Translations under genes and position numbers: made by a program | Assembly: GCA_008632985.1 (NCBI GenBank) | Contig: QPGO01000064.1 | Span: 310,001 to 374,000, forward strand | Direction: 5' to 3' | Length of the DNA stretch: 64,000 nt | From: Psammoneis japonica | Taxonomy: Eukaryota | The notes under the pieces: model-generated | What the model saw: the letters and a program-made list of their open reading frames with translations, nothing else | Database searches by the model: none | Told to the model about the DNA's origin: nothing | Shown: in pieces, positions 1 through 64,000 of the stretch | Layout of the letters: each line of letters opens with the position of its first letter | Position numbering within the stretch: position 1 is the first letter of the stretch

Positions 1-1666
1 CCATGATCAACCTCAAATAGTATTTGCCTTGTTGTAGTTTAACTTCGCCCAGATGGACTAGCTGATATTGGTCGAGGCCACCCGTAAACGGTAACATAAC
101 AGTTGGCAAGCTGCCAAGGTCCAATCGAAGTTTCTTTCCCTCCTTCCGGGTAGCCAAACGAGCCGTGAAACGATACGTCCCGCATCCAAGTTGAACATTC
201 TTGTATTCCAACCACTCCCCCTTCACCGTCCAGCCAACATACCAACCACTGTTGTCCCTAAGCTTGCCCACATCCAATTCACGATCAGCGTAATGACCCC
301 CGAGGTTGGCGGGGGTGGTATCGTTAAAGGCATCAGCACCCTCCGCCTGGAACTTCAACGTTTCGGGAAATGGGTCGGCATGTTCCCGTACAATGTTGAT
401 GTACTGGGTTGGGTATTCCCAGTCCAAGCTACGGTAGAACCCAGCACTCTCGGCCATGTTTGTCCATCCCTCTAACATAATAAAACTTGCGTCCTTACCT
501 GCTTCTAGCGCCTTGGATAAGGTTGTCCCATTCCGCCTGGTCACTTCACGACACGCGGTTCCACAACCAGGGTCGTACTCTCCACCATTGCGAAAAGAGG
601 GTGTGACACAACCCCACCTGGCGTTGTTATAGTCGATATACGTGTAAATACTCGATGCATCATCATGGACGGGCCTGAACCAATCATGCGTTCCTACGGC
701 AAGGCTCGAATTAATGGTGGAGTCTTGTTCAAACCAATCATCTTGAAGGATCAAGGCGGGTTCCCTGCCATACCGCTTCAGGAACTCGGCAATTATGTAC
801 GCAAGCATTTCGGATGCATTACCCTGTTGGTTGGAGAAGAACCTATCACGCAAGTTCCAAAATGCTATAACAGGCTTTCCGTCAATAAGAAACCACATGT
901 CCTCGGGTAGCGTGTCGAACCAAATCATGATATTGAGATCCCAAAAATACCTCCAATTGTTGCGATTGGAGAGATCAAAGGGTGTTCCGCGCGGAAGGTC
1001 CTCTAGATGCTGCCTTGCCTTGTTGTAAACGCCCGTGTCATCCCACATACCAACCTTGAGAGCATGGCGGGCTTCAGCACGGTCCACTGCAGAGACAAAC
1101 TTTTCTAAATGACGAGGACACAAGTCGCCTTGGCCCTCCAGACCTGATGTAGCATTGTAGCATCCTCTGCCATGAAACAGAATTACATCGACTCTCGATA
1201 AGAGCAACTCGTCCACCAAATAATTCCAATATTCATCATCGTCGCGGTTGAGCGTTTTGTAAAGCGGCAGCTCATACCGACTATCCGGCCAGTCGCTTGC
1301 GTCCCTCCACGTATACGCTGTGATGGGTGCAATAATCGGTCCGTTGCTTTCGGGCCTCACCAAGATTGTGTCAGAAGCACGGACTTGCTCGTTGTCGCCA
1401 AAGCATGGGTTGCGTTCAATGTTCCCGCAGCCACAATTTCCAGGTTCGAATTTCTCAGGGTCGTCGGGACACAGGTCAACGCATGGGTCTTGCTCAGGAT
1501 TACCGCAGCCACACTCCCCGGGAAACGTCTTGTTGGGATCCTCAGGACACAAATCAATAACAGGTGCTACCGCAAGCGAATAAGAGTAATGAGAGGACGA
1601 TGCGGTGGGAACAACTGCGATTGCAAGAACGAGCAGCGGCAGTAAGCTCGGAGTTCTTGATCGCAT
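1..1666 (-). CDS. Secreted DUF5010-like (putative glycoside-hydrolase-like) protein with N-terminal DxCPxDPxKxxPGxCGCG repeats and C-terminal CBM6-like module; 3' end runs off the window
   Basis: Manual translation from ATG at 1666 stays open to base 2; it is absent from the ORF track because there is no stop in the window. Signal peptide MRSRTPSLLPLLVLAIAVVPTASS; repeats DLCPEDPNKTFPGECGCG and DLCPDDPEKFEPGNCGCG; core YWNYLVDELLLSRVDVILFHGRG...FWDLNIMIWFDTLP...GKPVIAFW; CBM6-like GWYVGWTVKGEWLEYKNV..GTYRFTARLA. No introns. Confidence 0.8.
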   Translation of the reverse strand, partial: MRSRTPSLLPLLVLAIAVVPTASSSHYSYSLAVAPVIDLCPEDPNKTFPGECGCGNPEQDPCVDLCPDDPEKFEPGNCGCGNIERNPCFGDNEQVRASDTILVRPESNGPIIAPITAYTWRDASDWPDSRYELPLYKTLNRDDDEYWNYLVDELLLSRVDVILFHGRGCYNATSGLEGQGDLCPRHLEKFVSAVDRAEARHALKVGMWDDTGVYNKARQHLEDLPRGTPFDLSNRNNWRYFWDLNIMIWFDTLPEDMWFLIDGKPVIAFWNLRDRFFSNQQGNASEMLAYIIAEFLKRYGREPALILQDDWFEQDSTINSSLAVGTHDWFRPVHDDASSIYTYIDYNNARWGCVTPSFRNGGEYDPGCGTACREVTRRNGTTLSKALEAGKDASFIMLEGWTNMAESAGFYRSLDWEYPTQYINIVREHADPFPETLKFQAEGADAFNDTTPANLGGHYADRELDVGKLRDNSGWYVGWTVKGEWLEYKNVQLGCGTYRFTARLATRKEGKKLRLDLGSLPTVMLPFTGGLDQYQLVHLGEVKLQQGKYYLRLIM

Positions 1667-1730
1667 CTTCTATCTTCTCATGGCAGTGCGGCAGTGCTGA
1701 ATCCCTATCTCGAGTCTCGGCTGTTTGCGA

Positions 1731-2029
1731 TACTACAAATTGCAAGACAATTGCGCGATTCACGTGCCCGAAGGTGGAATATCGTTGCCCGAAGCAACAT
1801 TCTCCCTTCGCGCAGATGTCAATTCTACGTATGATGTGGTATCAAAATTTTCATTTTGGTCCCAGTCATTTCATCAAATGACCTTGTGGTACTCTCCTAC
1901 GTGATCTACGAAAATCGGAGCTTCGGGCTGGCTGGTACATTTTCTACAGGCTCTACGTGCGCGAAGCTCGAATTTCAACAATCACCCTTCGGGCACGTGA
2001 ATCGCGCAATTGTCTTGCAATTCGTAGTA
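1731..2029. mobile_element. Putative MITE (~300 bp) with 44-bp terminal inverted repeats bounded by TA
   Basis: 1731-1774 TACTACAAATTGCAAGACAATTGCGCGATTCACGTGCCCGAAGG versus the reverse complement of 1986-2029 differs at 1 position; non-coding interior; TA at both outer ends as in Tc1/mariner target duplications. The right end abuts the assembly gap. Confidence 0.6.
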
Positions 2030-2216
2030 NNNNNNNNNNNNNNNNNNNNNNNNNNNNNNNNNNNNNNNNNNNNNNNNNNNNNNNNNNNNNNNNNNNNNNN
2101 NNNNNNNNNNNNNNNNNNNNNNNNNNNNNNNNNNNNNNNNNNNNNNNNNNNNNNNNNNNNNNNNNNNNNNNNNNNNNNNNNNNNNNNNNNNNNNNNNNNN
2201 NNNNNNNNNNNNNNNN
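2030..2216. other. Assembly gap (N run)
   Basis: Run of N characters. Confidence 1.
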
Positions 2217-5200
2217 CTCTCCATGGGAAATCGCCGGTTTTGCCAATGTCTGCCTCGCGCACCAGGTGCAGGTTTGTCTGCTGCTGCTGCAGCTGGAAAC
2301 CTTGCCATCCACCCAAGTTTCTGAAGGTTGACTGTGGGTGTTTTCCAACACATCACAAGATTGAGAGCCACCGCTGCAGCCACCACCACAGCCGCTGCCC
2401 TCTTGGGAGTTGTGTGCATGTGACAAGAAGGAAGCTGAGACAAGAAGAGAACAGCGCCGGCAGCCAAGCTCACAAAGAGGTGGTTGGCATGCCAGCCTGG
2501 AGGTCAGGCAAGTTCCAAATGTGCATTTTGAGTCTGAAGTTGATGCCGCCAGCACAAAACCACCATGCAGCTCCGTCCCACTGCACAGCACTTGTTGTGT
2601 GGGCTGCGATTGCCACTTTTCTTTCACTGCGCGCAGGTGTCAGCACAAAACAAACGCAATGGAAATGAGGTGTTTGCAGCCATCAGTGACAAACAACACA
2701 GTCACAACCATCACACCAGCATGGCAACATGAACATGATGCTTTCTCAATGACAACACCTTCAAGAAGCCCACAACAATCTGATGAAAGATGCGACACAA
2801 AGTCACACACAAAAATGTTCAAAGTTCCAGCGAAATGGGCTTGTTGGGGGGGGGGGGGGGCTGCGGCAACCAACAAGGAACAGTGTCACAAGACAACATT
2901 TTTTCTTTTCTTTTGATCAAAAATCAAAAACACTTTTCAAAGTGTGCTTTGGCACTGACTTGTGAGTGACATTGACACCTGTTTTGTTCCAAGTCAAAAA
3001 ATGCAGCAAGGGATTGTCAGTGCCAACATTGTCTTCATGCTGTCACAGCACAGTGTGCCATTGTGCTGACACAGATGCTTTGTGCATGTCTGAGCAATTG
3101 CTCAAACTTGCAGCAAGTTTGAGCAATTTGAGCAAGAAATGGTCATGCCAGTTTTTGAGCAATTGCTCAAACTTTTAATTGGAAAAGTCAAAAGACTGGA
3201 GCTCTCAGTCATGACCATCAAACATTGCTTGGTGTGGCATTGGCTCATTTCCATTGTCATTTTGTGCATGCAGCCAAGTGTTTGAGCAGCAGTTTTCCCA
3301 CATGGTGCTGAGGATGCACACGAGCATTTTTGGCAAAGCCACAGACAAGAGGATCTCCAGAGCTTGCTTGTCCAGTGCTCCAGCGGATCCATGTGTCATC
3401 ATCTGGGTGGGGCCGTGTGACTTTCTCCTCTTTCTTGCCAGCACATGTGTTGTTTGCTGTTGCTGGTTTGCGGGAGCTCTTTGGCTTGTTGCTTCTGACA
3501 CTCTGGTCAAGAGCAAAGCAGAAAGGAGTGCAAGACTGTTGCAAATGGCCCTCATCTTGTCTCACATTTTGAATTTTGTGAGATGTTTTTTTGGCCCAAG
3601 CTCAGACACAACAGTGTTTGTTCTGCTCAAGTGCAGAGAAAGTGGAAGAAGTCATGCTCTTGCTGAGAAGGTTTTGCCCGCCAAGTGTGCCTTGGAAGAA
3701 AAACAGAGAGCCAGCCAGCCAAGCCCCCCGGCAGAGTGCAGTGGCAACCATTTTGAGCTCACTCAGGGTCACTCATTGTTCTGCATGCTTGCAGCAGCAG
3801 TGGGTGCTCTCTTGTGTGGTGTGTGGTGTGTGGTGTGTGGTGGTGTGTGGTGTGTGCATGTGCAGGAGAAGCTGGAGCGCTGTTTCTCTTGGTTTTGGCC
3901 TTTTTGCACTGGCCAAACCACAAGGAGATTTGTTGCATGCCCAAAATGATGTGCTCATGTCAGACACATGCAGCCAGCATCAGACTGGCTGTGTGTCCAG
4001 CCATCAGCCATGCATCTCCAGTGCTTGTTGCCCTCCATGTCACATGAGAAAGCATGCAACCATGCTCTCCTGTGCTGACAACTGGCAAATGCCGGCAAAC
4101 AGCTTGTGACCCAGCTTGTCACCACAGCAGTGAAAGACACATGGTGCAAATGCATGTGCCGCACACACTGCATGACTTGTGCCCACTCTGCAAGCAGATG
4201 TGTGTTGACGCTGCTCTGCACCAGCTGCAAAAAGTGAGGCCAAAAGGTTGTGCACTCTTGCTCAAAATTTGTGCTGGCTGAGCCCACAGATTGTGAGGAT
4301 GGTTGGGATGAACCATCTGGGCAAGGATTTGGTTGGGACAAGCTTGATGCTGTGCTGTGGGGCACAAGAGACAAGAAAGTGTCAGATTTGCAAGAACTTT
4401 TAACATCATGTGGAGAGGATGCCAAATGCACTCACCCAGGAAAGTCAACTGAGAAAGCACAAAGCAAGGGCTTCCAAGGCAGTGAGTTGTGACACAAAAA
4501 CAACAACAAAGACCAGCTGGTGCTTCACAAATCTGATGGAGTTGCTGTCCTGGCTGAGCTCCATGTTCTGTTCCTGTCACAAGATGAAGACCATGACACA
4601 AACAACATGTGTGCACTCACTGGGTGCAATTGTGGTGCCATCCACAGTGGAAGTGAGCTGAGTGGTCATGGACTCACACACCATGGTCATGACAGAGCAC
4701 TTCAAAAGTCAGCAAAAAATCTGCTTGTTGGTGTGATGCACAAATGACCAAGTCCACATTGGGAGAAGTGGCATTTTTGTGTTTGTTCGTTCAGCACTGT
4801 GCTGGGTGCAAGTTCAAGACGAAACATTGTGCACTGTGAAACATGCAGCTTTCTGTGCATTGATGACATTTTGTGTGTTTTTGTCCAGCAGCCAACTCAA
4901 CACATGTGAGCAAACACATGAAATCATCTGAAATGCAACCTCAAGGAAAACCACAACAACTGGCCAAAATCAGGCAAGAATCTTGTTGCGCCCACTGGCC
5001 ACCCACCCTGCAGCAAGGAGCAGGGTCAAACACACAGTTTCAACACTTGCTGCACAGCAGTGGGTTCAAGGCCCAAGACAAGTTTCCACTCCACAGGGGC
5101 CAGCATGTGCAATGCACGTGGCTGCAGCACCCCCCCCCAACAACAAGCCTGAGTCACTGCGCAACAAAGCATGTGCAGTTGACCAAACAGCGACAGGGGT

Positions 5201-7875
5201 TTGGCTGATGCAGCAAACAACAGAGAGCTTGTTGGAGGGCTTCATGTCACAAATGTTTTTTTGGCATGGGACATCTTCCATGCTTCTTTTTTTCTTCCTC
5301 AGATTGTGCAGAGGGGCTCTTCACAGCACTTGTTTTGCATTTTGGTGGTGTGCTTGAGTGGTTTTCTGGTGCACAGCTCACCCTCATTGGTGACACCTCT
5401 GCTTTTGATGGCCTGAGTTGTGCAAAAACTTTCTTCAAGTTTTGGCATGATGGACACAAGAGAGCAACATTGTGCTCAGCATTGTGGGTTGGAGGGGTGA
5501 CAAGCAAGAAGCCCAGAGGCCAAAGAGCAAGAGGTGGCCAAATGATGAGAGGAAATGCAGATCAATGAGTGTGACAACATTTCAAGTTTGTGGCCACTTT
5601 GGCACTTCACTTTGAGGCTGATGACCTTCTCAATTGAGCACTGAGATGCTGTCAACACTTTCATTCATTGCCTTTGCCTCTGCATCTCAAATGGCCGCTG
5701 GTTGCCCCACCTGCTTGTGTCACACTTTGGCTCATGATGCTGCATCAATGTCAGTGTGCATTTGACTCAAGCCTTTTGCTCAGGTTGGCTGATCAGCCAA
5801 TCTTTGAAACAGCCTTCATCGCACAAAATGCACATGCAAGGTCAGCTCCCCTGATTTCTCTCTCTCACACATGCACAAATGAAGCCAGAGTGCTGCTCTT
5901 TTTGGGCATGTGCAAACTCTTTGCACCATGAAGAAACTCAACAGGGTCATTTTTTGAAAACAGCCTGGCAGATTCTTTGATGGAAGAGACAGAAAAATGG
6001 CAAAGCCAAGGGAAGCAAAATGCTGCTGTGCAAGCAGCTTTCTTGTCATTTTGCAACAAATTGTGTTCCTGAGACTTCTTTCTGTGGCATGCTCCAGTGC
6101 CAGGCATGCACACAAAAACAACTTTGTCAAACTCATGTGTCATCATCAGTGTGCTTGCGCAACCATCTCAAATGTCAGTGCCAAAAAAGTTGGTGTTTTG
6201 CAAAGACTGCAAAGGGCTACATTTAGAAGCAAGTGCCCAAAGCAGCGCCCAACAAAACAACAAACATGATTGTCACACTGGTTGGCAGGGCTGCTCTCAA
6301 CCTTGTTTTGTTGAGAGTGATGCGCTGTTCAAGAGCTCTCAAATTTTTGTTTTTAGCTTGCTGGCACCACATTTCTCTTTGCTCAGCTCAGCAACCACAG
6401 GCTTGTGCTTGCACCACAGCAACTTTCAAGAAAAAAGAGTTTCTGCACCCTCTTCTTGGGGCCACCATTCTTTCCACAGCCATTCTAAAATTGTTTGACA
6501 CAAAAGCAACATCCCACTGCACTGAGTGCCAACCAGTTGCACCCAAACTTGTTTGCTTGATTGTTTCTGTGTCTCACAGATCTCCACTTCAGTGATCTCA
6601 TGCACCCTTTGTGTGCAGCAGCTCTGTTTGGGCATGCTGAAGTGTGCCGCAGCTCACTGAGCTTGTTCTTTTTGTCAGTGCACATCACTCCACACACTTC
6701 ATGATGTGTCAACTGGTACCACTTCTGCAGCTGCAAAGTCCAGAGAAGTTGCCAAAAACAACCACACACTGCCATGGACTTGTGCAAAAATGCTTGGCAG
6801 TCAACACAGAAAGGACAAGGATAAAGAAAGAAGGAGGAGATGGCAGATGGCAGAACAAGACAAGAAGTCAAGAAGAAGGCACTGAGGAGCCCCAGCCAAG
6901 ACCTCCAGAAGAAAGAGCACCCAGCTGCCCTTTGAAAAGCTGTCATGGCACATTGCCTTCAGATGCTGACAGGACAAATCAATTGGTCAACGACTTGTCT
7001 GGGCTCTGCAAGAAATCAAAAACTTGGTGTGAAAATCTGTTCTCCTTTTAATTGTAAAGCAATGCTCAGCAGCTCCTTGCACACACAATCCCAGATGCAA
7101 AACAGAGCACACAACATGTGCAAAAACCAAACAAAAGGCACAAAATGGATGGAGGGTGTGCTCTTGCATTGCTTTGCCAAGGGAGAGACAAAGACACAGC
7201 ATCTCAGCAGTTTGTCTTGCACCTCAACAACTTCTGCCCAGAATTGTGCCCATTTGTTGGACTTGCACTCAGCAGAAAGAATTTGATTGGATTCAGTGCA
7301 ATGTAATGGATGAGGTCACTGCAGCTGCAACGTGGGATGAATGAAGCAAATGCAAACACAGTGACTCAATGTGTCATTGCCAAGTGCCTGCATTCTCATT
7401 TTTGTCATTGGTTTGTTGCTCTGGAAGCCACTGTTGGGGAACTGGGAAAAGATGTGCACATGAAGCAACAACTTGCGGCTCATGGTGTGAGACAAGCAAA
7501 AAAGGAAATCAAGCACTGGCACAAAGCAGCAGATGGGTTGCTCAAGCACAAGACAGGAGGCTTGATTGTCAATCCTGCCTTTGCACGGAGACTCAAGAAG
7601 GTTGGTTTGGTTGTTGGCGGTGATCATGGCCAAGACATCTTTCATAAAACCCATCAAGCCAGCCCCTTGTGAGTGCCATGGGGTGCCTGCAACAAGGCAA
7701 CTGATGTCATGCAATGGGTCACAAGGGAAAGCATGGGAAAATCAGGCAGCAGTGCCCATGACATGCAACAGAATGAAGACATGTCAAATTTCTTGGTCAT
7801 GTCAAAAAGCAGAAACCGAGCCGCAAGAGGCAGGGAACACTGACAGTGAGGGCCTTTCTGTTGACAAGTTTTGAG
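2217..7875. mobile_element. Hypermutated repeat/TE-derived tract A (TpA- and CpG-depleted, TpG/CpA-rich)
   Basis: Only about a dozen TA dinucleotides seen by eye in ~5.6 kb; CG rare in the core; dense spurious Cys/His-rich ORFs in all frames; coding relic ...KKVGLVVGGDHGQ near 7600. Confidence 0.7.
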
Positions 7876-8525
7876 GTTAGATTTGACGGATTGTAGATGG
7901 AGTCACTCAAAATCTAAACGAGTCGTGTGACAAGAATTCACGATCGGAAGATTGTGCTTGCTGTGGCTGGAACAATGGTCGGTCTTATCATTGTATACAA
8001 GTAGCAAGGTGAAATGCACCATAGACAAAATAGACAGTGGGAGAATCCAAGGAGGTTCAGACAGTTCCTGTTCGCCGCATCATCGTCTAGCTGCTTTCAG
8101 CAGCTTTCATAGAACCTATTGTCATTTATACTCCAGCAAACTACATTTTCGTTTTTTACATTAAAAATTCAACCATAGAGCTGATGTTGTCTTTTCTGCT
8201 GCGTATAATACGTCTAAAAAGAATACTCATGCAGTTGCAGGTTAATCAACTTGATGGACGAGTGGATAAGTTGTTCTTCTAGCTCGTTCGTCCGAACACT
8301 TTTTTGCCCGCGTTCGCTCCGGCTTTGAGTCATTCAAAAATAGTTCATGTCGCGTCATCCTCGTTGTTGCTTGTAGAATCTCTTTTGTGGATATCTTATC
8401 GTAAATTCGTGGTATACTCGTCGCCATACGAAATTCAACCACCAAATGAGGACGTGTCGAAACGTGTGACAATTTGGCGAACTAGAGGTAGGCACCTGGA
8501 GACTGCTGTTTAAACTCTCAACAAG

Positions 8526-9666
8526 TCAAACTGGTGGAACCATAGTTTGTGGCAAGCTGTGTATCATTTGCCTCACCTGACGTGTGGTAGTTTCTTCATC
8601 CTTCTCCGACTCTCCCATAGCCATGCTGGATAGTGTGAGCTGTTCTTGTTTGATGAGGTCGTCACGTTCCGTCCAATCTTCTTCGCCGTCGTGTTCTTCG
8701 TAGCGTCCGTGTTGTTGCGCCAGGCGTGGAGGTTCCGTCACCAAGTACGATTCATTGCGCTTTTGAGCATAGGCGTACACTTGGGTCAACCAACGGGAGA
8801 AAAAAATGCCTCCAATCGTCAAGGCTATGATTCGCCATGGCCGGGAAATGCTGTCGTATCGGAGAGTTGCAATCTCAGAACATCCCCAAATAGCTCCCAT
8901 GGCACCGCAAACTTCCAAAATAAATTTGGTACATACCACTTCTGTCCACGGAACAATGTCGTTGACAAGTCGTTGATACCATAGATGGCAACGCCTTCTT
9001 CGTGGACACAACAAACAATAGGAAAAGAGCTCCAAGAGCCATCGCGTGCCAAAGAGGACTCCCACGATCCAAGCCGTAACTTGCCAGGCGTAGGAGTTGT
9101 CACTATTTCTCAAAGCCAGGACTTCGGATGCCCCCCACACGGCACCTGCTGCTCCACACACTTGCAAGAGGGCCTTGGCTCCAAACTCTTCCACGCCAAG
9201 GTACCATTGCGATCGACGATCTCGCCGTTTCACGTATGGAAAATCCGGCCGTGTCGCCACACGTGCTTGGCGTGCCAATACAAGCGGATGGTAAACAGGA
9301 TGGCCATCAAAGCGCTGGCACTGCGAAAGCTTTTGGCATTATCAAAGTGACGTAGACCAATCACTTCACCAAACCCCCAAACAGCTCCGGCAGCTCCACA
9401 TACTTCGAGCACGAGTTTGGCAAGTAGGAATCGCACAAATAAGTCCACAGGGACATCCACGACGGGTGGCTTCTGCAGTTCTTGCTCTCGAAAGTCAATG
9501 ACAAACGATGAGCTTGTTGCGACGAAAGCGATGGTCGGTAGAATAAAGATCGACGACTAACATTAGTATCGTCGTCCCAGTCATCGAATACCCTCTCGAA
9601 ATCAGTGGCAGACAATCGGGCAGAGAGATGCCAAACACGTCGAGGAGGACGGGTTGCAGACGCCAT
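8526..9666 (-). CDS. Hypothetical membrane protein with three LxVCGAxGA[VI]WGxxE..LR repeats (two apparent frameshifts)
   Basis: Joining ORFs 9361-9666, 9230-9460 and 8526-9278 gives three copies: LEVCGAAGAVWGFGEVIGLR, LQVCGAAGAVWGASEVLALR and LEVCGAMGAIWGCSEIATLR, each followed by a hydrophobic helix. Confidence 0.7.
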
Positions 9667-10209
9667 GTTGCCTTTGCATGGATAACAACAATAATCGCAT
9701 CACTGATCACTGCATGCATGCAACATGCAACGACTGGTATGAATGATATGGCTCTGTTATGTTCTGTTTTCGAGTATTGATACTTGAGTTCAGAAACCGG
9801 CACGACTTCAACTTGTGACGTGTCAGGATGGGTACGTCAGAAATCGGTGCGGTCTTTCCATCCATACGTCACGGATGCGAATCAGGCAAACCTTTGGAGT
9901 TCAACTTGGGAATCCGTACTCAATTTTAGTAGAATCCTACGTAAAATCGATTAGGACTCTTCTCGCTCGTGTGGATGGTGGGAAAGGCGTTCACCTGTTC
10001 GTGCAACGAACACACACCTGCTGTTGCTAAAGCTTCATCAACCGTATCAGCAACAGAGTATCTTGAAGAGTCTGCAATCGGTATAAGCAACGACATTTGC
10101 AAAAAGTTGGTGGTGAAGGATTCGATAACGAAAAGTCGATCAAAGAGAATAGCCAATCACAAATCACGATAGATCCCATTCGAAAGAAAACCACGAGTCC
10201 AGGAAAAAG

Positions 10210-12492
10210 ATGAAGAGAGCAAGAAGTCAACAAAATAGAACCAGTGCCTCTCCTATGAGTGTGCCATGCGGGGTGCAGAGAAGAAGAAGGACTACAATAT
10301 TTGCCACATCCTCGCTGCTCCTGTTACTTTTGGCGAGACACGCCGACTGTTTCTCAACGAGTGCAGCATTCAGTCGAAGAGCCTGTCCTTCTACGTCGGC
10401 ATTGGCTGTTTCGCAATCTGCCACGCCATTGAAGCCTCGTCGTCAAGCCGTAGCTCAGGCCGTTCAACCAAAGTCATCGATTTCAGCTACGAAACGCCAG
10501 CAGGCCAAGCTGGCTCTGGAGCAGCAGAAAAAGCGGAAACAACAGCAACAGGTGGATGCTCAAATGTTGCAGTTGCTATCAGAACAGTTCTTGTATGCCG
10601 AAGCACCTAAGGAGCGACCACCCGGCCGCCCAGCTTGTGTACCGGGTGCTATGAAGTATGATACAATGATTCAGTATCGCCATCAACAAAGGGAGATGGA
10701 GAAAGAGCAGTTAGATCTCGACCGATTAAATCTCGAGGCTACTCAAACTCCCGCGCAGCAACCGGTGAAGCGCGGACGGGGAAGACCCAGAAAGTCCGAG
10801 AAGGTGGTTGCTACTGTTCCCGAAGCTACGGAAAAGAATAAAAATACCATCAAAAAGAACGGAGTTGCTGCTAAAGTTTCAGCTACCGCAAAGCTGAAGA
10901 AGCCACTGTCCGTGCGAAAGAAGACCATTAAGGGGTCGATGAAGCAGTCAGCCTCGGCAAAGAACAAGAAGATAAAAGAAGTCAAGAAGCGCAAGCGTGT
11001 CGTGAAGAATTTACCCAAATCTCGTGCCACGCTAGAAGAAAGGCAAAAGGACACCAAGGGCATGGGTGTGTTTCCAAAAGGTGACCCGCTCAACTTGCAA
11101 AAGTATTACCGCACCGAATTGCTCACAGCCGAGGAGGAATACAGCTTGGGCATGAAGATTCAATTCATGATGATGTGTGAACATGTGCACGAGGGGCTTG
11201 CAAACAAATTGAATCGGTTGCCGAGTATTCAGGAATGGGCAGAGGCTTGTGGGTAGTTTTGATAAGCGGGTCTGTGAATTTGCATCTGTTGATTGCGCCG
11301 ATGCTAACCCGTGTATCTATCATTCTCTCTCAGATTTGTTGAAGACGATCCTACATTTGTTCCAACCGAAGGAGACGAGCAAATTCGTCCCGCGGGAAGT
11401 GAATCCATGTTTCAAGTTGTTGATCCCAACACTTTTGTTGGCAACGGACTGGCCACCAATGCAGGTCCTGGACGCGGTCGCGGACGAGTCAAGCAAGCAC
11501 CACCCACATTGTTGGAAGATTATTACGATGACTCTGAAGTCAAGTTCAACAAATCCATAGATATCTCGAAAGCGGACTTGAAACCGGTGAATCGAGGTAC
11601 CGCACTCGACTTTGTAGAGAAAATGATGGATTCCCGAACGGCCAAGCAACGCATGGTACAATCCAACATGAGATTGGTCTTGAGCATTGCCAGAAAGTAT
11701 AGCAGGGTCGGCGTCAGCTTACCCGACTTGGTGCAAGAGGGAAGCTTGGGACTTTCGAGAGCTGCTGAGAAGTTTGAACCAAGAAAGGGATTCAAATTCT
11801 CAACATATGCGTCATGGTGAGTACGAAATGCTTGTCAGACGTACCTGCTTCGTTGTTGTGTTTTGGTCTCGCTTATTTATCTGCCCTTCCCTTGCTTTCA
11901 ACAATAGGTGGATTCAACAGGCTGTCTTTCGAGCCATTGCCTATCATTCTCGTACGATTCGGTTGCCAGTCCATGTACACAACCTGATGAATCGTGTTCG
12001 CCGTATTCGATTGTCATCGAACAAGACCTAGGACGGGCACCAACCAATGAGGAGATTGCCGAGCAGCTTGATATGGACGTGCAGAAATTCAACAAAATGA
12101 TGAGTCTAACGAGGCAATCCATTTCGTTAGAAGTCCCAAAGTATCAGAGCAACCCAAAGGATTTCGGTCACGAAAGTGAGGACTTGCTTGGTGAAACGAT
12201 TGCTGCTGAAGTCCTTCAAGACGAAAGCAGTCCAGAAAAGCGAGTTGACCGAGGCTTGTTTCATCGAGATTTGCGAGAGATGCTCAAGATTTTGGAAACA
12301 GACGAGCGAAGAGTGATTTCCGCTCGGTATGGACTGGATGACGGTTTGACAAGAACCGTGACTGCGGTCGCCGCGCAATTGAAAGAATCCAAGTCCTGGG
12401 TACGATCCCAGGAGTGTCGGGCATTGCGTAAATTGCGAAGACCTTGGTATGAGAAACGACTAAAGGAGCACCAGAACTCCTTGGTAAGTTAA
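10210..12492 (+). CDS. Nucleus-encoded plastid RNA polymerase sigma-70 factor
   Basis: Introns 11253-11333 and 11817-11907 (GT..AG) splice to MVQSNMRLVLSIARKY...[54 protein letters not shown] (region 2). Region 4 is ERRVISARYGLDDG...WVRSQECRALRKLR. Signal peptide plus ADC-FS plastid motif. One frameshift at ~12010. Confidence 0.93.
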
Positions 12493-12675
12493 TGATTATA
12501 AAAACTATAGATCTACATTATTGTTGAGTTTGCAAATCGCCAAGTTGGTAGTTCATTTCCTCTCACACAACTTGCTAGCTAGTAGAGAGTCGTTGGACAG
12601 CACGATCAGTGGTCTGAGAAAAGTATCCTAAATTGAATGTGCTACTAAAATCAAGTGCGTAGCAAATGACGTTTC

Positions 12676-13788
12676 TTATTGAGTACGTGATTCTATTCTA
12701 CTGTCTCTGGTTGCTTTCCGTGCCGTGTATCGCACGCCTCCCAGATTCCCACCCTCAAAGAGCTGGTTCATGACGTTGTAAAACTGATACATTGCTTATA
12801 CATGGATGAACCATGCAGCCTGACAAAGTGTTTCTTGTGTCGCATAATGTTCGTGAGGCGTTGTCGAGTCTCCATCGCCCACGCATCCGTCACGTCTGTC
12901 CATGTGACATCCACAAAACCACTGTTCTTCAAAGCTCCGAGATAATCATTCTTGTCGGCCAGCTTGGTACAATACAGCTCGTTTTCTAGTGTGTCGCGTT
13001 CCTGTAATGACATTGGTTCTTTCATGTACAAATCCTCACAGTACAGGAAGCCACCGTCTGGTTTGAGGGTGGAATACAATGTCTGAAAGAGCCTGGTCTT
13101 GTCGGGTATATGCAGAAAGGACAACCAGCTGACCACGCCATCCAACGATCTAAATCGTTCTTTTGCAGATCGATTTGATGGGATACGGTTAGCTTGTTTT
13201 CTTTTTCATCGTGATGCAAGTCCATCACATTACCTAGAACATGATGCACGCGACCTCCGTTTTCAAGCTTGCATTTGCTCGTCAAATCCTGAGCAAGATC
13301 ATGTATTGGGGTCTGAAGCTCCATGGCAATGACAGAGCACCCGGTTGACGAGGCCAAGTGCCTCGAAGGCCCACCCAGACCAGAGCCAACGTCTAAAATG
13401 GTTTGCGAGTTCCAGTTTGCGGCTGAGAGAAGCTGCTTCATCGTTGAAACAGCTTGATCAACAGCACCTGTGCCACCATAATTCATACAGTCAAAACTAG
13501 ACAAGAGTTTGGTATCCAGTAATTGTTCTTTCTTGTCCCGACGTCGATGCAATAAAAATGGAGCTCGCGATGTACTCGCTTCTCAATTCCCGTGTAGAGC
13601 TTTGCGCCATAAATACCGTTATTCACGTCGTTTTCTCTCGTTGGTTTCGCATCTTTCACCTCAACCGTACTACCATCAATGATGTCGCTCGTAACAATGA
13701 CTCCCTTGTCAAAAGGAGACATGGTAAAGATGGAAGAGTTGGGAAATGGTCGGCTACTCGTCGCCATTGCAGCAAAGAGCGTTGGCAA
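12676..13788 (-). CDS. Class I SAM-dependent methyltransferase (sarcosine/dimethylglycine N-methyltransferase-like); about three frameshifts
   Basis: Motif I ILDVGSGLGGPSRHLA, DGVVSWLSFLHIPDK...LKPDGG, N-terminal KLYTGIEKRVHREL..FDCMNYGGTGAVD, C-terminus LFEGGNLGGVRYTARK..TQ*. Start codon uncertain. Confidence 0.8.
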
Positions 13789-14430
13789 TCAATCTTGGAC
13801 CTTGTTTTTGCCGTGCTTTTTCTTGCGGCGCAACGGGTCGTCACACGATTCGCAAATACGGGGACGCACATACCATATGGTACGGTACAAACACGGTGTC
13901 TGTGATAAATAATGGACATCTGGAATGACTTTGACGCGGTCATTCTCTTAAGTACTGTATTTCTACACAGAATCTCAGTATATTTTCTACACCTCGAAAC
14001 ATTTATGGTGCGCTAGTCGTGTTTTATTTTACATAAGTGTGTGGATAATTTATAAATTTTTCTATTGCCTCGAAAATTTCGAAATGGCGGGCTTTGTATT
14101 GCGCGCGCGAGCCGCCCCGCTTCCTTACCGTCTGTACGTCACATCGAACAACTTGAACTTGCATGCATCCAACTCATTTTTCTGTTCCCGCGCTTTCGTC
14201 AGCGGAGATAGAACTAACAACGGACACAAACCTTGTTCTGCAACGAAGCTAGGGGGAACAGGCCCTAATTCCCTTTAAATCGCTGTATCTACCACTGCTT
14301 TTCTGGTTTTCGGCGCTTTCCACTTTACATTTTTCTTTTTTAGATCAAAGTTGTTCGTGTTCAAGAATTCCGTCGCGCAAACCGCACAACAGAAGTTGTT
14401 CTTGCCTTTTGATACTCGCGAATAGCTACA

Positions 14431-15723
14431 ATGACGAGATTCAATACATGTTGTTCGCCAGCATTTGTTGCACATACCTCTTCCAGGCCTAACTTGTTTT
14501 CTCAAGTGACTGTTGTGAGGGAAAGATCATGTTTCTTGCAACAACCCGATAAAGTTGTCCGCCGAACACCAAGTCTTGCCCTTGCGCTTGGCGAAGATGA
14601 CAATGATAGCGAAATTAAAGACGAAGAATCGTTTTTAAACAAGGAGCTAGCGCGACTAGAGTCCCTGGAAGAGTTATTGTCAGAATTAGAGGGTAGCGAG
14701 CTAAATGGAGAGGACGAGGAAGATCTAAATCAAGAAGCACTGTTGGATTTTTTCGATTCGCTGCCAGAAGACGTCGATGATGATATTCTGGCTGAAATAG
14801 AAAGATCGGGTGGTATAGCTGCATTTACTAATGGCGACGACGAAATAGATTTTTTAGAACAACAGGGATTCAGTACAACTGAACAAGATGCTACGTCTCT
14901 GCCTTCGATACCCACGGATTCATTGGAAAACGCATTGTTGCAAGGTGTAGTGCCGGCTGATGCCGGTGTGGGGAGGGGACGTCTTCCGGGGGACTACGGA
15001 TTTGATCCACTTAATCTGGCATCTATTGACATAATTGGCAAAGTTCAACGGTGGGTGTGGAATAAATTACCGGGAGCAGAAGAAGACGGCCTTCACGATG
15101 TAAATGAGAAGCGGCCTTTGGCCTTGATCTTGCGTGATTTACGAGAAGCTGAAATACGTCATGGCCGACTTGCAATGCTTGCAGCGATAATATGGCCACT
15201 ACAAGAAATGTTGGATAGACTTTTACTGGAAGATTATCAGTTTGAAGCCACCACTATTGTCTATGGTGGAGTGACTCTGCCTTACTTCAGTCTCATCATG
15301 ACATTGATAATGTTGTTGTTGGGCTACCTTGATATCTATGCTAATACTGTCAAGGACGTGGACGCAGTTGGAGAAGCCTTCTTACCTGGCGATTGCTTTT
15401 GGGACCCTCTCCGCATGTTGGAGGGTGCTCCTGGGACAATGAAACGCAATATGCAAGAACGAGAGCTACTGAATGGGAGGATGGCAATGCTGGCCGTCGC
15501 TGTGTTCTTCTTTGAAGAAGCAACGACTCATCGTCCGCTCATTACGATACCGGGAAATGAACTTTTGTTCGAACCAGCGTACCAAATACCATATATTCAG
15601 GAGAGGTTGGACGCCATCTTTGCAACGCCGTCTCCTACATTTACACTACCGGAAGTCGGTCCTGTCGATTTCGTAGAGGTGGCCAAGGAGGTAGTACGAG
15701 AGGAAGCCAGTGGAGAGCTTTGA
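14431..15723 (+). CDS. Light-harvesting complex (chlorophyll a/b/c-binding superfamily)-like protein with long acidic N-terminal extension
   Basis: LPGDYGFDPLNL, helix 1 LREAEIRHGRLAMLAA, PGDCFWDPL and helix 3 ERELLNGRMAMLAV. Confidence 0.9.
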   Translation: MTRFNTCCSPAFVAHTSSRPNLFSQVTVVRERSCFLQQPDKVVRRTPSLALALGEDDNDSEIKDEESFLNKELARLESLEELLSELEGSELNGEDEEDLNQEALLDFFDSLPEDVDDDILAEIERSGGIAAFTNGDDEIDFLEQQGFSTTEQDATSLPSIPTDSLENALLQGVVPADAGVGRGRLPGDYGFDPLNLASIDIIGKVQRWVWNKLPGAEEDGLHDVNEKRPLALILRDLREAEIRHGRLAMLAAIIWPLQEMLDRLLLEDYQFEATTIVYGGVTLPYFSLIMTLIMLLLGYLDIYANTVKDVDAVGEAFLPGDCFWDPLRMLEGAPGTMKRNMQERELLNGRMAMLAVAVFFFEEATTHRPLITIPGNELLFEPAYQIPYIQERLDAIFATPSPTFTLPEVGPVDFVEVAKEVVREEASGEL

Positions 15724-15929
15724 CTCTCCTGGTATTTTTTATCCGTTGTGTACCGTGTCTCCTCCGTCACACTTTGTATTTGTACAAAACCACGAGGCCT
15801 AACGTGTCACTGCACACTTAATAGAGAAACATTACCCTGACTATCGTCTCACTTCCAAATAGCTAGTTTACATTAAGAAGTGTATTACGCTTCTAGAAAA
15901 AAGGGTTTTGCTAATTTTGACACATGTCT

Positions 15930-18307
15930 TTATTGTGCGTTCGGGTTGTAACAATAGTCTCTGCCAGGCTTGCCAGCTCCCATGCATCCGGGAATCTTCT
16001 CGCTGCCTGTTGTTGATAAAACATGAAACGCATTCAAATGAGTTACATCCAGTAGACGAGGTTTCATCCAGTAGGAAGAAGAAGAATAGAACATCTTACC
16101 ATTTCTTCTGAAGCATTTCAAGCCTTCTTTACATTCCCCATGATGGTCGCAGTCGCCTATAACCCGAGACAAGTCGGAAGTGGAAATGAGAAACCCTGCG
16201 CAAATGCAAAAGATTGTGACGAACAAGTAGGTCAAACGTTAACTCACCTTGGCACTCGTCCAAGGGAAAATGATGACCAGGGTCTCCGTTGTTCCCAATC
16301 ATAACGAGAACTCCCTTTGGGTATGGAACACAGTAGTCGACGTCGCCAGAGGGTGTCCCTGAACACAGTTGAGAAAGGTTGACAGAAGAATCTCCGTTGC
16401 TTCTTTCCAAGCAGTAGAGACCCGTTTGGCACTGCATATTGTTGTCGCAGTCGCCTTGGCATTCTCCGAGTGGAAACAAATCTTTGTTTGGGGCGTTGCC
16501 AACATATTTTAAAGGTTCCTTTGGCTCGGGTACATTTTCCAGTGGAGGTGGCAACACCGTTTGCCGAGGAGCACGAGGCTTGCGAGGTCTCCTTCTGTTC
16601 CTTTTCCTGCCTGGAGCACGAGTGGGCCCAGGTCCATCGTAGCAGTACCAACCCTTTGTGACGGCGTTCCCGACACAGCCTGGAACTTTCTCTCTTCCGC
16701 GTCGCTTGAAGCATTTCAAATTGCCTTTGCAATCTCTGTTTGAAGTGCAGCCCCTTGGCATTCACTGAGAGGAAACATACTTCGAGGAGGATTTTTCTGA
16801 TACCTTAGGCGCGGAAGAAGAAGAGGAGGCGGGAGGATTATGTTCACCGGTGGCGCGGGAGGGGGCGAAGCTCGAGGTGTGGGATCGGGACCAATAATGA
16901 TCTGTTCCAGCGACCACGTAGTCGGTGGTGGGGTGCTTCCAGGTGGAGGAGCGGGACTACTCCAAGTCTTTTCTTTCGTGTGCTTGCAATAGCCTCCTAC
17001 CTTGTCTCTGTACCTTCCGACTCCGACATCAATATCAAATAGTGTCCTGTTGGTCACAGGATCTTCTAACAATGTCACCTTCAGTGGCGGTGCTGAATCA
17101 CCGTCCTCAACCTCCACGTCCACCAAGTTGCGCACCGGAAATGGATTACTAACGCAGAAGTTGTGCCCATTACCATGAAAGTACATCATCGGGACGTCAG
17201 GATACAAGCCAGCCAACCTTGAGAACGGCGCGCCAAAATGCTTGAGCCTTGATCCTTCGTTGACTTGAGCATGAGCGAAAACAACCACCCCTTTCATACC
17301 AAGTACATCGTGAATTTTGAGGTTACGACGTACCCATTCCACGTTCTGACTGAAGCGCTTTCTTTCATCGCCGATTACGTCACCGCCGACGATATTGACA
17401 CCCATGTAGAGCACTTTGTCCTGGAAGAACGCAAAGTTTTCGTCGCGGGACCTGCCGTCAATTGTTTTGGCGTCAGTATGTCGACTCATCGTTGCCCCCG
17501 ACGTCAGGTTTCCAAACCCATATTTGTTTCCTGGTATAAAAGACAGGGTCATTGAGATGATGGCAAATGAGCAGTCTAATGTATCACTAAACACAGTAAG
17601 GTTCCCTTACCTGGTCCGAAATGTTCCATCCAGAGATCCCAGGCTTCATCAATGTCCTCGCAGTCATTCCTGTAACGGATTTCAAAGATTTTTAAGGAAT
17701 TGCTTCTTTCCAGGGAAATTCGCAGGAGAGATCATGCAGCTGCTTACCATTCATTGTCGCCTGGGACGAATAAGCAGTCGCGAGCATCGTAGTCAACGGC
17801 ATTGTTTGAGTGGGAGAATATTTCAGCAATATCACTGTATGCTTCGCGATTGCATGGATACTCTGGTTTACCAACTTTGATATCTCCGACATGGACGATA
17901 AAAGATGGCGAGCCCGGTGATTTCAGGTCAAGCTCGCGTAGCCTGATGGATCCAGGCAAGCAGGAAAATGAATGTCAGGGTGCGAGTGAGTAAGAGGATC
18001 GAACATTTCCCCTTTTCCATGGTTATACAATACTACTGGGTATTCAAACAGTATCTATCTTCGTACTTGTACGGAGTGTCGCCCATTCCGAAGAAGCTAG
18101 TAATCGGTACCGGTTTTACGCCTGCAGGAAACTTTGGTAAGTTGTCAATAGTGCATTCTGATACCAGCCTTCTAGGATGTTCGTCGTCCCCTGCGCATCT
18201 ATAGAGGTTTTCATCATTGGTGTCCGACGGCTCTCCAATTCGCTGTCCTTTGGTAAGGACCGCACAAGAAAAGCAGAAATCGCCGCGACATAGTCATGAA
18301 ATTTCAT
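15930..18307 (-). CDS. Secreted calcineurin-like metallophosphoesterase fused to Pro-rich linkers and three frustulin-type Cys-rich (ACR) modules (paralog 1; multi-exon, frameshifts)
   Basis: GDTPY, HVGDIK, VPGDNEW/NDC, VVFAH and YFHGNGH metal-binding motifs; ACR modules ECQGDCDNNMQCQTGLYC and ECQ/GDCDHHGECKEGLKC; several GT-AG introns. Confidence 0.8.
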
Positions 18308-19054
18308 TGTGTTAATCTGCTTGGTTCTTCTTCTTACCCCCTTTGTTGACCGTCGAGGCCGTTCCCGTTTTTGTCAGTCCTCTGCCTTGACCAGAGTGAA
18401 AGTGATCAAATCAACCGATCCACACTTGTGTGAGCTGCAAATCGGTTAGAAGCATTTCTAACCCGATTTGACTCAATTTGTTTGCAATGTGCCTTCGCGT
18501 TTTCTTATTGCCCTTTCTACTTAAAAAATGATATGAGAATTAAGAAATGCGGACAATCGTAAATGACCAACAAGGTTAGAATTAAGTAGTCTCAAGTCTT
18601 TGCGGGAAGGGCTATAATTGCGTGACATAAAGAATATGTCAGATCTCGTAAAGAATTATGCGAACGTGTTTCCTCTCGCAGCTTGCAATGCAGTGAGGGG
18701 AAGTTGCTCCAAGATGTGCCCAGTGCTCTCTTCTATCTTTCGCTTCGCACACAAGAGATGCACATGCCTGATTCCCGCGACCTTTCGTTTGGTGCGATGG
18801 CGGCGTAGCATGATAGATGATCAACGAAGTCAACAGCGCGCAAGCGGTACCGTTCTGTGGGGAAATCGTTTCGTGATGCGAAGCCTTAGGTACTTAGGCG
18901 AAAGGGGGTCTCATTTCCTATTTGACCATTCTTCCGTCTCCAATAAGAGTGCGTCTCAATTTCTACAAAAAGTAAAATTACAAGAGCAAGTGTTGTTCTC
19001 TTTAGGTGTACTGTAGATCGAAAAACTAAACAACCCAGTACCGGCACCGGAAGT

Positions 19055-20972
19055 CTATTGTTTCTTCTTTTTCCTGCGCGCCATTGCTTCCTCGGCGCGT
19101 CGCTTTAACATTTCCATCTTTTCAGCCTTTCGTTTCGCTTCTGCTGCTTCGGCCTCTTCTTCTGCTTTTTTCGCCTCCTCTATGGCTTGTTCTAAATCTT
19201 CTCCTTCACTGGCGATCGCTGGATCCACAGCGTTCGACACATCCGGCGATGTAGTGTCACTAGATATAGCATCAATAATCTCTTGGTCACTCCTTGGCGA
19301 CGTTCTTATGACCTTTACAGACCCTTTCATGTCATCATTCTCGAAATCAGGGACAAAAACTCCATCCTCAAACATATTTTGACCGCGAACAAATCGTCGA
19401 CTCGGTAATGACTTCAGCAGTCCAACTGTGTACGTGCCGCCAACAATAACTTCCAGACCATCCAGGGGGTCCAACGGCGGAGGCAGGATAATGCCGCTGA
19501 CGTCTCCATCGGGCTTATCCAAAGTGTTGCCGTTCCAAAGAGGATCATCTCCCAACATGTTGGATGACGACGTTCCAACCTCCAGATCCATTTCCTTCAT
19601 TTTCTTCAAAACAGAGTCCCCTCGTCGCACCAGTGCCAATGCTACTATTGTTGCGTCACCGGTTCCGCCTGGCTCGGCTACCGATGTTAAAGTTCCTACA
19701 GATATTTGTTCATTCGACCCAAGGACAAACAACTCATCCCCAGCTCGGGGAATCACGGTGAGATTCGGTATATCCCCCTTGTCTCCCTCAGACTGATGGG
19801 AGTAGATATTGCTCTCGTCTTCAAATACGACTGAATACAAGGTTCGAGCAGGACCTCGAGGATTCTTCAATACGGAAGCAATACCTTCCTGCCGAGATAA
19901 CAACCTTTCTCTAAATCAATAAATCCGTCCTGCCAATGCAACTCAATGGGGTTCGCCGCCACCATTTCTTTCTTTTCTTTCTTGTTTTGATCCATTTTCT
20001 TTTTATCAGCAGTGATTTCGCTCCCATAGGCCGGGTGTCCCGCTTCGATTCTCAAGGTTTCGTACTCGAGAGGACCAATTTCAACGGGTCCTTCGGGATT
20101 TTCATCCCCAACCATGTTTTCCCAGAGAGCGGAAGCAAGCTTGCTGTTTCCGTAGATTGCACAGGTGTATCCACGGCAAGCACAAGTCGGCAAATGTACA
20201 TCAGGAATCAATGTAAGCGTAGAGGAATCGTCTGCAAGCTCAACATGAAGGCACTCTGTGGGAGACGAGGAGGAAATATCCAATCCGACTGGTCCTTTAG
20301 CGCGCTCAAAACCAGTGGTTCAATGTACTTTTGAATAGCATCATGTACGTGTTGAATCGATGTGGAAGCAAGAGAGAAAATAACAGTCTCGTCACTTTGA
20401 TTCTCCAAGTCAACTTGATCCATTGGAAAAATAAGCGGATCCAACCGATCGAATAACGACTGACCCACGTGGCCGGGCGATGTCATCATGTATGCGTGTT
20501 GTGGAGTAACCATAGCGACTGATATTTGATCAACTAGCCGTCCCTTTGGCGATAGCAAGCATGCCTTGACATATGTAGGTTTCTTGCTGTCGGCTGGAAA
20601 GCTTTGAGTGAGCTTGTTGGCTAGAAAATCTCGTGTTCCTTTGCCCTTTACCTGAATCCATCCGCAGGGTCGAGAGTTATCTGGCGACCCGTCCAACCTC
20701 CACGCAATGCACTGTGTTGATCGGAGAGCACTTCGAACGGCCTCTCCTCGCAGTCCAGCTGGAGTTTCGTCAGGATAAACCGACGACAGTTGTGATTTTT
20801 CGACGGGTGGCGGTGCATCGGGATTGGGCGGGAGGTATTCATAATCGATTTCCGACATTTTTCTCACGTTTCGCTCAAGTTGTTTCTCTGCTCTTAGAAA
20901 AGGAATTTCTGGTGTAAAAGCATCCGCGAGTACCACAAAAAGGAAAAGTGCTAACCATTTAATAGAAATCAT
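19055..20972 (-). CDS. YgfZ/IBA57 (COG0354, GcvT-like folate-binding) Fe-S assembly protein, probably plastid-targeted; two frameshifts
   Basis: Presequence MISIKWLALFLFVVLADAFTP; VKGKGTRDFL, LLSPKGRL, YETLRIEAGHP; signature KGCYLG-QE split by a 1-nt deletion at ~19890. Confidence 0.88.
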
Positions 20973-21268
20973 TGTCACGAAGATGCGTCTTGAGCGTTGT
21001 TGCGGCGGTGATAACGTCATGGTGTTGCCCTTCACACCCTTCACTTTTTGTGTGAGAAATTTGAGCAAAGATTCTGGATTTCAATTTCAATATGAAAAAA
21101 TGAATTTGAATACGCTTATTTAAATTTTCCTATTTAACCACATGCATACGTCAGAAAGGCCCAACGGATTTGCGGTATGTTCGCGCTCGCATTGGCGAAA
21201 TCGCGCGACCAGCACAACAAACGCACAATCCGAACGCAACAACGCCGTTCGAACAATACCCGTCGACC

Positions 21269-21791
21269 ATGGTGAAAGTTTGGTACGAACCACCTCCCTA
21301 TGGGCCTCGATCGGCTCTCAACCGTCCCGCCTATGGTATTCAGGGAGGCACAACCTCTCAGTTTGTGCAGCGTCTCTCCAAGATGCCTCAAGGACAGGTT
21401 ATCGTTGGTGCTGTCGTGATTGCGGGTGCCTTGTCATACATTCCTCTCAGTAAGTAGAAACAGTACTGGCGCTACGTGAGCACCGATTTGCCTTGTTTGC
21501 GCTCACTTTTTCGCTCGCTCCTTGCTTTTTTGCAGTGAACCAAACGCTTCCGTTTACTTGTTCCCCCGAATACCTTGCGGCTCAGCGTGCTTACATGCGT
21601 TACCACAACATGAATCCCATTTGGGGTATCTCCTCCAAGTAAGTGCGACGGAATGGGGAGCAACGAGCGTCTTTTCTACGCGATTAAATTTTTATGTTAG
21701 TGTTAGTGCGTGAGACGGAGGACTAATTTCTCTGTTTACTTCTTTCTCTTTAACCCACAGGACGGCAAGGGCTGCTGACGAGGGACATTGA
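21269..21791 (+). CDS. Small three-exon protein resembling cytochrome c oxidase subunit IV (COX4-like), 104 aa
   Basis: Exons 21269-21449, 21536-21638 and 21761-21791 with canonical GTAAGT..AG introns splice in frame. One TM helix (QVIVGAVVIAGALSYIPL) is followed by LPFTCSPEYLAAQRAYMRYHNMNPIWGISSK, which resembles the COX4 C-terminal PxT..E.....M....NPI.GxSS pattern. Confidence 0.7.
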
Positions 21792-22069
21792 GCAACACGA
21801 GGTGTTTCGAGGATTAGAATATCTCCCTTTAAATGATTAGAGGAAGTTTGAGTACTACAACCAACGTCTTTGTTTTTTACGCTTTAGAAATCACCGGCAT
21901 ATCGCTCACGTTTTCAGTTTTCGTTTGCATTTTCCCAAAACGCTTTCACTTGTCTTGCAGTACTTATATCGACGGTATTTGCTTCGACTAGAGTAGAGGG
22001 TAGACTGCAGGAGGACGCGCTATCCATCACGATACGAAGTCGCGATTACCGATTACCAAAGCTACTAGA

Positions 22070-22230
22070 AGAAGAAAGGAACCCCGTTTTAGATTATTTG
22101 AGTATGTGCATACTTGTTTGAATTCAGGTGAGGAAGATCCCAAATGATACCGGACTCATTGTAACAATAATCCTTTCCTCTGCGCCCTTCACCGGTTCAC
22201 ACAGGAACTTCTTGGCAATCCTTATCTCGT
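22070..22230 (-). repeat. Degenerate tandem copy of the last codons and 3' flank of the adjacent frustulin-domain gene
   Basis: AGGAACCCC..TTTAGATTAT..ATGTGCATACTT..TCAGGT..GAAGAT and TTGTAxCAATAATCCTTTCCTCTGCGCCCTTxACCGGT..CAGGAACTTCTT occur at both ~22078-22212 and ~22438-22602. Confidence 0.75.
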
Positions 22231-22534
22231 TCTTTGAGGCATTTTGTGGGTTCATCTGACTTTAGGGTACTGTGCTTCCGTTTCAGTCGACAACAGCTGG
22301 GGAAAGCAAGTGGCGATTGTCGAAGAACAGGCGTAAACCGTGAACTGGCTCTGCGACAGTGCTTTTGAAGTTACTGGCATGGGAACGGTGCCTCATTCGA
22401 TTGGGCAAGACATTGCATGCGAAAAGCTCGAGAAAGAAGGAACCCCGGTTTAGATTATGAGCGTATCATATGTGCATACTTAGTTATCCGCTCAGGTAAA
22501 GAAGATGCTGTCTCCGACAAAATGATGCTGGGAC

Positions 22535-25244
22535 TCACAGCTTCGGATTGTAGCAATAATCCTTTCCTCTGCGCCCTTTACCGGTGCACCCAGGAACTTC
22601 TTCATATTCCTTTCTAATAAAGCACTTGAGTCCAGGCTGACAGTCCTTGTTGCTGTCACAGTCGGCTTCGCATTCCCCGAGTGGCATATGATGAGCGTCT
22701 TCTTCGGCTTTGTAAAGATAGACGAGTGTTCCTGGAGGATACGGGACACAGTAGTCAATGTTATCCTGTGGGGTTCCGGAACATTGTGGAACCCCTTCCC
22801 CATGCTTTCTATTTTCCAGACAGAAGAAGCCTCTCTGGCACTGAAAGTCGTTGTCGCAGTCTCCTTGACATTCTCCTAGGGGAAAGACTGATTTGTTATT
22901 GCCGATAAACTCAAGTGGTTTCTTGGATGATTCCAAAGGAGGCGGCAGAACTGCGATTGTGGACCCTGGTGTCGGAGGCGGCGTTGGACGACGAGTTTTT
23001 TTCTTTGGTTTCTTGATCTTGTTAACTCTCCAAGATGGCAGGAAACAATCTATGAAGGCAAGCGAGAGGATAAAAGGATGGCAGGTGTGAGCGACACCGG
23101 ACATCGAGAACAACAGTGCGATAGCATGGCTATCAACATTTACGACACTTACAATCATCTCCCTTAATTCCCCTGCCAATACATCCCTCAACTTCTTCGA
23201 ACGCTTTTCTCTTGCGACAGCGTAAGCCCGGGGCGCAATCGGCATGGGAATCGCAATCGCCGCGACAAGCTTGGAGAGGCCAGTGGTGGGCAGGTGATCT
23301 TGAGTCTCCAACTGTTGCTAATACGTTCGCGGGAATAGGGACGCAATAATCCTTGTTTCTGAGAATTTCAATAGACACGTGGACAAAAGATTTTGTAAGA
23401 GATTTGCTGCAAAACCTGTTGCATGGATATAAAACTGAAGTCTTCCGTGCCACCTACCTTCTTGGCGTTCCAGCACATCCTTCAATTTCTCCCGACGAGC
23501 TTTCAACACAATACAGACCTGGTTGGCACTGTTTATCGTTGTCGCAGTCACCTTGGCATGGTCCGAGAGGGAAACGCTTTTTTGGTGAGTTGCCGATGAA
23601 TTCAAGGATGGGTCGATCCTCGTTTACGGCGATTGTTGAGTCAGCAGTCGACGAGGCAGTGGGGGGTGGTGTAGCAGCTTTGGTGGGAACAGGAGTAGGT
23701 GCCAACGTAGGACTTTCGGTGATTGCCGGTATAGGTATCACGGGTCCGTCGTAGCAATAACTTTTTCCAGTCTCTGGTGTCCCCTCGCATCCTGGAACTG
23801 GCTCATCCCCAGAACGGACCAGGCACACAAGGTCACCTTTGCAGTCATCGTGGCTCGTGCACTTTCCTTTACAGATGTCAAGCGGGAAAGAGGACGGATT
23901 CTCATTGTACTCAAGCTCCAAGTCCAAGGGAGGCGGTAAGACAAAAGGATCGGTGGGCTTCATTGTTGGGACTGGAGTAGGGGATATTGTGGGTAGTCGG
24001 GTTTGTGTTTGGGTGGGCACTTTTGTGGGAGGTGCGCTAGGCGGACGAGTTGCATCTGCAACTGCAGGCTTATCCGACGACCCCCAAGTTTGTTCTTGAA
24101 CGCGAGGACAATCTCCAGTGGACTCTTCATATCGACCAGTACCTCTGTCTATCGAAAAGGCGAGATTGTCTGTCAACGGATCCTTGAGAAGTGCAACTTT
24201 TAAAGGTGGTGCGCTATCACCATCGTCCACCTCCACGTTGAGCAAGTTGGGTGCATTGGGAAAAGGATACGTAGTGCAAAATGTATGACCATTCCCGTGA
24301 AAGTACATGAACTGTAAATGCGAGTAACGTTTTGCCAGGGTCCCGAGTGGAAGACCGAAGTGTTTTTCTCTTGCACCATCAAGCAACTGTGCGTGTCCGA
24401 ACACTACAACTGCCTTCATGTCAGCTTTCGTTGCGTTGTACTGGTTGATATTTTTTCTGATCCACTTGATGTTCTGGGTAAGTCTGACATCTTCGTCGCC
24501 CAACGATCCGCCTCCAACAACGTTGACACCAATAAACAAAACGTCCTTTAAGTAGAACGCAAAGTTTTCAGATCGATCCACACTCCCTACGTTTTGTGGT
24601 CTGGTTACCTGCGTTTGTCTATGCACAGTCACTCCTGAGGTGAGATTGCCGAATCCATATTTATTCCCTGGTCCAAAATGCTCCATCCATAGACGCCAAC
24701 CTTCGTCCGTGTCGTCACAATCATTCCTATAGGAGATTTCAAACATTATGAGTATATCAGGCTTCTTCACACCAACAGCGTGCTTCAAACTTGCTTACCA
24801 TTCATTGTCGCCAGGGACGAACAGGCAGTCACGAGGATCGTAATTGACTGCATTCTCATGATGCGCAAAAATGTCACCAATGTCGCTGTAGGCCTCTCGA
24901 TCACATGGTACGTGTGGTTTACCCGATTTAATATCACCAATGTGAACCATAAAGGCGGCACCATTCGGCCCAACTTCTCCAATTTCCCTTAATTGACCGT
25001 TCAGGCACCATCGATGATGGGGAAAGTAAGGGATATCCCCCATGCCAATGAAGCTGACTATTTCTTCTCCAACCACCCCCTTCGGGAGAGTCCTCATCTC
25101 GTGCATTGTACATGTTGACTTGAGTTCTCTTCCATCCACATCATCAGACGCATCGGTAAGCACATGGCGGTGGCCGTGAGCTTGGGCCTCCAAACAAAGT
25201 AAAACGAAGAGCGTGGCCTTCGAAAGGATCATCAATATTCTCAT
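22535..25244 (-). CDS. Secreted calcineurin-like metallophosphoesterase fused to Pro/Thr-rich linkers and five frustulin-type ACR modules (paralog 2, multi-exon)
   Basis: Signal peptide MRILMILSKATLFVLLCLEAQA; GDIPY, HIGDIK, VPGDNEW/NDC, VVFGH, YFHGNGH; modules CKGKCTSHDDC, CQGDCDNDKQC, CRGDCDSHADC, CQGDCDNDFQC and CEADCDSNKDC. Confidence 0.85.
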
Positions 25245-25689
25245 CTTGCTGATGCAGAGAGACCTTAGAGGAATTGAAAATACTGATTTATTGACTCTTG
25301 CAAGCAGCGGTTACTCCAGTATGGGAGGAAAAGATAATGTGATGGATTGCCCAAGTACGAGAAAGTAGTTTGTGATTTCTGATGTCATTGCGACGAAACA
25401 TTATGCGCGGTTCGCTTCTTTGCTGTTTCTGATGACATTTTGGAGACATTATCGAATGAAAAAAATTATCGACAGACATTGAAATATTTTTAATGAAGGT
25501 ATGGCATTGACATCAAGAAATGTCCCATTTATTTAGGGACGTTTCGTGGTACCGTTTCGACATTTCATGGTTGATCCCGCGCTCACATTATTGCCTGGAG
25601 GAATGCACCCTGTTCTCGAATACACAGGTCTACGACTGCGGTAACTCGACTTACGATGAAAGGAAACGAGGTTTACTTATCTGTCTCGA

Positions 25690-28600
25690 ATCCCATGTGA
25701 ACATGCTGACATGCATTTGAGAATGCATGCACCCGCGCATCTGTTTGACATGTGTGCAGGCGATCAATCTGACAATGATTGTTGTGACACCCCACAAACT
25801 GTGGATGCCGTGCATGTCCTCCGTGACAACTTTCTTTCGCTTGTCTCCTCTCTCGCATTCGCCTGTAGAAAACACCATGACTGACAACACTGATTGGCGC
25901 AGAAGCACAGAATGTCAAATGACTCGGAGTCTTGCCCGTGAGTTTGCAATCTGGAATCTTCCTTGACCATTGAATGCCGCACATGTGGCAAAGACATTGC
26001 CCAACACAGATTTCAAAGGTTCAGAAGTTTCGCTGTAAAAAGTGGGGAAGCTGTTGTCAATTCGTAAAGTGCACCAGCAACAAATGGGTGCAACTGTCTG
26101 CAGTCACTGGATCTCTTGTTCATGCAGTTTGATGTGTGTTGATGCAACAAGGAGATCTTGAAGTCTTGAAACCTCATCTGTTCTAGACGCTCATCTTCCA
26201 ATGGAAATCTTGAAGCCAAAGCTCAGATGAGTTGGACATTGGAAGCGCAGGTGATGAAATGCTCGCTCCACAAATTCACCCCTCGCAAATGGAAAATCAA
26301 TCTGGCATCCCTTTAAAATGCTCCTTTTTGCACCCCTTTTTTTGCACTCTTCTTGATCACGACTGGGAATCCAATGATGACCCTACATTGTTGTGTGGCA
26401 TTGGTCCATGTTTTGATTCTCCAATGGTTGCAAACCCTTGCCCTCATGAATGAACAGATCCCGGGAACCGCTGACAATGACAGCAACGCACTGCTGTGTG
26501 AAAAGATAAAATCATGTGTTGACAGCCATGAAACGGACTGCCAACCAGCCCTGCATCAAAACAAAACCAAAATTCCATCTTTAAAGTGCTGCTGCACTTC
26601 CACCCCGCAACTCCAGCAACAAGCTAACCCACACCCCCAGCGCACTGACAGCACGGCAGGAGCACACAACAATTGGCCAGGATTGGCATCACCCGCAGGC
26701 GATGCCGCGCCAAAGCAACTTGCGACAGCTCAAGTTCCGCGTGCAGCCAGACGCTTGGCTTCTTTAATGCTCGACTTGAACATTGGTTTGACCACAGCTG
26801 GCCAGTTTCAAATGCGATGAGTGGAGTGTGTGAGATGTTCTTCAACCGAGTCGAACAGTTGTGACCTGTCGTTTGCAAGACATTCGTCTGATCTTGAATG
26901 GATGGCCCGAACCTCTGCCTTGGCGTCTCTCCGCTGGGATGACTTCCCAGTGTCCGAATCGTGGCCATGTGCATCGTCATTGTGAGAGTCCCACAACTCC
27001 CACCATTGCTCCCAAATGTAATTGCCAACCGTTGCTGCCCAGTCCAAACGCCGCTCTTTGTCCGAAAGATCCTGATGCAACCCACCAGATGACAGGCAAG
27101 CTCGCTGCGTCTCGTTCCACTCGCGGGAAAAACGTTCACCAAAGATGAGCCTCCAACCAGTGGCATCCTGGGATCGGAGTGCAGCCACTGCACTCCTGTG
27201 AAGACCATCGGAACACATGATTTCCTCTCGAAACCATGTCTCAATTGATGAGATGATCAAATCACGGATGGATGGGGATGTGTGAATGTCGTCGCACTTT
27301 TTCCGCAGGCCTTGTAAAAACTTTCTGCGCCATTCTTCATTGTGGGGACACCGCAGAATGTGATCCCGGTCCTCCATTGGATGCTGGCAGTGAGCGCAAC
27401 AGTCGGGCCGCACCGGATTGTGCCGGTGGACGATTTTGTCAGTTGGAAGTAAATCTTGGTCCAACTTGACTGTGCTCACCTTTCTTCCAATGTTTCTTGA
27501 CATCAATCTGGAATGCACTGTCCAATCGATAGACTCACAAACCACATCAGACCACCCACACTTGTCTTTCATGCATCCAATGAGTGCAGGACTGGATGCC
27601 TCGAAGCGGAGAGCAGGCTTGAATTTTGAATTTACAGTCGCATTTTGAACGACCAAATTTGCCATGCAATGAGGTGTCCTGGGGGCCACCAGTGCGTTCG
27701 ATGAGCATTTTCCGTGATGTCGACCAGCTGGCATGTCCACACGCACATTCAGTTTAGCTGGCAATGACAGCAATTCGAAAGGGACTTCATCGTCTTGATG
27801 CCCTTTCACCCAATGGACATCGACAAAAGTTCCGGAAGACTCTCCAACAGAACAGCTCGAGATGGCATGAGCAGACTGGCACATTTCATGCAACAGATCC
27901 CATTCTGCTGATGAGGTGTTCGCCACGTGATGTCGTTGGTGGCAGTCGCGGACTTGGTTGGATTCATCTAGATCGTCTGGCAAGGGAGGCACTGCTGCAA
28001 AGTCCACAATGTGCCAAATCAATGAAGAGTTGTCGCAATGAAGATCAAATCCGAGCGGAAAAATCGATTGACAATGTTCCATCATCCAAAGGATAAATCG
28101 TAATGTGGGTGAGACACCGCACACTTCAGCCCTGTATGAAGATGGATGGAAACCGAACATGGGGCCAGCACAATCCACCAAAGGCACACCTGAAATTGTG
28201 AGGGTCCATCCAAAGGTGCCCTGAAATTCGACAATTGATCCGTCACTGCCAACAGAAGCACGTGATGACTGGAGACACTCAACAATCTCGAATGTCGACA
28301 CATGTGCAGCAATGTCTGTGAACAGGGAAGCCTCCCAATGTGGGAGCGACCGCAGCATCGCCAAGAAATCATTCGGAACAGGTGAGTGCACAGGAGCCGC
28401 AGTGGGAGATGCTGCAGAAGCTGATCTCCAACGGCCATCACTCGCAGCAGAGACCATGACGGGAGCAGCCAAAGGGGACAAATCATGCAATGTCTCCAAC
28501 TCAGAGACGGATTCCGCGCAATTGTCTTGCATTGGAAAAACCTGAAAACCGGAGTCAGTCTGAACATGCAAGCAATCTTCGGCTGGTTCGCAGCATGCCG

Positions 28601-30130
28601 GGCAGGCCATTCGCATGTCCGAAGAGGGAACAACCCACTGTCCCAATGGACCTTTGAGTTTCGTCGCATTCCCCACACACAAAAGTGAACAGAACCGCTT
28701 CCATTGCTTCCATGCACATGCAGACGGGCGTTGTTGCTCTGCTGGGTTCAACATCGACACTCCGCTGACAAGAGACTGTTCGCCCTCCAATGTGCATCGA
28801 TCGACAGACCGACCATCTGGAAGAGCAATGTCCAAAAACAGTTGAGACATTGAGGTGCAATCTGCAATGGTTTGCCCACCTGACCTCGCGATCTGCAAAA
28901 ATTCCCGAGTCCAAAACCACATCCATGACACATTGGTCATTGTCTCTCTGCAGCAGAAGGGCGCCAGTGTTGTCAAAGTCGATGCAGGCATTCACTCTTG
29001 CAAGAAATGATCACAAGGACACAAACCATTTTGACTCTGCGTGAGGTGGTTTCGAAGTCACGTCATGGAGGAAACTGATGCCCGCACCCAAATGAAACTG
29101 AATCCAAGAGATGGCAATGTGGGACATGGCCTGTGGTTGACCCAATCTGCTCCAGTGTCATGAGAACTGCAACACTTGGGCGACACCTTGCTCCACATCT
29201 AAAGAACGAAATCCTCCTCCACCCAAGGAGCATGGCCCGAACAAGACATCGTGCTTTGTGCTCGATCATGTCCGCATTTTGCGACGATGACATGCACTGC
29301 CTTTTGTTGAATTTCCAAAAGTTCCTTCGGAAGAAAGTGTGCATTTGGGAGAACGCAAGTCATGGAGGACAAGTGGCAGGCAAAGCAATGGGTCCAAGCC
29401 TCGTGTCGGTCTAACGGGCAGGATCGAGGAACACGGCAATGTCATCGCTTTTCTTCTTGAGCACCGAATGTTGCATCTTCTGGCTGCCAATGGGAGCTTT
29501 GTAGTCACCCAGTGTTTTGTGGGACGAGCACGCAGAAAGCTGTTTGCTCCGTCGGCTGGCGGTCCTGTGTCAGCAGGTGCAATCTCGATGATGAGTTCGT
29601 CATCACAAGGTCTGAGACAAGGCTCACCGTTGTCTGCAAACATCCATTCGATGGCGTGAAATGAACATTTGGGCAATTCCAGTTCATGGCCTGCAGCGTT
29701 CAAGAGATTGCACCACAATTGATCATCCTCTTGCATTTTGAAAGCAAGTTCAAGCATGCAAGGCTGAGGCGATGCGCGAAAATCGTTGACTTGTTTGGCC
29801 GTCCCGAAAATTGGCAACTCTTCAGAATGGGAGCAGGATGTTGGAGACAATCCGAGGACCGTTTTCAACCAGCAACGAGCCTCGTGAAGGCGACTTGGGC
29901 AACCTTCTTGGGCATGCCGTTGCTGCGGTTCTGGCCGCGACTGGAGAACCAGCCCTGCATCAGTTGTCAGGTGACGACGAATCACTGGGGCATGCCACCC
30001 CAAGAGAGTGCGCGCGGACGAGAGAGATGCAACAAGACATCATCCACCCATTTTGCTCCGATGACAGCAAGTGCAACCATAATTCGGCAGCAATCACCGC
30101 CATGGCGTTGAAGTCGCCTCGATGGTGCCA
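25690..30130 (-). mobile_element. Degenerate, 5'-truncated non-LTR retrotransposon (diatom Ambal-like LINE: RT fragment, RNase H, C-terminal zinc knuckle); TpA-depleted tract B
   Basis: ORF 26808-28991 has RNase H motifs SDGS..GTFGW, SYRAE, HCDNSSL, HWVKGHQDD and LNVRVD, the zinc knuckle CAHCQHPMEDRDHILRC, and QDATGW/WEQWWELW. ORF 29266-30003 has RT-like pieces SHSEELPIFGT and QLWCNLLNAAGHELELPKCSF. Confidence 0.85.
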
Positions 30131-30380
30131 GAGTTCGGGAATGAAGGGGGCAGTACATTTTTACGGTTTTTGGTGGCGGATACGCAGCGAGAAACTTCAA
30201 TTGTTCAGTCGTGACACGACGTCTGTACATGGCACGCATTGTTCTTCACCTTCACTCATTTTTTCGTCGCGCTCACGCACTCACGTTCTTCGCATCACAC
30301 AACATCACCACAAGAAGAATAAGCATTTCCTTCTGATCCGGTATTGCGCATAATAAAGGCAAGTGCTGAATAAAGAAATC

Positions 30381-33266
30381 ATGTCGTCACTAATGCGACG
30401 AGGTATATGGCTAAGTATTCTAGTTGCCACAACGAATGCCTTTCTGTCTCCTGCTGGTCGGCAATCTGTGGCACGCAAAACCTTTCTCCTGACAACACTG
30501 TCACCGCACACCGTGTTGCTGCTGTTACTCTTCCGGTAGATGCAACATCTTCCACTGAACAGCCCACGAGTTGCTTTCCTACCGACAATGCGTGGGAAGT
30601 TCACAAGTTTGGAGGAGCGAGTTTGGCGACCGCTGAATTATATCGAACTGTTGGGGACTTGCTTGTTACGGAAGCCTCGGATCGCGGTGAGGGTGCCATT
30701 CCAACCATGGCTGTGGTATCTGCACGAGGTGGTATGACTGACTTGCTGGTCAAAGTCGTGGACAGTGCTTGATTGATTTGACTGCCGCCGAAACCGCTCT
30801 GGAAGAGGCTGTTGAATCGCAGATTTCTGTTCTTCAAGAACTTGCACCAACCGACATTACTGCGCCAATCGAGGCGAGTTTCAGGCAGGACGCCAAAGAC
30901 ATATTGTCGGTGGTTCAATCTCTACGCATGTTACAAACTGTTCCTCCGGTTACAATGGAAGTTGTGACGGGCTTTGGAGAGATTTGGTCAGCCCAGACTC
31001 TCGCGGCCTATCTAAGGACGGTTGTCGATGATTGCAAGTGGATTGATGCTAGAGATATTCTCATTGTCAAGAGCAGCTCCGAAGGGCTTGGCGAAAAAGG
31101 TGAAGCATCTACTGGTGGCGTTACTCCACTTTGGGACGAGACTACCATCAAGATGAATGATTGGTGGGAGACAAATGCCGCCGAATCCCCAATTGTCGTT
31201 GTTACTGGATTCGTTGCCAAGACTGCCAATGGTGTACCAACCACATTAAAGCGGTCTGGGTCTGATTACAGTGCCACTATTTTTGCCAAGTTAGTTGGAG
31301 CCAGTCGGGTAACAATGTGGAAGAACACCAACGGAGTTTACACGGCGGATCCAAGGGCCGTACCGGATGCCTTTCCCATTGCATCGTTGAAATAGTACGT
31401 TTCTGTTGGTGTCTTCGTTTTTATTCCCACTTGACGAAATCTAACCTAACTCTTGCCTTTCTTCTGTTCAGTGATGAAGCCATGGAGCTCGCTTACTTTG
31501 GAGCACAGGTGCTGCATCCCTCGGCAATGGTCCCTTGTATCGAAGACGAAATTCCTGTGTATGTTCGAAACATTTTCAACCCGTCGTTTGAAGGCACGGT
31601 AATTCAGGGTCGCTCCAAGACTCTCGGGGAAGTCATGAAGGATGCGCAGATCAAGAATTGGCGTTCCAAAAGTGGAGAAATTCCCATCAAGGGTATCACG
31701 TCTGTCGAGAAAACTGCTCTTGTTACGTTGGAAGGCGCCTCCTCTATTGGAAATGTCGCCGCTCGGTTCATGGGAGCCATGGCAGATGCCGGAATCAATG
31801 TTCTCATCATTACACAAGCAAGTAGTGAGTCATCCATAACTGTAGCAGTTCCAGAAAACCAAGGGAAAGCTGCTATAGCAGCACTTAAAGATACCTTCGA
31901 GCTAGAGCTGGCACGCAGTACTGTCGGTTCTTTGTCTCTAGTGACTGGCATGAGCATTGTTGCCATTGTTGGTGAAGGTATGGCGTTGACATCTGGAGTG
32001 TCATCAACCTTTATGAGCTCCTTGTCGCGTGCCAATGTGAACATCCGCCTCATTGCTCAAGGATCTTCGGAGCGCCAGATTGCGGTTGTTGTCCAGGCCA
32101 GTGACGCGTCAAGAGCTCTGCGAGCCGCCCATCAAGCCTTTACTTTATCAGAAACTGTAGCAAGCGTTGCTCTTTTGGGCAGCCGCGGCTATGTCGGTAG
32201 TGCTTTGTGTAACCAGCTACGATCACAAAAGAAAAAACTCGCAGAAGATTTGGGAATCGCGGTTTCTGTCAATGTCGCAGCGTGTTCATCTACCATGGCT
32301 TTTTGCAAAGATTCCCTCGGTCTAGATATTGGTAGTCTGTCCGAACAGTTGAAGAGCCAAGACGCAGTAGATTTTGATCTGGATAAGATAACGTCCATCA
32401 TGGCTGCCGATGTGAACCCGCTAAGAGTCATTGTTGACTGCACAAACAGTGATGAGGTAGGAGAATACTATGAACGATGGTTGGCTTCGGGTATCTCGAT
32501 TATCAGTCCCAGCCGCAAGGTTGCTTCGGGAAACCTTGAGCGTTACCAACGTGTTTGCGAGGCCGCCAGAGAAAGTTCTACAAATTACTTTATGGAGAGT
32601 AGCGTCGCTAACGCGCTTCCCATTATCAGCACTCTGAATGATCTCCTTGAAACAGGCGACTCCATCAAGACAATTACGGGTGCCCTCTCTGGAACAATGG
32701 CATACGTACTCAGCACCTTTTCTGAAGATCTGCCTTTCTCAAGAGCAGTTCGGAACGCTATTGAAAGGGATATCCCGGAACTCGATTTCCGTGTTGATTT
32801 AAGTGGACTGGATACAGCGCAGAAAGTAGTAATCTTGGCGAGACAGGCAGGTTTGGACGTGAGCGTTGAGGATGTAGAAATCGAGAATATTGTGCCCGAG
32901 GAAATAATGTCAAAGTCCTACGGAGGAGACCAGCACGACGAAATGATTGAAGACGTAGAGAAGCACATGGATGGGCTTATGCAGGAAAAATTCAAGGCAG
33001 CCGAAGAAGCTGAAGGACGACTTCGCTACAAGTTCTCCATTGATCTCGAGACGGGAAAGTGCAAATGCTGGCTAGATACAGTGTCAACTACTGATCCTCT
33101 ATTCCGGCTGAAGAAGAAAGAAAATCTTGTTGCTTTCGAGACAAGTCGATATGAATCCTCTCCAATGATTGTGAAAGGAGCATCAGCTGGTCCAGACCTG
33201 GCGGCGGCAGGCATATTTGCCGACTTGCTCCGTCTGACACGGGCTTACGCATCGAATCAAGGCTAG
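30381..33266 (+). CDS. thrA: Bifunctional aspartokinase/homoserine dehydrogenase, plastid-targeted
   Basis: Presequence MSSLMRRGIWLSILVATTNAFLS; VHKFGGASLA, VVSARGGMTD, TTLKRSGSDYSA, GVYTADPR, EAMELAYFGAQVLHP; two ACT domains; HSDH motifs VIVDCT, ESSVANALP and DLSGLDTAQKVVILAR. Intron 31395-31471; frameshifts at ~30480 and ~30770. Confidence 0.95.
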
Positions 33267-33444
33267 TACAGTGACTTTTGTCTCGAGGCGTTATTCTCCG
33301 TAGAAGTAGAGAGAAAGCGTGATTGTTGCAGATGGACCGTCCAGGGAGAGACAGCACGCTTTCGAATCGGTTATGCTATACCCATGCAGTAGGTCAATGT
33401 GATTCACAAAAAATGCTAAAATTATGTTGTTACTGAATTGTCGT

Positions 33445-36400
33445 TCATTGGATTTCGAAGAGCAGGTCATCCGCCTCCACTTTGTCGCCAACATTGACGA
33501 GTACCCTTTTGATGGTTCCAGATACTGACGCAGGAATTACAGTTTCCATTTTCATTGCAGAAAGGGTCGCCAACGCCTCACCCTCCTTCACCTTGTCTCC
33601 TTCCTTTAAGTTGGTGGCCACAATAACGCCCGGCATTGGCGAACCGACCGTTCCTGGAGCACCTGCCTTCTCTCGCTTAGCACCGACTAATTCAATAGAC
33701 GCATCAGTGACGGGCATCACGTATGATTCACCATTCACCTCGAAGTTCACAATTCGAGTACCGTCCTCTCGAACATCCTGAATGGAAACCATCTTCACAA
33801 GGAAACTCTTGCCCTTGCCCAAATCAATCTCTACTTCGTCTCCCGGTTTCATGGGTTGCAAGAATCGGTCGGTGGAGAGCGCACCAACGTCCCCAAAAAC
33901 ACTGGCGAACTCTTGGTACTCGATAAAGACCTGCGGATAGAGAGCGTAAGAGAGAAGCTCCTTGTCATCATCAACTGAAGGCCCATACTTATTCACCAAC
34001 TCAGTTCGCTCTGCCTCGAAGTCATAGTCTGAAAGAGATTTTCCTGGTCGACCTTCGACGGGTTCAAGACCCCGAGCCTCCAAGACAGTAGTTCGAAGAG
34101 GCTCCGGGAAACCACCAGGTGGAATGCCAATGTCCCCACGTAAGTAATTGACGACAGAGTCGGGAAACGCCAGCTTGTCAGCTTGGTCCGCGACGTCCTG
34201 GGCACTAAGATTCTGCGCCACCATAAATTGAGCTAAATCGCCAACTACCTTGGAAGACGGGGTCACTTTCGGAATGTCTCCTAGAATGAGGTTTGCTTCA
34301 GCGTATTTACGCTTAATCTCTGGCCACTTATCTGTCAAACCAAGCTGCTGAGACTGGAACAGTAAATTGGTGTACTGACCACCCGGAATCTCGTGCTGAT
34401 AAACATCAGAAGAGCCGGAGAGCTGACCCGACTCAAACGGAGCATAGAGGGATCGAACATTCTCCCAATACTTTTGTACAAATGAGAACGAGACCAAGCG
34501 TAAGTATCACGAAGCTTTTGGTTGAACATAATATGCATGCGATGCGTACCGTGTTTAAAGGGTTGAGCTCGTCTAGGTCTAGTCCTGTATCCAGGTCACT
34601 GTTTTTCACATTCGCGACAATGGCTCCAAGGGAAGGCTGCGATGTCATCCCAGACATTGCATCGATTGCACCATCAACAATATCTGCGCCAGCTTCAGCA
34701 GCTGCCAACATGGATGCAACTCCAGATCCAGCAGTGTCGTGTGTATGCACATGAAGGGGCATATCAGGGAGTTCCTCCCTCAAGGCGGCGACCAACATCG
34801 AGGTAGCTTTGGGCGTCAACAAACCTGCCATGTCTTTAATGTCAAGAGAATGCACTCCCATATCCGCAAGATCCCGAGCGAGGTCCAGGTAGTAGTCGAG
34901 CGTATACTTGCCCTTTTTCGGATCGGCCACGTCGCCAGTGTAAGACATGGCACCCTCGACAAAAGCACCTGCTTCACCCGCCGCATCCACTCCCAGCTGT
35001 AAATTTGCCCTGTAGTTCAACGAGTCAAACACACGAAAGACATCAATGCCACTTTCATGAGCTTGCTTGCAAAACTTGTAAACGACGTTGTCGGGATAAT
35101 TCTGATATCCGACAGCGTTGGCTCCACGCAACAACATTTGAAAAGGGACGTCAGGCACGGCTTCTCGCAACTTTTCGAGGCGTGTCCATGGGTTCTCGTG
35201 GAGGAATCGCAAGGCGACATCAAAAGTCGCACCACCCCACATCTCCAACGAGAATGCGTTTGACATAGCCATGTTTGTATATTCCGCGCACTTTAACAAA
35301 TCCTGGGTCCGCATTCGCGTTGCCAAGAGCGACTGATGAGCATCTCTCCAGGTAGTATCCGTGACAAGTAAGCCCTTGTGCTCGCGGACAGCTTTTGCAT
35401 AGCCCTCGGGTCCCTTTTCTAAAAGAATGTGACGCATTCCCTTCTTTTCTCCGTCCACTTTCGCTGATTTTGTCTCAAAGTTGGGCATGACGGGCGGCGA
35501 TACCCCCATTGCCTGTGGCTTCATTTTCGTCATATCTGCTCCCAACTCTGGTGGGTGTCCATTCACCGCCAGATTAGCCAGATACCGAACAATCTTTTCC
35601 TTCTCGTAAAGTTTTGTTGGGTCTGCTTGGGCCTCGTTGGCAAAGTCCCATTTGCTCTTCGATGTCTGCTTTAGCTGCGGATTCTCGTCGATAAAACTGG
35701 TGGTCACTTCTCCTTTTTCAAACTCGGGATGCGACAAAACGTTGAGCAAGAAAGGGATATTGGTCTTGACACCACGGATACGGCATTCCTGCAACACCCG
35801 CTTCATTCGTTCCACGGTTTCTGGAAAGGTAGAACCGCGGGCGGTATACTTTACAATCATTGAATCAAAGTAGGGTGTAATGGCCAAACCAGTGTATCCG
35901 ATACCATCTACACGGACACCGTATCCGGCGGAGTGGCGATAGAGACTAATCGTGCCAGTGTCTGGGGCAAAGTCGCGTTCCGGATTCTCCGTCGTGACAC
36001 GACACTGAATGGCCACGCCGCTAAGAACAAAAACAACGATTAGGTCGAATCGAGTTTAACAACCACAATCACACGCTTATACTACATACCGTGGGACAAT
36101 GCTCTCTTGTGTCAGCCCAATGTCTTCGAGGGTTGCTCCTGCTGCAATTCGAAGCTGAGTTTGCACCAGGTCGACCCCCGCTACCTCCTCGGTAACGGTA
36201 TGCTCAACTTGAATTCTGGGGTTAACCTCAATAAAGTAGGGACGCAGCTCTGAATCGACCAAAAACTCTACCGTTCCCGCATTCTTGTACTTGGCAGCCG
36301 ATGTCAATTTCTTGGCGTAATCATGCAAGTCTCTTCTCAAGTCATCCGGTAGCGTAAATGCCGGAGCCATTTCAATCACCTTTTGGTGTCGCCGTTGGAC

Positions 36401-37515
36401 ACTACAATCGCGTTCCCACAAGTGCACAACATTGCCGGTTCCATCACCGATAATTTGAACTTCGATATGACGAGGTCGGTCGACAAAGCGTTCCACGAAA
36501 ACAGATCCATCACCAAAACTGGCAAGGGCTTCTGACGATGCCGCCTCGAAAAAGGGAACCAAGTCCTCCATGTTGCGTACGACACGCATGCCCTTTCCAC
36601 CTCCTCCCATGGATGCCTAAAGTCATAGTTTGGTAAATCCAACAGAAACAACAACATCAGTATTACAAAAGCATACCCCGACGACGTCGATTTGGTTGGA
36701 AACAGGTATCGAATTGCAACAGAAAGCAAGATAGCAGCAAAGCATACCGGCACGACACGGATAGATTAGAAAGATAATTGCAAAAACTAACAACAATAAT
36801 AGAAAAAAGCACACAAAAAAACATACCTTGATAATGACGGGGAGTCCAATTTCCTCAACAAAGGCAGTCACTTCTTCGGCGGTATTCATGGCACCATCCG
36901 ATCCAGGAACTACTGGAACACCCGCAGCAATGGCCGCCGCTCTTGCTGACGTTTTATCTGAGAAAGTATTCAGGTTCTCCACCGTGGGTCCAACAAACGT
37001 AATGCCAGCTTCTTCACACGCAGTTGCAAATTCAGGAGACTCGCTGAGAAATCCGTACCCGGGGTGGATTGCGTCAACGTTGTTTTCTGTGGCAATTTTA
37101 CAATTTGCTCAATATCCAGATACGCTGAAATGGGAGTTGCGTCGTCCGCCTTTTCGAGAAGAAAACTTCGATCGGCACCCCAGCGATGCTGAGAGTATCG
37201 ATCTTCGTGTGTATAAATAGCAACGGTTCCAGAATTGAGTTCTGTCGCGGCTCGCATGATTCGTACGGCAATTTCGGCACGGTTGGCCGCCATAATGTTG
37301 CTAAACGGAGGAACATCGCAAGAGAGCTTGATAGGCTTGACAATCTCCTCCGTTTTTTCGTCTTGCGTCTTGTCCACAGAAGCAACATTCAAACGAGTCG
37401 TTGTCGTAGTATGTGAAGCACTTCTTCGGTGCTGTTGACCGACAAACGCCAATGGCCTGAGCGCATCCGAAACTGCAAGACAGAGGACCAACGGTGCCCA
37501 TCTCGAGAAAGCCAT
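33445..37515 (-). CDS. PYC: Pyruvate carboxylase (probably the plastid isoform), multi-exon
   Basis: Biotin carboxylase motifs ANRAEIAVR, IHPGYGFLSE, GGGGKGMR, ERDCSVQRRHQK and EVNPRIQVEH; carboxyltransferase DTTWRDAHQSL, EMWGGATFDV and HVHTHD; biotin acceptor SAMKME; N-terminal signal peptide; three introns; frameshift at ~37100. Confidence 0.97.
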
Positions 37516-38138
37516 TTTTGGAGAAACAACCCACACCAACTTATGAAACAACAAAGAGGATATCTTTTTGAGTGGCTCCGAGAAGTTGATGGCCAATGTC
37601 AAGCGACCGGGTGTCACGCAATTTCGTTCTGTCTTTGTTGAAGTGCCAATGAGGTGGCGGCAAGAATCCGCCGACATGCATACATTCAATCAAAAAATGA
37701 GGGTGACGTCATGAGTCGTATGGAAGAAGATTCAATAGAACCCGGAAATTGAAGAAACTGCCGTTGAAATTAAAATACAACTATTCGTACACGAAGACTG
37801 AATTGAAAATTCTAAAATTTCATGGCATTGCCATCTGTTTGGTCGTCGTTCGCCGCGGTGCGCGCTGTGCACACCACGGCTGTCGTCGCGTCGTCGCAGC
37901 TATCATCTTTCGTCTGTTATTGCTGTTGCTGCTGTTGTTTTTGTTACTTCTGCGCTTCCACTCTCCTTCTCAACAGCAACCTCCATCGATCCTATCCATA
38001 TTTCTCTGTCGGCGTAATAAGCTCCGAAATACCCTCATTGTCAGTGAGAGAGTTTACCTGATTTTCGTTGGTGAAACAAACGAGGTCAGAACGAATTGTT
38101 CATCGTTCAGAAAAGGGTAGTGGAGAGTGGAGGTAACG

Positions 38139-39909
38139 ATGAGCGCTGTTTACAATTACTTCCTTGACAAAATAGTCAGTCCGAGCAAGACTCCAGATCA
38201 ACCCGCCCAAAAAGAAGAGGAGAAAGAAGAGGAAGGTTATGGGATAAAAAATAACAAACATTCCTCTCCAACAATTCCCAACGGCAACGGTGAAACACAG
38301 GAAAAAGTACACTTTAACGATGAAACCTCTTTGCTTATTCCCAAAGGCGACACAGAAACAAAACAACAAAAGCAGTCATCTTCATCAAAAGACGTGTCTC
38401 TGACGGATTATTACTATCCTGATACGAATCCCACGATTCAACGCTATTACCGATTTACCACAACTCCAACAACACCCTTTTGTGCTCTTCATAAACGCCC
38501 CACGGTTCTGAATGAAGCAAATAGCAGTGGTGTTACCGGTCTATTGAGACGATCCGCAGTATTACCCTCTCATGGGACGGATTCATCTGGTAATTGGATT
38601 CTAGTATCAGTCGGTGGACGCAGCGGTTGGGCCAAGAAAAAGTCACTCAATCAAGTAGGCGGCTTCTTTTCTCCCATTAAAAAGTTTCGAGCCATGGACG
38701 CGTGGATGGGCAATCATGTCTTTTTACTCAAAGGAAAGATAATGCTGGGAAGTGACGCTCCACTCTTTGTATTTACAAACGTCATGCTGTTTGTGGGGTT
38801 GGCCATCTTTTTTGCGCTCGTCCTTCCCAAGCTACGACAATTGGAAAAGAAACAGGACAATGACTACCATTTGGCGTCCTTGACGCTTTGGTTGAGTATC
38901 GTATTGAGCATCCTTGCCATAGTCTCATTATGGGCGAGTGCCACCATGGATCCAGGAATCATACCATCCACGTCGTCGCCCATTAAACCATCTCTTCCAA
39001 ACGACGGAACGCCCATGGGCGGGCCCTTGGGATACAGATATTGTTCCACGTGCAACATTTACAGACCGCCAAGATCCAAGCATTGCAACTCATGCAATGT
39101 CTGTGTTTCCAAATTTGATCAGTACGTATATCTTATCGTTGGAGTCTGACTTTTGCAAATGATGATATCGCTTCGCATTTCACTCAATCGTTTTCTCTTT
39201 TTCTTACAGTCACTGTCCTTGGGTTGGCAACTGTATCGGAGAACGCAATCACCGATTCTTTTTTCTCTTTTTAATGTCCATCTCGGGACTGACCATTCTG
39301 GTCACGGCTTCGTGTGTTCGGATATTGTTGGATGCTGTCGAACAACAAATGGCAGAAAGCGACGGAGGGATTGGACCTGTCCTGAATACTACCACCTCGG
39401 ACGGTATCTTGTCGGGGCCATCTACGTTTGCTCATCAATTCTGGCATATTGTATTGTCCATGCCACTTGTGGTGTTGTTGGGGACCTTTTGTTTGCTGTG
39501 TGCTTGGTCGCTCACTTCTTTAATGTGCTTTCACGCCATGATTATCACCCTGGCGCAAACCACCAATGAACGTGTCCGCGGTGTCTACCGGCCCCGCTAC
39601 AATAACAACACGGGCGATAGCGAACCAGTTGTCATCAATACAGCCAACAGGGGCTGCTGTAGAAACTGGTGCTCGGCACTGTGCAGTTCAAGACCTCCGT
39701 CAAAATTACCGAGAGACTTTTCACAAACAGTCGTTTGTCTGGACATTCCCGAAACCGAATGGAGACCACCCAACTCTACCATTTCACGTTCAAACAGTTT
39801 GACCTCCTTGTCGGAAGGCGACAAAAATGTCGGACCAGGATCCTCGGCACCGTGCACATCCAATGACAAGTCGGGTGCATTGGAAAAAACGCATGGAGCA
39901 AAGGTGTAG
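38139..39909 (+). CDS. DHHC-type protein S-palmitoyltransferase
   Basis: Intron 39122-39209 splices to [45 protein letters not shown]; DPGII and QTTNE motifs; four TM helices. Confidence 0.95.
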
Positions 39910-40010
39910 GGGGGCGCTGTGTCTGTGTAGGCTATAGACTATTGTGAGCGACTCTGTGCATTTTAAAAGTAAGAATAGATAGCATGCTTGGTATTAAAGT
40001 AGGGCACCAC

Positions 40011-41352
40011 CTAGTGTTTTGATGGCAGTTCTTTCGGAGTATCTGGATCCATGTTCCATTCTTGATAGCTTCCATCATACATTACCGTTTTCGTTTCATC
40101 ACCATGAAGCCGTCCACATTCCTCTAACGCCAGCAAAAGGTGGCAAACACTAACGCCACTTCCACAAGAGCATACTATTTGTTTCTTGGTAGCAATGTCA
40201 ACCTCAGCCCCGTTAAAAATATCCAAAAGCTCTTGTGTTGGTTTCAGTTTCAACCAATTATCTGGTTCCACAAGGGAGCTGTATGGAACATGAATCGCGC
40301 CAGGCAAATGCCCCTTGGCAAAGGAAGATCCGCGTGGATCCAAAATGAGTGATTCCTTGTCATCTGCAATTTGCAGCATCTCCGTCATGTCAACGACTTG
40401 AACGGGATCTCGTGCTTGATAGGATGGAATGGAGTCACCAAACAGCTCCAAGTCTCTTGCGCTCATGGCGGTTGTTGATTCCGTCTCGTGTGGTCCACCC
40501 GCCTCGATCCACTCCTCCAAACTACCCTGCATTAAATGAACCTTGGATGCATCGTGACCCATGGACCGGAATAAAAACCACGTTCGTGGAGTAAAAATTG
40601 TCCCCTCCTTGCCGTAAATGACAATCTGTGTGGTTCGTGCACGCCAGGGAAGAGCTTACTTCAGGTGAGCACGGGGAAGACGAGGTAATTTTTGTTACTA
40701 TAGGAGGAACAACTTACATGATCGGAATTGGTAATTCCAAGCTCATCCATTGCCAAAGCAAAGAGCCTCTAGAGGGAAAAAAAAGAGAAACAATAACCAG
40801 TGAGTCCCTCGTCTTCCAGCCGACAAGAAGGCCCTACGAAGAGTTCGGCTCACCTGTGGAGGCATCATTGTTCGCAATCCCTTTGGGTTCAGTTCAGGAT
40901 ACAGCTCCTTAGACGTTGCTATATCGTCCATGTCAATGTATCGAGCGCCTTCAATTCGTGGTCCCTCTTCATATCTAGTTCAAGCAAGTGAAAAACAATG
41001 TGAGAAAACTACTCCAAACAACTAGACTGCAATCCGTACCGCCACAAATCACTTCTTACTCTGATCTTCCATTTCTTCCTCCCTTGTGATACCATGACGC
41101 ATCGACAAACACAACATTTTGTTCTTCTTCCGTCGCTGCTACTTGATACGCATCAAGACAATCTTCTACAGACACCAGATTCTTGTGCGTCAGCATGGGA
41201 AACGCGTCGCTCGACATTTTCAATGAGCTCTGCTTCCTTATGGTAGCTGAAAATCGATGAAGTTTTACCAAGGAGGAGAACATGGACGCTCTTTGAGGCA
41301 TACATATTAGGGATAAGAGCAACATCGTGGTCGCGAAAGAGCTGTTTCTCAT
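40011..41352 (-). CDS. 3-mercaptopyruvate/thiosulfate sulfurtransferase (double rhodanese), multi-exon
   Basis: VFVDASWY, ARYIDMDDIA..L..MMP, GSLEEW, GHLPGAIHVPY, active-site loop CGSGVS and YDGSYQEW. Confidence 0.9.
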
Positions 41353-41475
41353 TGTCTACCGGTATCGCCTATTTTGGCCGCAGTATGCTGATACCGTATG
41401 ATATGATATGATCTATCTGCCGTTATCGTCGCACCGTCGTCAGTCGTCAAGCACGCGTCGGATCGGGATCAAAGC

Positions 41476-41835
41476 AGATTCCTTTTTACCATGACTGGAG
41501 TGCTTCGAGAAGCAAATCAAGATTCCTTTTTTCATGACTTGAGGGTTTCGAAAGGAGTCGTTTTTACATTTGAGATTCCTTTTTGTGAGAAGACGAGTCT
41601 GTTTGTTTTTAGTTGAGATTCCTTTTTTACGCATATTCTACGTTGATGATATACTGCAATGCAAAAAAGTAGGAACTCCTCGTAAATTTTGTCTCGATCG
41701 CGTAGCACCGAAGGAATCCAATCTACGCGGGTGGTCCTCCGCGTGCGCGGATAGGAATCTGATTTACGCTGATGCCCCCCTTGTTTACGCGGGTGGGAAT
41801 CTGATTTACGCGGATGCCCCCCTCATTTGCGCGGT
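41476..41835. repeat. Cluster of short repeats: four AGATTCCTTTTT copies followed by a ~21-bp-period minisatellite containing the inverse motif GGAATCT
   Basis: AGATTCC at 41476, 41520, 41573 and 41616; CGC[G/T]G units at 41726, 41746, 41767, 41788, 41809 and 41830. Confidence 0.7.
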
Positions 41836-42429
41836 AAGATAAGCTGATGATTGTCTCTCTACCGTAGCTACACAAGCCGTGCAGCTCTCGTGTCTACCTA
41901 CCCTTTGCGCGGTTGTCGTTGTTTCTTAAACGTTGATCTGGTCTCAAAGCACCATAGGCCCTAGGTCCTTTCTTATAGTAACGGCCGTTTCGGTCAGGTC
42001 GATTTTTGGGTTTTGGCATTTTGGTGCCCCGTGCGGTGAATTCTGTTTTTACGATTGACAGCAACACGAGACAACTCAGACTTACGTTGAGTCTCTTGTC
42101 TCATCTACGAATCTTTGTCATGCACATCTTCTCTTCAAGATGACCTTTTTGAGTTGATTTGCGTGCATACCACGACTGACCAGACAATACCACGACTGAT
42201 GTCGAGACGATACCACGATGACGATAGCCCGACAAAATCAGACACCGTCACCGTGGTTGTTGTGCGTAAAAGAAGGATCCTTGCATTAGTATTTGGTCGC
42301 TTCAACATCGTATATGGTTGAGGTACTGTAGAGGTTGGGATGTACATTATATATGAGCTTACTACGGTATACAAAGCACTGCGGAATAAAGTCACCGGGG
42401 AAAACGCCGCCATTTATTGGACGAAATGG

Positions 42430-43358
42430 CAGAAGCGAGGAGTTACTGTCTTGTGGGCGGCGTCAATCAGTGGGTTCTTATTCGAGGTGTAAACATTCAT
42501 CAGAATCCTCTACTCGTGATGCTGCATGGTGAACCTGGTATTTCTGAAACATCCTTTTGACGCTATTACAATTCAGAATCTCTCGAACAGCACTTTACAG
42601 TCGTATGTTGGGACCAACGCGCAAGTGAAAGTCTTACGACCCAAGAATATCCCAAGAAACAATGAATGTGGAACAGTTCTTGTCTGACTTGGATGAACTC
42701 ATCGATATTGCTTGTAGGCGATGCAACAAGAAGGACGTTGTTCTTTTTGGGCATTCATGGGGATCGGTACTTGGTCCGTTGTACGCCAGCAAACATCCAA
42801 ACAAGGTAGCCGTGTACGTTGGCAGTGGACAAATTGGCAACTGGGCGGCATCGGAGGAATACACGTATGGCTATGTTTTGCAACTGGCTCGACACACGAA
42901 AAAAAATCCCCGAGCCATCCAGCAACTCGAAAAGATCGGACCACCTCCTCATCATGTGGATGGGTTGTGCACCCAACGAGATTGGCTCTCGAGGTTGGAT
43001 GATGGTATCAGTTTCAAGGATGTCTTGTGTGGCTCTATCATACAGTACCAGAAGCAACAATACGGGATTTCTTTTGCTTTTGGAAAATTCTGCGCTTCTC
43101 GATTGACACCATGTGGTCGGACGTGACTCGTCTCGATCTAAATGTCAAATGCCCAAAACTCAACATGCCGTGCTTTTTTTGGGCAAAGAAGATCACTGCG
43201 TACCACCTGAAAATAGTGTCGAGTATATTAACAATCTCAAGGCACCTTTTAAGCAGATTGTTTGGTTTGACGAGTCGAAACACATTCCATCAATGGATGA
43301 ACCTGAGAAATTCAATAGACTCATGGTTGAGCTGGTCAACCAGCTTATGATGATGTAA
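42430..43358 (+). pseudogene. Disrupted alpha/beta hydrolase (proline iminopeptidase-like), intronless
   Basis: GGVNQWVLIRG..NPLLVMLHGEPG, FTVVCWDQR, nucleophile elbow LFGHSWGS, FLGKEDHCVP, WFDESKHIPSMDEPEKF; in-frame TGA at ~42558 and several frameshifts. Confidence 0.6.
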
Positions 43359-43832
43359 CGAGGGAAAAGGAACAGTCATCGAGAACAGGAAAGTAGAATT
43401 CATTCCGATGTCTGCAATTGTGATTGACTCAGCCCGTACTCAATATTGGGCGATACCATTGTGTATTATGGCGGTGTCGATTTGGCAGTTTCCCACAATA
43501 CCGGCAGGAGCGTTGTAGACGATCGTGGCGGAATCACTCGCTCGCACTGTACAGAAAAATCGATGCGGTGATTTTCAGCTATCTTACTCTCTAGTAGAGC
43601 TCTCTAGGATGGCGAGCAAGTCGGATGTTGCTCTCATTCAGGACGTTTGTGTCTGCAAAGCTCGTTTATCTTATATAATAATGCTACATAGACTTCCTAT
43701 TCCGTTCTCGTGATCATATTCCTATTTATCGTCCTTCTGTTCTGACCCCCTCGAGTGATACATGAATGGTCACCACGCTCCCTTTTCGAACAAAAGCAAT
43801 AATTATGACTCTCCCCATCCTTCCGATCGTAC

Positions 43833-45824
43833 CTATTGTTTCCCTCCCATCTTTTTCTCCCCTTTATAGTTAACATGTCTCTTGACTTTTCCAAAAGACA
43901 CTTGATTCACTTGCTGCGCAAACCGTAGGGAACAGAGACTCTCCCCTCCGCTCTGCGCGGTCGGGCTCAAATTCACAAGCATGAGTGCCTTCCCGTCACC
44001 ACTCAAGCAGTCCTGAAGAAGAAACGTCAACTTCGAGTTTCGATATGGGACATGCGGAGCCGTATTGGCAAGGCGTTGAAGACAGCTCCTAGCGAACTTA
44101 GACTCTTGTTGATGGACTGGGTTTCTCGAAGACGAGTTTTGTCCGATCCTGTACCAGATCGATGTAACCGTTCGCTACCGGCAAGATCGCACAAATTCAA
44201 GCTGCCCTTTAGTACTGCCCCGGTGTCTTTGTTTATGCCTTCCAAGTCAAGTATGAACACAGCATGACTACGGGAGCTATGTGTGCTCAAATTGGTCTCT
44301 GCAACAGACCGAGAAAGCGTGGCCTTGCTCATCAATGCATTAAACTGTCCCATACCATTGTCTGGGTTTTTGGCATCGATCTCAATCTGGGTGAGATTTT
44401 CAACATAGCATCTCCCCTCCTCATTTTGCTTAACAGCAAGCGTTTCGTCTGCTTTAGAGTTCTGCCTCTTAGCAAGAAGATCAACTAGCTTTTCATTGTA
44501 GATCTCTAGGAAACTCGCCTTCATTTTGTACTCAAACTTGTCACTTTCTAAAGATTTGGCTTGCGACAAAATCTCCTCCATTGCCCGAGGAATAATGCCA
44601 CGTTGTGAACCCTCACCAGCCCCTTGCATGGTGTAGGTTTTACCAGAGCCGGTTTGCCCATAGGTAAAGAGACAAACGTTGTATCCGTCAAGGGCACTCT
44701 GCACAAAATCCGAGACTTCTTCGAAAACACCTTCTTGGTCCGTCGAAGACGAAAAGACACGATCAAAACGAAAGTCGTGCTTCCTCCTTGATTTTCTGTC
44801 AAAGAAAGGAAGGTTCTCATGATTCTGAGACTCCGTAATTGGAGAGATTTCGCTCGTTTGTATGCCGTCGATTGGAAGGAATGGCCGAGTACGAAAATAC
44901 ACGAATATTGCCTCTGAGGTCCTGAAGGTGGTTGTGAAGCTTTCGCCGAAGTTGTTCACCCTTGTACACCTTCGCAAACAGTGCTTCTATCTTTTTCTCT
45001 TGCTCCTCCCTAATGCTTGTCAGCGTTTCATGCTTGTGCTCTAATTCGTTCAGTTGTTGACTGAGGTTAGTCTCCATTGTGAGTTTTTCGTGTTTCATCT
45101 CTACAACTTGAAGGTTGTGAGTCGTCTCCAATTTTTCAATCCTTAGCTTGTACTGCTCGTCGAGATCCGTCATTTGCCTTTTGAATACCTTCATCTGTTC
45201 TTTCCTTTGGTTTTCTATCTCTTTGATTGCGATTCTTTTCTCAGATATTGTTTTGTTGAGAAGTTCGTCGTCCCTGACAACGTAAGCCTTGCAATTGGTA
45301 CAGTACCAATTTTCCGTCTTCTGGACTAGTTGCTTGCACTCGTCATCTTTTTTGGTTTGATGTCCTCCTTCGGACGAGCTTCGCATGTACGTGTTAAGGA
45401 ACTCTTGTAGGGGTAGCGTGATCGAACACATAGAGTCCTCCGACACCTCGTTGGGGTTGTAATTACGAAGCAGAGAACCTGAGCAAACCGGACAATTCTT
45501 CTGAGCTTGTTGGTGCATCGTGTCGGGTGACTTCTCGTCAGACATAGCTTCTTCTAATAGATTGAGCGATGCAAGATCCTCGACCATACGTTCCTCCTTG
45601 TTGTCGCGAGTAAGATTGGGCGAGTCGTCTTGCCTCGATGCAATACGTGGTCCCTTCATTTTATCTTCGTCGTCGGTGCAGCCCTCACTCGCAGCCTTCT
45701 CCTTGCGAAGTTCCGCAACGCGACCCTTGATTCTTTCAAGGCTTTCCTGAATGTCCTCATTCTTTGTCGTGTTGGGCTGCATTGGCGATTTCTGACTGCC
45801 GGTCTCCTTGAAATGCCTAGTCAT
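43833..45824 (-). CDS. Kinesin-14 (C-terminal motor, KAR3/KIFC-like); frameshifts
   Basis: Neck [88 protein letters not shown] and ESLCSLRFA. Confidence 0.92.
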
Positions 45825-46149
45825 CGTTTTGTTAGCAGAAGTATTACCGTCGATGCACCCACGCTGATAAAACAATACCGTATGGCTACCTTTTATCAAA
45901 AAAGTGCTGTTTCATATGTAGCAATGCGTACGTAAAGAAGCGAGTATTGGCGATAAAAGGTGGCGATTTTGTGAGCCGCTTCATTTTTATGTACAATTTT
46001 AAAAATGTATAAAGAATAATGTTGAACGGATATGAATGTCTTAATGAATGAATACACCATACTGTCACATAATCATTGGGATACGGCACGTACCGGTACA
46101 AAACCGTAACGTGCTGGCACCGCGGCAGTGAAGAATCCCGATGTGCATT

Positions 46150-49100
46150 GGCATTTGAAGCCTCATGGAAACTTCAAACGATGCCAAAATAAATGATGAC
46201 GCGAGATCGTTTCGAAAATTGAGAGCGCAGAGTGCCGAGCACCACATCATTTTCAGTTGCCTGCAATGATGGATGATGGCATTGCTGCCTGAGAGTCATC
46301 GAAATGAGTTTTTTGATCCCCCACAGCTGCGTGCAGCAAGAAGCAGGCCGGTTCTTCACACTGCCAATGTTTCAGCACAAGAATGTCCCAACCTCATTGT
46401 GCATTTTCACACAACCAGACAAGTGTTAAAAGGATGTGCACATGCCGCACTGCTCTTGTGGACACTTTGGCATGTCCGCGCGCATGGCAAGGGCAAAAAG
46501 CCAGCCCAAGTGCCTCATGTGCTGTGCGCACATGTCTCTGACTTCTCATTGTCAAGCTTCAGCACAACTCCAGTTGTCAGAGAGCAGCATCAATGGCCAA
46601 GTCAGCAAGGGACACAAGAGCCCCCTGTGAGCTGGCAACAGTTGTTGAGCCAACAAACCCAATGTCATCAAAAGGGAGCTCTCTGAGGTTTTTCCTGTGC
46701 TGCTCGTGGGTCTGACCTCATCATCCACAGAGTTCGCTCATGCTGCAGACAGTCAGGGTCAACAAAAAAAGAAACCATGTGGGGCAATGCAGGGGGGCAA
46801 CAGTGTCTCCAAAAAGCCTCCAACGCGGCAGCAGGGGGGATGTTGTGTGTCTCTGCTGACACAACTGGGTCTTGAACAAAAAGGTCACCAGCACCAGTTT
46901 CCAGCACAAATCTTGCAGATCATTCAAGTCTTGAGTCAAGAACAAATTTGTCAATCAACAAACAATCAAAGTTGAAGGGACACTCAGAGGCGAGCCACTC
47001 AAAAGTTGTCAGGCAAGATGAGGCTGGGGGTGGATGCTCGCCATGGGAATGGCGTGATGCAGTGCAAACGAAAAGAGCAACAGCACCCCACCAGACAAAA
47101 CAGCACCTCGACCACATTTTACTTACCCCTGGTGAAAAACACACCAGACAAAGAAAATGCCTCACAAATGTGCTCAACATTGAAGGAACATGAAAGCAAG
47201 TTGACTGGGCATTGGAGAATGTTCAAATCTTGCTTGGTCACCACAAACAACAAGGCATCTTGGTCAAATCTTGAATGCTCAACAACTTTGTTGACTTCCT
47301 CCACTTTTCCATGTTGTCAACCCCTCCCCTGATCAGGAGCCACAGGGTGATTGTCAGCAAGAATGGTGGTTGGTGGTTGGGAGCATCATGAAATGTGAAA
47401 CACACAACATGTGCCAATGGTCTGGACAGGAGCAGAGTAAAAAGGCTGTGTGGTGGAAGAGGCAATGATGCTCAGCAGCCCTCTTTCTCAGCTGCCCTGC
47501 TTTTGCTGGCCTTGTTTGGATCTTGTCCAGATGATGGAAGGAGCGGCAACATGGTTTGCCAAAAACTGACAATGGCTGAGCAAAATTCTGAGTGGCTCTG
47601 CAAGAAAGTGACCTGGCAATCAACATGTCAGTGGCTGCATCCACAAGCATTGTTGTGTGACAGCATTGCTGAGGCACCAAGCAGCTCAGGTGCAGTCTCC
47701 TTGCCAACACAATGTGATCCATTCAATGGGTGGATGTGACCATCATTGCATGGAACAACAGAGCCACCAGAAAGAAAAAACTTTTTTGGGGGCTGGAGCA
47801 AGCTGGCATCACATGAACATCAGTGGAAAGTGCTGCCAATCAGGTGGACAAAGCACCAGAGAGCCGCTGCCAATCTCTGCAGATGGCTCACTTGCAGGTG
47901 CCGCAACAGATGCAGCAGACTTGACATCCAGTGAATTGGCACTTGCAGGATCCATCTGAACACCCACAGACAAAAAAAACAGAAAACAAAAAAGCTGACT
48001 GGTGTGGTGCACACATCTGTCACAGTCACCAGAAGGTGAAGCACCCTGGCTGCACCAACCTTTTGCACGAAGGAGGTCACACATGCCCTTGTCAAAGCAG
48101 ACATGTGTTCAGCAATCATGACCTGAGAGGTTTCAAAATCATGCCAAGGGACACTGCCTCTTGGCAGCACAACAAAGAAAAATGATCTCTTTTTGATGTT
48201 GGGGCACAACATGGCATGGTGGAGACTGGGCTTTTGGACCCAAACATGACACACAATTTCAACTTTTCAAGTGGTCTTGATGGTGGGTGTGAGCCATGTC
48301 ATGATCTACAGACACATGAAAGATGCAGCAGAACCTCCAGAAGGTGTGCTGGTGGCCAGCAGGTGACATGGTCTCTGACAAGAAGCCCTGCAAAATCTTG
48401 GCTGTGGAAGCACTGCACCACACCACATTTGAGCTGCATGTTGTTCATGCTGAGGTCAGTGGTTGCATCCATCACAGACACCACAAGGTGAACAAACAGC
48501 CTGACTGTGCAGATCCTTGGATGCAGTGGACACAGCAGCACCTCTCCAGAGCACCTGCTGGTGGCCACAGCAAGAAGTGACAAAGGGCCTGACAAGGAAC
48601 CATGTGATGCCATGACAAGATCATCAACATGATCCAATGTGGGGTTGCATCTGCCATTGGAGGGTGGCACAAGTGCTTTGACCAGTCATGTGCAGCATGT
48701 CCTTGGGGGTGCAGCATGAGAGACTTGGGAGCCTCGTCAAAAGCACAGGGACTTGACACATCATCCTCACATGGTCCTGTGACACAAGATCAGACATTGC
48801 AGGTGTTGACAGAGGAATGTTGCCCAATGATGGCAGAGACAAAGATGATTGTTTGGGTGCTTGTGGCTCAAGGGCAAACTTGCTCCAGCCCTTGCAGCTC
48901 CACTGCATGTGTCAGAGTTGAAGCATGTGTGCTTCATGCCAATTGTGCAGTGGCCGCCATTGCCTCACAAGCCTTGAGAGCAATTTGGATCTTCTGCTCA
49001 AGCATTTGTCTTGAGAGGTGAGATGGCATGGAGTCACCACCCACTGGAGACTGCACTTTGAGAGCAGCTTGCCTGAAGACTGAGTCAGTGCCTGCTGCAT

Positions 49101-49230
49101 CCTTGGGGTTCTGTGTTTGAGACAGGAAAAGCTCATGAAGGCCGTGGCCCCTGTCCTTGGCCTGGGTGTGTTTCTCGTCTTTAGAAAACTGATCCAGGTC
49201 AAGAATTGTTTCGCCGCGAGTGCTGCTCAG
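46150..49230. mobile_element. Hypermutated tract C (TpA/CpG-depleted), probably TE-derived
   Basis: TA nearly absent, CG rare in the core, TG/CA-rich, spurious Cys/His-rich ORFs; no recognisable protein family. Confidence 0.6.
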
Positions 49231-49610
49231 GAACTCAGGAACTCCATGGATTCAGGGAGATGTCGGTGTTCCTGAAATACAACGTCGATGAAAGCGAGGG
49301 CATCAACGGTCCCAGCGCCATTCATGGTCCGAATGATGGTCAAAGGACATGACAACTACGAGCACACCGTAGCTGACACATTCCATGGGCGATTGCAACC
49401 ACCAAATGATTGAGAGGCTCCTTATCTGCAAGCATTCAATGGTATTTGAGTTACGGGTATTGCTCTGACGGAGAAGTGCTGCACCTCGTTCTACGTTCGT
49501 TCCAATAAAAGGACTATCTCTCAAAGTAGATAAAAAGAGAAACTATACACATTATGAATTATGAGCATACTTACCTTGCTTACCTTACCTACTGTATTTC
49601 TTCACTTCCC

Positions 49611-50687
49611 TCACCAGTTGACAAGTTGTTCCATCGAGACAACCGTGATTCTTCCAAACATGGAATCGACTCGCTCTTCAACCGACTTGATAAGAAACTT
49701 TGTGCCTGGCCGAAACAATACTTCACATTCATGCTGATTCTTTTTGAGTGCCAACGCTTTTACGTCCAAGCCCGTCTTGCTCTCAATCTCGAAGAGAGTA
49801 TTGCAGCCGCCTTCACCGGTGATAAACCTCTTGCACTTTTCCTTCTTGCGAGATGAACTCAGAAAGGCTGGGTCGGAAAAGGTGCCACCAGGCTTCAACG
49901 AATCGTATAAATCTTGCGATAGCTCCGTACCACGATACACAACACCATTGAAGGAGTTCAGCTTTGGACAGTGCTGGAGGGCGTGATCCACGTTGCTGGC
50001 TCGTGACTTCAACAATTCGGGATTCAACAACGTTTGCTGGCCACGAAGGAACTTGTTAATCTCCGAGTACCCCGAGCCTGTGTAATCCTGGATCGCAAGC
50101 TTATCCGCTTTGTCTTGCCGACGCTTCTTCGTTGTATGCAGTCTCTTGATATCTTTGTACACCTTCTTCATCAAGATTGCTCGTGACTCGACGCGTCTCT
50201 TCTTTTCTCGAACGAAATCTTGAACGGCTCGGCACAACTGGATCCTTTCAGCAATCTTCCGACGACATTCCAACAAAATCAAGAGCCATCTGAGAGGGAA
50301 AGTGGGACGATATGGTACGATCTGCATAGAAGAGAACGAAGGAGAAACAGAATCGGTGAGTCGTAAAGTAAGAGGGAAATTGCAAGAACCGGCAACGGCC
50401 CGCTGTGCCACTACAAGAGAAGATCTCAAGCCAGGCGAGAGTGTAGCAGTCAGCGAACGTCTCATTCCGAATCCCATGGGGACCGTCATGGTGGTGGGTA
50501 ACTCAACAAACGCCAAATGTTGCCCACCAGCGATCGATGCAAAAGGACGCTGCTGCCGAGTCACGAAAACCGCAGTAGCAAGCACAGTTCTTTGTTGTGG
50601 GTCATGAACTGCAATACCCATCACGCCAGAACGAAGCTGGGTGCAAAAGCGAGAGCGCATGTATCGAGTTGATAGCATAAAAAGCAT
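49611..50687 (-). CDS. R-S-E-type (C2/C3/VIP2 exotoxin-like) mono-ADP-ribosyltransferase domain protein
   Basis: AIQDYTGSGYSEINKFLRG helix, VVYRG (catalytic R), FSDPAFLSSS (S), HECEVLFRPGTKF (ExE); intronless and intact. Confidence 0.85.
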   Translation of the reverse strand: MLFMLSTRYMRSRFCTQLRSGVMGIAVHDPQQRTVLATAVFVTRQQRPFASIAGGQHLAFVELPTTMTVPMGFGMRRSLTATLSPGLRSSLVVAQRAVAGSCNFPLTLRLTDSVSPSFSSMQIVPYRPTFPLRWLLILLECRRKIAERIQLCRAVQDFVREKKRRVESRAILMKKVYKDIKRLHTTKKRRQDKADKLAIQDYTGSGYSEINKFLRGQQTLLNPELLKSRASNVDHALQHCPKLNSFNGVVYRGTELSQDLYDSLKPGGTFSDPAFLSSSRKKEKCKRFITGEGGCNTLFEIESKTGLDVKALALKKNQHECEVLFRPGTKFLIKSVEERVDSMFGRITVVSMEQLVNW

Positions 50688-51622
50688 AACTGCAATAGCA
50701 AGGGGTACAACCGTAACTCTACAACGAGCAAGAGGATTGTGAGAACTTCAGCAGCAGAACTGATTTTCCGATTGCGCCGTGATGGTCTGTGGTGGGATTG
50801 CTTGTGGTACTGATTCTACGTATTTCTACGCAGTGATTTTTGAAACTGCAGGTTTGCCCTCCATTTACCCTCGCCGAAAGTCTCGCCAAAAGCTGGTTGC
50901 TTGAGGTAGGTTCGATCAAAATTTTGTCGTGAAATGAGGTTCGTTTGAAAAAAGTTCATCGGAAACTGCTGCTTGCGAATGTGTGGGTTTCGGGCGTCAT
51001 ATGCACCCAGACGTAGGAGCGAGTTGACCGCCTGATGGATGCTTGACGACACCATTCTACCGTATGGATTTGTAGCAAGCGAATAGACGAGTAGGCCCTA
51101 GCTGTTGAGCTACATGGAGCCGTCCGATATCTAGGCTCATTGAATTTTGCGCCTCTCTAGAGTGCAGTCTAGCTAATAAGAAAATGCTGGGGCTAGAGTA
51201 GAAGTAAAGTAACAACCCAGTACGATGACAATAGTAAATACCTATACGTTTCCCCTGTTCTCTGTTGACAAACGGAAAGACCGGTGCTCCAACGTCGGAC
51301 CTCCACTTGTCATACTATGCTTCTTGTTCCCCATACCTTTCAAGCTGTTATTGGTCTAACCGTTTTGAAGCCTAAGTCATAATGAAGTATACTGTTGGCA
51401 CCAAAGCTCGACACACCGCTGACCGCCAATAAGCTTCACCAAAACATCGTTCGATAGACTCGCATGAAAATAAATTCAAGAGAAGTACAGAAATCGCGAT
51501 GAAGCATTTGAAATGAATCATGATATTATAACCCCCCTACCCCCACCCCGCTAAGCACTCAAGGCAAAGTGCGTATTCTCTAGATACCTACTAGTACTTA
51601 GTCCAAACTCGAATCCAAGCCT

Positions 51623-53189
51623 TTACAAAGATTGAACAAAGCAACCAACAGCCGACAAAAGCAAAATAAGAAAAGAAGGGTTGATGGTGGCACAGGATGA
51701 CATTGGCTCGTGACTTTCGACTGTTTCCTTGTTGTCGATTATTGGTTCCAATTCAGGATAAACTGGCGGCTCCGTCGGTGCTGTCAGCGTTGGCAAGGAT
51801 TCTTCTTCCTCTTCCACCACCGTGATGTTGCCATTTAATAAAGGAAGAATGTCAAGTCGAGCCTGACACTTGTCCTCATCAAATTCCAGGCATAGAAATG
51901 TCGCTTGATTCCGGAGAGAGTCTGCCAAGAGATCCCCAGAAGTCACCAAAAATGCGTCGCTGCAACTATACTGTGGTTGGGACACGGTATTGTCCTTTCC
52001 AAAGTTGTTGGAAAGATGATTGGTCGAGTACTCCATCACAATCGGGACAACACATTGTCATTTCCAACAAAGCATGATCGAGTGACATTGATTGTACCGT
52101 GATACGAGTCGATACAAAAAGTAAAATCGGACTGCAGCAATTACCGAGGAAAGAAACCAAGAGAAAACAAAAAGGTGAGAGGCACGCTTTTATTCTAAAT
52201 CAATGAAGTGAAAAGGTATGATGATTGAAGCTTACATATCTGGAAGCTTCTGATGGTGTAAAGGTTTGATGGTTATTGCCAAAATAGCTGTCTGTGACGA
52301 TCAAATCACCAAATGTATTGGTGAGAGCGCCAAACAAGAGCACGTTTTCCTGTTGTGCATTTAGAAGCAGCAGAAAAGGAGTTAGTCAGTCATCGCCAAA
52401 GACGCAGTTCGTTTCCTTATCAGTTTGGCTTACGGTGAAGGTGCACCCATGAAACTCCACTTGAAGGTTGGAACGGAACTGTGTGTTCAATTCACGTCTT
52501 TTCCTTACTTCGTCCTCGTCTATTGCGTGAATCAACTCTCGTGGCCGATAGTGCAAGGCCCCGTTGATGCTATCAAGTTTCCTCTCTAGTGGTCGGTGGG
52601 ATGGCTTTTTACGTTGAATACCAGTTGGCTTTACACTCGTTGTAAATATGGTCTCAGCGACGTTTCTCACCCAGTGACAGTCAACAAACCTTACAGAGGC
52701 ATGGCTTTCCACGAGGACCGACACATCGCCTAGCTCGTCCTCGTTGCTATTCTCCCCAGAAGACCCCATGACTTGCATGTCTGTAAACGTAATACCCCGA
52801 ACTTCAACATTCTCCACCTTGGCCTCTGTCGTCGGTGAAGTAACAAGCACTTGATATCCGTGATTGTCTAGTCGCACTCCCACTCCACTTAGTACGCACT
52901 TGTTGTTGGAAGACCCATCATGACCGCAAGATATAGTAGTGTTGGAAGTAAAGATTTCCAGAAGAGCCCGGCCAGTGTTGGACGATGACTCAAAATGAGT
53001 ATCTGGGCAAAGTACAAAGGTTCTCTGCTGCTCACCACTGCTCGCCTGCTCGTGTAGTGCGGCAACTTGATCGTTGAAAATGTCCTCCAAGTCATCAATA
53101 CAGTCGCTCAACTCTCTCCCGTGCGCCACTGTCAGGCACAACAACAAAGACAAAGGTACGAGGAACGATGTACTGACAAGATATCTCAT
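51623..53189 (-). CDS. Secreted, probably GPI-anchored diatom-type surface protein (multi-exon)
   Basis: Signal peptide MRYLVSTSFLVPLSLLLCLTVAHG; TFVLCPDT..NTTISCGHDGSSNNKCVLSG motif; beta-helix-like FVDCHW and FHGCTF; hydrophobic C-terminus SS..FLILLLSAVGCFVQSL. Confidence 0.65.
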
Positions 53190-54786
53190 CCTTGTTTCCC
53201 AACCTGACTTGCGGCGCAACCGGCAACACCTCACAATCGTGGTTGTCGGGATGCGTGCGGGTGGAATACTGTAATCTTTTTTGGCGGGGGATTCCAAGCG
53301 TTATCTTGGCGATATTAAAACCTTGGACTTTAATAAAGCATATACTTTATCCTCATATGCAAACTTTTAGCATTTAATAAAAATTCTCAACGTCCAACAT
53401 CCGAATTGCCTCCACATTTTCGACGAGTGAATCGAAATTCGCAACTCAACGTGTCTACCGAAATAACGTTTTGTTGCGGACTTCCCAATGACGGGAACCC
53501 AAGAAATGGCGTTTTGAGGAAAGCCAGCAGCATTCCTTCAGATCGATGGCTCTCTCTCTCGAAAGCCCCCAATCTCAAACGCAGCAAGCACAAAAACTAG
53601 ATAGTTACTTTCAAAAATATCGCCGACGACCCCACCATGTGGTATGTGGTAATCGGCGTCATGCTAGAGAGACCATAGTGCATCAACAGGTTTGGATGAC
53701 GATGTCGCCGAGTGTTTGAGTCGCTATACATGCAAATGCTTGACTGCCATTCCACACTACATGAATCAGTTTCCATGAGTTTCTATTTAGAATTCTTTGT
53801 TCAAATCATGAGTAACTCTCCATCCATTCAGTTTTGTCATCTGCTTCTCTTCATAACTCACAAATGGGAAGGCTGCAACGAGCATGTCTTTAGAGAGATA
53901 GATAGAGAGAAAGTAAGAGAGACAGAGAATCCTTCTGAAGCAAAGTAGCAATCGAGTTGCTGTGGTTGAGGATTTGCAGATTTAGAAAGGACGATAAAGG
54001 AAGGCTGAAGAAAATTCATTCCAGTTTCATGGCGGAGCTGTCGTTATGAAAGAAAGTGATTCTAGCCGTCGCAGAAAGCACATCCGAAAGAAGGTGTGAC
54101 CGATATTGCCTCCGTTTGATATAACGGAAGCGATTTTCTAGGAAATATCTTTTCTTCCTTTATGTAAGGCACTCTGTAGAGAGTAAACTAGAGTAGGGTA
54201 TGGTGTGATAGGAGGCACCAGAAGAACCATGGATATATTGCTACGAACCTTCGAGAATCTGCAACGACGATACCCATTGAACGATGGCCGAGGCGTTTTT
54301 TGGAGGTTGCGTTGGTTCTTCCATTTCTATGCTTTGCAGTAATTTAAATAGTCGCGGCGAGGCTGTTTAAACGAAACGAAATATTCTACTCTAGAAGAGG
54401 TTCTAGAGAAGAGGTTCTAGACAGATATATAGCTCGCATGTGGTGTCACGCCGCACTTTCTTTTTTGGAATACTTTTTTCGGAGGTATGGCAGCTACCGT
54501 ACTGTACAGATAGACGCTTCACCTTCATCAACATTCCATGGTTTTCAGGGCTTTCAGTATTGAGTATTGAAATTACCTTAACTCTAGCTTCTCAATCTAA
54601 CGAGGTTGAGAGTTGAGACAAGCGACGTAGAGCTACCTTCTGTACGCGGTATTGTATTCTGCATTCTAGTCCCAGGCAAGCAGCTTACTGCTGTAGAAAC
54701 AAATGGAGCATCCTGAACCATTTCCGGTATTCAGTTCGTTTTCGTGCAGAACCGCCTTTTATACAGAAGGTATCACGCTCCGCAAT

Positions 54787-55074
54787 CTACCACCATCCGT
54801 TCTTGGCCCGTTCCAGCTTTCGTTTCTCATTTTCAGCTTTCCGACACCTTCGATAGGCTTCGAAATACCCCTCACATTTCTCCCTTTCTGTATAATTTTC
54901 ATTGATACAATTCAAGGACTCCCCGTGCTCTCGACTACAACTCGTGCTGAACTTTGACGATTGTCCACTTGTCTGCAGCGGTTGTCCGTAATTGTGCTGG
55001 TGGGGTTCGGGACTCACATATTCATCAATCTTTTTGATCTTATCCATGTCTTCTTGTGTCAATGGCTTCTTCAT
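54787..55074 (-). CDS. Twin CX9C (CHCH) mitochondrial intermembrane-space protein, COX23-like
   Basis: C-x9-C-x10-C-x9-C pattern: CSREHGESLNCINENYTEREKCEGYFEAYRRC. Confidence 0.8.
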   Translation of the reverse strand: MKKPLTQEDMDKIKKIDEYVSPEPHQHNYGQPLQTSGQSSKFSTSCSREHGESLNCINENYTEREKCEGYFEAYRRCRKAENEKRKLERAKNGWW

Positions 55075-55586
55075 GGTTTTAAAATATCAAGTAGTTGCTA
55101 CGGTTGATCACAATGACTGAGAGTAAGTGGACGAGAGAGAGATAGAGACTGCGACAACAGCTGACGACAGCAACAATAATAAGTAACAACCCCATGATGA
55201 GCCGCCGCGATCCGCGATGCGATGAGCAATACAGTAATGAGTCAGTCCCACAGGAAGGGCGGACGGACGTAATTTCACATAAAAGTAAGCACACCTATCT
55301 TGCATAACGCTCACACGTCACGTCGCTCCGTGACTTGGTACATCCGGGTTTTGAGTCCCACTCTTGAGCGAAAACAATTTGGCCCAACGGATTTCGAAAA
55401 CGCGTAGAAATGTACGTGAAGTTTGTACCAGGCACAACATACGAACATCGTTGTTCGTGATGAACACAGTGGAATTCGCGCCTGCCAGAAGGAAGCGATT
55501 TGTGCGGCGATTCACCTCATAACAAGGCATGCAGAAACAACCGTAACCAACCATACTAACAGTCTCCCTATTATATAAGAACGACA

Positions 55587-56885
55587 ATGTCGGATAAGCA
55601 GCATCATGATCGTAGTAGTGAAGCAGTACAGCCGGATGGTCCCGTTATGAGGAGCGTCATGATGGCGCCTCCTTCTGAGCCAGCGTTATCAATGAGACGA
55701 AGTATTTCGCCGATTGCACAGAAAGCAGCTCCAACGCGACTCGTAGGGATCCCCAAACCAAAGTCATGGAACACTCAACCCAGCACTCCTATTAGTACTA
55801 AGACACCAGTCGTAGAAGAGAAGCGATGGAATGTGACCAACATACCTGAACTGCCACACTTGTACCCACTCGAAACATGCCAATCGGTCTCTGTTACCAA
55901 CGCTTCTCCTCAACTCCTCTCGAGTCGTATCTGCTCTAGTCTCAAGCAGCAGTCGATTCACATCACTTCTCACGAGGTACGGCGACTTTGAAGCGACTCA
56001 TGGTTGCTTAAAGGACTCTGAAATGTGTTTCTTACGCTTGCTCTCTTTCTGACACCTCTGTGAATACAGTCAAGCAGTCTTGAAGCTGAAACTAGCAATC
56101 ACGTCAAGTTTCGCCTTCAGTTGTTCACCTCCAAGAACAATACGACGCTTGTAACTCTTCAGCGCCGTTGTGGGTGCTGTATACAATACCACCAAGTCGC
56201 AAGAGCTCTCTTGGAAGCTCTTACCGCCACCATCCCTTCGTCTTCTTCAAGCCCAAGAAGACCCATGCCCAAGCCCCGTTCTTTTGCAGTCTCGGATAGC
56301 ATCAAGCAAGCACACGCTGCCAAGCAAAAGAAGGGAGAACAAGAAGAAGCACTCGAGATTGCTCTCGAGATGATTCAGAACGATAGACTCGACGCTCAGC
56401 TACTGGGAATGCAGAGCCTCGTTTGTCTTTCGAAATGCACCGAGTCCAAGCTCATCTCCTGTACCAAAGTTATGGATGTTCTATCCAGCCTTATTTGTGT
56501 CAAGAGACTGCCCAGCACTGGCAATGACAGCGAGTCGGATGACTTGTTTGACTTTGAATTGGACCATGCCAATCAAATGCACCGTTGTGCCTTGACAGTC
56601 TTGTCCAATGCCCTCTCCTCCAACATGAGCAGCAAGACCGTCTCGCTCGACGAGACACTCCTTCGTACACTGATTGAGATTCTGGGAGACGCACCTCGTG
56701 CCCCCCATGAAGCTTGCTGTGCGGCCAAGTGTCTTCGATATGCAACGACTACTCAATTCTGCGACAACAAGGACTATCACGATGTTTATCACTCCGCCAT
56801 GGAGGTGGCGTTCGAGACGGGAAGTCAAGAGCACGCCAATCTAATGCGTTGTACCCAAGAGCTAATGGATGCAACTACTCAATAA
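55587..56885 (+). CDS. Hypothetical two-exon protein (possible KA1-like fold plus helical repeat region)
   Basis: Intron 55977-56069 (GT..AG) joins ORFs 55587 and 56121 in frame; typical coding composition. Confidence 0.65.
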
Positions 56886-57039
56886 TACTTAACATAAACT
56901 AGAGATGGTGACCTTGAGCAGAACATACCTTGACTTTCGTACTATCCACTTGAGTAGGTCAAAGGCGATTTCTTGAAAGCTATGATGGATGAAAGAACGT
57001 AGTCACTGGTGTATGATTCGCTCGAGATTCGCTGTTGCA

Positions 57040-58700
57040 AATTGAAGGAGCAGCAGTCGAGTCAGCGGAGGAGACCTGGACGTGGCGACGGCCCTCGAGA
57101 TTGTGATTGGTCTGAAGAATGCAATTGCAATCAGGCGTTTTAAGGTCTGCAGCGTGACAAACAAGAACAGAAAGGAGGTGTCGTGTCAAGACGATCTTGA
57201 ACATATGTTGCATGAGCACATTTGTCATTGCAACTTTGTGAGTTGGAAATCCAAGGTTCGAGAGGATTCTCTCTGAACAAAGGAGCAGTTGGTGGTTCTA
57301 TGTTTCAAGACAATCTTTGTGCACTGCATCAGAGTGGCTGCACATCCTGCAAATTTAGGAGCAGGAATCGAGTGTCGGGAAGCGTGACGAGCAAAAGAAT
57401 GAGATGCTGTCGAACGTTAAAAACTTGTTTCAAAATGCATCAGTTCACATCCCTGACTGTGTGACTGGCAGTTGGCTTTGTCAAGCTCTTTCTAGAAGGC
57501 AGAAGAGCTCAGGGAATTAGCACAAAATGTGTTGAGAGCAACATCGGCAACTTGCGCCATTTGAGCATTGCAGGAAATCGATTTGTGCATCATGTTGAAA
57601 GTGCTGGGAAAATCTCAAAACCATTCTGCAGCTGCTGCAGTGCAGTCCTGCACGTTCGTGCCATTCCAATGCTGGTGCCAAATCAAAGGAACTTGGTTTT
57701 CTTTGGTTGTGCCAAGACGACACTGTCACCAAAGGACAAACCATCTTTAGAAATCACATTCTGTGACTCAACGCCAGCAGATCAATGAATGTGCACAGGT
57801 TTCCTTCAATGATCAACTGTGGGCAACCCTCTACAATGAATGCTCCACACAGCACATTTTCTGGAGTTTTGCTCTCTCCAAAGCATGCTTTTTTTTACTT
57901 GGCTCTCTCACATCTTGGTGATTGGCATCATGCATCAGAAAGCCATTCTGTTGCAGAAGGATCATGTCGTTGGGCTCTCAGCAGGGACTCTGTTGTTGTT
58001 CTTTGCATCAGACTGAGGACCAAGCTGCGCACAAGAAAACAGAAATGTCTGGGGCTGCACATGCCATCTTTCAACAACAAAGAGTCCCTGCTGCAATGGC
58101 AAACTGACACAAACAGACATGAGACATCCTCAAAGTTGCTTTTCCCACCTTGTGCTGATGATGAAAAACAATGCAGTGACAGCAGCAAGCAACTTCCTGT
58201 GGTTTGAGCCTTGCACGTTCATCAATGCCCACCCCATCATGTGGAATTTCTGCTGTCTTATGCTGCACATGATGGCTGCACAACACATGAGGCTGCGTGC
58301 TGCAACCATGACCTTCCGATGGCAGGGAGGAGAACAAGACATTCAATTTGACGCTGAAGCCATTCGCGTCTCGTCCACCCACCCCCTGCCTCTCTCTTCG
58401 AATGTTGATCCAGTGACATTTGACATTTGATGGAAACATGAGAGGGTGCATCTCTTTGGACTTTGGGAATGAAAAAGCAATGGAAATTTCACTCCGAAGT
58501 GTGCATTCTTGGATCGTCAGAATTGCCGACAAAGTCATGTGTCATGCGCACAAGCTGTTCACTTTGGGACATCTTCTCGGTTCAGAGGGGAGTGCAGTTG
58601 AAGCAAGAGGAACAGGCAACCACATTCTAGTGACTGCTATGAAGTACACCATATTGGTCTTGCCAACGAAGAAGCAAGAAGCTCCGACCATCCACACCAC
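57040..58700. mobile_element. Hypermutated tract D (TpA-depleted, partly CpG-depleted)
   Basis: Few TA dinucleotides, TG/CA-rich; CG survives at the left edge. Confidence 0.55.
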
Positions 58701-59139
58701 ACACAGAAATGCGTGTAAAAAAATGCGGGTGAAAAAATGAAAAAAAATGTGAACGATTTGGTCGCGCACGCTCAAAATTTGAAATTATTTTAAAGCCTGA
58801 ATATCGTTTATAAATTTTTCAACAAAACGGGATTCAACGGACATTTTGATGTATAAATTTTTGAATAAAAATACCGAAAAGGTACGACTGAAAAAAGTGA
58901 ACGGCATGTTTGCGTTTTTCGTTGACGAGAAAGAGTATGAAGCATCATCGCTCGCAGTTTCCGATCACGCCATCGCGTTCTGCGTCTGCGGTTTGCATGA
59001 TGTTGCTTTCGCGAAGCTTTACCGGTACCTATGCGATACCGAGGGCTACAGTATCTATCGCCTCCTGTCTTTCAAGCGCTTCGATGCTTTAGAATACCAG
59101 GTAATCAAGTAGTGTGCCTGCATCCCTTGTTCTGAAACC

Positions 59140-60168
59140 ATGGATGACGCCGTTGCTTCATCTTCTCCTTCTCCCGAGAGAAGCGAGAGCAGTGATGGAA
59201 GTACCGGTAGCTCCAAAGAAAACGGCAGTCCCACGAAAATGCAAGTGAATCAAGACGATTCTCCCACCCAATCGCCTTTATCACCGAGGACAACATCGTT
59301 CATAATGGCTTCAGCTCTTGCAGAACGACGTGCCAAGCGAGAATCCGAACGAACCCTCCAGAAACTTCTGAAAGAGGCTCAATCGAGATTTGATAAGCTA
59401 AATATCGTAAACGAGCAAGTTACGACGGAGAATCGCGAGCTGCAAGCGAAGCTGAATGTTCAACTCGACGGTATAAGTGATGAAAAGGGTGGACAAGTAC
59501 ACGAGGAACGCGAAACCCCGAAAGAGGCAAAAAATTCAGCGGCTTCGGTGGAGGATGAGCCAGAAGAAGTCAGTACGAACGATCCTACTACCAAGAAGGC
59601 GGCACACGATATGAAAAGCGCCGAGAAAGAGGAGGAGATGGAACTCCCTGCGAAAGAGCATGGGGAAATTACTGAAAGTGAAGATGACGATGAAGAAATG
59701 ACTGTCGTCAAATCAGAATTGCGCAAGGCTCGTGACATCTTTCCAAATCTTTATGAAGAGTATAATCGAATGAAAGCTGACTTAGAACACACATGGGAGC
59801 AGAATCATTTAAGTTCAAGCCGCGTGGGGCAACTAGAAGCTGAGCTGGAAAGTGCTAAACACGAGTTGGACCACGCCAAAAACGTGGAATTGACTCTGAA
59901 GAAGTCGCTACGCGAAGCCCTGGGTTTGCTGCAGCCTCTCCAGGCACATTTGGAAACGTCCGAGCGTGAAAAGGTATTGTTGGAGAGAAAGGTTCGAAAG
60001 TATAAAGGAAAATGGAACGCCCATAAGCATCGTCGTTTTAGTTGCGGTACGGCGGGAAGCAACGCGGACGATACCGCCTCTGTGGACACCGAAATGTTGA
60101 CCGGTGCAAGTATCCATTCGTCCAACGACATACTCGAAACTCCTCCGGGTCGACGTGCAGAATGCTGA
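59140..60168 (+). CDS. Hypothetical coiled-coil protein
   Basis: 342-aa ORF with E/K/L-rich heptad segments. Confidence 0.7.
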   Translation: MDDAVASSSPSPERSESSDGSTGSSKENGSPTKMQVNQDDSPTQSPLSPRTTSFIMASALAERRAKRESERTLQKLLKEAQSRFDKLNIVNEQVTTENRELQAKLNVQLDGISDEKGGQVHEERETPKEAKNSAASVEDEPEEVSTNDPTTKKAAHDMKSAEKEEEMELPAKEHGEITESEDDDEEMTVVKSELRKARDIFPNLYEEYNRMKADLEHTWEQNHLSSSRVGQLEAELESAKHELDHAKNVELTLKKSLREALGLLQPLQAHLETSEREKVLLERKVRKYKGKWNAHKHRRFSCGTAGSNADDTASVDTEMLTGASIHSSNDILETPPGRRAEC

Positions 60169-60749
60169 AATAAGCTTTAAACTATAACCATGCACACTCG
60201 CTAGAATTAATGAATGATCTAGGTTGAACAAGTAGAGGGGGAACTTCAAATCGAGAATTCTCTTTCCCTTTGAGTTAATATTATAGTAATACTTGTATTT
60301 CCCACTGGGACCTACTTCTTATCGAGAGGTTTATGGTACCGCATTGTTGCGGTACTTTGTATTTTTCCCAATCAAGCTTAGACCTACGACCAGACGTTGC
60401 GAAACCGTATCATCTCTTGAAAGGACAAAAAGACCAGAATCCATTGGCATTCCAGTGCTCATATATTACTTGACAAATGGATAAACCATATTTTGATCAG
60501 AATGAAGGACTCACCTATCTATCGTAGTCGAAGAAAGCAACTTACAAATGATAAACCATAGCGGTCAAGGAGAAAGTTCATGTAGATTTGTTTTATTCGT
60601 AAACAACTATTGTATGCAGATCAATTTTGTGGTGGCTCTGATGTCTTGGGGGTTCTCCTCGGAAGTGCGCCATTCTGAACTGAATGAGTTTGCTGTTGTT
60701 GCATTTCAAGAGGAGAGTTACGGGAAACATGGTAGAAAAGTACGCAGAT

Positions 60750-61661
60750 CTAGTTTGTCTTGGTAGGCGCTGCCTGCGTCATTCTCCTGATAAGCTCGGT
60801 TTGCCTCTGGATGAGCTTGGTAACCTTGCGGCTCAAGAGCAGGTCCTCGTTGGGTTGGCGGATGAACAACTCTCGGAACTTGTTGTTCGAGTAAGAACCA
60901 ATTCCGAAAGCTGGCAGAATACGGAGACCACGCGCAAAGGACACCTTTCCAAATTCTTCCTTGACGGCCTGGAACCGCTGTCCGGTGGTAGCTTCAGGAC
61001 GGTTGTAGTAGTCCATGGCATGAATGTGGATAGGAGCTGTAAGGATTTGAGTAATCACAGGGATCACAAGAGCTGTAGACACCTCGGCGACATGACGGTT
61101 CACTTCCTGCTCCTTGATGAGATACTTGGAGGCCTTGGGAGCGAGGTAGAAAGTAGCAATCATCGTGGCGCAATCACGTGCGGCAAACATACTGATGGTG
61201 CGGAGAGGAGTGCTCTTGGGCTTTGTGTTACCTCCACTGAACTCGCGAGCAAAGATGGAGTCTCTCCACGCCAAAAGACCAATGTTGGCAACAGATGCGT
61301 TTCCGACCTTGATCTGCTTCCTCTTCTCTTCTTCGCGCACCTTGTAAGCGTCGAGAGCCAGCTCACTAAGGTTAGCAGCGGCGTAAGTACCAAAGTAAAC
61401 GATAAAAGTCAAGCGGAAAGAAAAACCTCCGAAGAAAGCCTTGGGCTGGGCAACCATCTCAGAACTGGCAGCGCCGACAGTCTTCATGAATGTTCCCACT
61501 CCGGTGATCGGCTGAACCATGGCTTTGTCCAAGATCGAGACCAGAGGACTAACGAGGAAAGAAGCCGAGAAAGCACAGCCGATTTCCTTGGGACCACGCA
61601 TCCATGGCTTCTCAAGGAATTCGTGAGCATCAGCTCTGGCGTCGGCGAGATGGTACGGCAT
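60750..61661 (-). CDS. Conserved membrane protein, mitochondrial-carrier-like
   Basis: SPLVSILDK, VYFGTYAAAN, RDCATMIATFYLAP, QILTAPIHIHAMDYYNRP and ARGLRILPAFGIG; strongly biased codon usage. Confidence 0.7.
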   Translation of the reverse strand: MPYHLADARADAHEFLEKPWMRGPKEIGCAFSASFLVSPLVSILDKAMVQPITGVGTFMKTVGAASSEMVAQPKAFFGGFSFRLTFIVYFGTYAAANLSELALDAYKVREEEKRKQIKVGNASVANIGLLAWRDSIFAREFSGGNTKPKSTPLRTISMFAARDCATMIATFYLAPKASKYLIKEQEVNRHVAEVSTALVIPVITQILTAPIHIHAMDYYNRPEATTGQRFQAVKEEFGKVSFARGLRILPAFGIGSYSNNKFRELFIRQPNEDLLLSRKVTKLIQRQTELIRRMTQAAPTKTN

Positions 61662-61929
61662 GGCGACTGGTTTTTCCTGTTCTTCCGAGCAAAATGTGAG
61701 ATGCATCGGATCAAAAGCTGGAAGAAAGAGATTGCAACGTCACCGTGCCCTCGTATAAATTCACATGTAGGATCTACGTACGATGATTTGTGTAAAAACG
61801 CAGTACAAATGCGATGACGTGTCGGATGCAACTTATGACCTCTCTTGCTTCATGGTCTTGAAACGGGAAACCGTACAGTACACTGTACATACAACAGCCA
61901 CTGCCGCAGTGTAGAGTAGAGTAGAAGGA

Positions 61930-64000
61930 TGTGGGCAACGCATGAATGGCTGCAACAAATGAGAAGGAGCGGCTGCAATTTTTCACACTAATGCTGTGTG
62001 GTGCCGGGCGTGCCCTCCTGCTTCTTCATCTGGCTGCTCAAGCAGAGACCTTTTTCCCAACAAGAGCCCACCAAATCACAACAACGCCAACACAACTCCG
62101 CTTGCTCACATTGTGCACAGCTCTTTTCAATCTCAACAACAAGACCCTGGCACAGCAGCTGTGGCAGTGTGGTGCTCAGCCACTCTGCTTTTGCACCATG
62201 ACTCTGAGCCTCTCCTCTCCTCCTGCCACACCACCACACAGTGCACTGCCACATGGCAGCTCCTTTGACGCACATTTGTGCTTGACAAGAAGTTCTGTCA
62301 ACAAGAAACAAAAGTTTTGCACATGTGGTTGGACTCTCCACAGGTGTTGCAGTTCTTCAAAAACCAACCAAGGTGGCCACTGCAACCCAAAAGCACTGAA
62401 TGATGATGTTTTGACACTGGCTCATTTTTAGCCACAAATCTGGTGCTGTCGAAGCTCTCAGTGTTGGGCTGACAGTTGATTTTTTCCAGTGGTCATGGAT
62501 TTGCAATGTTTTGTTTTGCAGCCCAGCATCTCATTCAGAGTTGATTCATTTGTTTAGAAGAGCATTGGTTTGTGGTTCTTCCCCATTGCATTTTTTTGTT
62601 TTCTGCTGCATGTTTGTCTCTTTGTTGCATCATGCACCACGAAGCTCAGCTGCCAACCCATTGTTTGCACAACAATGGCACACCCCTGTTACAATCTGCT
62701 GCACCCTCATCACATGACTGACAGCAACAAAAAAAACTCTCCTTTTGAAATGAGCTTGTCCAACCGAGCCACCCTCCGTTTGCGACAGCAGATGGCACAG
62801 TGTGCAAACTTCTTGCTGAGCTCTTGCTTTTTTCTTTGCACCCAACATCAATTTGCACTCCAGAGCCTGACTCACAATGTCAAGCAGCCCCCACAAAACA
62901 GCCATGTCATCATTCAATGTTTGTCATCATTCACACTTCCTGCTGCTGTGCATGCTTGTCAACTCACTTTTGACCTCATCATCACAGTGCAATTTGACAA
63001 ATTCTGACATCAATCCAGATCTCACAGTGTGGGTCAATCTGTGCCTCATTCAGCACCACTTTCAAGCTGCTGATTGATGATGAAGGTGCTGCAAACACTT
63101 TTGGGGTGCCAAGTCATCAGGGCCAAGTTGGCTGCAAAATTGTTTGATTTGGTGTTTTTGTTGTTTCGGGCGGACCATGCACTTGCACACTCCTGCACTC
63201 TGTTTTGGCTGTGGCAGGGAGCAGATTTCTGCAAGTGCACACCAAATCATGTCTGCTGTCTGTGCAGCTCTTCTTTGTTGCCCTGTGAATGCACGAGCTG
63301 TGTCTCTCTTGCAAAGAACCGCAGAGAGTCATTCAGAAGCCATGCTTGTTGAAGTGCTGGTGTGCCAACTTGGAGAAAAGGATGAGAGGGCTCTCTACAA
63401 AACCAAGACTCCAGGACCTGGGCCACATGAGTGGCAGTTGCAGCAAAAGCTTTGGTGACAGAAAACTCATTTGGTGTTGAAACTTCATGCAAAGTTCAGC
63501 ACAGACAGACAGATGGCAGCAGCAGCACATTTCAACAACTGCATCATCAACAAAATTGGCTGCGATTTCTCACTTGACAACTCATGGCAGGAAAGCTTGA
63601 GAGACAAGGCTGCAAGCCTCCAAAAAATGTGTGGTGTGCAATGAACAAAGCTTGGTTTCATGTTTCTGACTTGTGCCTCAGCAAAGCCTCTCTCGCAGGA
63701 TCCGTTCTTGCTTGAACTTTGGCTCATGATGAAATGGAAGAGATGGCTTGCCTGTTCATTGCGCTTGTTTCAAAAATGCCACTGCAAATTTCTCCACTTC
63801 CCTCAAGCCATTTTGCCAGTGCAAAACAAGTCCATGTCTCTGGCACTCCTGGCATGCTGCATGCTGAAGTTTTGCTCACCCACTGCCGCTCAGCAACCAA
63901 ACCTTTGAATGAGCCACTCTGTGAAGTTTGGGAAGTCAAACCCACTGCTGTTGGGCACAGCCAATTCCACTGGATCAATCTTGCAATGCTTGGCCACAGT
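61930..64000. mobile_element. Hypermutated tract E (TpA/CpG-depleted), continues beyond the window
   Basis: TA and CG both rare, TG/CA-rich, spurious Cys/His-rich ORFs. Confidence 0.6.

Follow-up and report, generated by a model that had tools for sequence, protein, structure and literature searches.

The one published match that we found to a TpA-erasing process is a 2026 preprint on the chlorarachniophyte Bigelowiella natans (Rhizaria), in whose mutation-accumulation lines integrated viral DNA acquired A:T>G:C changes at TpA only, 230 of the 231 mutations in two hypermutable regions being of this kind (Mettrop et al., bioRxiv 10.64898/2026.01.13.699255). According to its main text, the system hits integrated giant-virus and virophage DNA, an adenine-deaminase mechanism is proposed, and the genome elsewhere contains TpA-poor, CpA- and TpG-rich clusters enriched for reverse-transcriptase and DDE domains (bioRxiv 10.64898/2026.01.13.699255). 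The terms "CpG", "trinucleotide", "flanking", and "diatom" are absent from that main text, and the joint collapse of CpG and the 3′-neighbour preference reported below are therefore, as far as the main text goes, undescribed for B. natans. The tracts analysed here, which are from a diatom, Psammoneis japonica, resemble this system in that TpA is changed to TpG or CpA on both strands within particular regions. Besides the host, they differ in degree and in kind of evidence; the hypermutable virus region of B. natans is reported as mildly depleted (Rho TpA of 0.45, compared to a TA O/E of 0.03 in the tract designated T1 here), and the B. natans rates come from mutation-accumulation lines, whereas the P. 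japonica case is known from sequence alone.

RIP, described in Neurospora and other fungi, also consists of DNA-level, island-limited transitions that kill mobile elements, leave sharp compositional islands, and resemble a defence. RIP creates TpA at the expense of CpA and TpG. As a candidate here, RIP, a C>T targeting of repeats (PMC7296669), was rejected on direction, since TpA is destroyed (TA O/E of 0.03) and CpA and TpG are created (O/E of 1.9). CpG decay in methylated transposons shares with T1 a low CG content (O/E of 0.14), TG/CA products, and limitation to silent islands; the CG deficit of T1 (46 vs 297 expected) is, jointly with that of TA, balanced by a TpG/CpA surplus. Diatoms are reported to methylate transposons, and in Phaeodactylum young elements become de-repressed and methylation disappears upon loss of DNMT5a (PMC9998398). 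However, CpG loss is here strictly nested in TpA-erased DNA, a nesting that ordinary CpG decay does not predict. Hyper-editing by ADAR and APOBEC likewise represents enzymatic deamination directed against selfish nucleic acids, with a reported 5′ U preference for ADAR, but its marks are strand-asymmetric and fall on RNA or single-stranded cDNA, whereas both strands of resident DNA are equally affected here. Sense-only A>G change of the ADAR type was rejected, as TG and CA are symmetric in both T1 and T2 (a retroelement relic described below) and the former Tyr codons divide 4:4.

Composition and boundaries of T1

The window, i.e., the whole 64-kb stretch of contig QPGO01000064.1 that was analysed, contains T1 near its left end. 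The features of this region are as follows:

2030–2216, unstranded: run of 187 N adjoining the left end of T1
2217–7875, unstranded: T1, gene-free, with TA and CG almost wholly converted to TG/CA as judged from composition and a Poisson comparison with background
2217–2870, unstranded: segment A of T1, with no TA and 17 CG (O/E 0.38), the CG being partly kept
2871–6116, unstranded: segment B of T1, the deepest state, with two TA (O/E 0.009) and 18 CG (O/E 0.10)
6117–7875, unstranded: segment C of T1, up to the sharp right boundary, with 10 TA (O/E 0.08) and 11 CG (O/E 0.12)

T1 (5659 nt, 48.0% G+C) contains 12 TA (O/E = 0.03; positions 3176, 4401, 6218, 6224, 6354, 6486, 6717, 6822, 7049, 7055, 7304, and 7645) and 46 CG (O/E = 0.14), together with 648 TG (O/E = 1.88) and 694 CA (O/E = 1.92). 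These counts bear out a preliminary description in which TpA and CpG were said to have collapsed into TpG/CpA over 2217–7875; about a dozen TAs had been noticed by eye, and the six positions named were all correct. In the dinucleotide O/E profile, the right flank (7876–20000) presented values of 0.60 for TA, 0.98 for CG, 1.12 for TG, and 1.15 for CA, placing the TA level of T1 far below that of its flank (0.03 vs 0.60). The composition of all tracts was taken from the assembly sequence at face value, and the window's own non-coding DNA (16,557 nt; TA O/E of 0.71, CG of 1.07) was used as background. From this background, 309 TA and 297 CG would be expected in T1, corresponding to Poisson probabilities of 1.5e-113 for 12 or fewer TA and of 1.6e-73 for 46 or fewer CG; outside the five TA-low tracts of the window, the lowest 1-kb TA O/E was 0.42.

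The right edge of T1 is abrupt; the final TA inside the tract is at position 7645, and the next ones follow at 7878, 7894, and 7915, after which the usual density is found. The 650 nt beyond the edge presented TA and CG O/E of 0.68 and 1.12, in line with the abrupt return of normal composition that had been placed at about position 7876. The left edge is hidden because the N run adjoins the tract; left of this gap (1670–2029), composition is normal (TA 0.66, CG 1.29). Within T1, 17 of the 46 CG are found in segment A, although this segment makes up only 654 of the 5659 nt (p = 7e-6), and 10 of the 12 remaining TAs in segment C (p = 3e-4). A G15 run is located at 2846–2860, close to the end of segment A.

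The combined TA and CG deficit of T1 (548) is matched by an excess of about 563 in TG and CA (1342 counted, where the background O/E predicts about 779), and in silico conversion of TA and CG in the background yielded an O/E of 1.87 for both TG and CA, as compared to the 1.88 and 1.92 observed. Pyrimidine-purine steps have kept their share (0.247 vs 0.238), as they would if only transitions had occurred. TG and CA are present in similar numbers (648 vs 694), and no strand-coordinated runs above background were found (runs z of −2.0 for T1, +1.8 to −2.0 across the tracts, and −0.8 to −3.5 for background). The O/E of GpC (1.39) and ApT (0.70) depart from the 1.05 and 0.90 that the conversion model yields instead, suggesting either an ancestor of unusual composition or the action of another process. 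As no ancestor or less-mutated copy of T1 was found, we infer its conversion from composition and from the neighbouring tracts, which support conversion of both TA and CG to TG/CA through separable losses.

Tract T2 and the order of TpA and CpG loss

Four further TA-low tracts were identified in the window, with no detectable similarity among the five:

25661–30160, minus strand: T2, retroelement relic that has lost its TA but retains most CG (TA O/E 0.10, CG 0.70)
46101–49340, unstranded: T3 (TA O/E 0.04, CG 0.23), no Pfam domain
56501–58640, unstranded: T4, a partial state (TA O/E 0.23, CG 0.55)
61401–64000, unstranded: T5, continuing past the window end (TA O/E 0.13, CG 0.35; core at 62001–64000 with TA 0.01–0.04 and CG 0.16–0.19), no Pfam domain

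T2 has recognizable homologs and was used as a calibration case. Homology spans 26640–29949 and includes a 727-aa ORF (26811–28991) that is longer than any found in 300 shuffles (maximum of 456 codons); the homologs carry RVT_1/RVT_2. The preliminary description had referred to a LINE; what T2 contains is a reverse transcriptase-bearing retroelement relic, a putative LINE. All 80 metagenomic relatives of T2 presented a normal TA O/E (0.47–0.94), and low TA is therefore not a trait of the family.

Alignment columns were considered if 20 or more of the 80 metagenomic homologs covered them. Tyr was treated as conserved where 40% or more of the homologs carry it, and none of the nine columns of this kind is kept in T2; four have become TGC, four CAT or CAC, and one TTC. 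Other conserved residues are mostly retained (17/18 W, 5/5 C, 4/5 F, and 4/6 H), and a single-step A-to-G replacement outside TA was found in only one of 58 conserved D, E, N, K, T, and Q columns. Of 19 conserved Arg, 10 are still encoded by CGN, and two have become CAC. The mutational origin of the TA loss is thus directly demonstrated in T2, where TG and CA are again balanced (388 vs 413). As in B. natans, change in T2 fell almost entirely on TpA (8/9 Tyr to TGC or CAY, 1/58 A-to-G outside TA), a point to which T1 contributes composition and mass balance only, and involved both strands (T1, 648 TG and 694 CA; T2 Tyr codons, 4 TGC and 4 CAY).

Erasure of TpA runs ahead of CpG loss, since no conserved Tyr (0/9) but 10/19 Arg CGN codons were kept in T2. 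Across the window, 96 of 126 500-nt bins were normal, 22 were low in both dinucleotides, eight were low in TA only, and none was low in CG only. The earlier proposal of two convergent processes was supported in part, in that both steps lead to TG/CA and that the losses are separable (Tyr vs Arg in T2, eight vs zero bins, and 17 CG with no TA in segment A). Flanks are spared and the edge is sharp; T2 is a retroelement, and T1, T3, and T5 had no recognizable origin in the searches made.

When the sequence context of the 59 TAs that survive across the five tract cores was compared with that of background TAs and with that of the TG/CA that they could derive from, it differed from both (chi-square p = 4e-9 and p = 3e-4, respectively); these p-values are inflated, as two targets were counted per TA in an analysis of 59 sites only. 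The base 3′ of the target A in surviving TAs was A at 1.94x, G at 1.30x, C at 0.75x, and T at 0.33x, and a 3′ T was under-represented and a 3′ A over-represented in every subset; TAT and TAC are avoided among the survivors.

Candidate processes and their rivals

We consider it likely (probability of roughly 0.75) that T1, which contains no genes and is most likely a dead insert, is an island run near saturation by two mutational processes confined to such islands. The first process would act on DNA and on both strands, turning A:T into G:C within TpA steps, so that TG and CA arise about equally often; its target would be TpA rather than A generally, with the best targets being those in which the A precedes T or C. 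Chemically, a TadA/ADAT-like enzyme may deaminate adenine to inosine or, as a second option that sequence alone cannot separate from the first, thymine may be oxidized and then mispair. The second, slower process would convert CpG to TpG/CpA only within the same islands, with deamination of 5-methylcytosine in silent, presumably methylated DNA as the simplest cause. TA and CG, both palindromic, would drain to the same products, and TG/CA would therefore be doubled. With somewhat less confidence, we favour the view that diatoms have an undescribed DNA-editing defence that erases the TpA of inserted DNA on both strands, with a sharp stop and a preference for 5′-TAY, and that is followed by slower CpG loss, the end state being "TG/CA fossil" DNA that is invisible to homology searches.

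The best surviving alternative, though an unlikely one, is a single island-targeted deaminase of dual specificity, acting fast on A in TpA and slowly on C in CpG; CpG loss would then need no methylation, because one enzyme hits both steps. It would fit the finding of CpG loss only inside TA-erased DNA (none of 126 bins CG-low only), and the tracts would be ordered in the same way if the two rates stood in a fixed ratio and TA reached saturation first. The B. natans preprint further cites ADAT2 enzymes as DNA-acting, with A and C as targets in amphioxus and C in Trypanosoma (bioRxiv 10.64898/2026.01.13.699255). However, the 230 of 231 A:T>G:C mutations at TpA in the two hypermutable regions of B. 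natans are reported with no matching C>T burst, and the target geometries are unlike (3′ purine after T vs 5′ pyrimidine before G). CpG methylation of diatom transposons already provides a sufficient cause (PMC9998398), and CG retention in T1 varies independently, with a CG O/E of 0.38 and no TA in segment A but a CG O/E of 0.12 and 10 TA in segment C.

It is improbable that T1 was never rich in TA or CG, e.g., as foreign or viral DNA or as a structural element selected against both. No ancestor of T1 was found, its GpC (1.39) and ApT (0.70) are unexplained by converting background-like DNA, and joint avoidance of CpG and UpA is reported for RNA viruses (PMC3829696). Yet the TA O/E of 0.03 is far below anything in the window background (lowest 1-kb value of 0.42 outside the tracts), the signature is common to five tracts without detectable mutual similarity, and T2 was demonstrably mutated from a Tyr-bearing ancestor, with 80 TA-normal relatives. 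In addition, the TG and CA surplus of T1 balances its TA and CG deficit, and the ORFs of T1 do not exceed chance expectation, leaving no reading frame for selection to act on.

Slightly less probable still is an assembly or base-calling artefact, in which modified bases in silent DNA were misread as their transition partners. The N gap adjoins T1, and the sole sequencing run found to contain the stretch (as contigs, with 0.62 of sampled words) might represent the data from which the assembly was made. Several points speak against an artefact. Sequencing by polymerase does not distinguish 5mC, 6mA, or 5hmU from the corresponding unmodified base, and T2, although TA-erased, retains an open frame of 727 codons (300 shuffles, maximum of 456), which would not be expected of a sequence full of errors. 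The changes take the form of clean transitions, the edges are sharp, and Illumina data in B. natans are reported to have given the same signature. The weakest alternative, in which retroelement transcripts undergo ADAR-like A-to-I hyper-editing and reverse transcription carries the changes into DNA, would suit the retroelement nature of T2 and the favouring by ADAR of U before the edited A (bioRxiv 10.64898/2026.01.13.699255, Discussion), but one-strand editing would give sense TG without CA, whereas counts are symmetric (648/694 in T1, 388/413 in T2), the T2 Tyr codons divide into 4 TGC and 4 CAY, and whole islands with sharp edges are affected, including T1, T3, and T5, which carry no retroelement signature.

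If two island-confined processes indeed produced the tracts, T1 would represent what a TpA-erasing defence leaves at completion, i.e., DNA of normal G+C, without repeats and of an origin that is irrecoverable by protein or DNA similarity, and part of the unannotatable, gene-free DNA of diatoms might consist of transposons and viruses rewritten past recognition. The process so far described in one preprint on B. natans would extend to diatoms, which are important members of the phytoplankton and are genetically tractable; its presence in both Stramenopiles and Rhizaria would suggest an old SAR-wide system or convergent ones. The tracts would also hold an internal clock, in which TpA is lost before CpG and ORFs, still intact in T2, have disappeared from T1; given the TpA-then-CpG order, islands could therefore be ranked by age. 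The 3′-neighbour preference (erasure most efficient at TAT and TAC, least at TAA) provides a biochemical prediction for the responsible enzyme, and annotation of such genomes may benefit from scans for TA/CG-free islands and their comparison in purine/pyrimidine space.

Possible traces of a former identity of T1

A simple satellite lacking TA, which the preliminary description had named as a competing explanation, was rejected, as Tandem Repeats Finder detected only five small arrays of 25–38 nt in the 5.7 kb. The repeat search of the window placed no repeat family in T1, the 64-kb window contains no second copy of it in letters or in purine/pyrimidine space, and no look-alike was present in the sequence index searched. 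No ORF beyond chance was found, nor any Pfam domain across 64 ORFs or six read-through frames, nor any homolog in the searches made; tblastn of 199 retroelement ORFs against T1 gave one match, whose E of 0.003 is no better than chance given 199 queries. The Pfam result carries little weight, since nothing was detected in T2 either, and RVT_1 was found in just one of four intact relatives. The preliminary description had called T1 an older repeat than the LINE; greater age is consistent with the lost ORFs and deeper CpG loss, but both "older" and "repeat" stay putative, as no ORF beyond chance, domain, homolog, repeat copy, or transposon or viral signature was found in T1. T1 is most likely a dead inserted element, presumably once mobile, whose identity was erased. 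One further feature was identified within segment B:

4201–5250, plus strand: weak 3-base periodicity of purines and pyrimidines with constant phase (power of 6.8, phase equal in both halves)

The most protein-like frame of T1 (4202–5251, plus strand) contains seven TGA and had no match in a word-indexed search or among 1.84 billion representatives; the periodicity at 4201–5250 is possibly the remnant of an old coding frame.

Composition, edges, and mass balance of T1

T1 (window positions 2217–7875; 5659 nt, G+C 48.0%), a tract in which nearly all TA and CG have been converted to TG and CA, was found by dinucleotide count to contain only 12 TA (observed/expected ratio [O/E] = 0.03) and 46 CG (O/E = 0.14), along with 648 TG (O/E = 1.88) and 694 CA (O/E = 1.92); the assembly sequence was taken at face value. 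At the rates of a baseline consisting of window DNA without tracts and without long ORFs (16,557 nt; TA O/E = 0.71, CG O/E = 1.07), 309 TA and 297 CG would be expected in T1 (Poisson P = 1.5e-113 for ≤12 TA and 1.6e-73 for ≤46 CG). The 12 kb to the right of T1 presented O/E values of 0.60 (TA), 0.98 (CG), 1.12 (TG), and 1.15 (CA). The final internal TA is located at 7645 and is followed by TAs at 7878, 7894, and 7915 and by normal density onward; the 650 nt past the right edge presented a TA O/E of 0.68 and a CG O/E of 1.12. The collapse of both dinucleotides and the abrupt right edge claimed in the preliminary description are thus borne out, and all six TA positions that it gave are correct. 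Two possibilities that it had raised against its own reading do not apply: TA O/E in T1 is well below that of the right flank (0.03 vs. 0.60), and T1 is not a simple satellite, since Tandem Repeats Finder identified only five arrays of 25–38 nt. The left edge is masked by 187 N (2030–2216), and the sequence left of this gap is normal in composition. The N run ends exactly where T1 begins, and a run of 15 G (2846–2860) stands close to where the first, CG-retaining segment of the tract ends. One DNA sequencing run (X1, 0.62 of words) and, among the runs listed, no RNA run shared sampled words with the stretch.

The deficit in T1 relative to the non-coding baseline (297 TA plus 251 CG, i.e., 548) can be set against the surplus of TG and CA, which number 1342 as compared to about 779 expected at baseline O/E (surplus of about 563). 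When background TA and CG were converted in silico at random to TG or CA, both products reached an O/E of 1.87, as compared to the observed 1.88 and 1.92; pyrimidine-purine steps keep their share (0.247 vs. 0.238), as expected from transitions alone. TG and CA are about equally frequent, and no strand-coordinated runs of either beyond those of background DNA were found in T1 (runs test, bin dispersion), suggesting a DNA-level process that acts on both strands, not RNA editing of one strand; ADAR-type editing was rejected on this strand symmetry. GpC and ApT presented O/E values of 1.39 and 0.70 in T1, while the conversion model yields 1.05 and 0.90. The neighbours of TA>CA and TA>TG changes raise GpC and lower ApT; by our own arithmetic, about 500 conversions would be required, as compared to about 300. 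This residue may reflect either an ancestor with more TA and less CG than host DNA or a further context effect. The GpC/ApT deviation was also flagged at 61401–64000, and GpC excess climbs as CpG drops across the five TA-poor tracts of the window.

Five TA-poor tracts and the order of TpA and CpG loss

A scan of the window for TA-poor stretches delimited five tracts, all situated between host genes.

TA-poor tracts in the window (as segmented)
T1: 1961–7900 including Ns, core 2217–7875; TA O/E 0.04 (core 0.03), CG O/E 0.17 (core 0.14)
T2: 25661–30160; TA O/E 0.10, CG O/E 0.70
T3: 46101–49340; TA O/E 0.04, CG O/E 0.23
T4: 56501–58640; TA O/E 0.23, CG O/E 0.55
T5: 61401–63980; TA O/E 0.13, CG O/E 0.35

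Host genes in the window encode a light-harvesting-complex family protein, a kinesin, parts of pyruvate carboxylase, and an aspartokinase/homoserine dehydrogenase; those homologs of the antenna protein that bear an organism name come from the diatoms Fragilaria, Nitzschia, and Cylindrotheca (60–65% identity), whereas the best match (71%) bears none, which places the host among the diatoms, with no close named relative among these matches. A host ORF with DUF5010 and CBM35/CBM6 carbohydrate-binding modules (2–1669, minus strand) continues past the window start. An ORF adjoining the right side of T3 (49611–50747, minus strand, 378 aa) matched the ADP-ribosyltransferase families PF03496 (E = 6e-12) and PF01129 (E = 2e-6), which is unusual for an alga, and two long ORFs without a Pfam match (56064–56885 and 60684–61817, both plus strand) overlap the starts of T4 and T5 as segmented. 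A letter-space repeat search of the window found no similarity among the five tracts and placed T1 in no repeat family, and no inverted repeat of 60 nt or longer was found in the window. After recoding into purine/pyrimidine space, in which transitions become invisible, all five tracts were compared with the window by BLAST, and the highest score for T1, 36, fell within the range of 10 shuffles (26–38); local alignment of the left end of T1 with T3 gave a score of 44 (null mean 58).

T2 contains an ORF of 727 aa, while the longest ORF in 300 dinucleotide shuffles reached 456, and is homologous to proteins with reverse transcriptase (RT) domains (RVT_2 in P0003, RVT_1 in P0004; tblastn E of about 1e-40 across 29793–27708).

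Feature in T2
26640–29949, minus strand (ORF 26811–28991): relic of an RT-bearing retroelement, by homology to RT-domain proteins

Relatives of T2 were found at 80 loci in metagenome contigs, many with ORFs of at least 1700 aa, and all 80 loci presented ordinary TA O/E (0.47–0.94); low TA is therefore not a trait of this family. Across the 668 columns in which 20 or more homologs are represented, T2 retains Tyr in none of the nine conserved Tyr columns (i.e., those with Tyr in at least 40% of homologs), presenting instead TGC in four, CAT or CAC in four, and TTC in one. Control residues were largely kept in their conserved columns (Trp 17/18, Cys 5/5, Phe 4/5, and His 4/6), and A-to-G-type replacements outside TA (D>G, E>G, N>D/S, K>E/R, T>A, and Q>R) occurred in only one of 58 conserved columns. 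Since the former Tyr codons are now TGC and CAY at 4:4 and replacements outside TA are few, these columns directly show that TAY codons have been turned into TGY and CAY by a TpA-specific change affecting both strands equally.

At the 19 conserved Arg columns of T2, Arg was kept in 13 (CGN in 10 and AGR in three), while two presented CAC and four other residues. With Tyr at 0/9 and CGN Arg still at 10/19, TpA erasure in T2 is complete and CpG loss only just under way. Among 126 bins of 500 nt in the window, 96 were normal, 22 were low in both TA and CG, eight were low in TA only, and none was low in CG only. Within T1, segment A (2217–2870; the first 654 nt) contains no TA and 17 of the 46 CG (O/E = 0.38, p = 7e-6), and segment C (6117–7875; the last 1759 nt) contains 10 of the 12 TA (p = 3e-4) at a CG O/E of 0.12. 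As judged from these patterns, TpA was lost first and CpG later. The T2 Arg and Tyr columns, the bin classes, and T1 segments A and C also support the earlier proposal that T1 is the end state reached by two processes together; they are likewise compatible with a single enzyme for which TpA is a fast and CpG a slow target, which we consider improbable.

The surviving TAs in the cores of the five tracts (n = 59) differ in their flanks from 1948 background TAs (p = 4e-9) as well as from the contexts of TG and CA steps able to yield new TAs (p = 3e-4); these p-values are approximate, since they rest on few sites and on two targets counted per TA. When the base 3′ of the target A is scored on both strands, survivors show a bias (A 1.94-fold, G 1.30-fold, C 0.75-fold, and T 0.33-fold), and A is enriched and T depleted at this position in every tract subset. 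TAs in the context ATAN (equivalent to NTAT) represent 10 of the 59 survivors, as compared to 962 of the 1948 background TAs. The simplest reading is that conversion would occur most readily at TAT and TAC and least readily at TAA.

Origin of T1

T1 is perhaps a dead inserted element; we consider this its most likely origin, with a probability of about 0.6, because a gene-free block of 5.7 kb stands out in a window so densely packed with genes and because T1 carries the same signature as the retroelement relic in T2. The longest ORF in T1 (244 aa) was matched by 25% of 300 dinucleotide shuffles, and ORFs of 100 aa or longer number 25, as compared to 17.8 ± 3.2 in shuffles; stop triplets number 8 TAA, 2 TAG, and 123 TGA, and ORF lengths are within chance since TGA is essentially the only stop remaining. 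Pfam searches of all 64 T1 ORFs of at least 60 aa (E ≤ 1) gave only unrelated matches at chance level (best, DUF4126, E = 0.0045), and the six T1 frames, read through stops as X, gave one match (E = 0.28). Among the 125 ORFs of T2–T5 with 60 aa or more, the 54 longest presented no transposon domain, and 15 read-through frames from T2 (minus strand only) and from T3 and T5 (both strands) gave nothing under E = 0.095. These Pfam negatives are weak, because T2, a proven relic, was itself missed and RVT_1 was detected in only one of four intact relatives of T2 (E = 5e-4).

No significant match to T1 was obtained by tblastn with the retroelement proteins P0001–P0005 or with 199 ORFs from the 80 metagenome loci; proteins of the T2 family do not align with T1. 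The region 4201–5250 presented a weak three-base purine/pyrimidine periodicity of constant phase (power 6.8). A word-indexed protein search with the frame 4238–4744, covering proteins of 92–296 aa, gave no matches, and an exhaustive search with the most protein-like frame (4202–5251), which represents one of six frames and about a fifth of T1, matched none of 1.84 billion representatives. Rfam and tRNA scans of 2217–3800 and 3870–8500 found none, and three T1 pieces compared with an index of other DNA pieces had no look-alike there.

Relation to known hypermutation and possible mechanism

The effect is striking and real, and the same kind of process has been described once in print; the closest match is TpA-only hypermutation of integrated giant-virus and virophage DNA in Bigelowiella natans. 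In the preprint describing it, 230 of 231 mutations in the two hypermutable regions were A:T>G:C, all at TpA, and TpA-poor clusters also occur elsewhere in the genome (Mettrop et al., bioRxiv 10.64898/2026.01.13.699255). The present case differs in that the host is a diatom, in that depletion is far deeper (T1 O/E of 0.03 vs. a Rho of 0.45 reported there for the virus region), in its nested CpG collapse, and in its context preference; the preprint main text uses neither "trinucleotide" nor "flanking". The present case adds a saturated end state, the order of two losses, and a context bias. Repeat-induced point mutation (RIP) resembles the present process in its defence-like working, but its chemical direction is opposite, so that the tracts cannot be assigned to RIP. 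Full-text literature searches found no account of TpA erasure in diatoms; PMC4504042 was rejected as a TpA report, the matched string being "Tpase".

The sequence evidence shows strand-symmetric transitions at TpA and CpG that are sharply confined to islands, the A-to-G changes being specific for TpA. An enzyme targeted at silent or foreign DNA may convert A:T to G:C at TpA, either by deaminating adenine to inosine or, as we suggest, by oxidizing thymine so that it mispairs with G; sequence does not separate the two, since an A>G change is equally a T>C change of the complementary strand. In the natural tRNA substrate of TadA/ADAT, U precedes the edited A, which would fit the TA rule. Mettrop et al. 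(bioRxiv 10.64898/2026.01.13.699255) suggested an ADAT2-like deaminase as the agent. CpG loss would most simply result from deamination of 5-methylcytosine, since transposons are methylated in diatoms (PMC9998398). Candidates for island recognition include RIP-like repeat homology, small RNAs, chromatin state, and the insertion event itself. Some metagenomic relatives of the T2 retroelement (loci L018, L020, L021, L025, and L043) presented a CG O/E of 0.5–0.6 with normal TA and with TG clearly exceeding CA on the coding strand (e.g., 1.56 vs. 1.23); CpG loss in these loci is strand-asymmetric, unlike the symmetric loss in the window.

Follow-up and report, generated by a model that had tools for sequence, protein, structure and literature searches.

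The window studied here, the whole 64-kb stretch of Psammoneis japonica DNA that was analysed, contains five blocks (A to E, Table 1) that make up 25% of its length and in which the dinucleotide TA occurs at observed/expected ratios (O/E) of 0.04-0.12, with TG and CA at 1.48-1.92. The window outside these five blocks shows O/E values of 0.60 for TA, 0.98 for CG, 1.14 for CA and 1.13 for TG, and the neighbouring genes have a TA O/E of 0.56-0.57. Only non-genic, sharply bounded blocks show this depletion. Block B, the tract flagged in the first-pass annotation, harbors the remnant of a LINE with a long open frame, and TA-depleted segments adjoin this remnant on either side.

Table 1. Features of the TA-depleted blocks in the window (dinucleotide values are O/E)
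Feature	Position	Strand	Characteristics
Block A	2217..7950	.	unclassified; TA 0.04, CG 0.16, CA 1.92, TG 1.87
Block B, flagged TA-depleted tract	25679..30140	.	TA 0.09, CG 0.70, TG 1.68, CA 1.48
TA-depleted segment left of the LINE 3' end	25679..26560	.	TA 0.11, CG 0.51, TG 2.04, CA 1.43
High-copy part of the tract in run X1	26403..29873	.	summed contig depth 237-5,730 versus 56-57 in unique flanks
5'-truncated, frameshifted LINE remnant	26712..29889	-	matches 834-1932 of the 1,937-position profile
727-aa open frame, C-terminal half of the LINE	26808..28991	-	2 Tyr, 33 Cys, 36 His
TA-depleted segment beyond the right end of the profile match	29890..30140	.	1 TA, TA 0.09, CG 0.85; one X1 contig bridges to the unique flank
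Block C	46190..49190	.	unclassified; TA 0.04, CG 0.17
Block D	57400..58700	.	unclassified, milder; TA 0.12, CG 0.37
Block E	61989..64000	.	unclassified, continues past the window end; TA 0.04, CG 0.17

Dinucleotide counts over positions 25690-30130 (4,441 bases) gave 24 TA (O/E 0.09), 197 CG (0.69), 427 TG (1.69) and 450 CA (1.48). For the entire block B, the same 24 TA compare with about 187 expected from the window background outside the five blocks (Poisson p 4e-51); TA had been described as rare over the LINE remnant, and the depletion is even stronger than stated at that time. Both edges are abrupt: per 300-base bin, the TA count changes from 15 to a single one at 25679 on the left and from 3 back up to 13 around 30179 on the right, with the normal TA run of the right flank beginning with the TA at 30154. 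Block B shows no depletion of AA or AT, which argues for a specificity for TA, and the non-coding parts of the tract are depleted equally with the coding ones. Since the CG O/E in block B is still 0.70, the TA loss is not explained by CpG decay, in line with the initial assessment. The relatives of the LINE have median O/E values of 0.66 for TA, 0.92 for CG and 1.20 for TG/CA, and the TA and CG lost relative to these medians predict a TG/CA value of about 1.60 for block B, close to the observed 1.58; by the same arithmetic, the loss of TA outruns that of CG about 7-fold. Loss is restricted to TpA and accompanied by a matching gain of TpG and CpA.

Family search, profile and Pfam identified the element itself as a LINE remnant, as the first-pass annotation had assumed from the letters alone, and probably as one of the APE type. 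A profile of the LINE built from 38 full-length relatives matched the window copy in four pieces (29566-29889, 29259-29551, 28837-29283 and 26712-28832; best piece E 4e-143), with profile positions 1-833 missing. The family comprises 19,695 proteins at E<=1e-3, and its full-length members have about 1,800-2,200 aa. A PF03372 endonuclease was detected in P0005 (27.7 bits, cut-off 24.5) and a sub-threshold RVT_1 in P0002 (25.5 bits, cut-off 29.6), and P0004 had no Pfam match. Comparison within the window revealed no repeats flanking the copy, which with its 5' truncation, lack of terminal repeats and many dispersed copies displays the features of a non-LTR retrotransposon. Searches for close paralogues returned three distant matches only among proteins of near length, and none among shorter proteins or in a scan of viral contigs.

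The 727-aa frame was found to contain 0.27% Tyr, compared to a mean of 3.33% (lowest value 1.79%) in 153 relatives, and 4.53% Cys compared to 1.84%; the counts in Table 1 bear out the reported scarcity of Tyr and excess of Cys and His. When the copy is aligned to its relatives, only one of the 13 columns with a majority of Tyr is kept, and the others hold Cys (five), His (four), Phe (two) and Asp (one), whereas 173 of all 246 conserved columns (70%) are kept. The replacement of Tyr by Cys or His, initially judged against a remembered consensus, hence holds against real relatives in 9 of 13 columns. The window copy keeps Tyr at 0.08, compared to a mean of 0.63 (minimum 0.17) for 128 relatives, and its proportion of Tyr changed to Cys or His is 0.69, compared to 0.064 (maximum 0.31). 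At the codon level, single TA>TG (8) or TA>CA (8) steps account for 16 of the 74 amino-acid differences from the consensus, compared to 50 of 1,444 in 20 relatives (odds ratio 7.7, p 2.5e-8), so that the proposed excess of TA>TG/CA over the consensus, on either strand, is indeed present. The Pro of the DMPAG motif, noted earlier as standing in place of Leu, lies at profile position 1592 and is encoded by CCA, which is compatible with a CTA>CCA change. Both kinds of step alternate along the element, and this interleaving implies that both strands were struck many times independently. The changes on both strands run from A:T to G:C, as in the hypermutation of Bigelowiella natans discussed below. 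Since TA>TG/CA creates no in-frame stop, the 727-aa frame stays open despite changes of Tyr to Cys/His, Leu to Ser/Pro and Ile to Met/Val.

Neither Pfam nor the LINE profile nor self-comparison revealed an origin of blocks A, C, D and E. In Pfam searches, the 130 frames of the five blocks, 51 of them from block A, produced two sub-threshold rows at chance level and nothing meaningful, and the LINE profile matched block B but none of the other four. Comparison of the window with itself, both as DNA and in a two-letter purine/pyrimidine code, which transitions leave unchanged, revealed no similarity of the blocks to each other. GC in the blocks is 0.47-0.51, and their AA O/E is 1.12-1.30 compared to 1.17 outside. 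Block A adjoins a gap of 187 N at 2030-2216.

We compared the window to contigs of the runs X1 and X2 (848 contigs with 1,332 variable places, of which the best 40 are listed). The separate run X1 is likely to be independent of the assembly. X2 yielded a spliced contig of the neighbouring gene and no contig on the tract, and is thus uninformative on expression of the latter. X1 contigs running from the unique flank into the tract reproduce its TA-poor edges, with 8 differences in 2,011 bases, 5 in 376 and 12 in 2,158. At unique depth (50-57), X1 contigs agree with the window over 25679-26010, 26070-26445 and 29843-30140 and restore TA in these three segments at two sites only, 30063 and 30091. 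The depth of X1 also qualifies the description of the process as repeat-targeted, which is borne out for the high-copy part, 26403-29873, alone; the TA-poor tract continues through 25679-26402 (~720 bases), and the bins covering 25602-26402 are at single-copy depth. X1 points to tens of copies of the LINE family or more. Similarity to paralogues in X1 ends near 26557-26580 with diverse loose ends, and the TA-depleted segment to the left of the LINE could be either an older, unrelated fragment or the result of a spreading of the process.

The differences between the window and X1 are mostly transitions, are common to X2 in the flank and do not resemble error-like noise. At the same locus they affect 12 of about 1,000 tract positions versus 13 of 3,539 flank positions (p 0.005). 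Ten of the 12 tract differences are YpR-to-YpR transitions, among them the sites 30063 (TG/TA) and 30091 (CA/TA) as well as doublets of TG/CA at 25770-1 and 26343-4. Differences of the TA/TG or TA/CA kind also make up 3 of the 13 in the unique flanks, the window carrying the TA at all three (25320, 25622 and 30422); TA-type polymorphism is not specific to the tract. An action after integration is suggested by these few allelic differences, the direction of which is not polarisable. Among the best 40 of the 1,332 variable places, 15 repeat sites separate the window from nearly all paralogue contigs, and these sites comprise one window-private TA>TG change (29162) and five CG>CA changes. Since so few window-private TA changes appear among the listed sites, much of the TA loss may be common to the copies and could predate their spread.

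Taken together, we consider it probable that block B records an in-situ, TpA-specific A:T>G:C hypermutation of both DNA strands of integrated transposon or foreign DNA, superimposed on a slower CpG decay. A host process in the diatom nucleus would convert TpA to TpG or CpA, with the A of TpA as its target on either strand, and would act in place on integrated DNA, at a rate far above that of ordinary mutation and several-fold above that of the decay of methylated CpG. The flagged tract would then represent a dead LINE copy with a truncated 5' end, together with the fragments next to it, in which ~86% of the expected TA was erased, with the rest of the LINE protein still resembling an ordinary family member, and the older blocks would have lost TA and CG alike, all of it accumulating as TG/CA. 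The chemistry we infer is adenine deamination, in which A becomes hypoxanthine and is read as G, with a TadA/ADAT2-like deaminase that is brought to silenced DNA as the most plausible enzyme; a scan of 56 window frames outside the blocks found no deaminase. The first-pass annotation knew of no described TpA-erasing pathway. One is described in a preprint on B. natans, in which integrated viral DNA undergoes TpA>TpG/CpA hypermutation de novo (Mettrop et al. 2026, 10.64898/2026.01.13.699255). According to its main text, de novo TpA mutation in this DNA proceeds at ~6e-7 per site per generation, TpA-depleted coding sequences are enriched for reverse-transcriptase, endonuclease-RT and DDE domains, and the authors favour deamination, naming an ADAT2-like candidate without a test (10.64898/2026.01.13.699255).

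The low TA content might be thought intrinsic, if the LINE lineage and the other blocks had evolved to avoid TA, for example against a UpA-cutting nuclease, with no mutator involved. The 727-aa frame being open would agree with such a composition, as would the X1 paralogues, which share most of the window sequence at the listed best-supported sites; an open frame is, however, expected anyway by the genetic code because TA>TG/CA yields no stop codons. The concern that relatives are equally poor in TpA and Tyr was not borne out, since 80 of 80 environmental loci have a TA O/E of 0.43-0.93, none of their 1,188 windows of 600 bases falls below 0.2, and Tyr is at least 1.79% in the 153 relatives. 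As the copy is moreover truncated and frameshifted, has lost conserved Tyr in 12 of 13 columns, beyond the range of 128 relatives, and is depleted equally in non-coding parts, we regard an intrinsic composition as very unlikely. A sequencing or assembly artefact, in which modified bases of silenced DNA are miscalled and TA and methylated CG are read as TG/CA, would be favoured by the depleted blocks being the kind of DNA expected to carry modification, by the sequencing technology of the window not being on record and by the presence of the 187-N gap. The same signature was validated by Illumina sequencing of mutation-accumulation lines in B. natans (10.64898/2026.01.13.699255). X1 contigs agree with the window across the edges, and with TA restored at two sites only and mostly transitions, common to X2 in the flank, as differences, an artefact appears very improbable.

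Footprints of APOBEC or ADAR enter retroelement copies by editing before integration. By analogy, the LINE RNA (A-to-I at UpA) and/or the first-strand cDNA could have been deaminated during retrotransposition and the changes then fixed. The exact edges look as if the element's own nucleic acid alone had been edited, few of the listed window-private paralogue differences are TA-type, and RNA adenosine deaminases prefer a 5' U (10.64898/2026.01.13.699255, Discussion). Editing of sense RNA would give only A>G, whereas A>G (8) and T>C (8) are equally frequent and interleaved, so that one-strand, RNA-level A-to-I editing fixed by retrotransposition does not fit. Furthermore, the precedent in B. natans acts on integrated DNA (10.64898/2026.01.13.699255), the TA-poor tract reaches ~720 bases at single-copy depth to the left of the high-copy part, four other blocks without retroelement signal bear the same signature, and alleles of one insertion differ at TA/TG and TA/CA sites, all of which makes editing prior to integration unlikely. 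Mutation in situ by another chemistry is likewise improbable, although sequence alone cannot separate A>G on one strand from T>C on the other, and losses of TA and CG alike end as TG/CA. Thymine hydroxylation favours TpA in some protists, and a modified thymine at TpA (5-hydroxymethyluracil or base-J-like) could mispair with G, yet our literature search found no precedent for a near-saturating T>C outcome. Pol-eta-type repair in heterochromatin, considered from the start as a source of WA>WG changes, fits less well because its WA hotspot predicts a loss of AA, which is not depleted in the blocks. Deamination is also the explanation favoured by the authors of the B. natans study, who name the ADAT2-like candidate (10.64898/2026.01.13.699255). 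Biased gene conversion was rejected, as it would raise GC generally, and so was 6mA at ApT, as AT is not depleted in block B.

Beyond hypermutation in situ, the window may reflect an active and heritable diatom defence by a TpA-directed DNA adenine deaminase, homologous to or convergent with that of Bigelowiella, old and at least SAR-wide, which stops within tens of bases of the element edge, is faster than 5mC decay, erases TAT most and spares TAA/TTAA. We put this forward tentatively, as a real possibility that falls short of being favoured. If true, it would constitute an old and widespread eukaryotic system for disabling transposons and integrated viruses. A TpA-erasing genome defence may be widespread, as a footprint near saturation in a diatom would add a second major SAR lineage and include ordinary retrotransposons. 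The phenomenon would now be found in a group with genetically tractable species, and comparative profiling of gene content for deaminases that co-occur with the signature could nominate the enzyme. For the annotation of diatom genomes, it would mean hypermutated transposon copies that domain searches cannot recognise, inflated Cys and His, and, with TAA and TAG erased, long open frames that are false. A literature search found no diatom report of the signature; neither diatoms nor CpG are mentioned in the main text of the preprint (10.64898/2026.01.13.699255), and in the accessible part of a Phaeodactylum mutation-accumulation paper the signature was not seen.

When compared to known systems, the signature shares with ascomycete RIP the context-specific transitions on both strands of repeated DNA, the sharp limits and the killing of transposon genes. 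Its direction is the opposite, as RIP makes TpA by C>T at CpA and here TpA is destroyed, and RIP makes stop codons, which TA>TG/CA cannot. Fungal RIP was rejected, since its TpA excess and CpA/TpG deficit are replaced by a TA O/E of 0.04-0.12 and CA/TG of 1.5-1.9. As when 5-methylcytosine is deaminated at CpG in methylated transposons, a YpR dinucleotide turns into TG/CA, and CpG decay is itself evident, mildly in B (CG O/E 0.70) and clearly in the other four blocks (0.16-0.37). Unlike the loss of TA, which in block B (0.09) far outruns that of CG, CpG deamination cannot remove TA. APOBEC3 hypermutation likewise leaves a deaminase-type, context-specific burden fossilised in retrotransposon copies. 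APOBEC deaminates C on minus-strand cDNA and produces one-strand G>A changes, unlike the A:T>G:C changes at TpA on both strands seen here. The target of TadA is UACG. A-to-I editing by ADAR or ADAT/TadA resembles the signature in that A is read as G and a 5' U/T is preferred (10.64898/2026.01.13.699255, Discussion), but ADAR and ADAT act on RNA and on one strand, whereas here both DNA strands are affected equally (8 versus 8) and heritably.

The closest parallel is the process in B. natans as presented in the preprint's main text, in which TpA alone is struck, TpG and CpA are the products, and A>G and T>C occur on either strand. There, the process is confined to integrated foreign DNA, which the LINE-bearing block B would match, and its long-term footprint is low TpA with high CpA and TpG in clustered windows. 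Differences concern the host, a chlorarachniophyte (Rhizaria) there and a diatom here; the evidence, de novo mutation in accumulation lines there and a footprint here; the extent, with a Rho TpA of 0.45 in the giant-virus region versus a TA O/E of 0.04-0.12 in our blocks; and the record, which is kept here in a LINE and overlaid by CpG decay. The signature in this window is best read as the probable product of a process of the kind that hypermutates TpA in B. natans.

Dinucleotide counts bear out the first-pass annotation, which had described a LINE stretch in which TA is rare while CG is still plentiful. In the 4,441 bases from 25690 to 30130, TA occurs 24 times (observed/expected ratio, O/E, 0.09), with CG at 0.69, TG at 1.69 and CA at 1.48, as compared with TA 0.60, CG 0.98, CA 1.14 and TG 1.13 in the window minus its depleted blocks. 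From this background about 187 TA are expected in the tract as a whole (25679–30140, block B), of which 24 are seen (Poisson p 4e-51). The left edge is abrupt, with 15, 12, 12 and 15 TA per 300 bases, then 1 from 25679; the interior holds 0–3 TA per 300 bases up to 30178, then 13, and the normal TA run begins with the TA at 30154. CpG decay is present in the blocks yet incapable of removing TA, as had been argued there for 5mC deamination.

Four further blocks, absent from that annotation, show the TA depletion more strongly, with CG lost as well, and have TG and CA O/E of 1.7–1.9; together the five blocks make up 25% of the window. Their sequence is complex and not made of simple repeats. Neither Pfam (no meaningful match) nor the LINE profile recognises blocks A, C, D and E, and comparison of the four with one another, also in an alphabet blind to transitions, shows no similarity. 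In the oldest blocks AT is down and GC is up, possibly through the changes TAT>TGT, ATA>ACA, TAC>TGC and GTA>GCA.

Depleted blocks and features of the window
Feature	Position	Strand	Description
Block A	2217–7950		TA O/E 0.04, CG 0.16
Inverted repeat	1731–1774 / 1986–2029		44 bases, 97.7% identity; adjoins left of 187-N gap (2030–2216) at left edge of block A
727-aa frame	26808–28991	minus	open frame in the LINE copy
Block C	46190–49190		TA O/E 0.04, CG 0.17
378-aa frame	49614–50747	minus	ADP-ribosyltransferase domains PF03496 and PF01129; adjoins right side of block C
Block D	57400–58700		TA O/E 0.12, CG 0.37
Block E	61989–64000		TA O/E 0.04, CG 0.17
Neighbouring genes			including sigma factor, light-harvesting protein, pyruvate carboxylase, kinesin, aspartokinase-homoserine dehydrogenase

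The 727-aa frame has no match in Pfam, while a profile built from it and three distant homologues retrieved 19,695 proteins at E<=1e-3, the longest relatives among the matches listed measuring about 1,800–2,200 aa. Since relative P0005 carries an Exo_endo_phos endonuclease domain and relative P0002 a weak, sub-threshold RVT_1 match, the family probably belongs to the APE-type LINEs, in line with the original identification of the element as a LINE. The copy spans positions 834–1932 of a 1,937-position profile of 38 full-length relatives; it reads along the minus strand, 29889 to 26712, and is broken into frameshifted pieces. It is a 5′-truncated, dead LINE. The depth of sequencing run X1 is 56–57 in the unique flanks and sums to 237–5,730 (848 contigs) over 26403–29873, with diverse loose ends at 26557–26580, where we place the 3′ end of the family. 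TA depletion reaches beyond this high-copy part: both 25679–26560 (TA O/E 0.11, CG 0.51) and 29890–30140 (TA O/E 0.09) are largely at single-copy depth in X1. The former stretch alone is asymmetric between the strands (TG O/E 2.04 vs CA 1.43).

The neighbouring genes are ordinary and nuclear, and belong to a photosynthetic stramenopile. For the aspartokinase-homoserine dehydrogenase, the nearest named relatives are diatom proteins, from Nitzschia inconspicua (66%), Seminavis robusta (64%) and several MMETSP diatoms; the best match overall is at 74%. We take this to place the window in a diatom. In the same gene a 77-base GT..AG intron (31395–31471) is skipped by one contig of a further run, X2, which hence looks like RNA though labelled 'DNA?'. 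Two diverged paralogous genes (16132–17902 and 22538–25310; 70–78% DNA identity over short stretches) encode a product with Cys-rich CxGDCD-type repeats and Pro/Thr-rich linkers, whose closest cluster in the Atlas, a calcineurin-like phosphoesterase family, is found most often in diatoms; the motif may resemble the ACR domains of diatom frustulins.

The direction of change is recorded in the protein. Tyr makes up 0.27% of the 727-aa frame vs a mean of 3.33% in its relatives (lowest 1.79%, n=153), with Cys at 4.53% vs 1.84% and His at 4.95% vs 4.31%. The copy retains 173 of the 246 profile columns having a majority residue of at least 50%, a retention (0.70) close to the mean (0.73) of those relatives that align over enough columns (128 of 153). 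At the 13 Tyr-majority columns, by comparison, it carries one Tyr, five Cys, four His, two Phe and one Asp, which confirms the Cys and His previously remarked on at Tyr positions. Tyr retention is thus 0.08 vs a mean of 0.63 (minimum 0.17), and Tyr>Cys/His replacement 0.69 vs 0.064 (maximum 0.31; n=128 for both). With a majority of at least 70%, 104 of 120 columns are retained overall and none of three for Tyr. Apart from its TA-bearing codons, the copy is an ordinary family member.

Among 74 codon-level differences from the consensus, 8 are single-step TA>TG and 8 TA>CA, the rest comprising 3 CpG-type changes, 8 other transitions, 28 transversions and 19 multi-step changes. The same analysis of 20 of 80 environmental loci yielded 50 TA-type and 51 CpG-type among 1,444 differences (odds ratio for the TA-type excess 7.7, p 2.5e-8); where several single-step paths were possible, TA-type was given priority in copy and controls alike. 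Along the element, changes to TG are interspersed with changes to CA, and therefore both strands were hit repeatedly and independently.

Neither family composition nor chance is likely to account for the loss. TA O/E is at least 0.43 in every one of the family's 80 metagenome loci (0.43–0.93, median 0.66; CG median 0.92), and none of their 1,188 windows of 600 bases falls below 0.2. Loss of TA and CG in block B from the family medians predicts a mean TG/CA O/E of about 1.60; 1.58 is observed. With a family-median ancestor, survival would be 0.09/0.66 for TA and 0.70/0.92 for CG, roughly corresponding to 2.0 hits per site at TA vs 0.27 at CG, about 7-fold, while divergence of the protein does not exceed that of its relatives. 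We regard the TA loss as real, specific and striking.

X1 contigs spanning from unique flank into the tract reproduce its sequence, with 8 differences in 24000–26010, 5 in 26070–26445 and 12 in 29843–32000, and restore TA at two tract sites only (30063 and 30091). These contigs are long, deep and near-identical, which argues for accurate X1 reads, with independence of the run from the assembly likely rather than proven. At the same locus, the window and X1 differ at 12 positions in about 1,000 bases of tract and at 13 in 3,539 bases of flank, a roughly threefold higher density in the tract (p 0.005), although the direction of these differences is not polarisable. Ten of the 12 are YpR-to-YpR transitions, including TG/TA, CA/TA and two TG/CA doublets, and each doublet implies that an ancestral TA or CG was hit twice, independently; TA/TG or TA/CA differences also account for 3 of the 13 in the flanks. 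Six of the eight flank differences that separate the window from X1 and X2 cluster, with two small insertions, just right of the tract (30422–30541), where a TA/TG and a TG/CA doublet fall inside 5 bases. Promoter hypervariability, spill-over of the mutation process or misassembly could each explain this patch.

TA might also have been lost before integration, through editing of sense RNA. At the 15 best-supported repeat sites (from the best 40 of 1,332 variable places), where nearly all paralogue contigs are unlike the window, the changes include only one TA>TG private to the window, beside five CG>CA, so that much TA loss may be shared by copies of the family. However, sense-RNA editing is unable to affect both strands equally, and the 8 TA>TG vs 8 TA>CA likewise reject one-strand footprints of RNA/cDNA deaminases (ADAR, APOBEC). 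Moreover, the tract continues past the high-copy part and the same signature marks four blocks without retroelement signal. Together with the denser window–X1 differences, this points to action in place, after insertion.

The 51 TA surviving in the five blocks are followed, counted on both strands (n=102), by A in 45 cases vs 22% outside the blocks and by T in 8 vs 28% (chi-square p 1.4e-8 for 3′ base composition), and 7 of 51 lie in TTAA vs 85 of 2,006 outside (p 0.007). TAA may be targeted poorly and TAT well, or TAA may arise anew more frequently; the surviving contexts are a hint that the mutator prefers certain extended sites.

What the data establish is the footprint itself, with its direction, its symmetry between strands, its limits and its separateness from CpG decay; the chemistry, the class of enzyme, the targeting, a role in defence and action after insertion are inferred. 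We consider it likely that transposon or foreign DNA, once integrated and probably silenced, is the substrate of a host process in which the adenine of TpA is deaminated on either strand, presumably through an adenine-deaminating enzyme and possibly in defence. The resulting hypoxanthine would pair with C, giving TA>TG or TA>CA. Tyr codons, TA-containing Leu and Ile codons and cross-codon TA would be rewritten, and frames would remain open because these changes create no in-frame stop. Methylated CpG in the same DNA would decay more slowly than TA, towards an end state of near-zero TA and CG with TG and CA twice enriched.

Fungal RIP, as already recognized in the first-pass annotation, runs in the opposite direction; TA is lost from the blocks, whereas RIP is defined by a gain of TpA, which is not found there. 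Our literature search found no diatom report of a TpA-erasing signature, and the consulted text of a Phaeodactylum mutation-accumulation paper describes context effects and no such hotspot (PMC6604790). The assertion that no TpA-erasing pathway had been described is contradicted by a preprint on Bigelowiella natans (bioRxiv 10.64898/2026.01.13.699255), whose main text makes no mention of diatoms, stramenopiles or CpG. According to that text, 231 of 302 nuclear point mutations in mutation-accumulation lines fell in two integrated viral regions, where the rate was about 6e-7 per site per generation, some 1,000-fold the background; nearly all were changes of the A>G or T>C kind, every one of these on TpA. 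In that genome, windows low in TpA and high in CpA+TpG form 124 clusters, the TpA-depleted CDS subset is enriched for reverse-transcriptase, endonuclease-RT and DDE domains, and the authors propose an ADAT2-like protein as candidate enzyme. As far as this text describes it, the signature is the same as that of the window. The original interpretation was hence right in substance as to a TpA-specific footprint, its direction and its action on both strands, and is no longer without precedent. With our analysis the months-old B. natans discovery comes to include diatoms as well as LINEs, at near saturation, and gains a possible extended site preference.

Follow-up and report, generated by a model that had tools for sequence, protein, structure and literature searches.

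The TA dinucleotides left in five TA-poor tracts of Psammoneis japonica DNA lie in a biased sequence context, and the determinant of this bias is the length of the A-run that a TA begins (or of the T-run that it ends) rather than the nearest-neighbour motif VTAB. The tracts directly show that the context is biased, that the bias depends on run length and that it is specific to TA. As the most probable explanation, at roughly 60%, we propose that one of the tracts, tract B, was nearly saturated by a process turning TpA into TpG or CpA, and that its leftover TAs would be survivors which were converted more slowly at A-runs.

The window, i.e., the whole stretch of DNA analysed, comprises 64,000 nt of contig QPGO01000064.1 (GCA_008632985.1; positions 310,001-374,000, forward strand). 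A two-state model setting TA against the other pyrimidine-purine steps called five TA-poor tracts in it, all of them sharply bounded. They are given below, none with an assigned strand, together with the TAs left in each, those in the context TAA/TTA and those with a flank run (A's after the step or T's before it) of at least 2:

2222..7873, tract A, TA-poor: 12 TA left, 10 in TAA/TTA, 9 with a flank run of at least 2
25682..30312, tract B, TA-poor: 4631 bases with 28 TA (18 in TAA/TTA), 213 CG, 436 TG and 473 CA
26030..28140, the half of tract B in which erasure is less complete: 19 TA, 14 in TAA/TTA, 11 with a flanking A/T run of at least 2
46110..49354, tract C, TA-poor: 8 TA left, 6 in TAA/TTA, 5 with a flank run of at least 2
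57014..58624, tract D, TA-poor, partly erased: 11 TA left, 7 in TAA/TTA, 5 with a flank run of at least 2
61930..63998, tract E, TA-poor, cut by the end of the window: 5 TA, 4 in TAA/TTA, 2 with a flank run of at least 2

The 14 TAA/TTA sites of 26030-28140 (12 NTAA and 2 TTAB) match exactly the count given in an earlier, sequence-only reading of this DNA. All eight hexamers that it had cited were found (at 26036, 26065, 26314, 26507, 26625, 27019, 27633 and 27755), and the same tendency that it had attributed to tract A is borne out there. TAA/TTA accounts for 722 of the 1839 TAs outside the tracts (39%), and in unmutated metagenome relatives of the retroelement in tract B for 357/1107 (32%) of those in the matched part and 1483/4086 (36%) of those in whole loci; against these three baselines the 14/19 has binomial p-values of 0.0025, 0.0003 and 0.001, respectively. 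With the five tracts pooled, 45 of 64 leftover TAs are in TAA/TTA (p 5e-7 versus 39% outside), the lowest share in any single tract being 64%, and 31 of 45 remain when 26030-28140 is set aside (p 5.5e-5). That TAA/TTA is merely common in the DNA of this window, by chance or base composition, is scarcely credible: AA/TT is indeed over-represented (odds ratio 1.16-1.18), but the baselines from outside DNA, the relatives, the flanks of tract TG/CA and the flanks of AA/TT span only 32-46%, as against the 70% seen.

Against the uniform depletion over contexts that the earlier reading had named as the alternative to a motif, half-sites grouped by their 3' neighbour differ strongly in the number left in the tracts relative to outside (A 54/799, C 31/1116, G 29/734 and T 14/1029; chi-square p 1e-8). 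Their survival follows the order A > G > C > T, with a flanking T being erased best when set against C and G (p 0.003).

What stood of the earlier reading is that the leftover TAs are non-random, with a strand-symmetric bias resembling a substrate preference; what is not supported is its motif VTAB, which supposes a mutator sensitive to the nearest neighbours and blocked by an adjoining 5' T or 3' A. We regard such a mutator as quite unlikely. Survival is graded in the manner it would suggest (VTAB 19/436, one such flank 36/252, TTAA 9/30), and it accommodates the 45 leftovers in TAA/TTA; but the protection from a single flanking A (TAAB/VTTA) is not significant (18/518 versus 74/2877 half-sites; p 0.24, odds ratio 1.36), the three other flanks (C, G and T) are unequal, and among the 45 survivors in TAA/TTA 34 are flanked by a run of at least 2, versus 268/722 outside. 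Similarly, 36 of 54 TAA half-sites have a further A at +2, versus 35% outside (p 2.5e-6).

Grouping the sites by their longest flank run gives 19/436, 11/177, 16/75 and 18/29 TAs left over expected ancestral ones for runs of 0, 1, 2 and 3+, i.e., an estimated survival of 4%, 6%, 21% and 61% across all tracts and of 9%, 14%, 76% and ~100% in 26030-28140, with the expected numbers taken from neighbouring DNA or from relatives only ~30% identical in protein. A model based on run length has an AIC of 511 versus 537 for VTAB, or 591 versus 635 with the relatives as controls. Adding a term for runs of at least 2 to the VTAB model improves the fit (p 1e-5), whereas adding a VTAB term to the run-length model brings no gain (p 0.28 and 0.37). 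A model in which a pyrimidine is preferred after the A was also tried and rejected, being worse than run length (AIC 535 versus 511). The run-length rule was formulated after inspecting the 64 leftover sites; outside 26030-28140, 23 of 45 leftover TAs have a run of at least 2 versus 15% (p 2e-8). It is also specific to TA: such runs flank 53% of leftover TAs as against 15% of all tract pyrimidine-purine steps (p 2e-12), the individual shares being 14.4% (tract TG/CA), 16.3% (leftover CG) and 14.6% (TA outside). No protection in the tracts came from 3' runs of the other three bases, C, G or T (TATT has 0 left of 93 expected), nor from an A-run on the opposite side of the step (AAATA, equivalent to TATTT).

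The composition of the tracts points to the direction of the process. Over all tracts, TA density is 0.09 of that outside and CA/TG density 1.58, with AT barely altered (ratio 0.88); in tract B the TA odds ratio is 0.03-0.22 versus ~0.5-0.8 outside. CG density over all tracts is 0.39 of that outside, and the CG odds ratio across tract B is still 0.58-0.74, suggesting that tract B also underwent a CpG decay milder than the TA erasure, in which CG would have been lost to TG/CA, as in the decay of methylated CpG. At ten columns with a conserved Tyr in the relatives, the window has Cys in 3, His in 2, Phe in 2, other residues in 3 and Tyr in none. Among 80 metagenome relatives none is TA-poor (TA odds ratio 0.47-0.93). 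Tract B holds two coding features:

26808..28991, minus strand: 727-aa open frame, the C-terminal part of a retroelement polyprotein with an RNase H-like and a zinc-finger-like region, recognised from protein relatives
29266..30039, minus strand: upstream fragment of the same polyprotein in a different frame, with an ELPKCS-type stretch in its translation

The 727-aa frame has three protein relatives with 26-30% identity and 137 related stretches in metagenome contigs, many of them with open frames of ~2000 aa. The ELPKCS-type stretch is also present in the relative P0002, upstream of the aligned part. A Pfam search with the window's own frames gave no match, and one relative of the 727-aa frame has only sub-threshold Pfam matches, to the endonuclease-reverse transcriptase and RVT_1 families. 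The summed contig depth of tract B is 7-40x that of its flanks, which hints that it is multi-copy; comparison of the tracts within the window matched none with another. Tract B is a dead, 5'-truncated copy of a retroelement, and probably a multi-copy one. Dead elements keep long open frames under a TpA-to-TpG/CpA process because it cannot create stop codons.

The window was compared with the single-copy contig of run X1 (X1 below) at the two margins of tract B (no strand assigned):

25320..25771, left margin of tract B: 5/5 letters differing between the window and X1 are TA/TG/CA/CG interchanges
29978..30426, right margin of tract B: 7/7 differing letters are TA/TG/CA/CG interchanges

Among the differences listed, such interchanges make up 12/12 near the margins versus 1/14 farther away (Fisher p 3e-6), which may be an indirect sign of de novo change. 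Three of them, at 25320, 25622 and 30422, lie 60-360 bases beyond tract B in single-copy DNA. Seven of the differences listed are single TA-versus-TG/CA changes, and three of these seven are in ATAA or GTAA, with a single A flank (29162, 30063 and 30091); conversion in either the window or the X1 contig has thus hit sites that a VTAB-targeting mutator would spare. Over 20001-40000, read comparison yielded 1513 variant positions in the probably multi-copy tract and its surroundings; runs X2 and X3 did not cover the tract.

The leftover TAs could alternatively be new, having been made after the erasure by substitutions that extend a run (TGAAA to TAAAA, TTTCA to TTTTA) or by changes beside runs. 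One of them, at 27755, does look newly made: the sequence here is GCT AAA, at a position that is Gln in 14 of 17 relatives, consistent with a C-to-A change creating a TA beside AA. For the ten leftover TAs inside the open frame as a whole, codon-level polarisation against the relatives is mostly ambiguous because silent alternatives exist. As a general account, we nevertheless consider a new origin unlikely. It needs TA to be ~6x commoner at run-flanked TG/CA/TA (34/583) than at the rest (30/3290), with runs of only 2-3 bases, and ordinary sources of new TAs predict a TAA/TTA share of 46% (from TG/CA) or 35% (from AA/TT) rather than 70% (p 7e-5 and 1e-8). Moreover, heavier erasure goes with fewer run-flanked TAs and not with more: of ~80 expected, 18 are left in the heavily erased tracts (23%), versus 16 of ~25 in the partly erased ones (65%; p 2e-4), which makes the leftovers look like slowly decaying survivors. 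TA density is uneven within tract B itself, with 20 TAs in 25682-28140 versus 8 in 28141-30312. The products offer the new-site account some room: the pooled gain of TGAA is small compared with that of CAAA (+9 versus +146 with the outside baseline, +44 versus +168 with the relatives), and cycling through TAAA would give the same pattern; but the asymmetry is missing in tract B (TGAA +10 versus CAAA +7). These product-side estimates vary with baseline and tract, with dinucleotide-based and word-based values for tract B contradicting each other, and their mass balances give no consistent picture of which strand was edited in each context.

Under the survivor reading, a local process would turn TpA into TpG or CpA (A:T to G:C) until tract B was nearly saturated, with the survival of each TA being set by the speed at which its site is converted. 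A TA that begins an A-run, or ends a T-run, would be converted at about half the rate with two flanking A's and at about one fifth with at least three; one flanking A would have no clear effect, and a flanking T (TAT/ATA) would speed conversion. With erasure nearly complete, such modest differences in rate would be magnified into the strong enrichment found among the leftovers. We infer that the context bias reflects the forward conversion rate and, more weakly, that the cause of the slowing at A-runs is physical: the mutator may act by opening or flipping a base of the deformable TpA, with an adjacent A-run, strongly stacked and slow to open, hindering conversion on both strands.

The extent to which both strands are slowed also bears on a rather unlikely alternative, namely that an enzyme acting on single-stranded DNA or RNA directly reads several bases and dislikes stacked A's 3' of its target, duplex properties not being the cause. 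The protection is orientation-specific, as such an enzyme would have it (TAAA protects, TATT does not), and the survival at runs of 2 (12% in heavily and 51% in partly erased tracts) is close to the 17% and 32% predicted if only one strand were blocked. At runs of 3+, however, survival is 49% in the heavily erased and ~100% in the partly erased tracts, in both groups above the one-strand prediction (given by the square roots of 3% and 10%), indicating that long runs slow both strands, including editing on the one with the T-run. The changes 60-360 bases into the single-copy flanks argue against editing of the element's RNA, though not against a single-stranded DNA substrate. An ADAT2-like deaminase is the candidate proposed by Mettrop et al. 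(bioRxiv 10.64898/2026.01.13.699255) for the process that they describe.

For the physical cause that we favour, the lack of protection in AAATA (= TATTT) does not follow in any obvious way from rigidity of the neighbourhood alone. Within an A-tract, the pairs at the 5' end are the least stabilised, which would weaken the base-opening argument. On the other side, the text of PMC5393899 gives closed-state lifetimes of 1-5 ms for A:T pairs generally and of up to 100 ms in A-tracts. An analogy for flank tuning of a TpA-directed enzyme is offered by the base-flipping uracil-DNA glycosylase, whose efficiency follows local deformability: by the account in PMC9995336, the flexible TUA is a better substrate than AUT, with AA/TT sequences being the most rigid. 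This enzyme is a repair glycosylase and not a mutator, and base flipping by the mutator here would rest on that analogy.

Within the literature searched, a TpA-erasing mutation process is described only in the above-mentioned study of Mettrop et al. (10.64898/2026.01.13.699255). Its main text reports a TpA-restricted hypermutation of viral DNA integrated in Bigelowiella natans, consisting almost only of A-to-G and T-to-C changes, all at TpA and yielding TpG and CpA. These are confined to foreign or repeat-like DNA and arise de novo in living lines at a rate far above background, with 231 de novo TpA mutations and two hypermutable regions in the B. natans lines. The tracts described here resemble that system, as far as the main text sets it out, in their A:T to G:C transitions at TpA (the TA and CA/TG densities, the Tyr columns and the differences from X1) and in their confinement (five bounded tracts, with tract B derived from a retroelement and the neighbouring genes spared). 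They differ from the B. natans viral DNA in that the target is a transposon copy and in the additional CpG decay; furthermore, the B. natans data come from a mutation-accumulation experiment, whereas ours are composition and differences between two sequenced versions. On these likenesses, the process in tract B would appear to be a TpA-to-TpG/CpA process of the B. natans kind in another organism. The main text of that study contains no analysis of flank context and does not describe the run-length rule.

Several better-known systems share individual features with the tracts. In Neurospora and other ascomycetes, repeat-induced point mutation (RIP) introduces dense, dinucleotide-tied transitions into repeats, on both strands and with leakage into adjacent DNA, and all these features, including the repeat-derived target, recur here. 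RIP was nonetheless rejected, the direction being opposite: it changes C to T at CpA, raising TpA, lowering CpA/TpG and creating many stop codons, whereas here TpA is destroyed, CpA/TpG are made and no stop codons can be created. N6-adenine methylation at ApT in fungi and algae, with its VATB motif, is comparable in its strand-symmetric dinucleotide target and in the exclusion of A/T flanks that the earlier reading had claimed; however, the target here is TpA and not ApT, and the nearest-neighbour exclusion did not bear out. In A-to-I editing by ADARs, which could be followed by fixation in retroelement copies, a G after the edited A is preferred. That preference is not seen here: half-sites flanked by G survive better (29/734) than those flanked by T (14/1029) or C (31/1116). 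The tracts do share with ADAR editing the A-to-G change with a T before the edited A, U/T being favoured there as stated in 10.64898/2026.01.13.699255. Changes of the same type are also found in the single-copy flanks, which would set them apart from ADAR action on the element's double-stranded RNA only, unless read-through transcripts extended there.

A quantitative substrate rule is among the few handles on the TpA-erasing agent that can be had from sequence. It names oligonucleotides worth comparing in an enzyme assay (TAT versus TAAAA), helps tell whether the mechanism works on the duplex or by editing single strands or RNA, and offers a test for a common machinery in the chlorarachniophyte and P. 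japonica. It also implies that a leftover TA in such tracts is not readable as a sign of function or of element age without a correction for context. Tentatively, the flank rule could mark a natural modifier of adenine (or thymine) in double-stranded DNA that opens TpA in repeat-marked DNA of distant algal lineages, a possibility that we hold to be doubtful. If true, this would be a type of genome-defence enzyme without a characterised example, and possibly a natural double-strand A-to-G editor.

With respect to the products along the tracts, TG and CA are not clustered by strand beyond what is seen in outside DNA (runs-test z of -2.0 to +1.7), hence nothing at saturation points to long bursts on one strand. 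Judged by which NTGN/NCAN words are in excess, the product with the strongest enrichment is TGC/GCA in all five tracts.

TA steps are nearly missing from five stretches of the 64-kb window, and TG/CA there is elevated 1.5-2 fold. Four of these tracts are also low in CG, whose reduction is only mild in tract B, the second from the left. Their borders were set by a two-state model that took as its only input TA versus other pyrimidine-purine steps:

2222-7873: tract A
25682-30312: tract B (holds the region 26030-28140)
46110-49354: tract C
57014-58624: tract D
61930-63998: tract E

The decay of CpG is uncoupled from the erasure of TA: tract B combines a TA odds ratio of 0.03-0.14 with a CG odds ratio of 0.58-0.74, in contrast to CG odds ratios of 0.05-0.2 in tracts A, C and E. 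Leftover CG is context-dependent in all five tracts, standing at 54% of the outside density for CGC/GCG, 40% for CCG/CGG, 37% for CGA/TCG and 29% for ACG/CGT. The product word enriched most is TGC/GCA in 5/5 tracts (pooled 1.99 times the outside density; GC, 1.36 times), a gain that seems to exceed the supply from lost TAC/GTA and CGC/GCG.

Combined, the five tracts retain 64 TA, and these are not a random sample of contexts. The sequence-only reading had put ~14 of ~19 TA in 26030-28140 within TAA or TTA; the count proved to be 14 of 19, and all eight of its example words were recovered. The corresponding share is 39% (722/1839) outside the tracts, and 32% (matched part) or 36% (whole loci) in 13 close unmutated relatives, against which 14/19 gives p from 0.0025 to 0.0003. 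Across all tracts the share is 45/64 (p 5e-7 to 5e-10; single tracts 64-83%), and it stays at 31/45 (p 5.5e-5) when 26030-28140 is left out. Uniform depletion is not seen, the loss differing by the 3' neighbour (chi-square p 1e-8). The bias is thus confirmed as real rather than due to chance, and it is replicated within the window.

The same reading had ascribed the bias to a mutator with a symmetric VTAB target. A context-dependent mutator is borne out in spirit, but the VTAB form gives way to a dependence on run length. Among the leftover sites TAAA and TTTA outnumber TAAB or VTTA by far. We scored each TA by the longest A-run following it on either strand, a T-run ending in TA being equivalent. 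For runs of 0, 1, 2 and 3 or more, the counts in the tracts and outside are 19/1116, 11/454, 16/193 and 18/75, which scaled to tract length correspond to survival of 4%, 6%, 21% and 61%; with an alternative baseline, drawn within the tracts from every pyrimidine-purine step sharing the run class, the values are 4%, 7%, 23% and 55%. Within 26030-28140, the sites left versus expected are 5/53, 3/22, 7/9 and 4/3.6, i.e., some 90% of ordinary TA are lost and run-flanked TA are nearly all kept. A single flanking A gives no significant protection (odds ratio 1.36, p 0.24).

Run length attains an AIC of 511 in case-control logistic models, versus 535 for a purine/pyrimidine rule and 537 for the count of A/T flanks implied by the sequence-only reading. 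Adding "run of 2 or more" improves the A/T-flank model (p 1e-5; 9e-11 with relatives as controls), and the A/T-flank term gives no gain over the run term (p 0.28; 0.37 with relatives as controls). As the run rule was framed after the data had been seen, these p-values are partly post hoc, and the other four tracts serve as replication: outside 26030-28140, 23/45 leftover TA have a run of 2 or more, versus 15% (p 2e-8). The effect is specific to TA, since the run-flanked share in the tracts is 53% for leftover TA versus 16.3% for leftover CG and 14.4% for TG/CA. Only an A-run to which the TA's own A belongs protects. A TA followed by a run of C, G or T is not spared in the tracts; survival is cut to about half by a flanking T (coefficient 0.44-0.55), and the flanks C, G and T are unequal in effect (p 0.003). 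For TATT, which read on the opposite strand has the run before the TA (AAATA), none is left of ~93 expected half-sites over all five tracts. No context seen is erased more efficiently than TATT (AATA on the opposite strand), and TAATT may protect (5/21, a small number).

The leftover TA could in principle be new sites, arising by transitions from TG/CA, transversions from AA/TT or substitutions extending a run. The first would yield 46% TAA/TTA and 14% run-flanked sites and the second 35% TAA/TTA, both poor fits. Run extension could turn TGAAA into TAAAA, and the leftover at 27755 does look new (Lys AAA in the window, Gln in 14/17 relatives). Against this, run-flanked TA number 16 against ~25 expected where erasure is partial (left part of B, and D) versus 18 against ~80 where it is heavy (p 2e-4), and TA density is unequal across one element, with 20 in 25682-28140 and 8 in 28141-30312. 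Run-flanked TA become rarer with heavier erasure and so behave as a slowly decaying class rather than an accumulating one. The relative loss rates of TA (minus log survival) for runs of 0, 1, 2 and 3 or more are 1, 0.9, 0.5 and 0.16 pooled; for the heavily erased tracts they are 1, 0.86, 0.58 and 0.20. These values are rough, given the heterogeneity of the tracts and ancestral sequences known only by estimate.

Single-copy contigs of sequencing run X1 flanking tract B differ from the window in 26 letters in total; 12/12 of those within ~450 bases of its borders are interchanges among TA, TG, CA and CG, versus 1/14 farther off. The border differences include three TG-versus-CA places, and seven single TA-versus-TG/CA differences are visible between the window and X1. 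Three of the seven lie in ATAA or GTAA, with one flanking A each, in agreement with the run rule and against a strict VTAB rule. The process appears both recent and local. Contigs of another run, X2, omit 86 and 77 bases bounded by GT..AG at 21449-21536 and 31394-31472, likely introns of host genes beside the tract; X2, which is labelled 'DNA?', behaves like transcript data.

Tract B carries a long open frame:

26808-28991, minus strand: 727-aa open frame

Its relatives comprise three database proteins (26-30% identity) and 137 stretches in metagenome contigs, 80 of which were retained; many of the metagenome relatives have open frames of ~2000 aa. Loci L001-L023 from these contigs belong to a retroelement family, frequent in metagenome contigs, with single open frames of ~1600-2070 aa. 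One relative (L004) has sub-threshold Pfam matches to an endonuclease-reverse transcriptase (24 bits, below the cut-off), Exo_endo_phos and RVT_1, and a Pfam search with another (L002) gave no match at E 0.001. We read tract B as a 5'-truncated copy of a non-LTR-like retroelement. Summed X1 contig depth, which is not copy number, is 408-2336 over the tract versus ~57 in its flanks, and 379 of the 901 X1 contigs aligned are <90% alike; both hint at many diverged copies. As 0/80 metagenome relatives are TA-poor (TA odds ratio 0.47-0.93), the TA poverty is a property of this copy and not of the family. Ten alignment columns hold Tyr in 60% or more of 17 relatives; none of them reads Tyr in the window, where the residues are Cys (3), His (2), Phe (2), Thr, Leu and Ala. 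Replacement of Tyr is what TA -> TG/CA predicts. This change creates no stop codon (TGA arises from TAA only, and TAA and TAG are destroyed), and the dead element therefore retains a 727-aa frame. Gene finders may over-call in TA-erased tracts; 26 frames of at least 80 aa overlap 25000-30000.

Run-3+ sites survive at 49% in the heavily erased and ~100% in the partly erased tracts. This exceeds what a block of edits on one strand would allow (the square root of 3% and of 10%, respectively), so edits on both strands appear slowed, which suggests that run protection is a property of the duplex. In A-tracts, A:T pairs reportedly stay closed for up to 100 ms, versus 1-5 ms generally (PMC5393899), and the base-flipping enzyme UNG is described as tracking local deformability (TUA the best context, AA/TT the stiffest; PMC9995336). 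Conceivably, the enzyme would have to open the weak TpA step and would be hindered when the step's A stacks into an A-run. Two points count against such step-opening: an A-run placed before the TA (AAATA) gives no protection, and an A-tract is stabilised least at its first pairs. A serious rival is a single-strand deaminase that reads several bases directly.

The process matches, in its restriction to TpA and its A:T-to-G:C direction, the hypermutation reported for integrated viral DNA of Bigelowiella natans, in a preprint that also describes TpA-depleted reverse-transcriptase genes and whose main text holds no flanking-base analysis (10.64898/2026.01.13.699255). Among the titles listed as matches on diatoms, TEs, hypermutation and TpA depletion, none besides that preprint presents a comparable process. 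RIP runs in the opposite direction, and the ApT/VATB methylation motif concerns another dinucleotide. ADAR prefers a 3' G, a preference absent in the tracts.

Outside the tracts, the gene-bearing segments 16403-17902 and 22813-24953 share several collinear matches of 70-78% identity, suggesting an old local duplication. At the left edge of tract A, a 44-base inverted repeat (1731-1774 and 1986-2029, 98% alike) lies just before an assembly gap, the adjoining N run at 2030-2216.
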